Part shown: positions 1-64,000 of the stretch, piece after piece
How positions within the stretch are numbered: the first letter of the stretch is position 1
Layout: each line of letters starts with the position of its first letter
Source: Selaginella moellendorffii
Lineage: Eukaryota > Plantae > Lycopodiophyta
Length of the DNA: 64,000 nt
Direction of reading: 5' to 3'
Assembly (NCBI RefSeq): GCF_000143415.4
Contig: NW_003314360.1
Span: 488,595-552,594 of the forward strand
Program-made: the position numbers and the translations under genes
The notes under the pieces: generated by a model
Databases searched by the model: none
What the model saw: the letters and a program-made list of their open reading frames with translations, nothing else
Told to the model about the DNA's origin: nothing

Positions 1-12013: not shown

Positions 12014-13792
12014 TTAGCTGGCGAGAGCTTCCTTGAGCTCCTTATTCTCTTTCATCTCCATGATAATGTCACAGCCCCCGATAAGCTCGCCTTTGTGGTA
12101 GAGCTGAGGATAAGTTGGCCAGTTTGAGAATGCCTTGAGCCCCTGCCTCACCTCCTCGTCACTGAGAATATCAAAGCTGCCAAATTCGATGCCTTCCTCC
12201 TTGAGTGCGCTTGCCACCTTCTTGCTAAACCCGCACTTTGGCTCCTCCGGCGTCCCTTTCATGAAAAGCATTGTCGGGGACGAGTGAATCAGCTTTTTCA
12301 GCCGGCTGTTGATGTCTTCCTTTTCCTCTGTCGCCCCCACAGCTTCCTTGAGCTCGCCACTCTTGTGCATTTCCATGACGATGTCGCATCCACCTATCAG
12401 CTCGCCCTTGAAGTATAGCTGCGGAAACGTTGGCCAGTTGGAGAAGGACTTGATGCCTTGCCGGACCTCTTCGTCGCTCAGAATGTCGAAGGAGCCAAAA
12501 GGAACTCCCACCTCCTCGAGTGCTCCCGCCACTTTCTTGCTGAAACCGCACTTTGGCTCCGACGGACTCCCTTTCATGAACAGCATCACGTCGTGCGAGT
12601 GGATAAGCTTCTTTAGACGCTCCTCGAGAGTTTCCTCCGGTCCCTTGTCGGATCCATTGGCGTGAGCTTTGCTGCCATTCTCTTGCGACTTTAGCTTGGC
12701 GTCCGCAAGAGCTTCTCCCAGCTCCCCGCTCTTGTGCATCTCCATTATCACATCACACCCTCCCAAAAGCTCGCCTTTGTAGTACAGCTGCGGGTATGTG
12801 GGCCAGTTGGAGTAGAGCTTCAAACCTTGACGGACTTCTTCGTCTTGCAAGATGTCGAAGCTCCCAAAATCCACGGACTCCTCCTTGAGCAAACTCACCA
12901 CATTCCGGCTGAAGCCACAGCGAGGCTCTTCGGGGCTCCCCTTCATGAACAGCATCACGGGCTTGGAGCTAACGAGCTTGTCCAGCTTTGACTTGAGCTC
13001 ACCGGACACCGAAGAAGGAGGCTCCTCGGACTTGATTTCCGTCTTGCTCGCTCCATTCTCCTTTGGAGGAGCAGCTTCCCCCGCCAAAGCCTCAACTTTG
13101 GTGGCCAATTCGGCTGGATTCGCGCCCTCCAGCTTGTCGATCACCTCCTGGTTCTGCATCACAAACAGCACACAAGAGTAAGAAAACAACGACCAGATGC
13201 AGCGATTCAGTGACTTTTCCTTTTCTACCTTTATAAAAACGAAGTAAGGCACCACAGAAACGCTGTACTTTTCGGATATTTCTGGATGCTCCTCGGCTTC
13301 AACCTGTGAGTACAATAATTGGTGGATGTTTATTAGTCAAGTCTAGGCAAATCAGAGAAGAGAAATCGAGCACACGCCCTGTCAAGCGAGACATGGCATA
13401 CGGCAGAAGAGAAGGGAAAAAAAAATAGCACCACCAACAACCAGACTCACTTAAGAATGAGACTTGCCATTCACAACTCCACAACAAAAATGTGACCGAT
13501 TTAGAAACGTGGAAGATGAAAGAGAAACCAAATCCAAAGAAGAAAGAACAAGACAAGCAGCAGCGAATCGAAAAAAAAAAATGCGATCCGAGAAATCGAT
13601 GAAGTATTGTATACAAACCCGGAGAAATCTGGCACGCGGAGCAGTGTCGGCACAGAGTTGCTCGAAGACGACATCCATTTGCTTGGAGGCCTCGCACCAG
13701 GGCGCACGGAAATGGAGCACGACCGATTTACCAGCCTTGACAACCTCGTCGAGATGCGCCAATCCACGAGCTTCTTCCACCATGAGCGCCAT
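12014..13792 (-). CDS. GRXS17: Monothiol glutaredoxin GRXS17 (Trx-like domain + 3 CGFS Grx domains), 3 exons
   Basis: APWCEAS Trx motif and three repeats of MLFMKG.P.EP.CGFS...SNWPT.PQLY..GEL.GGCD. Confidence 0.96.
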
Positions 13793-13880
13793 GGCTCTCC
13801 CTCTTTGATCGCTCGAGACCTCCGACCTCGACCTAGAACAGAGGAGAACTAGGGCAAGCTTTTAAAGCGGACGAGCAAGC

Positions 13881-14059
13881 GCATATTCCCTCCCAGCAGA
13901 GAGCGCATATTCCGCCACCGTGGCGGCGTGGGCCCCACCCAGCGTGCAGAACCCCGTTTGCGTGCGTGGAAGGAACGGGCTGTACTCGTGCCTGGCGCCA
14001 CGTGTTGAGCTGCGAGTGGCCTGCCGGATTACTATACTGGGAGAGTGATGTGGATATCC
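13881..14059. promoter_or_regulatory. Three P1BS-like (GNATATNC) sites upstream of GRXS17
   Basis: GCATATTC at 13881 and 13905; GGATATCC at 14052. Confidence 0.4.
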
Positions 14060-14198
14060 CCCAATGTTTGGGAGCACTAAAAGAATGAGTTGTTGTGATG
14101 CAACATCAGTCTCCTTTGTGGAGGTGGAATCGAATCAAACCAACAAACATTACAATCTCTTTCCTCCAAATTCGATCGAAACTTTGTGATGTTCGATT

Positions 14199-17153
14199 TC
14201 ATCCAATTTGCCTCTTCCATTTCCTCGAAGTCATGTATGCCACCCTGTCCATGTACGCTGCATTGTTCTTGTCCCTCATGCCCGTGTCAAAGTTATAGTC
14301 GATGAGCAGCCGAACAATTCTTTGGTTCCCACATCGCACTGCAATGTCCATTGCAGTTTCTCCCGATGTTCCGGCGTTGGGCCTCGCACCCGCCCTCAGT
14401 AGTAGTTCAACCATCTCACTGTCCTGACTAGCAACTGCTTGCAACAGTGGTGTCGACACTTGATCATGGTGATACTCTAGCCCGTCCAGCACAACACCAC
14501 CTTCACTTATAAGGAGTTCCACCATGGTCTTTTCCCCTTTGAAAGCGCACTCGGCCATGAGAGATTGTCCTAAGTCTGCCCACTCCTCCTTGGAAGAAAG
14601 CTCATGTACCAGCTTCCTCAGCTTTTCCAACACCCCTCCCTCGGTATCGATTACCTGGTTAAGGTCCAAATTGGCGATCACGTCCGTGTAATCCTCCTCG
14701 TAGAGGAGGAGGCTATGCAGCTTGTCAAAAACGAGATGAACGTCACCCTTCTCAATTGCTTCCTTAAGCTCCCCCGTCTGGTAGGCTCTAGTACTGCTTT
14801 CATCCTTTCTCTCGTCATCGGTGTCGTGTGGAAGTTTCCCCATCTCTGTCAAGACGGCTAGCACTTCAGCATTCTGCCGGGCGGCTCGCGCAAGGCAGGC
14901 AAAGGACCAGCCGTCAAAGTCAAGCACCCCGGCTGCGTACTCAACCATTTCCCTGCTTCCATTTGCCCCCAGGCTCCTCCACAACCTGTCTTCAACGCGA
15001 TCATGTCGGGCTGGATCCTTCCAATGCGAGATGATGAGTTGGAAGACTGACCAGTCCCCATCTCTCGAGCATGCATGGCTGAAAGGCTCCACTCCATACA
15101 ACTTACATGCCTCCACAAAAATCCTAAGAAGTGGCAGAAAAGCCCGGTGCTGGGGCTCGATATGATGCCTGTGTCGAAACAGCTGCGCCACCTTTGCTGT
15201 AGAACTAGTTATCCCATCATTGGAAGCTGCATCAATCACGAAAACGTCCAGCTCCAGAAACGCTGTCATCACGGCTAAGCTCCAGAAGTCCATGGCATGG
15301 TAAAACAACTCTCTCAAAAAAAGCGGGTCATTCGCAGGTGTCGTTCCCAGAGTCCCCCCTCTTTCAAGCAGGAACAGGACCGCTCCCACCTTGTCACCTT
15401 CGATGGCATACGAAAGTGGAGTATTGAACTCGTTAACCAGCGCTACATTGACGTAGTCGGGCTGCTGCGCATAGTCAAGCAGGATTCTCATCAGTTTGGT
15501 GTTGCCTTGATGCGCCATTCTGTGCAGCGGTTTCAGGTTGCTGCTCGGGTGCCATGTATCGTAGTCCATTCCTAAGTCGTAGAGAAGATAGGACAGTACC
15601 TCGTCACTTTGGCCATCGCATGCTTCGTGCAGTAGCCACTCTTCTTGCACAACGATGTCTCTCCATTTGCTGGCCAGGAAGCGCAGCACAGCTGGGCTCC
15701 CTGGGCGGACGCAGATGCTGCACAGTCGGGAAACATCCCTTTCAGGGTTGAAACTCCAAGTGACCCCCGCTCTGTCCATGATATACTCGACGCCCATTTT
15801 GAAATCAATCTTGCAAAAGAGATGTAGCAGCGTGTTCCCATCAATGTCTACCACCATGTTCTTGCTTGGCTGCTCAACGAAAGCGTCCAGAACGTTAGGG
15901 AACCTTCTCCTGAGACGGTTGAGCATGTCCCTGTACTCTGCCGACGAAACGAATGCAAGATCATTGTTGTTGTTGTTGTTGTTGCAGCTGTCGCATCGGA
16001 CGACATTCCATAGCTTATCATAAGCAGCGTGTGCATGTTCCAGGCACTGCTCCAGGGAGAATCTATTTGTACGATCCTGGCAGCAGCCGTCAACCATGGC
16101 AAAGAGCTCGTAAAAAACTGGCTCGATCACAGGCTGTTTCAAGCCTGGTGGAATTTCAAGAGTCACTGGACAGCCTGGGAATATCTTGTTGTCAATAATT
16201 TCCTCGATCTCATCACGCTTCTCAGGGCCATCAGGGATGAAACCATCCCAGGACATCTCGATCCATAGCATGCCCAAGGAGTATACATCTGATGGGAAAG
16301 GATTATCCACAATGAGCTTAAAGCCTTCTGGATCATCCAGCGCATCTGAAACCTCAGGCGATATCCAGAACAGCGACCCGCCCAGCGAGTTGAGGTAATC
16401 AACGTCTCTCACCTTGAAGCTGAATCCAAAGTCTCCGAGCTTGGGCGTGCAGAAGCTGTCCAAAAGCACGTTTCTACCTTTGAGATCTCCGTGGTAAACG
16501 CCATTTCGATGGCAAGTCTTTACTCCCACCACCACCTCCATGAAGATTTCCAGCTTTGTCTTCCACCAAGATGGAAGCTCTTCCAAGCCCGGACCCCGAG
16601 ACTTAAGAAACCTGCTAAGATCACCGTGCGGGCCTTCCACGAGCTCCATGACGATGCAGACGCCATTGAGATCGCTGTTGCGGGTAACCCCATAGACATG
16701 CACCACATTCCTGGTTCCTTGTAGCACCCTTACATTGCAGGCCTCCCTCAAGACTTCCACAACCTCATCCAGTTCAACTTCGCCAGTGTCGATTTTCTTA
16801 ACAGCAACTGTTATCATTTTCTCGCTGTGGTCGCCTTTCAAAATGGACCTTGACGGCGTTTGGTGCCTTTTTGCGTTAACCCAAGGCCCTCTGCTAAGCT
16901 CAAACCTCTCTCCATGGCTCCCCATCAGCATACCTTTAAAGATTTTTCCAAAGCTTCCGCCATCGATGCTCCCTACAGAAGCCAGCTTTAGAGTGTCCAG
17001 CAGATATGTCTCTGCGCGTCTGTACAAGTCAACAGCTACTGCTGGATCCCTTAGATCTTCCCAAGCCTGCATAGCGGCTTCATACCGCGATATCAAGTAC
17101 TCCGAATCTGAAACAGATGACTCTAGCTCAAATTTTGATGTTAAGGAGGCCAT
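14199..17153 (-). CDS. Non-RD TKL-type protein kinase with C-terminal ankyrin repeats (RIPK4/ANKK1-like architecture), intronless
   Basis: Kinase motifs GGSFG, VAVKK, alphaC Glu (LREA), HGDLKGRN, DFG, WISPE, DVYSLG. Ankyrin motifs GNTLLH, LLHEAC, KPLHRMA..GN, TPLSYAI, TPLLQAV, GETAMDIA. First ATG is at 17153. Confidence 0.9.
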   Translation of the reverse strand: MASLTSKFELESSVSDSEYLISRYEAAMQAWEDLRDPAVAVDLYRRAETYLLDTLKLASVGSIDGGSFGKIFKGMLMGSHGERFELSRGPWVNAKRHQTPSRSILKGDHSEKMITVAVKKIDTGEVELDEVVEVLREACNVRVLQGTRNVVHVYGVTRNSDLNGVCIVMELVEGPHGDLSRFLKSRGPGLEELPSWWKTKLEIFMEVVVGVKTCHRNGVYHGDLKGRNVLLDSFCTPKLGDFGFSFKVRDVDYLNSLGGSLFWISPEVSDALDDPEGFKLIVDNPFPSDVYSLGMLWIEMSWDGFIPDGPEKRDEIEEIIDNKIFPGCPVTLEIPPGLKQPVIEPVFYELFAMVDGCCQDRTNRFSLEQCLEHAHAAYDKLWNVVRCDSCNNNNNNNDLAFVSSAEYRDMLNRLRRRFPNVLDAFVEQPSKNMVVDIDGNTLLHLFCKIDFKMGVEYIMDRAGVTWSFNPERDVSRLCSICVRPGSPAVLRFLASKWRDIVVQEEWLLHEACDGQSDEVLSYLLYDLGMDYDTWHPSSNLKPLHRMAHQGNTKLMRILLDYAQQPDYVNVALVNEFNTPLSYAIEGDKVGAVLFLLERGGTLGTTPANDPLFLRELFYHAMDFWSLAVMTAFLELDVFVIDAASNDGITSSTAKVAQLFRHRHHIEPQHRAFLPLLRIFVEACKLYGVEPFSHACSRDGDWSVFQLIISHWKDPARHDRVEDRLWRSLGANGSREMVEYAAGVLDFDGWSFACLARAARQNAEVLAVLTEMGKLPHDTDDERKDESSTRAYQTGELKEAIEKGDVHLVFDKLHSLLLYEEDYTDVIANLDLNQVIDTEGGVLEKLRKLVHELSSKEEWADLGQSLMAECAFKGEKTMVELLISEGGVVLDGLEYHHDQVSTPLLQAVASQDSEMVELLLRAGARPNAGTSGETAMDIAVRCGNQRIVRLLIDYNFDTGMRDKNNAAYMDRVAYMTSRKWKRQIG

Positions 17154-17203
17154 GCAGGCTTGCCCCACGCTCAGAAATTGTGCCCCCTATACATACACGC
17201 GCT

Positions 17204-17529
17204 CTCATCTAATTGAGCAATTCTTAGTCCACTGATCCCTTGCTTTGACAAAGTCAAGCAGAATTAATTGGAATGAGAAGTCAACTGATCCTCATCTAAT
17301 TTAGCAATTTAGTCAACTGATCCCTTGCTTTGGTAGCTTCTTCTTCTTGACTTTGTTGATCAAGTGTGGCAAACAGCTGGAACACACTTCAGAAACAAGT
17401 TGGCTGACGATCAAAGTTGCTGATTGATTGATCGTGCGAGAGATCGAAAAATGAAGAATTTTCAGAGTCATACGCACTCATCATGGAAGAGATCACCGCC
17501 ATTAATTGGAATGAGAAGTCAACTGATCC
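17204..17529. promoter_or_regulatory. Bidirectional promoter with direct repeats and five W-boxes (TTGACT)
   Basis: Repeat A at 17204-17247 and 17291-17332; repeat B at 17263-17291 and 17501-17529. AGTCAA at 17252, 17279, 17311 and 17517; TTGACT at 17347. Confidence 0.7.
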
Positions 17530-17588
17530 AATGCATGATCTAATATAAGTTCTTCAATAAATATGTGTGAAGATCGATTCACCGGAAT

Positions 17589-18926
17589 ATGGCGACTGAG
17601 GGCTTGGTCGCCGCAGGCGCTAGTGCAGCATTGGGAGCTCTTCGAGGAGATCTTCGAGGAACAGCCGACCTTCTGATCAAGCTTGCTTGTGCTGCTCGCA
17701 ACAGCATAGGCAGATGCCAGGCGATGGCAGACAAGGTGAAGATGGTTACCACCGCCCTCGAGAGCAGATCATACAGGTACGACGATGTCAACCTTCAGGC
17801 TAATCTAGAAAAGCTGCTAGTTGTGATGAAAGACTGCGTGTGTCTTGTCGAGAAACACAGCAAGACGAGTACGGTGAGCTTCTTCTTCTCGTGCCACGCT
17901 CTCACTGTTGACGAATTTGACGACCTCGACGCGCGCCTCAATCGCTGCATCAGCTGCTTGAATCTGAACTTCCACATCTCCTCGTATGATCGCAGTCATG
18001 AGCACAAAGACGAGATCATAGCCCAAGTACAGGCCAACACAGCACGAACTATTGAGGAGATAAAGCAGCTGGTCCATGGCCAGGAGCCCGTAGAATATTT
18101 GACAGCCGTGCAGGGCGTTGTGACCATGGGTGAAGCCTTGGCCGGGGACTACATGATATCTGCGACGCTCACCGACAACAGCTCCTCAGTGTCACGGAAA
18201 GTCATCCTAGTGCAGTCACACGAGACAAAGAAGGAAGTTGCGATCCTGGAGAAACTAAGCCTTCACGAGTGCATACTTGAGTTTCTTGGCATCTTTCCAT
18301 ATGGTGAGTCCAAGTTTTATCTTGTCTTTGAGAGGCCCTCCGAGGAAATGACAACCTTGGACGAACTGATCAATAAGAACCCGGGGAGTTTTATGAGTGA
18401 CTGGAGAGTAAAGAGACAGATCGCTCTGGAGCTGGCAAGAGGTATGAGAGTCTCTCATCTGGCCGGTGTGGTCCACAAGAATTTCCGCAGCTCCAACATA
18501 TTTCTTAGCGGTGACCTTCAGCACGCTAAGATCTTTGGCTTCTACCAGGGAAGGATCAAGCTGGAGCCAAGTGCCAAGAAGTGGATGAACGATGAGCAAG
18601 TCCGCTGGGCTGCACCTGAGCAAGTTCAGAGACACCGACCTGCCTTTGATGAAAAGTGTGACATCTACTCACTGGGAGTGGTGATTTGGGAGCTCATCAC
18701 TGGGAACTTTCCTTTCGCCAAATACACTAACTACCGAAAACTTAGTAGAGATCGGAGCGAAAATGTTGCCCTCTTGGATGACTTCCCTGTGGAATGCAAA
18801 GCAGGTGAACTGGGCAAGTTCAGCAGAATCTCTGAGCTCTGTAGAGATCCTTTGCCTGATAACAGACCATCTCTCGAGAACATTATCAATGATCTCCACA
18901 AGCTCCTTCCTGAAGAGATGATTTGA
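17589..18926 (+). CDS. MLKL-like protein: N-terminal four-helix-bundle/HeLo-like domain + pseudokinase, intronless
   Basis: Helical N-terminus of ~130 aa (ARNSIGRCQAMADKV...LEKLLVVMKDC...FDDLDARLNRC). Kinase fold with VILV in place of VAIK, HKNFRSSN in place of HRD, IFGF in place of DFG; WAAPE, DIYSLG and RPS are retained. Confidence 0.82.
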   Translation: MATEGLVAAGASAALGALRGDLRGTADLLIKLACAARNSIGRCQAMADKVKMVTTALESRSYRYDDVNLQANLEKLLVVMKDCVCLVEKHSKTSTVSFFFSCHALTVDEFDDLDARLNRCISCLNLNFHISSYDRSHEHKDEIIAQVQANTARTIEEIKQLVHGQEPVEYLTAVQGVVTMGEALAGDYMISATLTDNSSSVSRKVILVQSHETKKEVAILEKLSLHECILEFLGIFPYGESKFYLVFERPSEEMTTLDELINKNPGSFMSDWRVKRQIALELARGMRVSHLAGVVHKNFRSSNIFLSGDLQHAKIFGFYQGRIKLEPSAKKWMNDEQVRWAAPEQVQRHRPAFDEKCDIYSLGVVIWELITGNFPFAKYTNYRKLSRDRSENVALLDDFPVECKAGELGKFSRISELCRDPLPDNRPSLENIINDLHKLLPEEMI

Positions 18927-19189
18927 AAGTTGAAGTGCTTCATATTTCGGTGCAGTGTGTGAAGAAAATTATAGTAAAAGAGCTTGGATCTTAGATCATC
19001 CATTTCTTGAAAGCGCATTTGGCTCCGGAGGCAGATCCTTGCAATCTTGTATGCTGGTACTGGTTGACATGCTCATGCTCAAATCAGGTTCATGGCCTTT
19101 AAGGAGAAAAAGTAAAGTAAATATTCTCTCGGTTCAAGGTTATCTTAGAATATCAAGTTTTGTATGGAGTTTGTTAAAATGAATGCTTC

Positions 19190-20520
19190 TAAGAGAACCA
19201 CAATCACAAAGAATGTAAAATAATGATAAATTTTCATCAAACAATTTCTAATGTTAAAAATCGGTTTTAGGGTTTATCAATAAGTGAGGAGAAAACTATT
19301 AAAATATATAGAAAATATTAAATTATATAAGTTATCTAAACTTTATTAGATAAAATATAATATAGGATAAAGTTTTCTTAAATTACACACAAATATTTTT
19401 TAAAATAAAACAATTTACCATTTATAATTACAATCTTAATTTATTATTTCTAAACTCTTTGTGACCATTATGAGTGGCTAATTTTTTATCTTTACCCATA
19501 GAAATTCATAATTAATAATGATTTGCACTATCTAGATAAGTTATCATACTTTTTTACTTGTGATTAGAAAACATGGCATATAAACCTTTTTTTTCTTACT
19601 CAAAATAGCTCCTTAAATTCTATTTATAAAAAAAATAAAGTGGAAATATATTTTATTTTAATATCTTAAGTATAAAGATTATAAAAATTAACTATATTTA
19701 GGCTCAATAAAAAAAATTTGTATTCAAGATGTTTATATTTTAAGTTATAAAAATTGTTATTATTGAGATCCTTGAACAGTTTACAGCAGTTAAATATTAT
19801 TATTTTATTATAGTAAGATCTTATATATAGGTAATTACTTCTCAAAGATATATAAATATAATAGGTAGTAATCTTTGAGGTAGTAAATATATAGGTAATT
19901 ACTGTAATTATATTTTATAAATATTTAAAATTTTCATTTTGCAACTCATGCAGGGTTAGAGTTAATACTGTTATTTGTAGTATCTTAAATTTTTATTTTT
20001 CATGTTTTCTTCTAAATATCATAATCAAGATCAAATCATCTAACCCATATGAAATTTTTAGTCTTTTCATATACATTTATAATAAATCATTTGTTTTTTC
20101 CATCTAGAAATCATTGATCTTACTACAATGAACAAAACTATAAAATGGAAAAAATCTTGCATAGCTTGCAACAAACATTTATTGAGGGATGTACATGACT
20201 TGTAATACCAAAAAGAAAAGAATGGGATAGATACTGTCAAGAGTATTGAATAATTTCATGGACACAAACTCTGAAAATGTGTATTAAGATTTTGTTGAAT
20301 CAGATTTCAACATATATTTTAGTGCCTACACTAAATGCTAGTTAGTAGCATATTTCTAAGGCATGAATCTCTATTACATTTGTCCTTATAGAAGATTAGC
20401 TTCCACCAGAAAAGATCCCAGGAAGGCTTACTAAATATAAACATCCATAATTAGACTTTGGTATTTATTTGAAACCAGGAAATATCTGAATGGTACTTTG
20501 AAAACTATTTGTTGTAATCA
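19190..20520. other. Strongly AT-rich, ORF-free degenerate tract (probable decayed transposon or pseudogene)
   Basis: Abrupt compositional shift, CG depletion and no ORF >60 aa, inside an otherwise gene-dense region. Confidence 0.55.
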
Positions 20521-20644
20521 AGGTAATTAAGCTATCGCACTGCACAGCTGAAAACAATAAAGAAATATGAAAAATTGACAAACAAAAGTTTCTAGCATAC
20601 TCATTACTCCCAATTCAGCTCATTCTCAGCTCATTCTCATCTCC

Positions 20645-21372
20645 TTAAGTGTTTAACATAGAAGAGCTGCTGTGAGGACCCACAGAAGTGGTAACATCAA
20701 CGGGAGTGCTGAAATATAAAAGAAGTAAACTCCCGTAACAACAAAAAAACTACATACCCAGGAGAAGGCATCAAGCTCTCAGAGTCGATAGCAAGCTCTA
20801 CAACACCTTGAAATTTTGTTAAAATATACCGCACTTTAGAAAGTTGATGAAGAACCTACCTTTCCTTCTCTCCTCCTCTGCACGCCAAAGCTTATGAGCC
20901 TGCCTAAGTATATCCTCTGGAGTGCTTTGGATGGAAGGATCTTTGGCACGCCGGTCTTGCAACTCATTAGTAGCAAGCTTGAGTAAATCCGTCATCTTCA
21001 GAGTGCTCCACATGCTAATCCAGATAAGGTTTGACTAACTCGGTAGAGCATATATATCTAGCACTTACTTGCCAACATAGATATGACCAGATGAGTTCTT
21101 CACAGAACTGTGGAACATTTTCGGCATATCTTGGTGCAGCAAAGGGATGAAGACATACCCATCTGCCACACACTTAATACTCAACACAAACTTGCAACAA
21201 ATAACTCACCTTTCTCACAAATGATGCAAAGGGCTTCCATCCTAGCCCGACTGTATAAAGCTTGCCCTGTTGTCTTTATGTCCTGGACTTTGCCTCCCAC
21301 ATTCTCTTTGTACACAATTGTCTCCCGCTTACGAGCCGCTTGCTTCTCCTTCTTGCGACTAGTCTGCCCCAT
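20645..21372 (-). CDS. Unrecognised 5-exon protein (~175 aa)
   Basis: MGQTSRKKEKQ...CEK|DGYVF...YVG|NMWSTLK...RRK|GVVEL...SPG|TPVD...LNT*. All four GT-AG junctions keep the frame. Telo-box AAACCCTAA lies upstream. Confidence 0.6.
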
Positions 21373-21538
21373 CAATCGAAAAAGCTTAAACCCTAAACCC
21401 CAGAGAAGAATCAATTGAGGAATCCTTCTATTTTAATTGCTGAAAAGCCTGATTCACCAAATTAGGAAACCAAAAAAACAAAAGTCAGGCTAAAATGAAA
21501 AAGAAAGAAGGAAAATACAGTCCGTGTCCATTGATCGA

Positions 21539-23871
21539 TCACTCTTTCTTGGGGACTCTCGACTTGTACAAACAAATGTAGGCTGTGTGCCAGTCCCCTG
21601 TGACAACCCAATTAGTGGCGTCTTGTTTTCGGAAGCTCACTCACCTCCTCCAGAGAGTTTTGTAATGTCTTCCTCCCGTTGTGGAATTGGGCGATCGTCG
21701 TCAAACTCGATCCATTTCCCTGAAACATTTAAAAAACACAAGTTTACCACAGACAAGTCCGGTATCTCTTGCCATTTTCTTGTTTGACCCAAGCCACATA
21801 GTGCCCCGAGTCGGCACTCCGTCCCTTGTGCGTCAAAACAGCCACCAAGTCGTATATGCCTGACAGTAAATAATTCTTGTGAGCAATTCCTTTGATTTTC
21901 ACCCCCTTCTCACCTGTTGGACTCCCTTGCTCAGTGGTAGACCAATCCTGTGCATGAGAGAGGTTAGGTAACTCCGATGCTGATAGTTCCAAAAAGAAAA
22001 AGAGGGAAGGTTTACCATAGACGAAGGCGCTGGTCCATCTTCAATCTTTCTCTTACCTTTAAGTCCAGCTTCTCTGTCCTCTTGTTCTCTCAAAAGCTGT
22101 AAATGAACGGACAAGGATGTTAAACGACATGCAAGCAGAATCGCAAATACCTCGCGTGGTGCCTTCAGTTCATTTTTTAATTCCTCCGAGCAAAAACCCA
22201 TGACATCCAAAACTAATGGATAATCGACTTTCTGCACGTTAAAAGGGCATTTCCTTTGAAGCAAATGTCTAAAACCAAAACTTACCCTCAAGATCTTTGC
22301 TTTCTGTTTCGTTTCCCGTTTCCAGAAGAAACGAACAAACTGCACAGTCAAGTATCTGAACAAAACAGTGCACATTAGAGCAATTGATAAATCATAAAAC
22401 CCACGTACTGAGGAAGACGCGTGATAACGGATTCCTTGCTGTGAACTGCAGATCTACCCAAAGAAGGCGACGTTTTCTCGAGCTCGGATTTTAGCCCCTG
22501 CAAACGGACAGCGCAGTGTTCGCTAGCTGTTTCTTCAAGTAATGCGAACCTGTTTCAAGCCTTCGTTAAGATGATTGACGTCCTGTGAAATGTGGCACTT
22601 TAAAGAGTAGACAGTTTCAGCTTCTTCGGTCTCCTCTTCAGTTTCAGCGCACTTGATTCTGAAAAAAGAACAAAATCACATGTGTATCCGAACATGTCAT
22701 GTCAGAAAATGACTCACCTGCTTGAGATGTCTACACCAAACAGATTCTTTAGTGTCGCCTCCCTGGTAGAGAAATTAAGAAATACCACATCAGTCAGTGA
22801 CAAGTAAACGCGGACCTGGTCTCTCCAGAAGATGGCCGCAAACGCTGAGAAAGTGTATACACGAGTTGCGTCCAGCATTCTTCCGCATCCTGCTGCATGT
22901 AAGCTCCATTGTTGGCTTGTTGAGCGAACTGTGGAAACTTGCTTCGCAACAGCTACAATAGGAGCCATGAGTATATCAAGGAGCAACGTAGCAATGCTAG
23001 AGTACCGTCCAGAAGCGGAGAGGAGCCACGGCCCTGTGGCTGCTGTCAAGCTCGCCAAAGAGGTCACGCGCCGCAAGCGTTAGAGTGTGTGATGACGGGT
23101 CCATGTCAGTCCCCGCTCCCGCGGAGTAGCTGCAAGCATACACATCACAAAGTCGTCGTAAGTACCGGTGTTGAGTAAAAGACCAAAACCAACCTTTTCA
23201 GAGCGGATCTTAGCTCCGGAACGGAATGGAGGCACTGAATGGTTGAGTTCATGTAGCACGTATTGCCCAGGTTCATCAATCCTGCTGTGAATCCCTTTAG
23301 TAAGGGAGATAAGTTTCCAAGACGAATGGCGATGATTACTTTTTGTGTCGAAAGAAAAAGGAGATGAGATAAGCAAAACCACCAACCTGTTCGATCACTC
23401 CTTGCTCGTTCTCGGGCAAATCTTCCACAAACAGTGTGCTCTTTTCCGGAGCTTTGGGAGCTTCTTCGGCAGTTCCCATCATCATCAATCGCTGTCCCTG
23501 AGGAAAAGAAATGGCCAGAGTCACAGACATAAAAGTCGTAACGCTACCTCCTTCACAGCAAGCTTGCTCCAATCTCCATCGTCCTTTATTGACACCAACA
23601 AAGAGCTCAGCAAGCCTGAGAGAACGAGAAATAGAGTGAAGCGCAGCTTACCTTGAGCAGGCCGCCCTTGACCATGATCTTCTGCCTGTCTGGAGGAACT
23701 CCGGTGAGATCGAAGAGCTGGCATTTGAAAACGTAGGGCGGTTGCTCCGTGTCGATCTCCACAGAGGGGAACAGCTCCTTCTGCCACTTGACACTGACGG
23801 TAACTGCGCAGGGAAATGACGAGAGTGAGCGAGCGAGTGAGAGCGCGAGCGCGAAATCGACCTGACGGCAT
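21539..23871 (-). CDS. UBP6: Ubiquitin-specific protease UBP6/USP14 (multi-exon)
   Basis: UBL VSVKWQKE..FKCQLFDLTGVPPDRQKIMVKGG; Cys box GLMNLGNTCYMNS; QQDAEEC; His box LTHKGRSADSGHYVAW; GGGDWHTAY. Confidence 0.95.
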
Positions 23872-23984
23872 TGTCACGAAGAACCCTAAATTCTGGGGAA
23901 TTAGGTCGACAAGTTTGCTCGAGGTAAAAACTTTAAGGATGGAGCGCATTTGGATCTAGCGGTTCTAGACGGGCATGGCATCGC

Positions 23985-26285
23985 ATGGACAATGGGCTGG
24001 CCTCTGCGATTAGATCGTGTCGAGATTTGGATCAGGCCAGGCAGCTCCACAGGCAATGGGAGCGAGCAAAGGAATCGAGCGGGAGCCTCTATCTGGGAAA
24101 TCTCCTCATCGAAACATATGGCAAATGCGGGCATCCCGAGTGTTCCCGCAATGTTTTCGACAGTCTCCGGCTGCCCAACACCTTCTCTTGGAACCTCCTC
24201 ATCTCTGCCTACGCTCGCAATGGATTCCTCCATGAGGCCCAAGAACTCTTTGCGGCGATGTCGCCCCGGAGCTTGGTGGCGGCAAACGTGATGATCACCG
24301 CATATGCCCGAAAGGGGCACGTCATAGATGCAAAGAATGTCTATGATTCTATGCTGGAGCACAGCTCCATTTCGTGGAGTGCTATGATCACAGCCTTTGT
24401 GTCAACTGGGAATATAGGCGACGCCTGCGATCTCTTACAAGCTTTGCCAGAGAGGGATATTACGTGCTCAAACTTAGTCATTGCGGCATATGCCCAAGCA
24501 GGGCATTTGCCTCAAGCCAAGCGCTTGTTTGACGAGATGCGCCACCGTGAGATGGCAACTTGGAACGCAATGCTCGAGGCACTCGCTGGTGCCAGAGACG
24601 ACGTGATCGAAATGGAGAGATTTTTCGAGACGATGATGCCGGGGTGGAGCGCTGCGTCTTTGACAATACTAGTGACTGCACTGGCTCGCCATGGCCGCCT
24701 TGACGAGGCTCGAGTAGCATTCGAGACAAGGCCACAGCTACACGACCTTGTCTCGTGGACGGCACTGCTTGCAGGCTTCGCTCTCCATGGCGATGGGGAT
24801 GACGATATCCAAGAGTGCGAGACCATCTTCTTCCACAAAATGCCCCTCCACAACCACGTTACTTGGACCATGATGCTCGCAGCCTACGCCAGGCACACGG
24901 ATCTCTCGCGAAGGGCGTCCGAGTTCTTCCACGAAAACTTGCCGCAGCACTCCATCGCGTCGAGCAACACCGCTATGGCAATCCACGTCCAGGCCGGGAA
25001 GATGGACCGGGCTCGCGCGCTGTTTGATGGAATGGAGCTGCGAGACGTCGAGACGTGGGATCTTCTTCTCAGGGCCACGCCAGCTGACGAGGTGAATCGA
25101 GTGTTCGAGAGAGTGCCCGAGCACACTCCACTGTCGTGGGCTACCAGGATCACAGCAACCGTGACGAGTCGCCATCTCGAGAACGCTCTTGCCATGCTCG
25201 ACAGCCTGCCCGACCACCACCATCTCGAATCGTGGACGAAGCTTATGAAGTGCTTTGGCGAGCAGGGATTCTTGGAGACCGCCAAGGCAATCTTCGAGAC
25301 GCGAATGCCCGTGCACGACCGAGTCTCGTCCACGGTGATGCTGATGTCGTATGCCCGGCACGGGCATTTCGTCCAAGCAAAGGAGATGTTGCAAAGCTTG
25401 CCGGATAAAGACATGGAGTCGTGGAACTCCCTGCTCCACGTCAACGTGGCGGACGAAGCCTTGAAAGTTTTCCAGAGGATGCCTGCTCGAGACGTGGTTT
25501 CGTGGACGAGCATGCTTACGTCCTACGTCCAAGCAGGTCGAGCGGAAGAAGCTCTCCATCTCTATCGTTGCATGAACCTCGAAGGCGAACGGATCAACAG
25601 AGTCACCCTGGTGGCGGCCATCGATGCCTGCGCCGATGCTGCTGCCATAGCCGACGGACAAGCCATTCACTTCGGTTACGCTGCACACGACCACTACTGC
25701 TGGCCTGACACCAAACGTGACGCTCGAGTAGAGAATTCGCTGCTGAGTATGTATGGACGATGCGGGAGCTTGGCACAGGCCACGGCTCTGTTCGTCGAGA
25801 TGCGCGAGAGAAGAGACTTGGTGTCGTGGAACACCATGATCACAGCATACGCGCAGCGGCAGAGCCGATCAAACACCTCTGCTGCGCTTGAGGTGTTCCA
25901 GCGGATGAACCAACAAGGTGTCCTTCCCAACGACATCACTTTCACTGCGCTGCTGTGTGCTTGCAGCCGCTCCGGATGGCTTGACGCTGCCTGGAGCTTG
26001 TTCCGCACTATGATCGCCGACTTCGGCCTCGAAGCTTCCACGCGTCACATCGTTTGCATGGTCGATCTGCTCGGACGAGCGGGAAGGCTAGATGATGCGG
26101 AGAGAGCGATCCGCGGAGCGTCACTGGCCGAGCTCGGTGTTGCTTGGAGAACGCTTCTCGCTGCCTCGGAGGTGCACGGTAACGCAAACACTGGAGCACG
26201 GGCTGCAAAGCTCGCAGCCTCGTCGGCTTGTTCTTCCCGTTCTCAGGCCTACGTACTGCTATCCAACTTACTGACCACGTCCTAA
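23985..26285 (+). CDS. PLS-class pentatricopeptide repeat protein with E domain
   Basis: YGKCG, SWN.LISAYA, LLSMYGRCGSL, ITFTALLCACS, CMVDLLGRAGRL, AWRTLL..S.VHG. Confidence 0.92.
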   Translation: MDNGLASAIRSCRDLDQARQLHRQWERAKESSGSLYLGNLLIETYGKCGHPECSRNVFDSLRLPNTFSWNLLISAYARNGFLHEAQELFAAMSPRSLVAANVMITAYARKGHVIDAKNVYDSMLEHSSISWSAMITAFVSTGNIGDACDLLQALPERDITCSNLVIAAYAQAGHLPQAKRLFDEMRHREMATWNAMLEALAGARDDVIEMERFFETMMPGWSAASLTILVTALARHGRLDEARVAFETRPQLHDLVSWTALLAGFALHGDGDDDIQECETIFFHKMPLHNHVTWTMMLAAYARHTDLSRRASEFFHENLPQHSIASSNTAMAIHVQAGKMDRARALFDGMELRDVETWDLLLRATPADEVNRVFERVPEHTPLSWATRITATVTSRHLENALAMLDSLPDHHHLESWTKLMKCFGEQGFLETAKAIFETRMPVHDRVSSTVMLMSYARHGHFVQAKEMLQSLPDKDMESWNSLLHVNVADEALKVFQRMPARDVVSWTSMLTSYVQAGRAEEALHLYRCMNLEGERINRVTLVAAIDACADAAAIADGQAIHFGYAAHDHYCWPDTKRDARVENSLLSMYGRCGSLAQATALFVEMRERRDLVSWNTMITAYAQRQSRSNTSAALEVFQRMNQQGVLPNDITFTALLCACSRSGWLDAAWSLFRTMIADFGLEASTRHIVCMVDLLGRAGRLDDAERAIRGASLAELGVAWRTLLAASEVHGNANTGARAAKLAASSACSSRSQAYVLLSNLLTTS

Positions 26286-26378
26286 GCTCGTCGAACGACT
26301 GAATTTATACATACCGAAACGTATATAGATACAAGTGTTGCCGCCGCCGCCGCCGCTGCTGCTCGATGCTCGATCGAA

Positions 26379-27373
26379 TCAAGTCAAGCACGCGGCAACA
26401 AGCGTGCCCCTGAGAACCAAGTAGTATCTCACCCACGTAAATCGCTCCATGTAGTACGAAGGCGTGGGAGTTTGTGCTGCTCCCACCACCAAGTCGAGCA
26501 CTCCAGGGGCCTTAAACTTTGTAGGAGTGTTCGTGGCGAGGTTGTCCACCTTGTGCTCGTAGATGAGACCGTCCGAATCCAGCTTGTACTCGGAGGTGCC
26601 GTCGAATTGACCACGAGCTTCCCACGGCACCCTTGGAATCCCATACACTGTCCATCTCACCATGATCACCTTGTCCCGTGGCTGCCAGATGCGCTGGATC
26701 TCTATCCATATCGCCTTGAAGAAAATGCGGCCATAGAACCTGAGCCCCCAGAACATGAGCTTGTAGTTTGCAATGCCACTGAAAGTGATGAGCGGATCCC
26801 GGAATGTGATGTCGTCCCTGGAAATAGCCCGAGTAAGAAATCGATCGTTCTTGCCCACTCCAAGCAAAGGTTTTCTTTCTTGCTCACTTACCTGTAGATG
26901 TCGAAAGTCGGTGGCTTGTAGAACATCCCGGGGAGCTCGTCTCTCAAGCTCCGGATCGCATAGCCTACGTTGACGTGATAATCGTCTCCCTGCTTCTGCT
27001 GCTGCCGCCGCTTCTTCTCTTTTTGCTCTGGAGGAGGCACCTCCACGGCATAGCTCAGCAAGCTTCTCTTGTGGCTATCCAAGTCGTCCTCGTCGAGAAT
27101 TGGGATGGTGCCACCCGGCACAAGAGGCCATCCCACGGGCGGCCGCCATTCCCCATTCTTGCTCCTGCCCTGCCTCTCTTCCACTACATTGCTGCATTCT
27201 ATCCTGGATTCTCTGATTCTAGCGTCCAATGAGTACCTTCTCGACGCTGCCGCTCTGCTGCTGCCGCTGCTACTGCTGCTGGAGACGCAGTCGTGAGCGC
27301 CATCGCTGGACGCGGCGCTGCGCTGATGCGGCGATGCCGCCGCCACAAAGCTGTGCAAGAAAATGCACGCCAT
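26379..27373 (-). CDS. DUF2358/SnoaL-like conserved protein (2 exons, likely plastid-targeted)
   Basis: NVGYAIRSLRDELP..FDIYR|DDITFRDP...VRWTVYGIPRVPWEARGQFDGTSEYKLD..GLIYEHKVDN. Confidence 0.88.
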
Positions 27374-27974
27374 TGTGCTAGCCCTAATCCACCCCGAGCA
27401 TATTCGTTCCCGGATGTCCCGGAAGAGCCCTAATCTGTGATGGAGGGGAATGGAGGCGATATTTCACGCACTCCCAGTGTTTTGAGCAGCCAAATAGAAG
27501 AAGGGTCTTGTTTGTGCATAGATGAGTGAATCCAGGTACTGTTTGTTCACTGCTTCCTGGGTCTTTTAATTTTGTAGTAGCTCCTTTTTTAAAAGGTAAT
27601 GCATGGCTTATTTCCTTTGTTTGCTTCTCATCTCATATGAATACTTGTATCATCCTTCACGTCCTTATTTGTGATGGAGTGGCCTCTATGCTTCTCAAGG
27701 AAGAAGTTGATGCACTTGAAAACGGATTCTTCGTCTTCAAACGAGATGCTTTATGGATTGAGCATTCATTCCTGAAGCTGGTGAGCTTGCAAGAGCCTTG
27801 ATATATCAGCCGTGTTGATGTTGTCTCAGAGTCAAGGAGCCTCCGCAAAGGAAGGCATGTACACTGCTTGATAATGCTGATCCAGCCTAATTCTTTGCTT
27901 CTTTCAGACACATGCAAGAGGAGCACACGCCAATCATCGGAACCAGATGATTGATATTGAGCTGCATAGGGCGG

Positions 27975-28640
27975 ATTATGATTTACTTCGAGTCGATGGC
28001 CGCGGCTTCAAAAAGTGAGTGGAGGAACGGAAGCTTCCGACGTTCTCGAAGAGGCATGGGTTTGAGAAGCCGAATGATGAGCGAGCCTCGCAGCTAATGG
28101 ATGAATGTGCCAAAACAGGACTAATGGGATCAGGGATGAGTACAGTTTCATCATTCGCAAGAATTCATGTCAACAAGCAGTGTAAACGCTTGGGCTTATA
28201 GACATATGGGACCTTACATACTTTGGCTTGCAGATCTAAGATCGTTTCATTACTCACAGGAACATATGTATTGCGTTGGTGCAAGTTCTTCCCCAAGAAA
28301 AAGTTCAGCACCTGTCTTTGATGCAAGAGCAGTCTGCTACCCAACAGATTCAATACTTCGAGACTAACTGGCATGGCGTCAACTGGACTGCAAACCCTTA
28401 TGCGAACTTCATCAACTACTGTTCTTTGGTTCAAGTCACATCAAACATGCTTCTGGATGCTCGCGGGAGCTGGGACTGGATTCAAGTACGGCCCACAGCA
28501 AACTGAAGGTAGTGAAGATTCATCTCATGATACTACTGCAGAATGACCATCTTGAATGATTTCGCAGGGAACGAGGTCGAGCCACAAGCAGGAGCTCTTA
28601 CAGTGAACTTCCTGCAAAATACCGCAAAGGACTTGGATTA
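27975..28640 (+). pseudogene. THG1: tRNA-His guanylyltransferase (THG1) pseudogene
   Basis: Fragments LRVDGRGF, FSKRHGFEKPNDERA, DEYSF, W.KFFP, FDARAVCYPTDSILRD*LAWRQLDC and YRKG, with a frameshift and a premature TAA. Confidence 0.8.
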
Positions 28641-28695
28641 GCTTATGCCTGTCAAATTGAGAGTCCCTACACTGTGCTCTTTAAATCGTGCCCTG

Positions 28696-31133
28696 CTACC
28701 AGTAGTCTCTGCACGAGCACAGGCCATCTTCAAAGAGATGAGCCCTGCTCCCATCTCTCACACTGATCTTGCGCTGGAACAGCATGGACACGTACTTGAT
28801 CACGGCATGGCAGTCAGCACACATCCGGTGCTTGCTACAAATGCGCATCATCGCGTCCCGAGGTAGTTTGATCACACCAAACGCCACAGCCAGCCTCTCG
28901 CTGTGGTGTCTCTCGGCTTCCACCTTCCCTCTGATCAATCCCTCGCTGCTAGCCTTGAAAATGTAGCCAACGCTCGTCATCCTCAACCGCATTCGCTCCA
29001 GGAACCTCTCGAGCTTGCGAGACATGGTGTGGTTCTTCCTCGAATGGCCTTCGAGAAACCTGTAAACTTTGCCGTGGATCTCGATGAAGCTCGACTGCCG
29101 CTGCTTGTACCGCCTCATCTTGGCGATCATCTCCTCGGCCTTGGCACGCATCCCATCCTCCACGTACATGTTTGCAAGGATCTCGTAGGGGAGGTGGTCC
29201 TTGCTATCCAGCTTGAGCATCTCCCTCGCCGCTCTCCTTGCTCGCGGGAGATCCTTGTGAACTTCGCTAGCCGTCAGCAAGCTCAGCCAGTCGAGCCGCC
29301 CTGGATGAAACGGCGAGTGATTGACGAGATCCTCCACCTTGGCGACTCGGCCTTGCCGTCCCAGCAGCTGCATCACCATTCTCAGGTGCTCCACTCGAGG
29401 CCGGATGTTAAAGTCGGTGATCATCGAGTGGTACAAGCTCCGGCACTCTCCGAGCCTCCCTTTGTGGCTTGAGCCCGCGAGGAGCGCGGTGAAGGTCTCA
29501 GCATGAGGTAGCAATCCTTCCAAGTTCAAGCTGTGATACAGCTCCGCAGCTCCAGTGACAAAGCCGTGATCGGCAAATGCCGAGATGAGCGTCGTGTACC
29601 TCGTCGTTGTCTTGTACGCCATCCCCTCAATCTTGTCCCTGGCAACCTCCAAGAGCATGCACTTGCCGTAGAAGTTGGCGAGCGCCAGCTCCAGAACGTC
29701 CTTGACTTGGATTGCCGACTTCGCGAGCTCGAGCACCCGGGATCCATACTCGAGAGCCACGAGACCGGCGCAAGCGTCGATGGCTGCCACGATCGTAAAC
29801 TTGTCGGGCGAGGTCCCGTCTTGCACCATCCGCTCGAAGAAGTGGAGGGCCTCGTACGAGTCACCGCGCCTGGCGTAGGCCGTGATGATCGAGTTCCAAG
29901 TGTAGGCGTTCTTGGCGGGGATCCTCTCGAAGAGCCGGGTGGCCGTCTCCATCCGGTTGCACATCGCGTACATGTGAACCACCGCGGTCCCGGCACAAAC
30001 ATCCGACTCCAGCCCCGCCAACAGGACCTGCTGGTGGATCACACTCCCGTAGAGCAGCTCCGCCGAGTTTGCGCAAGCGTCGAGAGCAGCCACCAAGCTC
30101 GCTCGATCCTGGACGCCGCCCTCGAGCTGCATCATCCGGTGGAGCACCACTCCTTCCACCGGAGCTCCACTTCGAGTGAGCGCGACGATGAGCTGCGTCC
30201 AAGTCACGCTGCTCTTGCAGGCCATGGCGTGGAAGACTCTGGCGGCCGCGTCGAGCTGGTCGAAGGCGTAGTACATGGCGATGAGAGCGTTCCCCAGGAT
30301 GGTATCGCGGGTGGCGTAGCCCCGAGACGCGGCCAGCTCGTGGAGAAGCCGCCCGGCTTTGACACTCCTCTTCTGGAGGCTGAGAGCCGCGACGCTGGCA
30401 CAGGCATTCACCGCGTGAGTGAAGGTGACGGCGTTTGGTTCTTGGCCCTGGAGCAGCATCCTCCGGAAGAGTCGAAGAGTCTCGAGTCCAAACTCCACTC
30501 TTTGGAAGCCGTGAGGGAGGAGCTTGTCCTTGGAGCGCAGCACCAGAGCTCCCAGCATGAAGTTCCAGGCGATCACGTCCTTCCTCTCCATTCTCTCAAA
30601 CACGGCATAGGCCTGCTCGGTGTCCCTGCATTTGCCATACATGTCGATCAGCTGCGTAGCGATTAGAACGTGAGAATCCACACCTGGTTCTGAGAGTTCT
30701 TGCTGGTGGAGCTGGCTTCCTCCCTCCAGATCTCCCTTGCTTGCGCAGTCTCTCAAGGTGGACATTCGATGCTGGTATTGCTCCAGAGTCATGTTGAGTT
30801 GCTTGAGATCATCCTTGCCTGGTCGTCGGGAAGTGCTGCTGGGTTTTGCAACTTTGGAGATCTCCTTCTTCTCCTGGCTGGGCTTTGCAACTTTGGAGAT
30901 CTCCTTCTTCTCCAGCTCCTTTCTTTTGTTTGCTTTCGAATCAGGTGCTTTCTTCCTGGCTTGTTCTTCCGCAGCATTCCTTCGTTTCATCTTCTTTCCT
31001 TTGGGCACCACAGGAGCGGCGGGCAAAGTGGACAGGGATCCAAACAAGCGCACGACGATCCTGGAAAGATTGTTGGAGTGAAACAATGTGAATCGCTAGC
31101 GAGCGCGAGCACTTACCTGTGATGCCTGGTCAT
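28696..31133 (-). CDS. PLS-DYW PPR protein (C-to-U RNA editing factor)
   Basis: PPR motifs, HHSERLA, RMCADCH, terminal CSCRDYW. ATG 31133 joins in frame through intron 31061-31116. The N-terminal region contains EKKEISKVAKPS twice. Confidence 0.93.
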
Positions 31134-31187
31134 GCTCAAACAAAGTCCTCACGGAAGAACCCTAATCCTATTCTCTTCTTGTTTACA

Positions 31188-32228
31188 ATGCATGGACGAC
31201 CGAGGACGCGGGCCACTGCGGCAGCTGACAAGGAAAGCGAAGCCAAGGCCGAGCGCTTCGAATTGCTTCTCTCTGCGGTACTGAGGAATCACCAGCAGCG
31301 ATGGTAAGATCGGTGAGCCTGGATCGATCGATTGATTTACTCTAGCTTGTTTCTTTCCAGTTACACCAAAGAGGCTCTAGAAGAGAACGCCCGGCTGGTG
31401 GAGCTCAATCCAGAGGTTTACACTGCTTGGAACTTCCGGAAGCTCGCCCTCAAGAGTCTCTTGGATGCCGAACCCGACGAGGATTCTCGCAAGGATCTCG
31501 TCAAACAAGAGCTCAAAGTGGTATGAAATGAAATCTTTCGTTCCTCCTCTTCGTATGTCTCACGAGAGCCGAGCTTTCTTTTGTAGACCGAGAACGCGTT
31601 GCGAGCACACATAAAGTCGTATTCTGCGTGGCACCACAGGAAATGGGTGATTGCTCTCGGTCTTTCATCTCTGGACGACGAATTGGATCTGCTAGCGCAG
31701 CTCTTCAAAGTAGACGCTCGCAACTTCAATGCCTGGAGCTACCGCAGGTTAAAGTGACAACGTTGTCTTTGTCTTGTCTCTCACTCGCGATCTCTCTCTC
31801 TTTTTTCTTCCAACAGGTACATCGTGGGTCTCATGGGCGTTCCCGTGCAACAAGAGCTCGACTACACCATGACCCTACTCAACAAAAACTTTAGCAACTA
31901 TTCCGCTTGGCACAATCGCAGGTTGGTTTTCTCGCTACAAGCAGAGCGCTGATATTCTATGGTTTGCAGTGCGTTGCTGCTGGAGCTCTTCAAGGAGATA
32001 AAAGACGAGCAGGGCAAGGAGTCGATTCTCTCGGAGGAATTTGAGCTTGTGAAACAGGCCTTATACACAGATCCGTGTGATCAGAGTGGCTGGTTCTACC
32101 ATAGCTGGCTCCTGGGCCACTCTTCCAAACAAGATAGGCTCGGGACAGAGATCGATATGTGCAGGGACCTGCTAGAAACCGAGGAAGACGCAAGGTAACT
32201 CCAAGCTAGATCTTTGCTCCTTTGAAGT

Positions 32229-32266
<38 letters not shown>

Positions 32267-32532
32267 GGGTGCAGTGACTGGGCCAGGAACACCCTCGGAG
32301 AAGAAAGGTGAGTTCTAACCTTCCGCGTTCGCGTGTTCTAAGCTTGTGCTGCAACAGTAAGTTTCCTCGGTTGACACTCGCACGGCTGCTAAGCTCGGCC
32401 CCTGGAGTTGACAAAGCCGAAGTGGTCTCGCTCTACGACCGACTGGTGCGAACGGACCCTCCACACGCAGCGTATTACAAAGACATGTTGCAAAAGAGTC
32501 GAACAACAGAGGAAGAAGCTCGTGTCCTGTGA
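31188..32532 (+). CDS. RGTA: Rab geranylgeranyltransferase alpha subunit (short form)
   Basis: MHGRPR start; PPTA repeats NPEVYTAWNFRK, KSYSAWHHRKW, DARNFNAWSYR, NFSNYSAWHNR, DPCDQSGWFYH. Confidence 0.92.
32232..32263. repeat. (CT)n microsatellite in an RGTA intron
   Basis: Uninterrupted CT run. Confidence 0.9.
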
Positions 32533-32620
32533 TACAACTTCCGAAGAATGTGAGTTACAAAATGGTATCTTTAGTGATCTGTGTTGTCAGAGCCCTCGGT
32601 CGAAGAAGTAACCGGAAGAG

Positions 32621-34417
32621 TTACTTGGGGAGGTTCTCGGAGAGCTGTGTCATGAAGGCACCGACGGATGCTGCGTCTGTCTGGATCCACGCGGCGTCGA
32701 AACCATCCTGCTGGAAATCTACACCCAAGTTGGCTGCCACCGTCTTGAACACGGAGCCAAACCGGTTCCCCATCTGAGCTCCCAGCCGGAGCCTGTGTGA
32801 GACGCCAACCACGAGTGCCTTGTCCGATTGAGGACAGCGAATGGCGCAGACGAGCGGCTTGCTCCGAGCACCTTGCTCCCGGAGAGCGTCCATGACGAAG
32901 TAGCAGAGCTTGGTGAGAGCCATGGGACGAGCAAGAAGCTCCACGTCGTGACCATCCTCGAGCTTGAACCACCTGAACATCTTGGTGTTCTTTACGAATC
33001 CCTGCTTTGTCACCGCTAAGCTTCCCTGCCTCAGTATCGCGCGCTGGACCTTGATGGCTAGTTCCATTCCCTGCTGGAGCTCATGCCACTTCTTTGGCGC
33101 CAGTGCCGAATAGGCCCGCATGAACTGGCCGCCGTGGTCATCGCAGCTTGCCTCGAGCAGTGCTGTGAGCCCGTAGACAACATCTGCCGCAGATACTTCG
33201 GAGCTGTATCCGTGGAGCTTCTGGAAACTACGGTAGTACAGGTCGGTCAGGCCAAACTGCGGTGACGACCTCTGGAATTCCTCCTTCATTCTGCGTCGAG
33301 TCTCTCCGCTCATATACTCGTACTTCTGCTGGCCTTCCACCAGCGCAATCCCCATGGTGGCCAGCAGCAACTTGAGCCTCTTGAGCCCCCCGTCACTCCA
33401 GGTCTTGAGCTTGGTGGCCACGTACGAGGAACACAGCATGGAATCATACAGCGTCCACTCTCTCAGCAGCATCAACCGTGGCTCCTCGTCGTTCGTAATG
33501 CGAGACCTGTCTGGCGCCTTAACCACGGTCCCGTCTTTCATGGTCACCTTTGTTACCATCTCCGAGTTGCCGGAGGTCTTGACGTAAGTGTCCAGCTCCA
33601 TGACCCCCGACTGGTATCTCTCCATGGTGAGCCTTTCGTGAACAAACTGGTCCGTGAGGGAGACGCATGCCAGCCACAGAAGCTCGTGGGTGTTGATGTG
33701 CAAGGCGTGAGAGATATCATACACTTGACGCCCAGCAGCTCTCCCGTGAAACGTCCCTGTTGAGTAGTAGTCTTTCTTCCGTCTCCGCATATCTCTCCTC
33801 AAGTTGTCCGCGTGATCAGAAGAGTCGTCCCTGCCCCTGCCCCTGCCCCTTTTCCTCATGTTATCGTGCTTGTCACCACCACCACCACCATCGAGTTCCT
33901 CTTCATCGTCGGATTCTTCCTCGTCTTCGTCTTCTTCACCATCGCTGGCAGCAGTCATAAATGAGAAATCCGCGAGGGAGCCAACATCAAAGTCGTAGAC
34001 AATGTCCCTCTCCATCTCCTCCTCGCGGGTATAGAGCACGGTTACCTGCTGGTTGTGATCACTCCAATTGTTGAGGTGGATGGGCCTGTGACTGTCCACC
34101 ACAAACACAAGAACCCTAGGCCCCAGCTTGAGCTGCCGCCGGAGATCTTGGGTGCCTCCCCAGTTGATGAGCAGCACCACCACCGGCTCCTCCGCCTGGA
34201 TGGCCGCGGCACGGCTGCCCACATCGGCCATTCTCGACACTGGGAACACCGAGTGGCGCACATTGTCCGCGTTGAGGATGGAGCGAAAGATCTTGAGCGC
34301 GCACACCGAATCGGCGTCCACCGTCGAGGGGAGGATGTGGAGAGGGCAAGAGGAGGCGGCAGAGGCGGCGGATTTGAGGCGCCGGTAGAAGTGAGCTCCG
34401 CTGCTCTCTCGCACCAT
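32621..34417 (-). CDS. CDC45: DNA replication factor CDC45, intronless
   Basis: DADSVCALKI, VVDSHRPIHLNN, acidic loop, RLMLLREWTLYDSM, EVSAADVVY. Confidence 0.96.
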   Translation of the reverse strand: MVRESSGAHFYRRLKSAASAASSCPLHILPSTVDADSVCALKIFRSILNADNVRHSVFPVSRMADVGSRAAAIQAEEPVVVLLINWGGTQDLRRQLKLGPRVLVFVVDSHRPIHLNNWSDHNQQVTVLYTREEEMERDIVYDFDVGSLADFSFMTAASDGEEDEDEEESDDEEELDGGGGGDKHDNMRKRGRGRGRDDSSDHADNLRRDMRRRKKDYYSTGTFHGRAAGRQVYDISHALHINTHELLWLACVSLTDQFVHERLTMERYQSGVMELDTYVKTSGNSEMVTKVTMKDGTVVKAPDRSRITNDEEPRLMLLREWTLYDSMLCSSYVATKLKTWSDGGLKRLKLLLATMGIALVEGQQKYEYMSGETRRRMKEEFQRSSPQFGLTDLYYRSFQKLHGYSSEVSAADVVYGLTALLEASCDDHGGQFMRAYSALAPKKWHELQQGMELAIKVQRAILRQGSLAVTKQGFVKNTKMFRWFKLEDGHDVELLARPMALTKLCYFVMDALREQGARSKPLVCAIRCPQSDKALVVGVSHRLRLGAQMGNRFGSVFKTVAANLGVDFQQDGFDAAWIQTDAASVGAFMTQLSENLPK

Positions 34418-34692
34418 TCTCCGGCCACCTCTGTGCTATCTAGCCATGACCGTGGCCGCCAAGATCTGGAGCTCACCTCTCTTCTTGTCGATCATGGGAT
34501 GGGATGGATCTCGCCCGCCCCGGGATCTCTCCCCAAAAGCCCTAGAATAAGAAATGCCCGGGAAAATGGGCGGGCTGTTCAAATTGAGTGACACGAGCGC
34601 CACGCTGGCAATGACATTGAAATTTTTAAAAAGCTAACGGTATGCCATTTTCACAGGAACCCTAGTTTGGCGCGGCCATGGCGAGCTCGGAT

Positions 34693-35842
34693 ATGTGGCC
34701 GTCCCTGCTCAAGTATGGGAATGCCAGTGTCATTCTCACCAAGGAAGCTGCAAGCCCCAAGAGAAAGGTATCCTCCCCCTCTCGATAGGGTTCTTACGTC
34801 CTTCCAGGGTTCCAAGCAAGCGCCGGCAGAGCCAAAGCCGCTTGCGACACAGCAAACGGAGGACATTCTTGATGCGATTCTACCCCCGAGGTTTGTAGCC
34901 TTTGGGGCATCCCTATCGCATTGATTGATTGGATATTTCTTTCTTACACACAGGCAATGGGTTGAGGACGGGCAGCAATGGATCCAGAAGGTGTCCAGTA
35001 CGCCTGCGACTCGGCTGGACGTTATAAATCTCCAAGTAAGATTTGATGCTCGTGCCGGACTCTAATCTCGAGCTTGCTTTCTTGGCAGGAAAAACTGGAT
35101 CAAGAATTGCAACGCCGGCAGGCACGCGAGACTGGCATTTGTCCCATCCGAGAGGAGCTCTATGCTCAGGTTGGTGCTCTTGTTCTTCTTGTATTCTGCG
35201 TTATGAGGTGCGATTTCGCTCGGCGTGACTATTTTGTGTCTCAAGCTTTTTGCAGTGCTTTGACGAGTTGATCCGGCAAGTGACTGTTAACTGTGCAGAG
35301 CGGGGGCTTCTTTTGCTTCGGATCCGCGACGAGCTCAGGATGGTAAGCTCTCATTTTTCTGTTCACTTCTTGAAAACAATCGTCTGTGATTTGACGGCAG
35401 ACTATTGCGGCATATCAAACACTCTACGAGAGCAGTGTTGCCTTCGGATTGAGAAAGTCATTGCAGGCTGAATGCGGCAAAGCCGACATGGAGAATCGCA
35501 TTCAGCAAGTAAGATATCTATCTACGCACTGCAAGACGCTGAGACGCATCCATGCGCTGACTCAAACGTTATCTTTCTATAGCTCGAAGGAGAGCTCAAA
35601 GAACTCGATCGTCAAGTGGCCGAGTGGAAGGTGCGGATGATCAAATTTTCACGTTCATCAGATTTATTTATTTGTTTCGTTTAACTTTCTTCCAGAACAA
35701 GTGTGAGATGACCGAGAAGCAAAACGCCGAGAAGAAAGCTTACGACGATAAGAAGCATGCCGAGGAAGTGGCATACTACACTCGCTCGAACAAGCAACTC
35801 AAGGCCCAGCTTGAGGCCTTCCTTGCTCCGGCCAAGAAATGA
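34693..35842 (+). CDS. DNALI1: Axonemal inner-arm dynein light chain p28 (multi-exon)
   Basis: EDILDAILPPR.W, VSSTPATRLDV, RQARETGICPIREELY.QCFDELIRQVT.NCAERGLLLLR.RDE, YQTLYESSVAFG.RK. Confidence 0.95.
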
Positions 35843-36001
35843 AACTCCCACAGCTTCTTCTTCTTCTTCTTCCACCAGTGTTCAGCGAACTACCTAAAAG
35901 TGCTTCTGGAATGAAACACTCAAAAAACAAAAGCGCTGTGTGTGGAGATCGGGGGGTGGGAACTTAGGAAGTCGAAGATGGTGGTGGTCTGTGCGATCAA
36001 G

Positions 36002-36466
36002 TCATGGGACTGGGAAGGATTTTCCGTGGCACATACATCGATAGGTGGAAGGGCAAGCCTCCGAGTCTCGCGACTCGAGGCACATAAAGCTGATGGTAAC
36101 TCTGAGACACGGCGAGCAAGGGCCACAGGCGTGAGAGCAGTCTGGGAGCGCCGAGCCAGCCATCATCGACAGCTCCTTGGATCTGTTCCGAGGGACCTGG
36201 GGGCAGCAATGGTCGCGTTAGAAACAGGAAAGCAGTGCTCGACCACATTCTACCTCTTCCGCGGTGCTGTTGATGGTGATTTGTGCTTGGATGGTTTTGC
36301 TCTCGTCGGGCACTGCTTGGCAATGAACGAGAAGCATGAGCTCATCGGGAACAGGAACATGAACTTAGACAAAGAACTTACGAGGCCGATGTGTGGAAGA
36401 GAGCGGCAAGGTTGCGACGAGGACGATGACGACGAGCAACAAGTGTAGAGGCGATGGTTGGATCAT
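36002..36466 (-). CDS. EPF1/2: EPIDERMAL PATTERNING FACTOR EPF1/EPF2-type secreted peptide (3 exons: 36382-36466, 36254-36312, 36002-36196)
   Basis: Signal peptide MIQPSPLHLLLVVIVLVA; mature region AGSALPDCSHACGPCSPCLRVTISFMCLESRDSEACPSTYRCMCHGKSFPVP* with 8 Cys. Absent from the ORF track. Confidence 0.93.
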
Positions 36467-36821
36467 CGTGTCGCAAAACGGAAAAGCTTGCTTTGAGCGA
36501 TCCAACCTGAGTCGAGCGGAAAAAGCGATGGAAAGCTTAAATACTCAAGCAAGTACATTATGCTCTTCACAGATGGGGAGCTCCCGCTATAAACGCGAGA
36601 GAATTTGTGCACAAGCGGCATAGCGGGTATCATAAACCGAAAAAGGAATCTCATTATTATTCGTTTTTATAGTGGTTACGAGGAGGGACATGGCAGATAC
36701 ATAACTATCTATCAAACAGTAAAATCGGACAAACAAGATCACGAACGCTATAAGCATTGATAACACAATCGCTCTCACATGAAACCAGCCAAATCATTCA
36801 ATTCATCGGGACTGCTTAAAC

Positions 36822-38346
36822 TTAGATCCGGGAATGCTGTGGCGAAGAAGTGGTCACTCGCTCCTCCTCCTCGTCATTATCAATCGTCATGCTTAATGGC
36901 TCGTACTTGGCGCCAATGGAGGAGAACTCGGGATCTTGGAGCAACTTGTTCATCAAAGCCTTGTCCAGCTGCAAGTAGACCACAAACCCATCGCCCTTGC
37001 TCGCATTTGGAAGGAAGAGCAAGAATTGCGGGACGAGCCTGGGAACCGGGGGGTTGATCCCCGCGAAGCAAGGCCCGCCATAGCCAAACTCGACGTCGTA
37101 GAGCCCCATCCTGGCGCAGCTGGAGACGGCCATAGCGCGCTCCTTGCTGGGCGGTCCTCTCCCCGCGTAGGCCACGAACGCCCGGAAGTAGGCCTCGTCG
37201 GCCCCCTTGACCGCTTCGTGGACCGGTGAGACCGAGTTGGCCAGGGGCCCGTCAACGAAGTCCGCGCGGGGCATGATCACGGCCTTTGGGAGCGCCAAGT
37301 TGCCGGCAAACGTGGCGGCGTCGAAACAGGCGCGGAAGTCGACCATGAGCACGAACTTGGCCATGGCGTCGCTGTCGTCGAGCTTCATCACGTTGCGCAC
37401 CACGAAGGCGGTGACGGCCTCGAAGGAAGTGGTGCCCGGAGGAGCCATGGCCTTGAGCTCCCGCAGTGCCTCCTTGTCGTAAACCAGCCCTTCCATGCAG
37501 GACTCGCCAAAGTCGTCCTCCACACTGGATTCGCCACTGTCGCTTGCTGGTGCTGGTGTCGAAGGACATGATTTGGTTCCGACAATGGCAGCCGGAGGAG
37601 CTGCCGATGGATTCGAGCCAGTAGAGGCGCTTGAGACGCTGGCGCCGGTGGTGGCGGCCACGAAAGCCGACCTGTCGTGGATGGGATCCTGGGACAGGGT
37701 CTCTCCTCGCGTCAGCTGTGACCACGCCTGCATGAACATGGAGACGGCGTGTGCGTCCCCGCATTGGTGGTGGAAGCTGCAACCAAGCGCCACAGCGCCG
37801 CATCTAAAGCGCGTCACCTACACCAGCAATGCGTCAACTTAGCCTCGATTGGGAGCCGAGAGATGGAAACTTTACCTGGACGGAGAGAGCTGCGACGGGA
37901 GGAGCATCCTCTCGAGGGACCGCATTCAATCGAGGGGCCAGCAGCCGGAGCTGCAAGCACGGCCGGCAGAAGACCGTCTTGCGTAGCTCCTCGTCCACAT
38001 GAACCACTCTAAACTCGGCCCCTCCGTTGTCACAGTGGAGATCCCACGACTGCGTCTCCGGGTTCTTCTTGAGCCTTCCAGCCCAGGGGTAGTATGGGAC
38101 GAGGACTTTGGCCAGCGAGTGGCGGACCTTGTCCACGAACGAGTCGAAGCAGTCGGCTGAAATAGCATCGTAGATGAGATAGACTGGTATATAGATCGGC
38201 AAGATGAACTTGTCCAGGACAGACAGCGAAATCCACCTCTCCTCTTGGGCCTCCTCCGGAACTACAACCCAAAAGGAATCCTTCTCTTCCTCCTTGACTA
38301 GAGATCGAGCACTTTGTCTACATATCTGTATAGAATATGGAGTCAT
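36822..38346 (-). CDS. BAHD acyltransferase (2 exons)
   Basis: SLAKVLVPYYPWAGRL, Q|VTRFRCG, HxxxD (HQCGD) and DFGWG-like EFGYG. Confidence 0.9.
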
Positions 38347-39578
38347 TGTATATATCAGTCAAGTTTTGCGAACTACCTTCACGGCTGTCGAGTCTGCGGA
38401 TGTAGTGCCCGGCGATACCACAGGGTTTGTGGCATGGAGTTCGGATGCATGAGGAGGAATCCTGCGAAACAATTAAAGACACGAAGACTGAGGAAAATTT
38501 CTGTGCAGCCTAGAGCCATGCTTGCGAAACAAGATGCTGCTTGCCATTGCCAATCATCGCAACAACAAAAGAAAAGAAGCCATGACTTGCCTCTGTTGCT
38601 GTGCTCCGAGATCCATATGGTATTCCGGTAAAACGTACAGGAGAGGCACTCCTTTTGAGAGCAGCTGCTAATCTCTTTGCACCGCTTGCACCGCCAGAAT
38701 TTCACCTATTTACAAGCAATATCAGTTCGTCAATCTCATATCTTCGTTCCAGAAAGTCAAGTACTTGGCTTTGCTGGACCCCATGAAAGGTCGCTCTTGC
38801 ACACACCTTTAGCGGGACCGTCCTCCGCCCGCAGAACAAGCGAAGAATTCCTTGTGCTCTAGGACACAAAAGAGGAACACACTGTCGCAAGGATAAATAT
38901 CAGCCTGAAAGCTCATTGATATCCGGCGAGCAAACTAATCCAGTCAGGTATGAGGATTAGTATCGTATCGCTTGCGTTTTCTTGTCAACCAACCGTGGCA
39001 TAATCGCGGGCAATTAGTTTAGCTTCGTACACTCCACGACGACGACGCTGTGCATCTCGTGACCTTTCCTGAGCAGCAGCGTGTGTGGTCCAGTCGGGTC
39101 GGGCAGCCTCCGCCAGAGACAAATCTCTCGCCATACGAGCTGTTTCCATTCCAAAAGGCTACACTCAGGAGGAAAAGAAAACCATCCATAAAGAAAGCAA
39201 GAGCTCTGCCAAAGGTGAAAACAATAAACAAGAAAAGATGCCAACCGCTGGGACCAAACGTTCTTCCGGGACTTGCAAGTCTGGCCGCAAGAGAAATGAG
39301 AGTGACTCTCGCAGCCAGCTCCAGGATGTACGCACGTACCCGATCAAGGCAGCCTGTTTTTATCACGGACACATGCCCATTGCTGGCATATGCAGCAAGC
39401 CACGAGGATCTATACACGTGTAGCTCAACGCTAAACGTGCTTTCCATCTCGTCACCTCAACGCTGTAAGCTTGTTCCTCCCACACACACATCTCATCTCA
39501 GGGTCACACCATCACGGTCGTGGCGGAGGCAAAGACTCGGATCTCTCAGCCCAGCAAAAGAGTCAGTCACAATAGTGG

Positions 39579-42500
39579 CTACAAACGCCCACTGTGGCTG
39601 ACGAGGGGGGTGTCGTCCGCCACCGACAGTGGCTGCGACGAGGCGCACGACTCGGCCTCGTAGCTGTAGTAGCCCCGCTCCCTCGCCGAGAGCAGCATCC
39701 GGACCACCTGACGCATGGATGGCCGCTCCAAGGGCTGGAAGTTGGTGCAAAACAGCGCAACCTTGAGCACCAGGACCATCTCGTCTACAACCGACTGGTC
39801 GGACAGATCTAGTCGCGTGTCCAGCAGCTCCGCCGCCGAGCACTGCGTCCCTCGCCTCACCCATGTCACCAGGTCCCCGCCCAGCTCCAGCGGCTGGATG
39901 GGACGCCGCCCCGTTACCAGCTCCAGCAACACCACGCCAAAGCTGTAGATGTCACACTTCTCCGTCACGATCATTGTGTAGGCAAACTCTGGAGATCCAC
40001 ACCAAGTAAGTGTCACTGCTGTAGGTGTGCGTAGCTTACCGGGTGCAATGTAACCGTATGATCCAGCCACCGCCGTCGTGGACCTCCCCTCGGGTTCGTC
40101 CAAGAGCTTGGCCAGCCCGAAGTCTCCGACGTGAGCCTCAAAGTTCTCGTCCAGCAGGATGTTGTTGGACTTGATGTCTCTGTGCACCACCAGCGGCTTG
40201 CAATCGTGATGGAGATACGCCAGCCCCTCCGCGGCTCCCACGGCGATGTTGTACCGCCGGTTCCAGTCGAGAGGGCAGTCGCTCCTGTGAAGCAGCTCAC
40301 CGAGGCTGCCATTGGACATGTACTCGTAGAGCAAGAGATTGCAGCCTTGGTGGCGGCAGAAGCCCATGAGCTTGACGATGTTGCAGTGGCGGACCTGGCC
40401 CAGCGTGGACAGCTCCGTGTTGAAGCTGTTTAGAAAGCTCGAGTGGGCTCCGTCGCTCTGGGTCATGATCTTCTTCACAGCCACCACCTCGCCGGTGCCC
40501 GGCACCACCGCCTTGTACACCGTCCCGGACGCGCCACTCCCAAGCACGTAGCTCTCGGCGAAGTCGTGCGTCGCCGCCACGATGTCGGCGTACGTGAAGC
40601 TCGACTTGGCCACCTGGAACTTGTCGCTGCTGTCGCCGCCGCTGAAGTACCTGCTGCTGCTGGGATCGTCCAACGGATTGAGCGGCGTGGGCCGCCGGGA
40701 GCAAAACCAAAGGGAGCCCGCCGCGATGAACACCACCGCGCCGCCAAGTATCCCAAACACCACGCCCAGCACGAGCTTGACGGGCACCGCCTGCCTGGAC
40801 GACGCTAGGATGCCCCCGCCACCACCCGGAGTGGCGGAGTTTGGACCGCTGCCCACACTGGTCTGGCACAGCTGGAACAAGGGAGCTCCACAGAGGCCAC
40901 TGTTGTCCGCAAAGTTGGTGGCGTCCATGTTTGCGAAGGCCGGAGCGCCGGGCAGCGGGCCGGCGAGCTGATTGTGGGAGACGTTGAAGACGATGAGGCT
41001 GCGAAGCCTGACGAAGGAGGCCGGGATGGAGCCCGACAGCATGTTGTTGGAGAGGTAGAGGTACTCGAGGAGGATGAGGTTTCCCAGCTCCTCGGGTATG
41101 GGCCCCGAGAGATAGTTGTGGCTGAGGTTGAGCATGATCTGGAGGCTCGTCAGGTTCCCCAGCTCGGGCGGTATCGAGCCAGAGAGCCTGTTTCCTCCAA
41201 GGTGGACCTCCGTCAACCTCAAGCTGCCACCCAGGGCCGCCGGAACTTGACCCTGGAGCTGGTTGTCCGACAGCCTCAATCGGTCCAGTGACTTGAGCGA
41301 GCCGATCCTGTCCGGTATGCCACCCGTGAACAGGTTCTTGCTGAGATCCAGCAGCTGCAAGTTGGTGCAGTTTGTGATGGACGCTGGAATCTCACCCGTC
41401 AGCCTGTTGCTCGAGACGTTGAGCACGACAAGCTGCGAGAGTCTGCCAATGTCCGGTGGCAGCGTTCCCGTGAGATCGTTGTTGTTGAGGAGCAGCCTTG
41501 ACAGGCTCGTGCTCGGCGAGGGGATCCCTCCGGTGAATCGGTTCCCGTAGAGCTCCAGCGACGTGAGGTTGACAAAGCGGCTGAGCTCCACGGGTATGGT
41601 CCCTTTGAACATGTTGTCGCCGAGGCGGAGCTGGACAAGGGAGTTGCAACTCCGCACCGCCCAAGGGATCTGGCCGCTGAGCCCGTTGCTGTAGAGGTTT
41701 AGCCAGATGAGGCCACCGTTCCAGCACACGTACTTTGGTATGCCACCCACGAGATTGTTCTCGGACAAGTCGAGAACCGCCAGCCTGCTGTTCTTACCCA
41801 TGAGCGGAGGGATGCTGCCCGTTATGTTGTTCTCGAAGAGATGGAAGCGCTCCAGCGTTGGGATGTCTTGCAGCACCGGCGGGATGTCTCCACTCAGGCT
41901 GTTCATCGAGAAGTCCAGCACCTTGAGACGCTTGAACTGTCCAAACTCCGCGGGCACGGGTCCGCTCAGCCGGTTCTCAAACAGGTGGAGAAGCTCCAGG
42001 GTGTCGATCGTTGCGAGGTCCCCGGGTATGGCACCCGTCAGCTGATTCTCCGACACGTCGATCTCCTTCGCCATGCTGCAGTTGCCGAGCTCCGCCGGGA
42101 TGCTCCCGGTTAGCGAGTTGGAGTAGATGTAGAGGTACTCGAGGCTCGCCAACTTTCCAAGCGAGGGCGGGATGGAGCCCTGTAGCTGGTTCTTGTAGAG
42201 GGCGAGCATGGTCAGGTTGGATAGCTGGCCCAGCTGCGGAGGGATGCTCCCGGTGAGGCAGTTTTGCCAGAGGACCAAGCTTTGGAGGTTGCGCATGGAG
42301 CCAATCTGGGGAGGGATGGCGCCTGAGATGGAGTTTTGCGCGAGGCCCAGGAAGGTCATGCTGCTGCAGTTGCTGATCTCGGGAGGGATGGAGCCGGAGA
42401 AGCTGTTCTGGCCGGCCCGGATGATCTCGAGGTTTTGGAGGCGGCCAAGGCTGGCGGGGATTGGGCCCGTGAGATTGTTGGTGTAGAGCACCAGCTGCTG

Positions 42501-43028
42501 CAACGAGGCGAGGCCTTCGAAAGAGTCGGGGATGTTGTCGGTGAGGAAATTGTTGTAGAGGAAGAGCTGGCGGAGGGACGCGAGCGATCCCAGCTCGGCC
42601 GGGATCGGACCCCCGAACGCGTTGCTGCTGAGGTCCAGGGTCTGGAGGCGCCTGCATCGCGACAGCTGCCAGGGGATGGATCCATGGAGCTTGTTCTTGG
42701 AGAGGACGAGCGTCTCGAGCCGGGTGAGGTTACCGATGGACGCTGGCAATGTGCCGGAGATGTTGTGAGCGTCAAGATCTAGCACCGCGACGCGGCTCGA
42801 GTTGCCGGCACAAGTGACCCCTTCCCAAGAACATACTGTGCCGTTACCGGATCCACTGCTATACTTACTCTCACTTGCGGATGACCAGGACCACGACCGA
42901 AGAGCGTCGCCGGGGAGCACCCAGCTGCGCTTTACCTCTGCTAGAACTGCCGCATCATCCTCTTCCGGATCGCTCACCACCAAAGTCAAAAACCCCACAA
43001 CCAGGATGGTGGATAGCCAGCTGCTCAT
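39579..43028 (-). CDS. LRR receptor-like kinase, subfamily XI type (intron 39989-40039)
   Basis: Signal peptide, CSWEGVTC cap, >20 plant LRRs, TM helix and an RD kinase (HRDIKSNN, DFG, GSYGYIAPE). Confidence 0.95.
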   Translation of the reverse strand: MSSWLSTILVVGFLTLVVSDPEEDDAAVLAEVKRSWVLPGDALRSWSWSSASESKYSSGSGNGTVCSWEGVTCAGNSSRVAVLDLDAHNISGTLPASIGNLTRLETLVLSKNKLHGSIPWQLSRCRRLQTLDLSSNAFGGPIPAELGSLASLRQLFLYNNFLTDNIPDSFEGLASLQQLVLYTNNLTGPIPASLGRLQNLEIIRAGQNSFSGSIPPEISNCSSMTFLGLAQNSISGAIPPQIGSMRNLQSLVLWQNCLTGSIPPQLGQLSNLTMLALYKNQLQGSIPPSLGKLASLEYLYIYSNSLTGSIPAELGNCSMAKEIDVSENQLTGAIPGDLATIDTLELLHLFENRLSGPVPAEFGQFKRLKVLDFSMNSLSGDIPPVLQDIPTLERFHLFENNITGSIPPLMGKNSRLAVLDLSENNLVGGIPKYVCWNGGLIWLNLYSNGLSGQIPWAVRSCNSLVQLRLGDNMFKGTIPVELSRFVNLTSLELYGNRFTGGIPSPSTSLSRLLLNNNDLTGTLPPDIGRLSQLVVLNVSSNRLTGEIPASITNCTNLQLLDLSKNLFTGGIPDRIGSLKSLDRLRLSDNQLQGQVPAALGGSLRLTEVHLGGNRLSGSIPPELGNLTSLQIMLNLSHNYLSGPIPEELGNLILLEYLYLSNNMLSGSIPASFVRLRSLIVFNVSHNQLAGPLPGAPAFANMDATNFADNSGLCGAPLFQLCQTSVGSGPNSATPGGGGGILASSRQAVPVKLVLGVVFGILGGAVVFIAAGSLWFCSRRPTPLNPLDDPSSSRYFSGGDSSDKFQVAKSSFTYADIVAATHDFAESYVLGSGASGTVYKAVVPGTGEVVAVKKIMTQSDGAHSSFLNSFNTELSTLGQVRHCNIVKLMGFCRHQGCNLLLYEYMSNGSLGELLHRSDCPLDWNRRYNIAVGAAEGLAYLHHDCKPLVVHRDIKSNNILLDENFEAHVGDFGLAKLLDEPEGRSTTAVAGSYGYIAPGKLRTPTAVTLTWCGSPEFAYTMIVTEKCDIYSFGVVLLELVTGRRPIQPLELGGDLVTWVRRGTQCSAAELLDTRLDLSDQSVVDEMVLVLKVALFCTNFQPLERPSMRQVVRMLLSARERGYYSYEAESCASSQPLSVADDTPLVSHSGRL

Positions 43029-44699
43029 CCTCCTTGGGTGGACGATCGCCAGCAGCAGGAAGAAACGAACACGACTCCCTACAACACCACATTCTGATCC
43101 CCCCGATCGATCATCACCGCCGGATCATGAGCTGCTAGCACAAAGGGGCTTTGAGAGGCTGTCCAATTCTAGAATCCTCAATCCTCATCCTTCCCCTGCC
43201 ACTGCTCTAAATTCCCAGCGGATCCAGAGGCTCCTTCCTGCATTGCCTGATACCCCTGGAACTAATATATACCAGCCAGCCTGAGCCACTACAAGATCGA
43301 GTGAAAACTCTTGCCTTGAGATCCTGGAGAGATGAAGAAAACAGAGGTGGGCGCAATCATTCCAGCGCCATAGCCAAGTCTAGCTAAAAGATTTACCAGC
43401 GATCTTGAGAATCGTCCATCCTTCGCTATCCGTCCATCCCTTCCTCCGTTGTCACGCCAGAGATCTTCCTTTTCGAAACGACTGTGACAGACCTTTGCTT
43501 GTGGGCTTGTGCTCCACAAAGCGGAAAAAAAAAGTAAAAAGAAGAAAGAAATTAAAGTTCAAATTGCGGGGCATATGGAGGGAATATGCTGCCACTTGGC
43601 GGTGACGTGGACGGTTGGCTCGTGACGTGTGTCCACTAACGTTGTTGAAATATTCGCCGGTTATGATCAAATTTGCTCGTGCCTGCTGTGACGTTATAAC
43701 TGGTAGGAGGTCGGAATCAAAGCATACGAGATCGAGATCAGAGGAGAAGATGGAAGATGGAAGATGGAATCTCATGATTTATCCGCCAAATCATCTAAAA
43801 GTATCTGGTGAGGAAGAACCACCACACCCGCAACCGCGCGCTGCCATACATACGCTTTCTTCTGCGAAAATTCCTTTGATTCCGGGTGACGAGATTCCCT
43901 TGGATACCCCTGTGATTATTGGTGATGTCATGGATTTGCTAAGTCCTCGCACGTCGTGCGCAACGTTTTCCAAGCGCTGCCACATTATAATTTGTCTAGT
44001 GCTTTCCGGGTCAGCCGTGCCCATGTTCGTGAATCGTCTCCTACTTTTTTAACACACAGAAGATGACTCCGGCTGGCTTAAACTTGTTTCCTGTCTGTGA
44101 CAACTCTCTTCGGGCTTATCTAATGTTATTCCATGTCGATCTTATGTGTGGGCTCAATTTATATATGCCTTGTATTGGATGGATCGAGTGTGGTCCAGAT
44201 AGGCTTTCAGTCAAATTTTGGCACCCACGATCGTTGATGCCGTGTTGTGGCCGTTTAGACGCTAGGTAGCTTGGTATGGCATTTCTTTATTGGTTGTTTT
44301 TCCACGTTTACTTTACCATTTCTTTTCTTTGAAATTGCAAATGTGATGCCATGGCCAAAGTTGGAAACAGCAAGATTACGAGACAAATGAAAAATAATAA
44401 TAATTTCTGCTCCGTTGCTGGTTTTCTTATTTTCTTATTTATTTAAAATTCAATTGAGAAAATAGTTTAACATTGGAATATTCTAATATGTGAAGTTATG
44501 AGCCTTATCATGATCTTCAAATGTAAGTTCTCTCTGGAATCGTTCAGTGCCAGAATAGAGAACGGAGACTTTCTGCTCTTAATTTGCAGCATTATACAGA
44601 CTAGTTATTTTTTGTTACAATAGTTAAATGACAATTTTTTATCTCACATCAACTATTACATTGGCAACTCAATTTATTTTTTATTGTATTTGATTACCC

Positions 44700-47330
44700 T
44701 AATAGGTGAAAGTGGCCACAGCCTTTTTAGCAAATGTCACCATCTGTTCTGGTTTCTGAAAGCGGGAGAAGCTAACAAAATTAACCACCTTAGGCACCAT
44801 CTTTTCCCCCAAAGCTCTCAGCTTATCACACTTAAAATGAAGCGTATAACCACACACTTGAGATTGTCAACCAGTGGGTTGATAAAGGAAACCGACTGTT
44901 TACACTCCGAAGGGCTGCCAGCTCTATGACAGCCATCGGAGCCTTGTCCAGTGCTACGATCTGAAAAAGACGTCTCTTTGAATGAACAAAGAGCCATAAA
45001 CTTGTATGCTGTGAATGGATACCTTCTCTACCGACTGGCAACCTCCCCAAGGCGATCGAGGAAGACATCATAGCCGGAATGAGGATCCCAACCAGCAGCC
45101 TATAGCAAAAGCCACTGGAAACTGATGACACCCTTGGCTCTGCAGTATTCGAAAGCAACCATCCAGCAGGCAAGTAGCAGCTCACATAAGCTCCAACGAC
45201 TTTCTTGTTGCCACCTGTCCTGTCATCCAAGGCCAAAAAGCCCCGGAATCTGTCTACTGCCACAAACATGTCGTTGGATCTGCCGTTCAGTTCAGTGGAC
45301 ATGATGAAGTAGGGGCCATACTCCTTCTGTTTAAAAAAGGCTGCATAGCACTTACCACCAATAGATCGTATATCGACCTTAGAAGTCCCGGCCACTACAC
45401 TGGTGTCTTGCAACTTTCACAATGCTGATGAGACGCATTTCTCTATGAGCTGCGTGAAATCCTTCCACCTGAGATCAAACAGCAACATACTCGGTAGGTC
45501 TCTGAACACAGGTACAAATGTGATGCTCGTGTGCATCAACGGGAATGGGTATGTCAGCTCAAGGAAATTATCCATGAACATCATCTGTTCGCTGGACAGT
45601 GTGAGCACACTGGCCCAATCGATTGCAATAAGGTTCATTTAATCAATTCCAAATCATCACAGAAAGCTTATGCAATTCTATGCATTCCAGCCAGAGATCA
45701 CAAACTAGAGAAAGGAAAATGTCGTCAGACAAGTTAAGCTCACCAGATATTACAACCAGACACCAGCAGTGAGACGGGATATGCATGCAATGAACTAGAG
45801 TAAGAAAAATGTTGTTAGAGAAATTATGCGATTATAAACAGATGCCAACATCAACCAAAGCATACGTATTACAGAGCTGGGCAGTCACTTTGCTAGTCAG
45901 CCAATTTTACCACGAACAATACACCAAACGAAAAGAACGCCACACAGCCAGACATAGAAAATAAGTATCACCCGTTCAAACAAACAAAACACCAAAAGTC
46001 AGAGACTACATGGAAGGACATCAAGTATAGAAGATCAAAATGAGGCTTTTCAACCAGCCACAGATACAGGCAGAAAACTGGGAGAGCCACAATGTAAACA
46101 TGGCCTGTGTGATGCAGCATGAAACCAACAGGGGAGCAATAGATGTAACAATGACAAAAGATCAACTACAGATCCAAAGTGACCAACTCAGAATGCATGG
46201 CTAGCATCAACCAAGAGAGCTATAGCTTCAGCGCCAAACACAAATAGACGCATGGCACAAGGGTACCAGGCATGGGGACAACAACACCAGACTACATGAA
46301 AGCAAAGAGAGCAAAGAGTGCACCAACAAACAGTTACAAACCTCAAAATCACAATCAGGCAGACTACAAAATAGTGGCCAATAGCCCAACAAGAGAACAC
46401 TAACGAGGCCAGGAACAATCATAGCCACCACCAACCACACTTATCAAAGCAAATAGCACACAAAAGAGGAACATGAAGTGTGGTTCTCAATGTTGTATTA
46501 CTCTGGCTGCCACACATCGAGTATAGACAGCTCTCAGGCCCAGAGCAAAAGACTCGAGACCGAAAAGAGATGCGTTCAATCTCTCATATACCAGGCACAG
46601 AAAATGCTTACAGGATCAATGGAGCTTGTTCTCACAATGCACGATAACAGAGGAAAAAAAGGGATGAAAGGCCCACCACATGCCATAGCGAGAAACTAGA
46701 ACCACAAACCAAAATCATGGCTATTATGTCAGCAGGCGAGCACAAATGGCACACTATGACATACTAACAATCCAACAGCATGAGAGCAAGATCACAACGT
46801 ACTCAGATCTCATAGCACAAACGTCAACTTACAAACAAACCCCACAAGAGTATCAAGTAAATGAATGCTTACCTGGTGCAGCCTGAAGAGCGACTGGAGC
46901 ACATAAAAAGTTGTCAATACAGTTCACAACTACATCAAAAAACACCAGAAAACACCAGTAAATAAGAGGTAAAAGGGATAGTAACAAAATAAAAAATAGC
47001 AAACAGCACACAACGACATAGCCAACCACAACACAACATCTTGTCGTAAACAACCGGAAAACACCTGAGTACAGGCTAATACAAAAACATCCAGCCCAAC
47101 AAGCAAAGTTCACAAGGCCACAAACAAATGCCTGATGCCATAGCCACATTAAATCAAACAACACACGACGCCATGGCCTAAAACAACTAAGAGCAGACTA
47201 GCCAAAACACAAGCCACGCTATAGCCACCAAAAAACAAATAGGAACAAACTCGCCCAAACTGACAAGACTGGCCTCTCCAAGCTCTATCTAGCCATACCA
47301 AGAAATCCACCCATAGATCACATAAAAAAA
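44700..47330 (-). pseudogene. Decayed inverted paralogue of the CR gene's 5' part, with a different C-terminal coding region
   Basis: Shares intron sequence, the mini-exon ALQAAP|gtaag and DWASV with 48560-49170. The acceptor is mutated (TTGCAG->TTGCAA) and there is an in-frame stop at ~45417. Confidence 0.6.
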
Positions 47331-48217
47331 CTAAGATCCCCAAACTCATATTTAATCCAACCCCAAATCTAATCTATTTATAATTTGCTCTTACTCAAGA
47401 GATTGCGGAATAGCCAAATGCCAAAGAGGAAAGCTAGTTTACTCACAATCTTTGGTTTTTGAGTTTCAAGTTTAGAGTTTTTGGGTGCCCTGCCCCACAA
47501 TTTTCTTCTTGCTCGGGTGGACTGTGCACCGGGCCTCTACGAATACTCTTCTCTTCTGAAATGAATATGCATCGCTTCTTGTTGGGGCTTAGATTTTATT
47601 GTAGAGCCAGATCTTGAGCAGTGTATCTTGAGCCGGGAGCCCATATTAATTCTCCTGGCTTGTCTGTAGTTCAGATTGTGGTGCATTCTGGTTTCTATAA
47701 ATCAATCCCAGAAACATTGTATCCCTTGATGTGATTGAGAGACAAGCCAGGAGAGAATGTTTTCTAGTTTAGTGCATTTTTCCAATCGTAAAACTTCCTG
47801 CAAGAAATCTTGGTGATCTGATCTCACAATTTCGTTGCTATTAGCTAGCAAGATGAATGGGCCAATGATGACCCATACATGTTCACATAACAAGGCATGA
47901 AATGGATCATTTGCAAAGGCATCTAGGCGTAGCTTGATTTTCTTTATTCTTTTTACCATGATCACTCTTTTGCCACCGATTGGGGTCCGACACTGTGAGA
48001 GACTAGTGCCTCCTCCACCCCCACTCTGCTTGCCCAAACTTCACCTCGACACCACCAATCAATTAAGGGATTGTTCAATTGCTGCACCTTAGCCTCCACT
48101 AGTGCATCCAAGAAAGAAAAACCTTAGGCACAGCATATATTTTGTTGACAAAGAATGGGACCAGACCGTGAGAGTTGAAATTAGGGTTTAAGGGTTAGGG
48201 CTAACCGAAAAGGGGCT

Positions 48218-51200
48218 ATGGCGGATGAGAAAATAGAAGAGTATGTAGAATTCATAGAAGACACAGATGGAGCAGAGGCCCATGAATTCTCCCTTTCTGA
48301 GCAGAGAGTGAATGTAGATCTGGTTCTGCGGGTGTTTTCGGCCATGTCCGTCACTGTGAAGCGCGTTGAGAACGAAAAGGTTCGATGGAGGGCTCTAGAG
48401 GCAAGAAAAGAAGACGGCCTCAGCAAAGCCATGTTCGATGCTGGATCTTCTCACATCGTTCGTGCCGGGAGGCCTGGTAAACACTCATTTTCTAAGCATT
48501 GTGTTTCGCCTGGGTAGTCATAGCGCTGTGGGTTTCCCGTGTGGCCCTTGTGAGTTGGATCTGATATCTTGTGTGTCTTCCATGATCTGTGTTTGTCTGG
48601 GTTGTTTCAGGCTATGGTATTCTTCTGTTGCTTGCTTGACCTGCGGCGCTCATTTGGGCGAGTTTGTTTCTATTTGGCCTTGGCGTGGGTTATGTTTTGG
48701 CTATGGCATCTGTGCTTTGTCGTGTGCTGTTTGATGAAGTGGCTATGGCGTCAGGCTTTTGTTCGTGGCCGTTTGCTTGTTGGGCTGGATGTTTTTGTAT
48801 CAGCCACGATTTTGTAGTCTGCCTGATTGCGATTGTGCTCATTGCTTTCATGTAGTCTGGTGTTTTCCGGTTGTTGTCCCTGCATGCGTCTATTTGTGTT
48901 TGGTGCGGCTCTGGTGTTTTTCTATGTAGTTGTGAACTGTTCTGACAACTTTTTGTGTGCTGCAGTGCCCTCTGCGACAGCTCTTCAGGCTGCACCAGGT
49001 AAGCATCCATTCTTGTATACTCTTGTGGGTTTGTAACTTGACGTTTGAGGTACGAGATCTGAGTATGTGTGTGATCTTGCTCTCGTGCTGTTGGATTGTT
49101 GGTATTCTGCGATCTTTTGGAATTGATTAAATGGACCTTATTGCAGTCGATTGGGCCAGTGTGGTCACACCATGTTGGCTATGTTGCTCACTCCTTTTCT
49201 TGCCTGAAACAGAAACAAAAACAACCATAACAGGATCGGCCCTGTTACAGGCGTGTGATACTTCCATCTCCACGAAATCGCGGTTCATATCTCTGTTGGC
49301 TCCTCACGAGTTGGGTTATAAGGCGAAATTTCCCTCGGCCCGGACACTCATGTGCGCGCTTAGTAACCTGCCATGCCTTCTATGGGAAGGCGTAGGAGAT
49401 GGACTTGTGGAGCTCGACAATCGGTTTGCGCAGAGGTTGTCAGAGCGCCAGATCACTGTGCTCTTGGCTCCCAGCGGTTCAGGAAAAACGAGAATGTTGA
49501 TCGAACTTGCCTGCAGTAGATTCACGTTGTTTCTCACGGGTAAGCGTCCGATGGTTGGATTTGGAGGAGGATCGGATGATGTAGACAGGGTTGCCAGGTG
49601 GATGGAGACTCGGTTGCCCGCAGGTGAACACGATCTTGATCCGAATCATGCAGTGGTGCGGTTTGGTGTTGGGATTTTGATTCTTGTCCGGTTGAAATAT
49701 TTGAAGTTGCTGAAAGCGCTGAAACCTGGGCTTCATCCTCGTGATTGGGCTTTTTTCCAGTTGGAGTACCCGGCAGTTGATGATGTCTTCCATGCTGCGG
49801 TTGAAGCCTTGATCGATTGTGTCCCAGTGGATCAGCAACTGCCTATGGATCAGCTGACGGAGGCTATAAGGAATCTTGCAGATGACATTGGCTGGAAGGA
49901 GGGGGTGGTTGTCCTTGATGAGGCTCAAATGCTGCTTCATTGTATGAAAGGTCGATTCAAGTCTGAACTCACTCCTACGAAAGGGCAGCCGTCGTTGAAC
50001 CCCATGTTACTGGCTCTGAAGTCGTACGGTTTCTTGAAGAGCTGCTTGTTTGTTGCGGGCACTGGCACGAGTATGCTTAAGGTTCGGGAAAGACTTCTGG
50101 GAGGGACAGTGAAGCCTTTCGATGTAACCGAAATTTATAGCTTACCTGGCTTTGACGACACCAACATTCCAGCCTTTCTCCAACGGTTTATAGATATCAG
50201 CAGGCTGGACATGCCCGCGATTACCTCCATGTACACTGGAAGAAGGCGACTTTTGAGCACGGCGATTGAGAAGTACGTTGTGCAGGACAAACCACCAGAG
50301 GATTGGTTCCAAGTTTTCTTCTTGGAGTTGATCAACAAGCCTGGGGTGGAGCTTGGACTTCTTCGGTCTTTAAGGGATGAAGCGGAGCGGGTGTGGGATG
50401 ATCCAGAGATGGCACAAATGATTGAGGACATTCTGTTCACGTATTATCTTACAGGTATGTGTCGCTGATTCTTTACAGATATATTCCTCATGCTGGTTTT
50501 TTCCAGGTTTTGGTCATGTTATTGTGCAGCGGAAGAGGAGTGTCATGACCTTAGTTGATTGTGGCTTTGCAACGCTGCTTGAGAGTGACGCCAGTGCCGG
50601 ACCTTTTGCACCGATTATTCCACACATAAGAGGGGTGAGGGGTGATGAAGCCGGACCTGGTTCTTCAGGTCCGGCTAACGTGCGATACGTGATCCTTCAA
50701 GAGCCGATGATTGCAGAAGCACTCTGGGACCATATGCCTGCTGGTACAGTAATGGAGCGAGTCATCAGCACAGCTGCAGACGCATCAGTCCTTGGCATTA
50801 CCTTTGAGCGGTTTGCGTGCATCGTGGGGGAGGCATTTGACAACAAGCTACCAGCTGAGGTTTTGGGTTTGCAGGAAACAGATGTGGTCTACAAGGAGGA
50901 GTATGAAGTTGTAAGGCCAAGAGGGCACTCGGGGGTGCTGGTTCAGGAGATTCGGACTGAAGAACAGTTGAACCTGTGGCTTGAAGCTGTTGAGGCTGGT
51001 GCATCGTTTGCTACTTATGCATGGCTTGGACCATTCCAAGAAGCTGGACCAGATGGGATGTTTCTTCTCAGAAGCAAAGAGTCGCACAAGATGATGCCTG
51101 TGTTTCTACAGTTCAGAACAGATTCTGGGCTGGGTGTGACTCAAGCTTTTTCTTCACTCGACATCATGAAGATTGACAAGATACTGCATTCAGGAGGAGC

Positions 51201-51510
51201 CTCTCGAAAACTAAAACAGTGGTGCTGGACTGGCTACCTTAGGCTGGTTGTTTCACCGAACCCACATCCAAAGGTAGGAAAGGTGGCCTTAGGAGATGTG
51301 AGGCGGAGTGGGCGAGCGAGAAAGGGGCGCAAAGAAATCCCCCTGGTAAGGCATATTTCATTTGATCTTTGACATGTTTATTTTCTCCTTCAGGTTTCAC
51401 CTCTATCGGCTGTTTGGGCTGGTCGGAAACTTCGGGGGATCGTCAACCAGGAATTGCTGGATGCTGTGGAAGAGGTGAAGGAAGGTTTGCAGAAACGGAA
51501 AAGGGGGTGA
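48218..51510 (+). CDS. Crinkler/RHS-like protein: N-terminal header + P-loop NTPase + PD-(D/E)xK-type nuclease (exons 48218-48476, 48966-48998, 49147-50454, 50507-~51345, ~51394-51510)
   Basis: Walker A APSGSGKT, Walker B VVVLDEAQ, YTGRRR, LVDCG, LQEP, GITFE, GPDGMF...FLQFR. All junctions stay in frame. Telo-box repeats lie upstream (48181-48200). Confidence 0.75.
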
Positions 51511-51845
51511 AGCGCTTTGCTACGTCTTCGGGCCACTCACAGTTCTCCCCTGTGTCCTTGATCTTCTGTTTTGGGAAGGGTTTGAAGAGTTTTTCAGGGA
51601 CCACATCAATGAATCTCACTTTGTGAAACCGTTGCAGCAAGTCTTCCACATAATCCATGATTGCTGCCTTATGGTTTCCGCTTCCCATGCTATTTGCGTG
51701 CTAAACCATAGGTTTTAACTTATAGAACACGTTTCTAGAATATTCAGAGTATTATAGTTTTAAATTTATAGAAGTTCCTAGAATATTCAGAGTGTATATT
51801 ATGAACTTCATAGAGTTTGCAAGCAAGAACGTAGGTGCACTGCAA

Positions 51846-53090
51846 CTATTGTGTGGAGTAATTGGTGGTGGTGGTGTTTGTCAAAGAGTGGTTGGTTGAT
51901 ACCACCTGGCAAATGAAGAATAGCTCGCCCTTTACTTCTATCTTATGCTTTTTATTTGGGGAATAACGTCCACCGCTTAGTACACATATAATTAAGTAAA
52001 ACACACATACAAATAAGCAAGTTTTACCTTTGTAAGTGTTAAAGCATGCCTGATCCAAGTCTTGTTTATGAGGAAGGACAGCGAGTCTTAATAAACCATT
52101 CTCTGAAGCCAAGGTTTGGAGCCTCTCCAAACTTGCATCCTCAATTTTCTTTCCTTCCAAACTGAGTAGATCAGTAGAATCTAACGCATCAGTAATACCA
52201 CCTTGAGTGCCAGCACGCCTTTTTGACTTCATTTGTAACACACAAGGGATGAGCCGACGCTTCTGCCCAGAGTAATTGCCCAAGAAAAAGATGGCATATG
52301 GTCGGTTACCTGCCAACAACAGTCAGAAAAGTGTCCACGAATCAGTGAATATTACCTGTCAGCAGAACAGTAGGAAAACTGCCATGCCAGCCACATCGTC
52401 AATATATTTTTTCGAAGTGTAGCACCTGCTGTGGTGAGCATGCTTTTCCACGCAGATTGTCACCTCCATGTCTACAAGAGTGCATGGTCTCTCAAGCTTT
52501 AGTAGATATGCCGGGAACTTTGAAAGTGTCGTTGCGTAACAGCACCTTGTTCTCTTGGTGAAGGAACTGCCTCACAAACTCTGCTGGCACCTTCCCATCT
52601 AGTTCCTGAGCTTCCCCAAAAGCAGCCAGCTTCTCTAAGCCCAGACCGATCTTTGAGTGATCACCTTGTCCTTTGCTGATAAGCATGTCTTGACAGGAGT
52701 CCGAGTCAGTCATAAAATGGTGATAGAGCACTCTGAGTACAGCAGGTTCCTCAAGCCTTATCCAGCGTTCTTTGCGGCCTGAGAAGAAGTCATCAATGTT
52801 CTTGAGTTCCAATTGGCTTTTATTTGTCAACCAGGCTAAACCATATTCCACCAACTGAAGCGATGGCTCCTTGATGCTGATGAGAGTCGAAGAAGATCCA
52901 GAAATTTCGTGGTCAAGTATCACCTTCAACTCTTGCATGGCAGCTAGATTGCGATCTCTCTCGAGAAAATGCCGCACATCAGTCCAAACGGTCCTGTCCA
53001 TGTAGACCACGCCTTTCGGTGAGCCGGTAACACTGACGCCTGCTCCGAGAGAATCCGTAGTGCAAATTCTTTCGAAGAACTCGATATTTG
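51846..53090 (-). pseudogene. C-terminal half of a second CR-like NTPase-REase gene, pseudogenised
   Basis: Collinear motifs with the intact gene (LVEYG, LEEP, GLGLE, LDGKVPAE, RPYAIF..VLQMK, GLLRLAV). Stop at ~52492; 5' half absent. Confidence 0.7.
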
Positions 53091-53139
53091 GGTCAATATT
53101 CTCTTTAGGTCAGATCGTTAAAAAATTGAGCTGTTCGTA

Positions 53140-54584
53140 AATGGAGGACTTTGATCATCCATGAGCAAAAATTTCTAAAGATCCTACAGGTAAGTATTTA
53201 TTTTTTATTGTGTTCATGAGATCTCTTACATTCTACATTCATAGGCCACCATGCTCTCATAAAATGTGAATGGTGCTTGGAAGCTCGTAAAGACAATCAG
53301 TTCACTCAAGGCAGTACGAATTTCCAGCTCCATGAGCTGAATGCCTATGCAAAGTCCGACAGTCACAAGGAGGCCAAGCAAATTTGCAAAGCCAATAAGC
53401 TTAGAAGGGAGCTGCAAAGAGGTTCCATGGATGATGCACTAGACCGACAGAGAGATCAACATGAAGAGCGAATAGTGCAAGTGATGAAGCTTGTCCATCA
53501 TCTCATTTTGGCAAATCTTCCGCTTAACTTAATCGGATCTTGTACCAAGGAGCACCAAATTTCCCTCAAGCTGGAGACTACTCAGCTTTTGTGAATCCAG
53601 TCTCAGCTCGTGAGTTTCTTCAAGCGACTAAGTTTGTGGGGAGCAAAAGTTGGTTTCAGAGATTCAAGCCAGCCCATTCTTCTCAGGCTAGTGGATGAGA
53701 GCACTAATCACACGTCCAAACAGCACCTGATTGTGTGCATCATCTATCTGCGTGATGGAAAGGAGTTCGTCAAACTGATTCCAGTCCATGATGGTACATC
53801 AAATTCTATTATCACAGCTCTTCAGTCTTTGCTGTTCACCACTATGGAACTAGCCAAAGAACGACTAGTTGCTTTCTGGTCAGATGGTGCTTCAAGCATG
53901 GTTGGCCGTCACGCAGGTGTGCTTCAGAGGCTCAGAGAGTCACATCGAGAGTCACTTGCGCTTTTGCAAGTTTTCCGTGGATTCTCCCGGGATTATAATC
54001 GAGGAAAGTGTGGAAGAGAAAGACTATAGGCAGGGACAATGACAATGCTGCTGGGGGGCGGCCCTAGTAGTGCACAAGCTTCAGTTTAAGGCTGTGGAGA
54101 GAATTGAGCAAAGGAAACAAAGGAAAAGAGGTTTTGGGACAAGTCACAACACTCTAGATGATGATACTTTTGACATGAATGTTGCAATACCAGGTAAATT
54201 TTATCTATTTTTTTCTCCTTTTGCATAAAACTTACTTGTTCTTCACCAGGTTCTCTTGAAGATTGTGCATACACAAGCCCCACGAAATCCTAACTAAGCA
54301 CTATCCACACATACACTAGCATGACCTGCTTGGGCTTTGCATGAAGTAAGAGGTTTTTGGAAGAGCAAATGCTAGATTACATTGCAAGGCTTTTTACAAA
54401 TGCAATGAAGGCATTCATTAAATTATGGAGTTATCAATTGCTGATCCAACGATTAACATTGCTGGTGAAAAGAGGAGAAAAGAAGAAAACCTATGAAAAC
54501 TTTGAAGATCTAGACATGAAAAGTTTAATACACAAATCTAAGTTCTCCACAATTAGTGGTGCAGTTCATCTCCACCAAATGTGA
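53140..54584 (+). mobile_element. hAT-superfamily transposase remnant
   Basis: FTQGSTNF..L...SDSH zinc-finger-like segment; LVDESTN..KQHLIVCIIY; SDGASSMVG..AGV..RL. Broken by stops and frameshifts. No TIRs identified. Confidence 0.8.
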
Positions 54585-54841
54585 AAATGTATCAGCCCAA
54601 ACCCTTGGATGTAAAACAAAATGTATACAAATTTCTGGATCAATTCAAAAAGCTTAACGACAAGTTGCGCGGTGTGCCGTAAAACGCGGTTCCGCTCAAT
54701 TCAAAAGAGGCAAACAAAACTTGTAGCAGCTACCAATGCGCGTACCTTGGCTAGCACCATGCCCTAAGTCCATGACGACACAACCAAGGGAGCTAGCTTC
54801 GTTTACAGATTTGGAGTGAACTTTGGGTAATTGCCTGCAAT

Positions 54842-55345
54842 ATGGACGCGGGTCACGGTTCACACGCACCTGCGGGCAGCGATGGCGGATCATCCTCCAT
54901 GTCTCCGAGTATGGGTCACGTCGCTGGATTCGAAGCTCAATTAATGCCGATGCAAAGCAGTTTTTACTGGGGTAAGGACATGACGCTCTTGTTTTCGAGC
55001 TGGGTAACAAGAAATCCGGTTCACTACGCACTCGTCGTCCTGGCTGTTTTTATTTTTGCAATCGCCCACCAGTTTCTGGGATACATCCACAAGCTCTACA
55101 GCGGAAGCAGCAGCAGTGGCAGCAGCAAACATAAACACGCATGGCTCGAGATGTTGGTGGGGGTGGTTTTGTATGGCGCCCACACAACCACGGGCTACTT
55201 GCTCATGCTCATCGTCATGAGCTTCAACGGAGGTGTCTTCGTTGCCGTCATATCTGGGCTGTGCCTGGGATTCTTGATATTCCAAGCCATTGAGAGGGCT
55301 ATGAATGTGAATGCGTCTGATCGTGCATCATCTGTAGCAGAGTAA
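54842..55345 (+). CDS. COPT: Ctr/COPT copper transporter
   Basis: His/Met-rich N-terminus, MQSSFYWG..LLF..W, YLLMLIVMSFNGGVF (MxxxM) and GxxxG. Confidence 0.95.
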   Translation: MDAGHGSHAPAGSDGGSSSMSPSMGHVAGFEAQLMPMQSSFYWGKDMTLLFSSWVTRNPVHYALVVLAVFIFAIAHQFLGYIHKLYSGSSSSGSSKHKHAWLEMLVGVVLYGAHTTTGYLLMLIVMSFNGGVFVAVISGLCLGFLIFQAIERAMNVNASDRASSVAE

Positions 55346-55396
55346 GATAATATATTCAAAACAAATCATTCCAAGTTATCATAAAATGAAGTCCAC

Positions 55397-55885
55397 TCAC
55401 GGCTGTGTAGAGCAAGTGTCGTGTTGGTGTTGGTGATCAGCGGCAGTGGTTTTGTTCGATTCAAGCTTGAATGGAAAGACGAGGATGCCCAAGCAAAGCC
55501 CCAAGACAACAGCGATAAACACCCCCACGTTGAAGCTCATGACAATGAGCATGAGCAAGTAGCTGGTGGAAACATAGGCAGCGTACAAGACGAGGGCGAT
55601 GGCTGCCTGGCCGCGGCCTGGAATGGAGTAGAACATGTCGCCGCGGCCCCTGAGATAGCACAGAAACTGGTGGAGAATCGCAAAGCAGACGACGGCCAAG
55701 AGCGTTAGAGAGTACTCGACCCAGTTGCTGGTGGTCCAGCCCGAGAACAAAAGCGTTACATTCTTGCTCCAGATGAAGCTCATCTGCATCATCATCATAT
55801 TATGCATCCCCGTCCCCATCCCCATGGAAGGATTCGAGGGCGCTGCTGCCTGATTATGGTCGTGACCACCGTGATCCATATCCAT
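55397..55885 (-). CDS. COPT: Ctr/COPT copper transporter (second, convergent copy)
   Basis: MDMDHGGHDH, MMMMQMSFIWS, YLLMLIVMSFNVGVF, GLCLG. Confidence 0.95.
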   Translation of the reverse strand: MDMDHGGHDHNQAAAPSNPSMGMGTGMHNMMMMQMSFIWSKNVTLLFSGWTTSNWVEYSLTLLAVVCFAILHQFLCYLRGRGDMFYSIPGRGQAAIALVLYAAYVSTSYLLMLIVMSFNVGVFIAVVLGLCLGILVFPFKLESNKTTAADHQHQHDTCSTQP

Positions 55886-55996
55886 GTTCGATCGATCGAT
55901 CCCCCAATCAATTCCCTTCGAGGGAGGAAGAGCCGTGAAGAGGCTTTTGGTCGGCCTAAAACGCTGCCACTTAAACAGCCATGCATTCCTCCCCAA

Positions 55997-56118
55997 GTAC
56001 AAGTACTGCACAGCAATTTAGTACTAGCATACAAATTCAACGTTGTTTTTGAGGACGTACTTTAGTTTTTTGTGAAATGGAATGTGTGATCTCATCTGAG
56101 CCCCACATCTACACGTAC
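55997..56118. promoter_or_regulatory. Cluster of five GTAC copper-response cores (SPL7/CRR1-type)
   Basis: GTAC at 55997, 56003, 56021, 56057 and 56115, upstream of the minus-strand COPT. Confidence 0.65.
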
Positions 56119-56319
56119 ATTCCGGTTGGCTGCTTTACCAGTATAGCGCCATGGATTAATCGCCAGCTAGCAGCTAGGTCGAATCGAAGGCGCTGCGCTT
56201 TGCGTTGGACAGTTGGACTTGGAAGAAAGAAAGAACGATGTTACTTAGGTGAGAGCGTGCGTCCATTCCACTACCTAGTGCTTGTAATCAAGGGGAGCAT
56301 CATATCGAAATATCTGGTC

Positions 56320-58064
56320 ATGGAGGCACTGTCGTCGAGGGCGCTGGTGCTCGAGCACCACCATGTCAATCACAATGTCTTGCTGTGGCAACAACGGCCA
56401 TGGAGGGCGCCTCAATCGGCGGCCCTGCTATCCGTGGCGCACTCGGCATTGAGGCGCACAAAAGCCAGGCTGTGGCGATGGCCATCGTCGTCGTGCCGGG
56501 TGAGTAACTTGTTTTGCTGCTTACAAATCTTCATAGATTTGATCTCAACTCTAGAGACGACACAATTGGACAGGATTTGCTTGTCGCAGCTGCCACCAGT
56601 GCGTCTTGCTTGGCCTCGGCTTCTTCTTCTTCTTCCACAGCCGAGTTTGGTGACCAAAACCACCAAAGCCATGATGCAGCAGCGCCGCCATCGCAGCGGC
56701 AATCGGAGCTAGGAGAGAGTGCTGCCGACCTGCAAACTTCGAAGGAGTCGCAAACTGCCCCGCAAAAGATGTGAGTCTCCTCGACTTTTGTTTGTGGAGC
56801 TCTAAGCTCTGAAATGCATGCACAGGGTGTAACGATTATATGATGTCTCGGCACTGGCAGGCCGACCAGAAACCTTCAAGCCGCGGGGATCATCTCGGGA
56901 ATCACACTCGTGGGAACAATAGCCGCCGTTTCCTTCACGCTCGCCAGCGGAGGTCCGGCCGCGCTTGCCGCAGCGATCTCCAAGTCGGGATTCTATGCTG
57001 CCTTTGCGTTGATTTTTGTGTCGGAGATTGGCGACAAGGCAAGTTTTCTTCTTTCGGGTGCGCAGGATTCTGAGCTGGTTGCGTTGTGCACAGACGTTCT
57101 TCATCGCCGCATTGCTGGCCATGAGACACTCTCGAGGACTGGTGAGTTTAATTGATCAGAGAGTGTTTGTATGATATGATTGAGTGAGAACTTGATCCAT
57201 GGTGATCGATCAGGTGCTGCTGGGCTCAATGGGTGCACTTAGCCTCATGACCGTCATCTCGGTTGTCATCGGGAGGCTTTTCCAACGCGTGCCGGCACAA
57301 CTACAGACTTGTAAGCCTCTTCTCTCGCTCTCTCGTGTTTATGTTTTGGATTTCATTCGCGAGTGATCCCGGCCAGCTTTGCCAATTGGTGAGTATGCCG
57401 CTGTGGCGCTCCTCATCCTCTTTGGCCTGAAAGCAATCAAAGAGGCGTGGGAGCTACCGTCAGCCCCCGCTGATGCACCGGATGCGGCAGCTGACTCGGG
57501 CGAGCTTGCGGAAGCGGAACAAGTTGTCAAGCAAGTCCAGGTGTGTAAACTTCCTCTCGGCTCTCTGGGGTTCTAACCTTTCAACTCGGAGTAGTGCAGG
57601 CTGACAAGAAGTTGAGCACTCCGCTGACAATACTCGGAGAAACATTCAGCCTGGTCTTCCTAGCCGTGAGTTTTGGTTTCTCTGATTAAGCTCCGCCGGG
57701 ACTTACATGCATGCATGTCTCAGGAATGGGGGGATCGATCGATGCTGGCCACAGTCGCCCTGGGTGCCGCTCAAGTAAGTGTGGCGTGATCTTCATGTAC
57801 TCAAGGTGTTTGCTTGCTTGCACAACAGTCTCCATGGGGCGTGGCGTCGGGGGCAATCCTGGGACATACGCTCGCAACGTTGCTGGCTGTGCTTGGCGGC
57901 GCACTTCTAGCTCGATATATCTCCGAGAAAGTGGTACGTTTTTGGTGTGGCTAGACGAAGATCTCAGCTTACTAGCGTGTGGGCTTGTAACACACCAGGT
58001 TGGCTACACGGGCGGAGTCCTCTTTCTTGTGTTTGCGGCCGCGACTCTGCTGGGAGCATTCTAG
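56320..58064 (+). CDS. CMT1: UPF0016/GDT1-family chloroplast Mn transporter, CMT1/PAM71-HL type (multi-exon)
   Basis: SEIGDKTFF and AEWGDRSML motifs, VPAQLQT.LPIGEYAA, transit-peptide-like N-terminus. One GC-AG intron at ~57039. Confidence 0.88.
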
Positions 58065-58183
58065 CCTGAAAGTTTTGTTTTGTACTCCCTTTCTCCCTTT
58101 GAATCACAATGAGAATTATTTAGGGCTCATCAGTCACTGTTTCTAGGGCGCAGCAAAGGAGATCCATTGTGGAGGTACTCGAG

Positions 58184-61100
58184 ATGAGTAGAAGCAGTGA
58201 TGTGGGAGCTCGATCTCCTCCTCTTCCCTTCAATCCATACCAGCAGCAGCAGCAGCGCTATCCCCCAATGGCGCCACCAGCTGCTGATTTCCCACCACCT
58301 CAATTCTTTCCCAGGCCGCCGCTCTCCAATCCTCCTCTAGATCCTACTCCGCCGCCACCACCACCACAGCAGCTCTATTCCAGGCCGCCATCCTCGATGC
58401 TCTCCACTCCACCTCCTCCGATCCCATCCAAGGCACCGCCCTTCGCATCGCCTCCTCCATTTGCAGCGCCCCACCAATTCCAAGGACTCCAAGGACCTCC
58501 TCCTTCTCATCCTCCTCCTCCTCCCCAGGCTCCCTACTTTGGTGGATCACCAGCGTACCAGCAGCAGCAGCAGCAGCCATTGCCACCGCCATCGCAGGGA
58601 TACTTCGCAGGGATAGCGCCACCACTTCCTGGCGTTGCTGCTCCTCCAGGCCATGACATTGCCGACGAGTTCGAGTCTCTATCCATCTCATCAGCTCCTG
58701 GAACTGCTGCCGACGTCAAAGTAGAAGCGCTTCCCAGGCCTCCTCCGGATTCGTGTGACACCTTTGCGCAACCGGCGTGGTCGAATTGTCACCCGAGGTA
58801 CTTTGAGCTCACCACCAACGCCATCCCAGCATCACACTCGCTTGCTGCTCGCTGGCACCTTCCCCTGGGAGCTGTGATTCATCCACTCGCCGAGGCACCT
58901 CCCGAGGTAATAGACAAAGTTTCCTTTTTTTCTCTCTTGCTCTCTCTTTCTCTCGCTCTCTCATTCTCCTTTCTCTCGTCTCTAACCAACGTAGAAGCTG
59001 TGCAAAACTAGGAACAAGTGCCCGTCGTTGATTTTGGAACGTCTGGTATTGTGAGGTGCCGCAGGTGCCGGACTTACATCAACCCGTATGACAAGTTTAC
59101 TGATGGCGGCAAGTATTTCCGCTGTGCGATATGCAACCTTCTCAACGACGGTAAAGCAGGCGTTTCATTCTCACAAAGGAATCTCATGTTGTTGCTTGTG
59201 TTTCCAGTGCCCATGGACTACGTGTGTGCCCTGGATGAACAAGGAAAAAGGAGGGATGCTATGGATCGGCCAGAGCTCAGTCAGGGCAGTGTTGACTTCG
59301 TTGCCCCGATGGAGTATATGGTCCGTCCACCAATGCCCCCGGTCTACTTTTTCCTGATTGATGTGTCGATCACGGCAGTGAGATCGGGCATTCTACAGGT
59401 ATTATACCTTGCAGCAGCATAGACTATTTACCGAATCCTTCTTCTCCAGATCGCTGCCGATACAATCAAATCTTGTCTTGACAAGCTTCCAGGCTACCCG
59501 AGGACTCAAATAGGCTTTTTGACGTTCGATAGTACTCTTCATTTCTACAGTCTCAAGGTAAGCACGTTTCTATGGCGTCTTTGGTTTAACTTGGTTTTGC
59601 AGTCTTCGCTTACTCAACCTCAAATGGTGGTTTTGGCACAAGTGGACGACCCGTTTTTACCAATGCCCGACGACCTTCTCGTCAACTTATCTGAATCTCG
59701 CCTTGTAGTTGAAGCTCTGCTGGATAGTTTGCCATCTATTTTTGCCAACAATGAAAACGTGGAGTCTGCCCTTGGTCCTGCTCTGGAGGCTACCACATCG
59801 ATAATGGTTCGCCCCTTTGATTTTGTTGTCTATTGCTAACTAGGCCGATGGTATCTGTCAGAGTGAAATTGGAGGAAAGCTGCTTATCTTTCAGAGCACG
59901 CTGCCCTCTCTTGGCGTTGGCCGCCTAAAGCTCAGAGGACAAGAAGCTCATGTCTATCAAACGGACCGCGAGCCCGCTTTGCGGGTGGCAGAGGACTCGT
60001 TTTACAAGCAAATGGCGGCCAAGTGCTCCAAGCTGCAAATCGGTGTGAATGTGTATGCATTCTCGGAGAAGTACACCGATGTGGCGTCCTTGGGTAAAAA
60101 CGTTGTCTTGTCTGGTTGCTCAACCATAAGTCGTACTTGTTCCACAGGTACTCTTGCAAAGTACACCGGCGGTCAGGTTTGCTATTACCCGGGATTCCAC
60201 GCTGCCGTCGACGGAGAGAAGCTGACGTACGATCTCTCAAGGGACTTGACGAGAGAAACGGCTTGGGAAGCCGTGATGCGGATTCGTTGTGGAAAAGGTA
60301 ATGCCTTACGTCGCTGTTTTACATGGTGTCATCTTGGTTTTGCTACAGGAATAAAGTATTCCGTGTTTCATGGCCACTTCATGCTCCGGAGCTCCGACTT
60401 GCTAGCTCTTCCGGCCGTGGACTGTGACAAGGCCTTCTCGGTGCAGTTTGCTTTGGAAGACACTTTGCTGACGTCCCAGCTGGCATACTTTCAAGTCGCT
60501 CTGCTGTAAGCTCGAATCTCTTGTGCGTGTGATATCATACTCAGCTCCTTGTTCCTTTACAGGTACACGTCGTCCTCGGGAGAACGGCGAATAAGAGTGC
60601 ACACGGCTGCCGTTCCAATTGTGCAGGAGCTGAGCGTCATGTATAAAGAGGCGAGCATTGGTGCTGTTGTTGGGGTGCTCAGCAGACTTGGTAAGCGCCG
60701 GCATACGTTTCGAGCTAAAACAATGTGCTGTTTTGTTGCAGCCGTGGAGAAATCACTGAATGATAAGCTGGAGAATGCTCGGCAATACGTGCATGTAAAG
60801 ATGGTGAATGCGCTGCGGGAGTACAAGAACATGTATGCGGTGAAGCATTCACTCATGGGCCGCATCATCTTCCCCGAGTCACTCAAGCTACTGCCTCTCT
60901 ACGTGCTGGCCTTGTCCAAGTCCGTGCCTTTGCGAGGTGGATTCATGGATGCTACACCTGACGAGCGCTCCGCTGCTGGATACCAGATGATGACAATGTC
61001 CCGACCCTCACTCTTGAAACTTCTCTACCCCACGCTGATTCGGCTCGACGAGTATCTCCTACAGGTAATGAGTTGCGTCGATTGGATCGCCAAGAATGAG

Positions 61101-61613
61101 ACAATTGTTTATGCGCAGGGAAGCCGAGGTGGAGGTGTGGACAGTCCACCGCAGCTGCCACCGACGGCGGAAGTTTTGGATCCCCGCGGTGCGTTCGTCA
61201 CCTCGGACGGCCAGCGCTTTGTACTGTGGCTGGGAAACGTGCTCCAACCCGAGTTCGTTGCTGCGATCCTTGGGCCGCAGGTAGCTCACAGCTCCGACCT
61301 GAGAAAGGTGCGCGCGTGTGCTTTTGTTGCTTGCTCTTGGAGCCATATTGACATGATGCTTGTTTCTTGCATACTCCAGGTCCCGGTTGTGGAGCAAGAA
61401 AACGACTTGTCGAAACGCTTCCATGCGCTGCTTGCAAAGTTGCGCAAGCAAAACCGGTGGTGCCACCAACAGTGCGTGGTGGTGCGGCAGGGCGAGTCGA
61501 GCCGGGAGCTCCAGCTCGTTCACTCCAACATGGTGGAGGACCGTGGCGCTGGATTTCCTTCCTACATGGAGTGGATGGTCCAGATCCACAGGCAAGTCCA
61601 GCAGAAGATCTAA
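58184..61613 (+). CDS. SEC24: COPII coat subunit SEC24 (multi-exon)
   Basis: Pro-rich N-terminus, RCRRCRTYINP..C..C zinc finger, YFFLIDVS trunk, WEAVMRIRC, GERRIRVHT. Confidence 0.95.
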
Positions 61614-61683
61614 AGTAACAAAACACTAAGTTAAAAGCTTTGCGTCCATTCAAGAAAAAGCGAGCGAGACTTTCAAGTGTAAA

Positions 61684-61741
61684 GAATATCCACGCGGATG
61701 CTCCATGTATTCGAATATCCGTAGATGCCCGGCGGATATTC
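61684..61741. promoter_or_regulatory. Three P1BS (PHR1-binding) sites upstream of SPX
   Basis: GAATATCC at 61684 and 61713; GGATATTC at 61734. Confidence 0.8.
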
Positions 61742-61922
61742 TCGGCCTTTTGGTTGAAAGAAACGACTGCCCTAGCGAACAAGGACGGAGGTTTATCATT
61801 TTCCGCGCACCAAATCTGTGAGAGAGCGTTGTTTAGATCGATCGGGAATGGTGGCGCGCTGCATTGGTCCCTGTAGTGAGAGCTAGATCACAAGTAGCTG
61901 TGTGTAGCTCTAGAGCAGCAGT

Positions 61923-62956
61923 ATGAAATTCGGGAAGCGGTTAGCTAGCCAGATGGAGGAGACGCTACCCGAGTGGAGGGACAAGTTCCTGTCCTACAAG
62001 CAGCTCAAGAAGCGTCTCAAGCTCATATCGGCGCCGGATTGCTTCACCCAGGCGGCGTTTGAATCCGGCGGTACCAGCCCCGTTCGGGAGGAGAGCGGGA
62101 CATCTGCCGTGGATGTTGCCGTGGACGAGCTCAAGAGATCCGGAGGCGCTGCTGTTGCTGCCATCAAGAGCGAAGCCCTTGAACACGCGGAGGAGCAGCC
62201 ACAGCAGCAGCAGCAGCAGCAACAAGAAGAGTCCGAGTTCACAAGCTTGCTGGAAGTGGAGCTGGACAAGTTCAACACCTTCTTCATGGAGAAGGAGGAG
62301 GAGTATGTGATCCGGCTACAGGCAAGTCTCTCTTTCTTCTCGTCCAAGGATACCTTCATCTTGCTTATGCTTGACGTGATCGCTTCCAAGCAGGAGTTGA
62401 AAGATCGCATCGAGAAGCTCAAGTCCAAGCCTGACGTGACGGGCCTCGATCTGGAGCAGCACGAGGAGCTCATCCAGATAAGGAAGGACATTGTTACGTT
62501 CCATGGCGAGATGGTGCTGCTCTTTAACTACAGCTCGCTCAACTACACAGGTAAATCCATTCATACGCGAGTGACACTCGTAACACTTGCATGGACGCTA
62601 TAGGCCTGGTGAAGATCCTAAAAAAGTATGACAAGCGGACGGGGATGTCTCTCCGCTTGCCCTTCATCCAGGGGGTGCTGCAACAGCCCTTTTTCACGAC
62701 GGAGCTTCTGTCCAAGCTGGTGGAGGAGTGCGAGAGAAATCTGCAAAGCATCTTCCCAGCAGACGAACTCGCGGCCATTACCAAGGCTCCCGAGCAGCCG
62801 GAGCTCACAACCGACGCCGAGGAATGCGATCCGGAGCAAGTGGAGGGCATCTACAGGAGCACCATGGCTGCGCTGCAAACCATCAAGGACTTGCGCAAGG
62901 GAAGTTCCACCTACAGCGCCTTGTCCTTGCCACCGCTCGGCAACAGCGACTCGTGA
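61923..62956 (+). CDS. SPX: SPX-domain-only protein (3 exons)
   Basis: MKFGK..LPEWRDKFLSYKQLKK, ELDKFNTFF, HGEMVLL.NYS.LNYTGLVKILKKYDKRTG. GC-AG intron 62322-62393. Confidence 0.95.
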
Positions 62957-63088
62957 CATAGACACATATATATCATATGATACTCTCCACACCTTGTGTG
63001 TGTGTGTGTGTATAACCATCTTACAATGTCGTCTAATCTAGAGCAAGTTCTCAAAAGCCACAGAATGTCTCTCGGAGCCACTCAGCAT

Positions 63089-63515
63089 TTAGCATCCATG
63101 AACTTCTGCAAAGCACCGCCCAACGTAGTAACACTCGCAGCTCACCATGTCTCCAACCTTGCAAGTCACGTTCCTGATGACAGGAATGGGGCACGGCGGC
63201 GGGCTTTGGCAAACTGGAACATATAGACTCAGTCACAAACCATGATCATTCCAGGAAAAACGATGACTTACACTCGGTAGATTGCAACAATTGCCTGCTC
63301 GTGGGAGCCTGCGCCAGGCGTGGAATCAGCGACAAGGAAATATATTATTCACTTCTAGTTACCTGTGCTGGATCGAGCTTACAGATTCTGCGTCCATGCT
63401 TGATCGTGAGCTTGCGATTTTTACTCACGCTTACTTAACCTGTCAACCCTGAGCAGCACAGTCCTACCAGATTTGCCGCAAGCAGCACTGCCATTGCCAC
63501 CCGCAGCAGTGCCAT
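63089..63515 (-). CDS. Small secreted cysteine-rich peptide (spliced)
   Basis: Signal peptide MALLRVAMAVLLAANL.., pro-region APTSRQLLQSTE, last exon FCQSPPPCPIPVIRNVTCKVGDMVSCECYYVGRCFAEVHGC*. The 5' splicing is ambiguous. Confidence 0.65.
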
Positions 63516-63932
63516 AACTCTAGATTGATTGAGTGCCCAACGTGGTTTCAATGCGGCCGAGTTTTTCAAGCATACTCGACCCCCCGGGTGCCTTGTGGAA
63601 GCGCAAACACCGTGCTCTTGACCTCTCAATCAGGCGTGGAGGCGAGTCCCGCGTATCTTTGGCCACTCACAGGCATTCTTCACTCCACCTGGGAAACATG
63701 ATATCCAAGAATCGAGTGAAATTATATTACCTCACGAATGAATGGTTTTAAACAGAGAGCAGTAGAAGCTAGGCTACAACATTCTCGTTCTTTCTTTTCG
63801 ATGTCTCTGACACTAGGAATGCCTCGCCCACATTGCTGTGATTCCAATCTACCATGAAGTTGTATATAGTCTAGTAGAGTAGAACACCACGAGACGAAAG
63901 AAGTGACGATGCCACAGCAATCACTTTGATGT

Positions 63933-64000
63933 TTACAAGCCAAGAGCACCAAGAGGTGTCAAGCCCTGTCCCGCCTCAAAGTAGAAGATAAGCATGGCGA
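63933..64000 (-). CDS. LHCB6: 3' end of light-harvesting protein CP24 (partial)
   Basis: AMLIFYFEAGQGLTPLGALGL* matches the CP24 C-terminus. Confidence 0.85.
   Translation of the reverse strand, partial: AMLIFYFEAGQGLTPLGALGL

Follow-up and report, generated by a model that had tools for sequence, protein, structure and literature searches.

A kinase-ankyrin gene lies near an MLKL-type pseudokinase gene in a liverwort, a moss and a lycophyte: a candidate cell-death module of non-seed land plants

Results

In three deep lineages of land plants, a liverwort, a moss and a lycophyte, a gene encoding a protein kinase with ankyrin repeats (KA) is linked to a gene encoding an MLKL-type pseudokinase (ML). 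This conserved linkage is our main new result. Because KA and ML are neighbours in the liverwort and the peat moss as well as in Selaginella moellendorffii, they are probably parts of a single ancient switch for cell death or defence that has so far gone undescribed. We see an even chance that KA and ML make up a two-gene module for cell death or immunity in non-seed land plants, with ML as the executor and KA as its dedicated upstream kinase. Our literature search found no paper on the KA-ML pair.

Two intronless genes diverge from a common promoter region

The pair was analysed in a 64-kb stretch of S. moellendorffii DNA (the window). The list of open reading frames contains two intronless genes that diverge from ATGs 435 bp apart, as a preliminary description of this DNA had reported:

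14199..17153, minus strand: KA gene, intronless coding sequence of 984 aa from the first ATG (ORF listing, Pfam, collinear contigs, orthologues)
17154..17588, no strand: divergent promoter region common to KA and ML, 435 bp between the ATGs
17589..18926, plus strand: ML gene, intronless coding sequence of 445 aa with MLKL-type architecture (ORF listing, Pfam, transcript contigs)

The first ATG of KA is at 17153; if an upstream GTG (17168) is taken as the start, the minus-strand reading frame reaches 14199-17168. Within the promoter region, a 29-nt sequence at 17263 recurs as a direct repeat at 17501, and a 24-nt sequence at 17224 recurs in the same way at 17309. An entry identical to the ML protein is present in public sequence sets, and near-identical members of its cluster are labelled 'HT1' or 'hypothetical'.

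Contigs from four public runs, presumed to be RNA, are collinear with and gap-free across each entire reading frame. They span 14087-17001 and 14079-17156 for KA and 17567-18983 and 17590-18928 for ML. The KA contigs end at 14041, 14079 or 14087 on one side and at 17001 or 17156 on the other, and ML contigs extend as far as 19104. The promoter region is free of transcript contigs except for one low-depth piece of 128 nt (run X8, 17358-17485). Each of the four runs has contigs of both KA and ML. Such coverage is what two separate intronless mRNAs would leave, the runs being RNA only by our guess.

KA looks like an active non-RD kinase followed by ankyrin repeats

The following features were located in KA:

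16029..16982, minus strand: kinase domain, about residues 58-375 (Pfam and residues invariant in four orthologues)
16797-16799, minus strand: K119 of VAVK, the beta3 lysine motif
16485-16487, minus strand: D223 of HGDLKGRN, catalytic loop
16431-16433, minus strand: D241 of DFG
14229..15896, minus strand: ankyrin-type repeat region, about residues 420-975 (Pfam, PDB hits, BLASTP)

Residues 110-379 match Pfam Pkinase (E 4e-27), and several Ank families follow. The G-loop (GSFGK in Selaginella), K119 of VAVK, the alphaC glutamate E137, D223 of HGDLKGxN and D241 of DFG are invariant across four KA orthologues, and KA also contains SPE. With every catalytic kinase motif present, KA looks like an active kinase of the non-RD (HGD) type. 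Within the repeat region, Ank_2, Ank and Ank_4 matched residues 513-564 and 863-970, and BLASTP aligned residues 421-602 and 687-964 with the ankyrin array of P0037. The region also has DARPin and ankyrin matches in the PDB. The repeats are canonical at the C-terminal end and degenerate in the mid-region. These results bear out the earlier reading of KA as a catalytically intact kinase followed by ankyrin repeats.

The preliminary description had also likened KA to RIP kinases and to RIPK4 and ANKK1. The kinase-ankyrin layout holds, but no specific kinship was found. The nearest solved relatives of the KA kinase, with E about 1e-12 to 1e-10, are AMPK, TNIK, MINK1, CDPK and the insulin receptor. 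The 60 best PDB hits of KA include no RIPK, and the RHIM core [IV]Q[IVLC]G has no match in KA or ML. The best matches to AMPK, TNIK and the insulin receptor, together with the absence of a RHIM, give no support to KA as a specific relative of the RIP kinases.

ML joins a predicted MLKL_N-type bundle to a dead pseudokinase

The following features were located in ML:

17589..18083, plus strand: N-terminal helical domain, about residues 1-165, MLKL_N-type bundle and predicted long brace helix
18096..18923, plus strand: pseudokinase domain, about residues 170-445, with VILV for VAIK, HKN for HRD and FGF for DFG
18570-18572, plus strand: S328, conserved activation-loop serine, motif PSxKKW (family alignment)

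All eight aligned ML-family sequences, from five taxa, matched Pfam MLKL_N (PF22215; best E 7.6e-9); Selaginella ML alone gave a weak match under Pfam's cut-off (E 0.003). When the family N-terminal profile was compared with the PDB, only animal MLKL 4HB chains were retrieved, with the seven best hits at E 1.3e-4 to 1.2e-3. The invariant residues of this domain (D27, C43, K49, K75, D82, C83, F110, D114 and R116) align to the human 4HB. Atlas feature hits in the N-terminal domain were MCAfunc, MLKL_N and RPW8, and the three best clusters for ML in the Atlas feature search were chordate MLKL (0.97-0.98). AF2 models of ML had an all-helical N-terminus and a pLDDT of 32.7 (single sequence) or 43.5 (8-sequence alignment), too low in confidence for a fold search. 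Thus, the N-terminus of ML is predicted to be an MLKL_N-type four-helix bundle, a fold read from sequence only.

The C-terminal part of ML matches Pfam Pkinase (E 1e-23). In the family alignment, all members lack the beta3 lysine and have H[KR][NSK] in place of HRD and FGF, FGL or FAF in place of DFG; the Selaginella pseudokinase still has RWAAPE. By these motifs the kinase fold of ML is a catalytically dead TKL pseudokinase. The contrast between an apparently active KA and a dead ML is kept in land-plant lineages as far apart as liverworts and lycophytes. As a single sequence, the pseudokinase found the MLKL pseudokinase as its best PDB match (57.6 bits; B-Raf 53.7), and with the family profile MLKL (79.8 bits) came slightly behind Raf, DLK and ZAK (about 86 bits). 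The proteins of the family are 445-469 aa long and terminate about 10-25 residues past the kinase fold. The family is small, and its members were found in non-seed land plants only. The description of the plus-strand gene as MLKL-like, with a helical bundle followed by a kinase fold that lacks three catalytic motifs, thus agrees with the Pfam, PDB and Atlas results and with the motifs themselves.

KA and ML are linked in three land-plant lineages

In the liverwort Riccia sorocarpa, a KA orthologue (32% identity over 966 aa) lies about 6 kb upstream of ML on the same strand. In the peat moss Sphagnum jensenii, the KA and ML orthologues are 4.6 kb apart and convergent. The KA orthologues of Riccia and Sphagnum are full-length, with a KA-ML distance of 4.6-6.3 kb, and in a second, Sphagnum-like environmental contig the two genes are 8.8 kb apart. 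The transcriptome of the fern Pteridium contains both genes, with a full-length KA orthologue. ML is present in every taxon in which KA was found (Selaginella, Riccia, Sphagnum and Pteridium), in a comparison that sampled only about five taxa, with three lineages for linkage.

A tblastx comparison of the entire window with the Riccia and Sphagnum loci found no common gene besides KA and ML. This indicates that general synteny has wholly decayed while the pair has stayed within 0.4-9 kb. Orientation changes by lineage: divergent in Selaginella, same strand in Riccia and convergent in Sphagnum. Thus, the head-to-head arrangement stressed in the preliminary description is true of the Selaginella window but is not the conserved feature.

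Linkage is not found at every ML locus. On another Selaginella scaffold, a glutaredoxin gene is the direct neighbour of ML and the 10 kb on either side contain no KA; KA and the 435-bp region are missing at the matching position and this ML allele is expressed. The Selaginella locus is structurally polymorphic, and it includes a truncated ML copy that is expressed. Diphasiastrum carries a tandem of two ML genes, and the 42 kb covered there contain no KA. ML thus occurs, and may even function, where no KA adjoins it. The two-gene module proposed from the window alone is much stronger now because the genes are also linked in liverwort and moss, although the second Selaginella scaffold does not conform to it.

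Discussion

Proposed mechanism and alternatives

We propose that KA and ML were already linked before the split of liverworts, mosses and lycophytes and have been inherited together from then on. ML would be the executor, with an MLKL_N-type bundle that attacks or gates membranes and that is restrained, via the brace, by the dead TKL pseudokinase. The ankyrin solenoid of KA may sense or scaffold ML itself, a ligand or an effector. We infer that the two proteins interact physically and that the non-RD kinase of KA would phosphorylate the ML pseudokinase, most plausibly at S328 (PSxKKW). Phosphorylation would then release the bundle and allow it to oligomerise, comparable to the action of RIPK3 on MLKL in animals.

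KA and ML could instead be functionally unrelated, their proximity a relic of ancestral adjacency or duplication kept by chance in a few lineages. The broken linkage in Diphasiastrum and on one Selaginella scaffold and the sample of three lineages suit this explanation. So do the unconserved spacing and orientation, which imply no common regulatory unit outside Selaginella, and the local similarity of the two kinase domains (31% over 49 aa at the alphaE helix and catalytic loop), as common descent could leave. We nevertheless think it unlikely, since the pair is all that the window shares with the Riccia and Sphagnum loci and every taxon bearing KA also has ML. Our own estimate of the chance that independent placement puts two given genes within 10 kb is about 20 kb over genome size, on the order of 1e-4 per genome.

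It is also conceivable, but distinctly unlikely in our judgement, that KA is a negative regulator or guard whose constitutive binding or phosphorylation keeps ML off, so that loss or inhibition of KA releases ML. A pathogen effector aimed at kinases or ankyrin repeats would then act by inhibiting KA. Such toxin-antidote logic also selects for tight linkage, and linkage kept despite changes in orientation is what would be expected of a dangerous executor co-inherited with its restrainer. In all four runs, ML contigs exceed KA contigs several-fold in word depth, which points the same way, contig depth being a poor measure of expression. However, intact ML, expressed or annotated, has no KA beside it on the second Selaginella scaffold and in Diphasiastrum. 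If ML needed KA as an obligatory antidote, such an arrangement would be hazardous, unless KA acts in trans from another locus.

Seed plants have kinase-fold baits for pathogen effectors (ZED1, RKS1, PBL2 and Pto), and ML could be a sensor or decoy of this sort, its dead kinase baiting effectors directed against TKL/Raf-like kinases while KA relays through other substrates and the bundle is an adaptor and not a pore former. The ML pseudokinase profile is equally near to MLKL and to Raf, DLK, ZAK and CTR1, the locus varies in structure and includes the expressed truncated copy, and dN/dS is 0.6-0.7 between haplotypes and between Sphagnum species, values from short distances and few substitutions that suit a fast-evolving bait and could also reflect relaxed constraint. 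We consider the decoy role improbable because the family-wide match to MLKL_N and the alignment of invariant residues to the human 4HB would be needless for a mere adaptor, and the overall feature profile of ML is nearest to true MLKL.

A broader reading is more tentative, and we hold it to be less likely than not. In early land plants, a linked cassette may have encoded a necroptosis-like pathway in which an ankyrin sensor kinase switches on an MLKL-type membrane executor by phosphorylating its pseudokinase. The two genes would have stayed together since before bryophytes and lycophytes split and would have disappeared from seed plants or been replaced there; the cassette might have its logic or origin in common with the kinase-ankyrin / HeLo-pseudokinase pairs of fungi. 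If this is true, kinase-to-MLKL signalling is not an animal invention.

Comparison with known systems

ML resembles animal MLKL in its predicted MLKL_N bundle, brace and dead TKL pseudokinase, its length of about 450 aa and its lack of a tail, and by profile the bundle appears homologous to that of human and mouse. Animal MLKL retains the beta3 lysine, whereas ML lacks it, and orthology of the pseudokinases is not demonstrable because Raf and MLK kinases score equally well. The KA-ML pair is like RIPK3-MLKL in having an active partner kinase as candidate activator and a conserved serine in the activation loop of the pseudokinase. KA differs from RIPK3 in having no RHIM and no specific RIPK similarity, and the RIPK3 and MLKL genes are not known to be neighbours. 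With RIPK4 and ANKK1, KA shares architecture only, the ankyrin array lying C-terminal to the kinase; it has no sequence affinity to them past the generic kinase and Ank folds, and it is non-RD (HGD). We know of no action of RIPK4 on MLKL.

Like the MLKLs of seed plants, ML is a plant protein with a HeLo/4HB-type N-terminus and a pseudokinase. Seed-plant MLKLs are longer and have a C-terminal extension past the pseudokinase (the representative of the Atlas DUF1221 cluster has 664 aa), whereas ML stops directly behind the kinase. The seed-plant family has no described counterpart of KA as a dedicated, linked kinase. DUF1221 is the hallmark of the seed-plant proteins (AtMLKL1-3; clade 1, Bennett et al. 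2026, 10.64898/2026.08.07.743466), and an immune function of AtMLKL1-3 has been demonstrated in Arabidopsis (Mahdi et al., 10.1101/681015). By contrast, none of the eight aligned ML sequences matched DUF1221 (PF06760) at E up to 0.05, and the DUF1221 cluster was only 10th in the Atlas feature search with ML.

Wheat R3NLR/R3AK and Pm13 combine a linked sensor with an MLKL-type executor, the 4HB of which brings about cell death (10.64898/2026.08.07.743466, 10.64898/2026.08.07.743458, PMC10951266). The KA-ML pair is like R3NLR/R3AK in that an MLKL-type protein has a genetically linked partner, but the partner in wheat is an NLR rather than a kinase with ankyrin repeats. Pairs of the wheat type occur in Poales only and R3AK keeps its catalytic residues, whereas KA-ML occurs in bryophytes and lycophytes and ML appears dead. 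The authors of the wheat NLR/MLKL work conclude that plant 4HB-kinase fusions had several independent origins (10.64898/2026.08.07.743466).

Fungal HeLo/HELL-pseudokinase proteins are like ML in fusing a HeLo-type bundle to a kinase or pseudokinase (review PMC12881547), although the fungal bundle is HeLo (PF14479) and that of ML is of the MLKL_N type. The kinase-ankyrin protein of Penicillium pancosmium is RD-type, unlike KA, and is related to it only via generic kinase and Ank similarity. Its gene lies head-to-head, at 278 bp, with a HeLo-pseudokinase gene (HKN, GFE), a single observation of a fungal pair with the layout of the Selaginella genes.

Two divergent intronless genes encode KA and ML

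The two long open reading frames (ORFs) of the preliminary description, diverging from ATGs 435 bp apart, were confirmed by the ORF coordinates in the window. One, which we call KA, is predicted to encode a kinase with ankyrin repeats and the other, ML, a protein with an MLKL_N-type bundle and a pseudokinase. These genes and their main neighbours are:

14199-17168, minus strand, KA ORF; 984 aa when counted from the first ATG, at 17153 (14199-17153)
17589-18926, plus strand, ML ORF, 445 aa
12014-13792, thioredoxin gene with three glutaredoxin domains (GRXS17/PICOT-like)
28696-31086, PPR-DYW editing factor
32621-34417, CDC45, apparently intronless
39579-43028, LRR receptor kinase

The window also encodes PPR genes and a BAHD transferase, content typical of plant nuclear DNA. 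It contains no second copy of KA or ML, and the LRR kinase at about 40 kb gave only generic kinase matches. At 49131-51372 (plus strand) are two long ORFs of 445 and 316 aa that overlap in different frames and match no Pfam family beyond a weak AAA_25 match; the 445-aa ORF (49131-50468) was considered as an ML paralogue and rejected as unrelated to ML.

Each ORF was covered collinearly and without internal gaps by contigs from four public runs (four studies), with spans such as 14087-17001 and 14079-17156 over KA and 17567-18983 and 17590-18928 over ML. The stretch between them (17157-17566) was nearly bare, holding one 128-nt low-depth piece from one run. This pattern is that of two separate intronless mRNAs, the runs being RNA by guess only and their contigs unable to rank expression. 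The shared promoter contains, at 17224-17529, two pairs of direct repeats, one of 29 nt (100% identical, 238 bp apart) and one of 24 nt (96% identical, 85 bp apart), that may be cis-elements or small-transposon remains.

ML belongs to a small family with an MLKL-type N-terminus

A public protein identical to ML falls in a cluster of the S. moellendorffii entries XP_024515694.1 and EFJ12866.1. The automatic name of the former, serine/threonine-protein kinase HT1, misleads, since ML is a pseudokinase that carries an MLKL_N domain. When ML alone was submitted to Pfam, the kinase fold was recognized (E 1e-23) and MLKL_N matched weakly, under the cut-off (E 0.003). A word-index search with full-length ML returned itself and generic kinases of many organisms, with no other family member, and the same search with the N-terminus returned only itself. 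Thus, an exhaustive N-terminal search was required to uncover the family. Using HMMER with ML residues 1-195 against 1.84 billion representatives (E up to 1e-3), we found only five clusters besides ML itself, and no fungal protein at this threshold.

Clusters matched by the ML N-terminus
Selaginella fragment P0021
Riccia sorocarpa, liverwort
Diphasiastrum complanatum, lycophyte, two tandem genes
Pteridium aquilinum, fern transcriptome
Environmental contigs, 243-aa product, 89% identical to Sphagnum jensenii ML

All eight aligned family sequences, from five taxa, matched MLKL_N (best E 7.6e-9) and none matched DUF1221. A PDB search with the single ML N-terminus gave chance matches only. By contrast, the N-terminal family profile searched against all PDB sequences gave seven matches (E 1.3e-4 to 1.2e-3, the next being at E 0.16), all of which are four-helix bundles of MLKL from human or mouse, with the alignment at profile positions 36-140; a C-x3-C motif is common to the profile and these bundles. 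In a language-model feature search with whole ML, the three best clusters were chordate MLKL (0.97-0.98, 234-235 of 256 features common), with Basidiomycota and Mucoromycota kinase clusters under them (0.95-0.97) and seed-plant DUF1221 kinases in tenth place. The N-terminus alone retrieved clusters of MCAfunc, MLKL_N, and RPW8 (0.88-0.89), a result we take as a lead only. AF2 models of ML, with pLDDT of 32.7 from the single sequence and 43.5 with the eight-sequence alignment, were too poor for a fold search, so the bundle fold is assigned from sequence evidence only. On that evidence the proposal that ML is MLKL-like is well supported.

ML had also been described as lacking all three catalytic motifs, and this is true across the family members aligned. 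The beta3 lysine of ML is missing (V-I-L-V in its place), and in all members H-[KR]-[NSK] replaces HRD and FGF, FGL or FAF replaces DFG. The pseudokinase retains RWAAPE and an invariant activation-loop serine, S328 (PSxKKW). Because Raf, DLK, ZAK, and CTR1 score as well with the family profile (about 86 bits) as MLKL does (80 bits), the ML kinase fold is TKL-type with no demonstrable orthology with animal MLKL, which fits the report that plant 4HB-kinase fusions arose repeatedly (10.64898/2026.08.07.743466). The dN/dS of ML is 0.66 between Selaginella haplotypes (20 differences) and 0.6-0.7 between Sphagnum species, values compatible with either fast immune-type evolution or relaxed constraint.

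KA is an intact kinase followed by ankyrin repeats

Pfam recognized a protein kinase domain (E 4e-27) and Ank_2 (E 1e-24) in KA. BLASTP aligned residues 421-602 and 687-964 to a fungal ankyrin array, so an ankyrin-type solenoid accounts for the greater part of the last 570 residues. Alignment of KA from Selaginella with P. aquilinum P0035, S. jensenii P0036, and the R. sorocarpa ORF at L002:1463-4570 showed that the G-loop (G-x-F-G), VAVK (K119), E137, HGDLKGxN (D223), DFG (D241), PE, and the alphaF Asp are invariant in all four, as anticipated for a catalytically intact kinase preceding ankyrins. The catalytic loop reads HGD, making KA a non-RD kinase, a class that is over-represented among innate-immune kinases.

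Kinship of KA with RIP kinases, by contrast, was not borne out. The closest solved structures to its kinase domain are AMPK, TNIK, MINK1, a CDPK, and the insulin receptor (E ~1e-12 to 1e-10), no RIP kinase is among its 60 best PDB matches, and a search of KA for the RHIM core motif found none. The RIPK label is an analogy only. The exact KA protein was absent from a collection of 15 billion proteins, which returned no self-match; KA therefore seems to be unannotated or mis-modelled among the annotated genes of Selaginella.

KA and ML are linked in Selaginella, Riccia, and Sphagnum

The main new result is that the linkage of KA and ML is conserved.

Arrangement of KA and ML in the loci compared
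Selaginella moellendorffii (lycophyte), window: KA 14199-17153 (-); ML 17589-18926 (+); head-to-head, 0.4 kb
Riccia sorocarpa (liverwort), L002: KA single ORF ending 4570 (+); ML ORF 10788-12257 (+); tandem, ~6 kb
Sphagnum jensenii (moss), L008: KA 5296-8391 (+), 1031 aa; ML 13006-14352 (-), 448 aa; tail-to-tail, 4.6 kb
Sphagnum-like environmental contig, L003/L013: KA matches 20159 to locus end (-); ML 10001-11346 (+); convergent, 8.8 kb

Riccia and Selaginella KA share 32% identity over 966 aa, S. jensenii ML contains MLKL_N and Pkinase domains, and the Pteridium transcriptome contains both KA and ML. Comparing the entire 64-kb window with the Riccia, Sphagnum, and Diphasiastrum loci by tblastx revealed nothing in common except KA and ML, and none of the neighbours (thioredoxin-glutaredoxin, PPR-DYW, CDC45, LRR kinase) occurs in the Riccia or Sphagnum loci. 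Thus, general synteny is gone while KA and ML stayed within 0.4-9 kb of each other. The pairing seen in Selaginella therefore extends to Riccia and Sphagnum, but its head-to-head layout does not, orientation being different in each lineage; the conserved feature is proximity, not a common promoter. Both genes are intronless, at least across the conserved part, in every lineage examined.

A metagenome scan with the ML alignment yielded four true family loci, one of them long enough to show a KA neighbour, the remaining matches being generic kinases. In the Sphagnum-like contig, the ML reading frame breaks in two near codon 243 (~10684-10732; products of 243 and 204 aa), a split that recurs in many independent metagenome assemblies, and a middle portion seems to be missing from the adjoining KA copy. 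This species may be losing the module, or ML may contain a tiny intron.

Some ML genes have no KA nearby

The two ML genes of D. complanatum CM055103.1 (25.625-25.667 Mb; L001, L007), of 461 and 469 aa, are separated by ~20.8 kb, and their near identity points to a recent tandem duplication. KA was not found in the 42 kb around them.

A second Selaginella scaffold, GL377636.1 (L009), has an ML allele of 448 aa, with a 9-nt insertion, that directly adjoins the glutaredoxin gene. Here window 13920-17559 (KA and promoter) is swapped for 311 unrelated bases, and KA was not found in 21 kb near ML. The rearranged stretch, L009 6843-9971, corresponds to window 11833-18775. Across the glutaredoxin gene lies a truncated copy of ML, which carries the annotation P0021 (170 aa). 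It joins window 17501-18314 to 18630-18775, and in front of it is a copy of window 17341-17501 in inverted orientation. A retrotransposon of the Ty3/Gypsy chromovirus type, with protease, RT, RNase H, integrase, and chromodomain, occupies L009 49-3572, upstream of the rearranged stretch. Contigs from public runs X1 and X5 omit 315 nt at the joint 18314/18630 and carry four added letters, CCTT. We rejected this joint as an ML splice form since it matches the truncated copy exactly, and that copy is therefore probably transcribed.

Runs X7 and X8 contain a KA allele that differs from the window by ~1.7%. Its match to the window breaks off 3 nt before the ATG, suggesting that KA is probably elsewhere on the second haplotype; the 30 nt beyond its 5' end matched neither the window nor any compared locus.

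Possible regulation of ML by KA

A candidate MLKL-type executor and an intact kinase are co-inherited. The hypothesis of a two-gene module, stripped of its RIPK label, is substantially strengthened by the deep conservation of linkage in these genomic comparisons. The most economical reading is that KA would regulate ML through phosphorylation of the pseudokinase, the ankyrin solenoid serving as a sensor or scaffold; we give an even chance to the version in which this step activates ML. A complex prediction for the KA kinase (40-395) with the ML pseudokinase (165-445) gave an ipSAE of 0.01, did not use our alignments, and counts neither way.

Coincidental linkage would sit easily with the ML genes that have no KA nearby and poorly with proximity retained through the loss of surrounding synteny, and we regard it as unlikely. 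Regulation of the opposite sign, with KA as a guard or antidote, would draw on the same co-inheritance; we consider it rather improbable. A decoy role for ML would agree with its dN/dS, yet its MLKL-type bundle suits an executor, and this role is very doubtful. The pair offers a concrete candidate activator or regulator in KA, a kinase gene whose place next to an MLKL-like one has persisted in liverworts, mosses, and lycophytes. Kinase-driven MLKL activation is known solely from vertebrate necroptosis, and no settled activator of MLKL-type proteins in plants is known to us. Both genes are small and intronless and therefore directly clonable and testable.

Comparison with known systems

The description of plant MLKLs (10.1101/681015) presented them as a family of seed plants. 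Chia et al. 2024 (PMC11218826), in their NLRtracker tables, list (MLKL)(PKin) proteins in Sphagnum fallax (four) and S. magellanicum (two), enter Azolla and Salvinia under (MLKL)(PKin)(PKin), and count zero in Selaginella, Diphasiastrum, Marchantia, and Physcomitrium; the text of that paper leaves MLKL-kinase proteins undiscussed. Our search of the literature on MLKL in bryophytes, lycophytes, or ferns, or with ankyrin, found no paper on a kinase-ankyrin partner or the ML family.

In fungi, HeLo/HELL domains are fused to kinases or pseudokinases (review PMC12881547). At Penicillium pancosmium L090 8023-13474, P0037, a kinase-ankyrin gene whose kinase is RD-type and whose Ank repeats number more than 12, is head-to-head with, and 278 bp from, a gene of an Ascomycota HeLo + DUF7580/pseudokinase family (HKN for HRD, GFE for DFG). 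This is an analogous kinase-ankyrin/executor-pseudokinase pair, a single case found via ankyrin similarity. The KA-ML pair offers a comparative way to ask whether 4HB-pseudokinase executors, and the kinases upstream of them, had one or repeated origins in animals, fungi, and plants.

Linked NLR/MLKL pairs have been reported in Poales (10.64898/2026.08.07.743466). Whereas MLKL is linked to an NLR in those pairs, the MLKL-like ML of Selaginella is linked to a kinase-ankyrin gene, which would widen the paired sensor/executor principle of plant immunity past NLRs and past seed plants. KA and ML would follow the known logic of both kinase-to-MLKL signaling and sensor/executor pairs.

Follow-up and report, generated by a model that had tools for sequence, protein, structure and literature searches.

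The 64,000-nucleotide stretch of Selaginella moellendorffii DNA analysed here (the window) contains a gene for a protein with a degenerate kinase fold, whose pattern of losses a preliminary description likened to that of animal MLKL and attributed to convergence or an independent lineage. The locus raises the question of where such a protein comes from and what it could do. In our reading, to which we assign a probability of about 0.75, the gene is a member of a conserved MLKL-type family of seed-free land plants, separate from the DUF1221 MLKLs, in which the kinase has been dead since the origin of the family and the pseudokinase probably serves as a switch.

The gene, its probable transcript and its neighbour

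Translation confirmed an intron-free coding sequence at 17589..18926 of the forward strand, running from ATG to stop and encoding 445 aa. As initially described, the protein ends right after the kinase fold without a long tail: its stop codon (...DLHKLLPEEMI*) comes directly after helix αI, with no continuation of the coding sequence in any frame. Logan contigs from runs that are only presumed to be RNA outline an unspliced transcribed unit of about 1.4 kb (17540..18983, forward strand); in four such runs, from four studies, 17567–18983 or 17619–18973 is covered without gaps. The contigs stop about 57 nt past the stop codon, near 18983, a loose end at 17540 resembles adapter sequence, and the flanks (17157–17540 and 18984–19900) have no Logan contig coverage. 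Expression of the gene is probable, the runs being classed as RNA only by guess. A "joint" from 18314 to 18630 in the contigs was ruled out as an intron on account of its TT..AG ends and four inserted letters; the S. moellendorffii reference scaffold holds a truncated duplicate that it matches.

The reference scaffold GL377636.1 carries a 448-aa allele, 96.9% identical, and the ORF is intact in both alleles. The dN/dS between them is 0.66 (14 non-synonymous and 6 synonymous differences), with 7 non-synonymous versus 1 synonymous in the N-terminal domain, and both sets of counts are too small to interpret. A second ORF of 445 aa in the window (49131–50468) is unrelated to the MLKL-like protein (BLASTP E 0.89).

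Upstream, on the reverse strand, lies a head-to-head neighbour (14199..17168, first ATG at 17153) encoding an active-looking kinase (Pfam Pkinase, 4e-27) with ankyrin repeats. The pair could be taken for a two-gene module of kinase and executioner, comparable to RIPK3 and MLKL: the two genes point away from each other across a spacer of 435 bp, the kinase of the neighbour retains VAVK, HGD and DFG, and RNA-like contigs cover both genes (at 17156 the contigs of the neighbour have a 58-nt loose end, which was not found in the window). However, the neighbour is missing from the paralogue and Diphasiastrum loci and from the S. moellendorffii reference scaffold locus (L003), where only about 470 bp separate a glutaredoxin gene from the MLKL-like gene. 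Its kinase is also generic, the best PDB matches being AMPK, TNIK and insulin receptor, and the idea that it is RIPK-like was dropped, as no RIPK signal occurs among the PDB matches. We hold such a module to be quite improbable. No RIPK3/RHIM partner was identified in this analysis, and none is known from plants.

The pseudokinase domain and its lost motifs

A TKL-type pseudokinase domain occupies residues 172–445 (18102..18923; all protein features given here and below lie on the forward strand), as recognized by PDB search and by Pfam (Pkinase 1e-23, PK_Tyr_Ser-Thr 1e-21). Translation bore out the two motifs on which the first comparison was founded, namely the catalytic loop HKNFRSSNIFL (residues 296–306, 18474–18506) and AKIFGF at the DFG position (residues 313–318, 18525–18542, or to 18545 with the following Y). 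In alignments to BRAF and MLKL, HRD is changed to HKN, with Asn298 at the place of the catalytic Asp, and DFG to GFY, with Gly317 at the place of the DFG Asp, aligned with KLAGFE of MLKL and KIGDFG of BRAF. The animal motifs cited in the preliminary description were also right: the alignments give LHRNISSSSFLV and KLAGFE for mouse MLKL, and LHGKIRSSNFLV and KLAGFE for human MLKL.

The Gly-rich loop and the β3 Lys had both been described as lost. For the loop this holds only in part, given that G181–G186 (18129..18146) reads GEALAG and retains a degenerate GxAxxG pattern; its middle Gly is absent from every family member. The β3 Lys is indeed missing: the strand SRKVILVQS (18192..18218; AF2 strand 202–210) has no VAIK Lys, and none is found in either register, be it VILVQ with Q209 (Pfam and BRAF) or T/D195–196 (HMMER alignment to mouse MLKL). 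Across the family, this position is occupied by A, S, V or Q. In animal MLKL, the β3 Lys underlies nucleotide binding without catalysis. Since the Selaginella protein, unlike vertebrate MLKL, has no such Lys, and since its β3–αC link seems shorter than that of BRAF, as judged from the sequences, nucleotide binding by this pseudokinase is doubtful.

On the other hand, APE, DIYSLG and RPS are retained, as first noted, within AAPE (residues 341–344), DIYSLG (358–363) and NRPS (425–428). Ser328 in the activation loop (18570..18572) is invariant in the family and represents a candidate regulatory phosphosite. HMMER aligns it with residue 352 of the 4btf chain, corresponding to native mouse Ser347, next to Ser345, in the area phosphorylated by RIPK3; the correspondence with S345/S347, depending on the alignment within the loop, is suggestive only.

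The dead-kinase pattern is present in 13 of 13 aligned family sequences and hence is not due to chance. The catalytic loop varies among HRN, HKN, HRS and HRK (HRN in mouse MLKL), and some 60 columns show no variation, among them H296, E216, G317, S328, the APE region, CDI.SLG and RP. The top single-sequence PDB match of the kinase domain is the MLKL pseudokinase 6vbz (8e-15). With the family profile, this kinase-only MLKL chain (4e-22) does not rank above BRAF or ZAK, so by score the domain bears no specific likeness to MLKL.

The N-terminal bundle, the plant family and its relatives

Residues 1–123 (17589..17957) form a four-helix bundle of the MLKL_N type according to AF2, Pfam and the profile search against PDB, with modelled helices at 2–35, 40–59, 66–91 and 95–123. 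The N-terminal helix is hydrophobic and Ala/Gly-rich, the first ~15 residues, of this same composition, reaching beyond the start of animal MLKL. In the whole 445-aa protein, Pfam finds Pkinase and a weak MLKL_N (PF22215; 19.9 bits, under the Pfam cut-off of 27) and nothing else; by MLKL_N scores, this is the family's most diverged member in the bundle. Conservation of the bundle extends through the family, and all 8 N-termini tested match MLKL_N (best E 1.4e-12). Precomputed matches to MLKL_N exist for the paralogue P0028, and to MLKL_N together with Pkinase for the members P0026 and P0175. Matches to DUF1221 or to the HeLo/HELL families were absent at E up to 10 for the Selaginella protein and up to 1 for the family (8 N-termini in the case of DUF1221). 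The bundle is followed by a putative brace-like linker helix (residues 137–164, 17997..18080). Against the two helices in the brace of animal MLKL, AF2 predicts one here, at 137–162 in the full model and 127–164 in the domain model (pLDDT 58–81), and the region falls within the collinear alignment to mouse MLKL, but is gapped.

The likeness to animal MLKL is real and extends beyond the kinase motifs, as indicated by the MLKL_N matches and by three further results. First, the N-terminal family profile retrieves from PDB only 4HB chains of animal MLKL (8e-8 to 2e-7; next match 0.11). Second, the full-length profile aligns positions 24–443 collinearly with residues 14–460 of mouse MLKL (E 3.7e-31) and reaches 7.7e-29 with human MLKL, both above BRAF (4e-25). 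Third, the top three look-alikes in the ESM Atlas are chordate MLKL clusters (0.97–0.98). As for structure, Foldseek relates the N-terminal model to the MLKL executioner domain with a probability of 0.99–1.0, and the best natural matches found by VIA-align among 48,161 chains are human MLKL (Z 11.3), mouse MLKL (10.9) and AtMLKL3 (10.0); alignments to MLKL span Z 11–11.8 and start at model residue ~15. Unrelated designed helical bundles also reach Z 10–12, so the fold alone cannot decide kinship with MLKL. With the full-length model, Foldseek hits are dominated by kinase domains and MLKL 4btf comes second, over 460 columns, with an rmsd of 16.7 because the domain orientation differs.

One could suppose that the Selaginella protein belongs to the AtMLKL1–3 type in truncated or diverged form, its serine-rich tail having been lost. 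Indeed, the overall architecture is the same, and the N-terminal model superimposes on the AtMLKL3 bundle 6ka4 over 109 residues at 2.4 Å. However, DUF1221, carried by the canonical angiosperm MLKL clade (preprint 10.64898/2026.08.07.743466), is matched by no member of the Selaginella family, a PDB search with the N-terminal profile fails to retrieve AtMLKL3 at a threshold as loose as E 10, and the DUF1221 cluster is merely tenth among the ESM look-alikes. Moreover, the short C-terminus (LxPE[DE]M) is conserved in liverwort, lycophytes and fern, and the contigs end shortly after the stop codon. We regard a shortened AtMLKL as exceedingly improbable. As far as can be judged from the sequences, a lineage separate from the DUF1221-type seed-plant MLKLs is supported, and in this respect the independent lineage proposed at the outset was correct.

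The plant family comprises proteins of 445–465 aa from the liverwort Riccia, the lycophytes Diphasiastrum and Selaginella, the fern Pteridium, and metagenome or Logan sequences, its full-length members sharing 33–40% identity with the Selaginella protein. A word-indexed protein search, with the single sequence or the family profile, was swamped by generic kinases and yielded only the protein itself, P0026 and P0188. No description of the family was found in the literature searched. In the NLRtracker counts of a supplementary table (Chia et al., 2024, PMC11218826, Data Set S1), "(MLKL)(PKin)" calls are recorded for Sphagnum, Azolla and Salvinia, and S. moellendorffii, Diphasiastrum and Marchantia have none. 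These calls, of which no description or analysis was found in the literature searched, probably correspond to the same family.

Among the sequences compared, the nearest relatives of both domains are MLKL-like proteins of Glomeromycotina, noted in PMC8778642 to be TCDB 1.A.105 homologues that bear Sel1 repeats. On the Geosiphon protein P0158, the N-terminal profile reaches 86 bits, and BLASTP aligns residues 13–444 collinearly with residues 53–507 of the Geosiphon protein (E 2e-30), the C-terminal PEE[ML] motif falling within the alignment. The kinase phylogeny suggested in the preliminary description was run with fungal sequences, leaving out animal MLKL, AtMLKL1–3 and any other seed-plant MLKL; in the final tree (LG+G4), the plant family is supported at 100/100, and its grouping with the fungal kinase domains that adjoin MLKL_N at 95/94 (99 and 94 in a quick tree).

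These data bear on whether the two-domain architecture was inherited or assembled anew. It could be that an early land plant fused an ordinary plant helical bundle (MCAfunc/RPW8/MLKL_N superfamily) with a TKL kinase, which then decayed to motifs bearing no more than a resemblance to those of animal MLKL. Independent kinase fusions have produced the MLKL architecture several times in monocots (10.64898/2026.08.07.743466), the kinase domain by itself places MLKL no higher than RAF or ZAK, and the nearest ESM neighbours of the N-terminal part alone are Streptophyta MCAfunc, MLKL_N and RPW8 clusters (0.88–0.90), which we take as a lead only. Against such a fusion, both domains align collinearly with the Glomeromycotina proteins, sharing their order and their C-terminal end, and the kinase tree unites the plant and fungal kinases; in PDB, the N-terminal profile is specific to animal MLKL; and mouse MLKL shows the same changes of D to N (HRN) and D to G (GF). 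We consider independent fusion and convergence unlikely. Given that both domains are homologous to animal and, more closely, to Glomeromycotina MLKL-type proteins, descent as a two-domain unit fits, and common descent with MLKL-type proteins appears to fit better than the convergence first envisaged.

The MLKL units of seed-free plants and of arbuscular-mycorrhizal fungi may share a direct origin, either by gene transfer between the partners of the most ancient symbiosis of plants and fungi or as the remnant of an ancient eukaryotic MLKL, also ancestral to the animal necroptosis executioner. Under either version, the unit would later have been lost in seed plants, where DUF1221-type MLKLs are found instead. 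We put this forward tentatively, as a possibility with the odds against it. If true, spikemosses, ferns and liverworts would possess the plant proteins that come closest to animal MLKL.

Proposed function and comparison with known MLKLs

Under our preferred reading of a conserved MLKL-type family, the kinase would have been catalytically dead since the family originated, with the catalytic Asp, the DFG Asp and the β3 Lys all missing, while the αC Glu, the APE motif, the C-lobe core and the invariant activation-loop Ser are retained. Judging from animal and Arabidopsis MLKL, from which we infer every functional step, the pseudokinase is most likely a conformational switch that keeps the bundle inactive. 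A trigger, for example activation-loop phosphorylation or the binding of a partner, would free the bundle, which could then oligomerise and act on membranes, leading to ion flux, immunity or cell death. Alternatively, pseudokinase and bundle could form a non-lethal signalling scaffold that mediates protein interactions or immunity without permeabilising membranes. The marked divergence of the Selaginella bundle would suit such a scaffold; its conservation in the family and the hydrophobic, Ala/Gly-rich N-terminal helix speak against it, although neither point is direct. We give the scaffold a low probability.

So far, descriptions of plant MLKLs have been limited to seed plants, whose proteins differ in their N-terminal family (DUF1221) and in their long tail. 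The Selaginella gene shows that seed-free plants have retained a compact MLKL of animal architecture. Its kinase is dead in the same way as that of the animal protein, and the gene links the family to the MLKL-like proteins of mycorrhizal fungi. It becomes testable whether the bundle-plus-pseudokinase switch is ancient, was transferred between symbionts or was repeatedly invented. The small intron-free genes offer material for testing a pseudokinase-gated membrane executioner in early-diverging land plants without known RIPK3.

Compared with known systems, the Selaginella protein resembles AtMLKL1–3 in the order of helical bundle, brace (putative here) and pseudokinase and in the fold of the bundle. 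It differs from them in its N-terminus, which in AtMLKL1–3 is a DUF1221 domain undetected by the family profile, and in having no serine-rich region after the pseudokinase; seed-plant MLKLs (~700 aa) carry a serine-rich C-terminal region, and their description covers seed plants only (Mahdi et al., bioRxiv 10.1101/681015). With the Glomeromycotina proteins (e.g., Geosiphon KAG9295780.1) it shares both domains collinearly, the C-terminal PEE[LM] motif and the loss of the DFG Asp (NFK/NFR/NFN in the fungi). Unlike the plant family, some of these fungal proteins retain the HRD Asp (HHD) and the β3 Lys; they also carry Sel1 repeats or extra kinase domains, and in some cases two bundles, whereas the Selaginella protein has no added domain. 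It also differs from the fungal HeLo/HELL proteins (HET-S, HELLP), having neither a HeLo/HELL match nor a C-terminal prion-forming region.

Sequence identity to vertebrate MLKL (mouse 4BTF, human 6LK5) is only ~15–20%, and the Selaginella protein departs from it by ~15 added Ala/Gly-rich residues ahead of the bundle and by a single long brace-like helix, as predicted. Nevertheless, the two have in common the order of domains, the MLKL_N-type bundle, the absence of a C-terminal tail and a nearly equal length (445–465 aa in the family, ~470 aa in vertebrate MLKL). Both have HRN or HKN for HRD and GF for DFG, both keep APE and the C-lobe, and the activation-loop Ser of the plant protein aligns beside the sites phosphorylated by RIPK3 in mouse MLKL.

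The pseudokinase and its relatives in seed-free plants

The open reading frame at 17589–18926 (+) runs from ATG to stop and encodes 445 amino acids, in which Pfam recognizes a kinase domain (Pkinase, E = 1e-23; PK_Tyr_Ser-Thr, 1e-21). Sub-range translation places the catalytic loop HKNFRSSNIFL at residues 296–306 (18474–18506, +) and AKIFGF, at the DFG position, at residues 313–318 (18525–18542, +), as the preliminary description had read them. HMMER alignments with BRAF and with MLKL put Asn298 in place of the HRD aspartate and Gly317 in place of the DFG aspartate. The animal motifs given in the preliminary description were correct: the alignments print LHRNISSSSFLV for mouse and LHGKIRSSNFLV for human, both with KLAGFE. 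The β3 lysine is missing as claimed, neither plausible register containing a lysine; the Gly-rich loop, also thought lost, is not lost outright but half degraded, and GEALAG (GxAxxG) keeps some of the motif. AAPE (residues 341–344), DIYSLG (358–363) and NRPS (425–428) are indeed retained, and the protein ends right after the kinase fold (...DLHKLLPEEMI), with no frame carrying on past the stop.

A word-indexed protein search returned no close relatives. An exhaustive search recovered full-length relatives at 33–40% identity from Pteridium aquilinum (462 aa), Riccia sorocarpa (annotated length 611 aa), Diphasiastrum complanatum (461 and 469 aa, under two neighbouring locus tags), Selaginella itself (a paralogue annotated at 513 or 614 aa), and JGI metagenomes, ENA and Logan (455–464 aa); no named seed-plant protein was among the family-level matches checked. 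The annotated N-terminal extensions of 50–160 residues in the Riccia protein P0023 (611 aa) and the Selaginella models P0028 (513 aa) and P0183 (614 aa) find no match elsewhere in the family and look like errors of the gene models; conservation begins at M[AG]E.

The alignment of 13 family sequences has about 60 invariant columns. In every member HRD is replaced by H-[RK]-[NSK] and VAIK by [VL]-[ILM]-L-[VIYF]-[ASQ], and the DFG position reads K-[IL]-F-G-[FL]; the αC glutamate (E216) and an activation-loop serine (S328) are invariant, and RW.[AV]PE, CDI[FY]SLG and RP are found throughout, as is the C-terminal end L.PE[DEN][MV]. Because these motifs and this end are common to all 13, the kinase was, to judge from the alignment, dead already in the gene ancestral to those of liverwort, lycophytes and fern, and the family's tail-less C-terminus is likewise ancestral.

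Probable transcription, alleles and genomic surroundings

Logan contigs from four runs of four studies, taken as RNA by guess from their small run size, were mapped on 14000–19900. They cover 17567–18983 and 17619–18973 without gaps, 17157–17540 and 18984–19900 are empty of contigs in the four runs, and an adapter-like loose end lies at 17540. This pattern fits an unspliced mRNA of ~1.4 kb. An apparent joint from 18314 to 18630 was rejected as an intron: its ends are non-canonical and it matches a truncated gene duplicate, annotated as SELMODRAFT_425067 (170 aa). In the S. moellendorffii reference scaffold GL377636.1 the duplicate (L003, 9913–10872) sits upstream of the gene for glutaredoxin and matches window positions 17501–18314 and 18630–18775, with an internal 315-bp deletion and 4 letters in its place; since its junction is present in contigs of two runs, it may be transcribed.

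The same scaffold holds a 448-aa allele, 96.9% identical to the window protein, in DNA 95–98% identical to the window, which therefore comes from S. moellendorffii or a plant very closely related to it. The 448-aa allele carries an in-frame 9-nt insertion, ACAGCACGA, at window position 18038, which repeats Thr-Ala-Arg and is present in the contigs of one of the four runs. The alleles differ by 7 non-synonymous vs 1 synonymous changes in the N-terminal domain and 7 vs 5 in the kinase, too few for selection to be assessed.

Nearby genes encode PPR, PPR-DYW, an LRR receptor kinase, CDC45, glutaredoxin and Rtf2, a gene content that marks the host as a land plant. CDC45 (598 aa; 32621–34417, −) and Rtf2 (389 aa; 4158–5327, −) are each one single long ORF, and the listed Rtf2 ORF shares its upstream end with tRNA-Pro(CGG) at 5291–5362. 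Another ORF, likewise exactly 445 aa long (49131–50468, +), is unrelated to the MLKL-like gene and matches AAA_25 weakly (E = 9e-4). In the S. moellendorffii scaffold GL377587.1 the paralogue P0028 has, 3.4 kb upstream, a gene of the aegerolysin family (L002, 6189–6611), whose members bind membranes and are known mostly from fungi and bacteria.

Head-to-head with the MLKL-like gene, Pfam identifies a gene for a kinase with ankyrin repeats (14199–17168). Its kinase looks active (VAVK, HGD and DFG present) and is generic, with AMPK, TNIK and the insulin receptor as best matches. The gene is absent at the corresponding locus in GL377636.1, where L003 12570–12881 stands against window 13920–17540 with its contig-covered 989-aa gene, and it was not found within 10 kb of the Selaginella paralogue or the Diphasiastrum gene. 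Given these absences and the generic kinase, a fixed two-gene module is not supported. Contigs of three runs depart from the window at 17156, 3 nt upstream of the neighbour's first ATG, and 58 letters of them occur nowhere in the 64-kb window.

The N-terminal bundle and animal MLKL

MLKL_N was the only Pfam family seen in the N-terminus of the window protein (19.9 bits, E = 6e-4, below the cut-off of 27). It was matched by all eight family N-termini (best E = 1.4e-12), RPW8 weakly by three, and DUF1221, HeLo and HELL by none. Compared with all PDB sequences, the N-terminal-domain profile found only four-helix-bundle chains of human and mouse MLKL (8e-8 to 2e-7); the next match was at 0.11, and AtMLKL3 was not found even at E = 10.

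AlphaFold2, run with the family alignment, predicts helices at 2–35, 40–59, 66–91 and 95–123, then 137–162, then the kinase fold (mean pLDDT 69.6, pTM 0.74; domain model, pLDDT 68.6). With the domain model, the confident Foldseek ranks all go to the MLKL executioner domain, at probability 0.99–1.0, with TM ≤0.65 and E of only 0.07–0.4, and VIA-align on this list gives Z of 11.0–11.8 to MLKL. When 48,161 representative chains were scanned with VIA-align, the best natural matches were human MLKL (Z 11.3, 113 aligned, 3.3 Å), mouse MLKL (Z 10.9, 92 aligned, 2.5 Å) and AtMLKL3 (6ka4; Z 10.0, 109 aligned, 2.4 Å). Since designed helical bundles score about 10 too, the predicted fold corroborates the sequence evidence for an MLKL bundle but is alone no proof of homology. 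The structural alignments begin at model residue ~15; compared with animal MLKL, the family is therefore extended at the N-terminus by an Ala/Gly-rich stretch. In the ESM Atlas, the clusters nearest to the N-terminal part alone are Streptophyta MCAfunc, MLKL_N and RPW8 bundles (0.88–0.90), which is a lead only.

The full-length family profile aligns positions 24–443 with mouse MLKL residues 14–460 (E = 3.7e-31), which, together with Asn298 and Gly317, bears out the proposed resemblance to animal MLKL. Mouse and human MLKL (7.7e-29) outrank BRAF (4e-25) and ZAK. This lead is owed to the N-terminal part, because the kinase-only MLKL chain 6vbz (4e-22) does not rank above RAF, a point in favour of the less likely reading, convergence of the kinase pattern on that of animal MLKL. 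For the whole protein, the top three ESM Atlas look-alikes are chordate MLKL clusters (0.97–0.98), followed by a Basidiomycota MLKL_N-kinase cluster and Mucoromycota kinase clusters; a seed-plant DUF1221 cluster is tenth (0.95).

Within the activation loop, HMMER aligns the invariant Ser328 with chain residue 352 of 4btf. This chain's numbering is 5 ahead of the native one (checked against native K219 and Q343), so the residue is mouse Ser347, beside Ser345, the sites phosphorylated by RIPK3; as a match inside a loop, it is only a lead.

Fungal relatives and the place of the family among known MLKLs

From all proteins fetched, the family N-terminal profile picked Geosiphon pyriformis KAG9295780.1 (86 bits) and proteins of Diversispora, Funneliformis, Acaulospora and Rhizophagus; two of the Glomeromycotina proteins pass Pfam's own MLKL_N threshold. 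By BLASTP, the window protein is collinear with the Geosiphon protein from residue 13 to 444 (E = 2e-30; 6e-34 for Diphasiastrum), including EQ[VI]RW, CD[IV]YS[LF]G and the terminal PEE[ML], and the fungal kinase domains following the bundle likewise lack the DFG aspartate (NFK, NFR, NFN). A kinase-domain tree (65 rows, 242 columns, LG+G4, 1000 ultrafast bootstraps), built on a set excluding chordate and seed-plant MLKL, supports the plant family at 100/100 and its grouping with five bundle-following fungal kinase domains at 95/94, and places the fungal proteins' remaining kinase domains elsewhere; a 170-row quick tree agrees (99 and 94). As bundle profile, collinear BLASTP and tree agree, they point to one common two-domain unit in plants and Glomeromycotina, which may stem from transfer between symbiotic partners or from ancient inheritance with losses.

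In the Glomeromycotina proteins P0040, P0102, P0042, P0107 and P0070 the unit of MLKL_N bundle and DFG-less kinase lies inside long multi-kinase proteins, some of whose other kinase domains keep their catalytic motifs intact; P0040 has two bundles. In P0043 and P0103 the bundle precedes kinases with intact HRD and DFG.

Against convergence speak an N-terminal profile that finds only animal MLKL bundles in the PDB and the collinearity of both domains with the Geosiphon protein; the better supported reading is homology with the MLKL-type proteins of animals and Glomeromycotina. Of the two options offered in the preliminary description, the separate lineage stands: judging by its motifs and its lack of a DUF1221 match, the window protein is of MLKL type, with a bundle, a predicted brace-like helix and a pseudokinase, and belongs to a lineage of seed-free plants separate from the MLKLs of seed plants. 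By analogy with animal and Arabidopsis MLKL, the pseudokinase would gate a membrane-acting bundle.

In the literature on MLKL in lycophytes, ferns and bryophytes we found no published description of such a family. NLRtracker counts of "(MLKL)(PKin)" are positive in Sphagnum, Azolla and Salvinia and zero in S. moellendorffii, Diphasiastrum and Marchantia (Chia et al., 2024; PMC11218826, Data Set S1). Fungal HELL domains are in some cases fused to kinases or pseudokinases (PMC12881547), and among early-diverging fungi Sel1-repeat MLKL homologues have been noted as exclusive to Glomeromycotina (PMC8778642). Plant MLKLs are reported to form a family "across seed plants" whose C-terminal region is rich in serine (bioRxiv 10.1101/681015), the conserved angiosperm clade having DUF1221 and other monocot MLKLs deriving from independent fusions (preprint 10.64898/2026.08.07.743466). 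The Glomeromycotina proteins differ from the present family in carrying, besides the bundle and DFG-less kinase, Sel1 repeats (found by Pfam in the Geosiphon protein) or other kinase domains, whereas seed-plant MLKLs combine DUF1221 with a serine-rich C-terminal region where the seed-free-plant proteins have MLKL_N and no tail.
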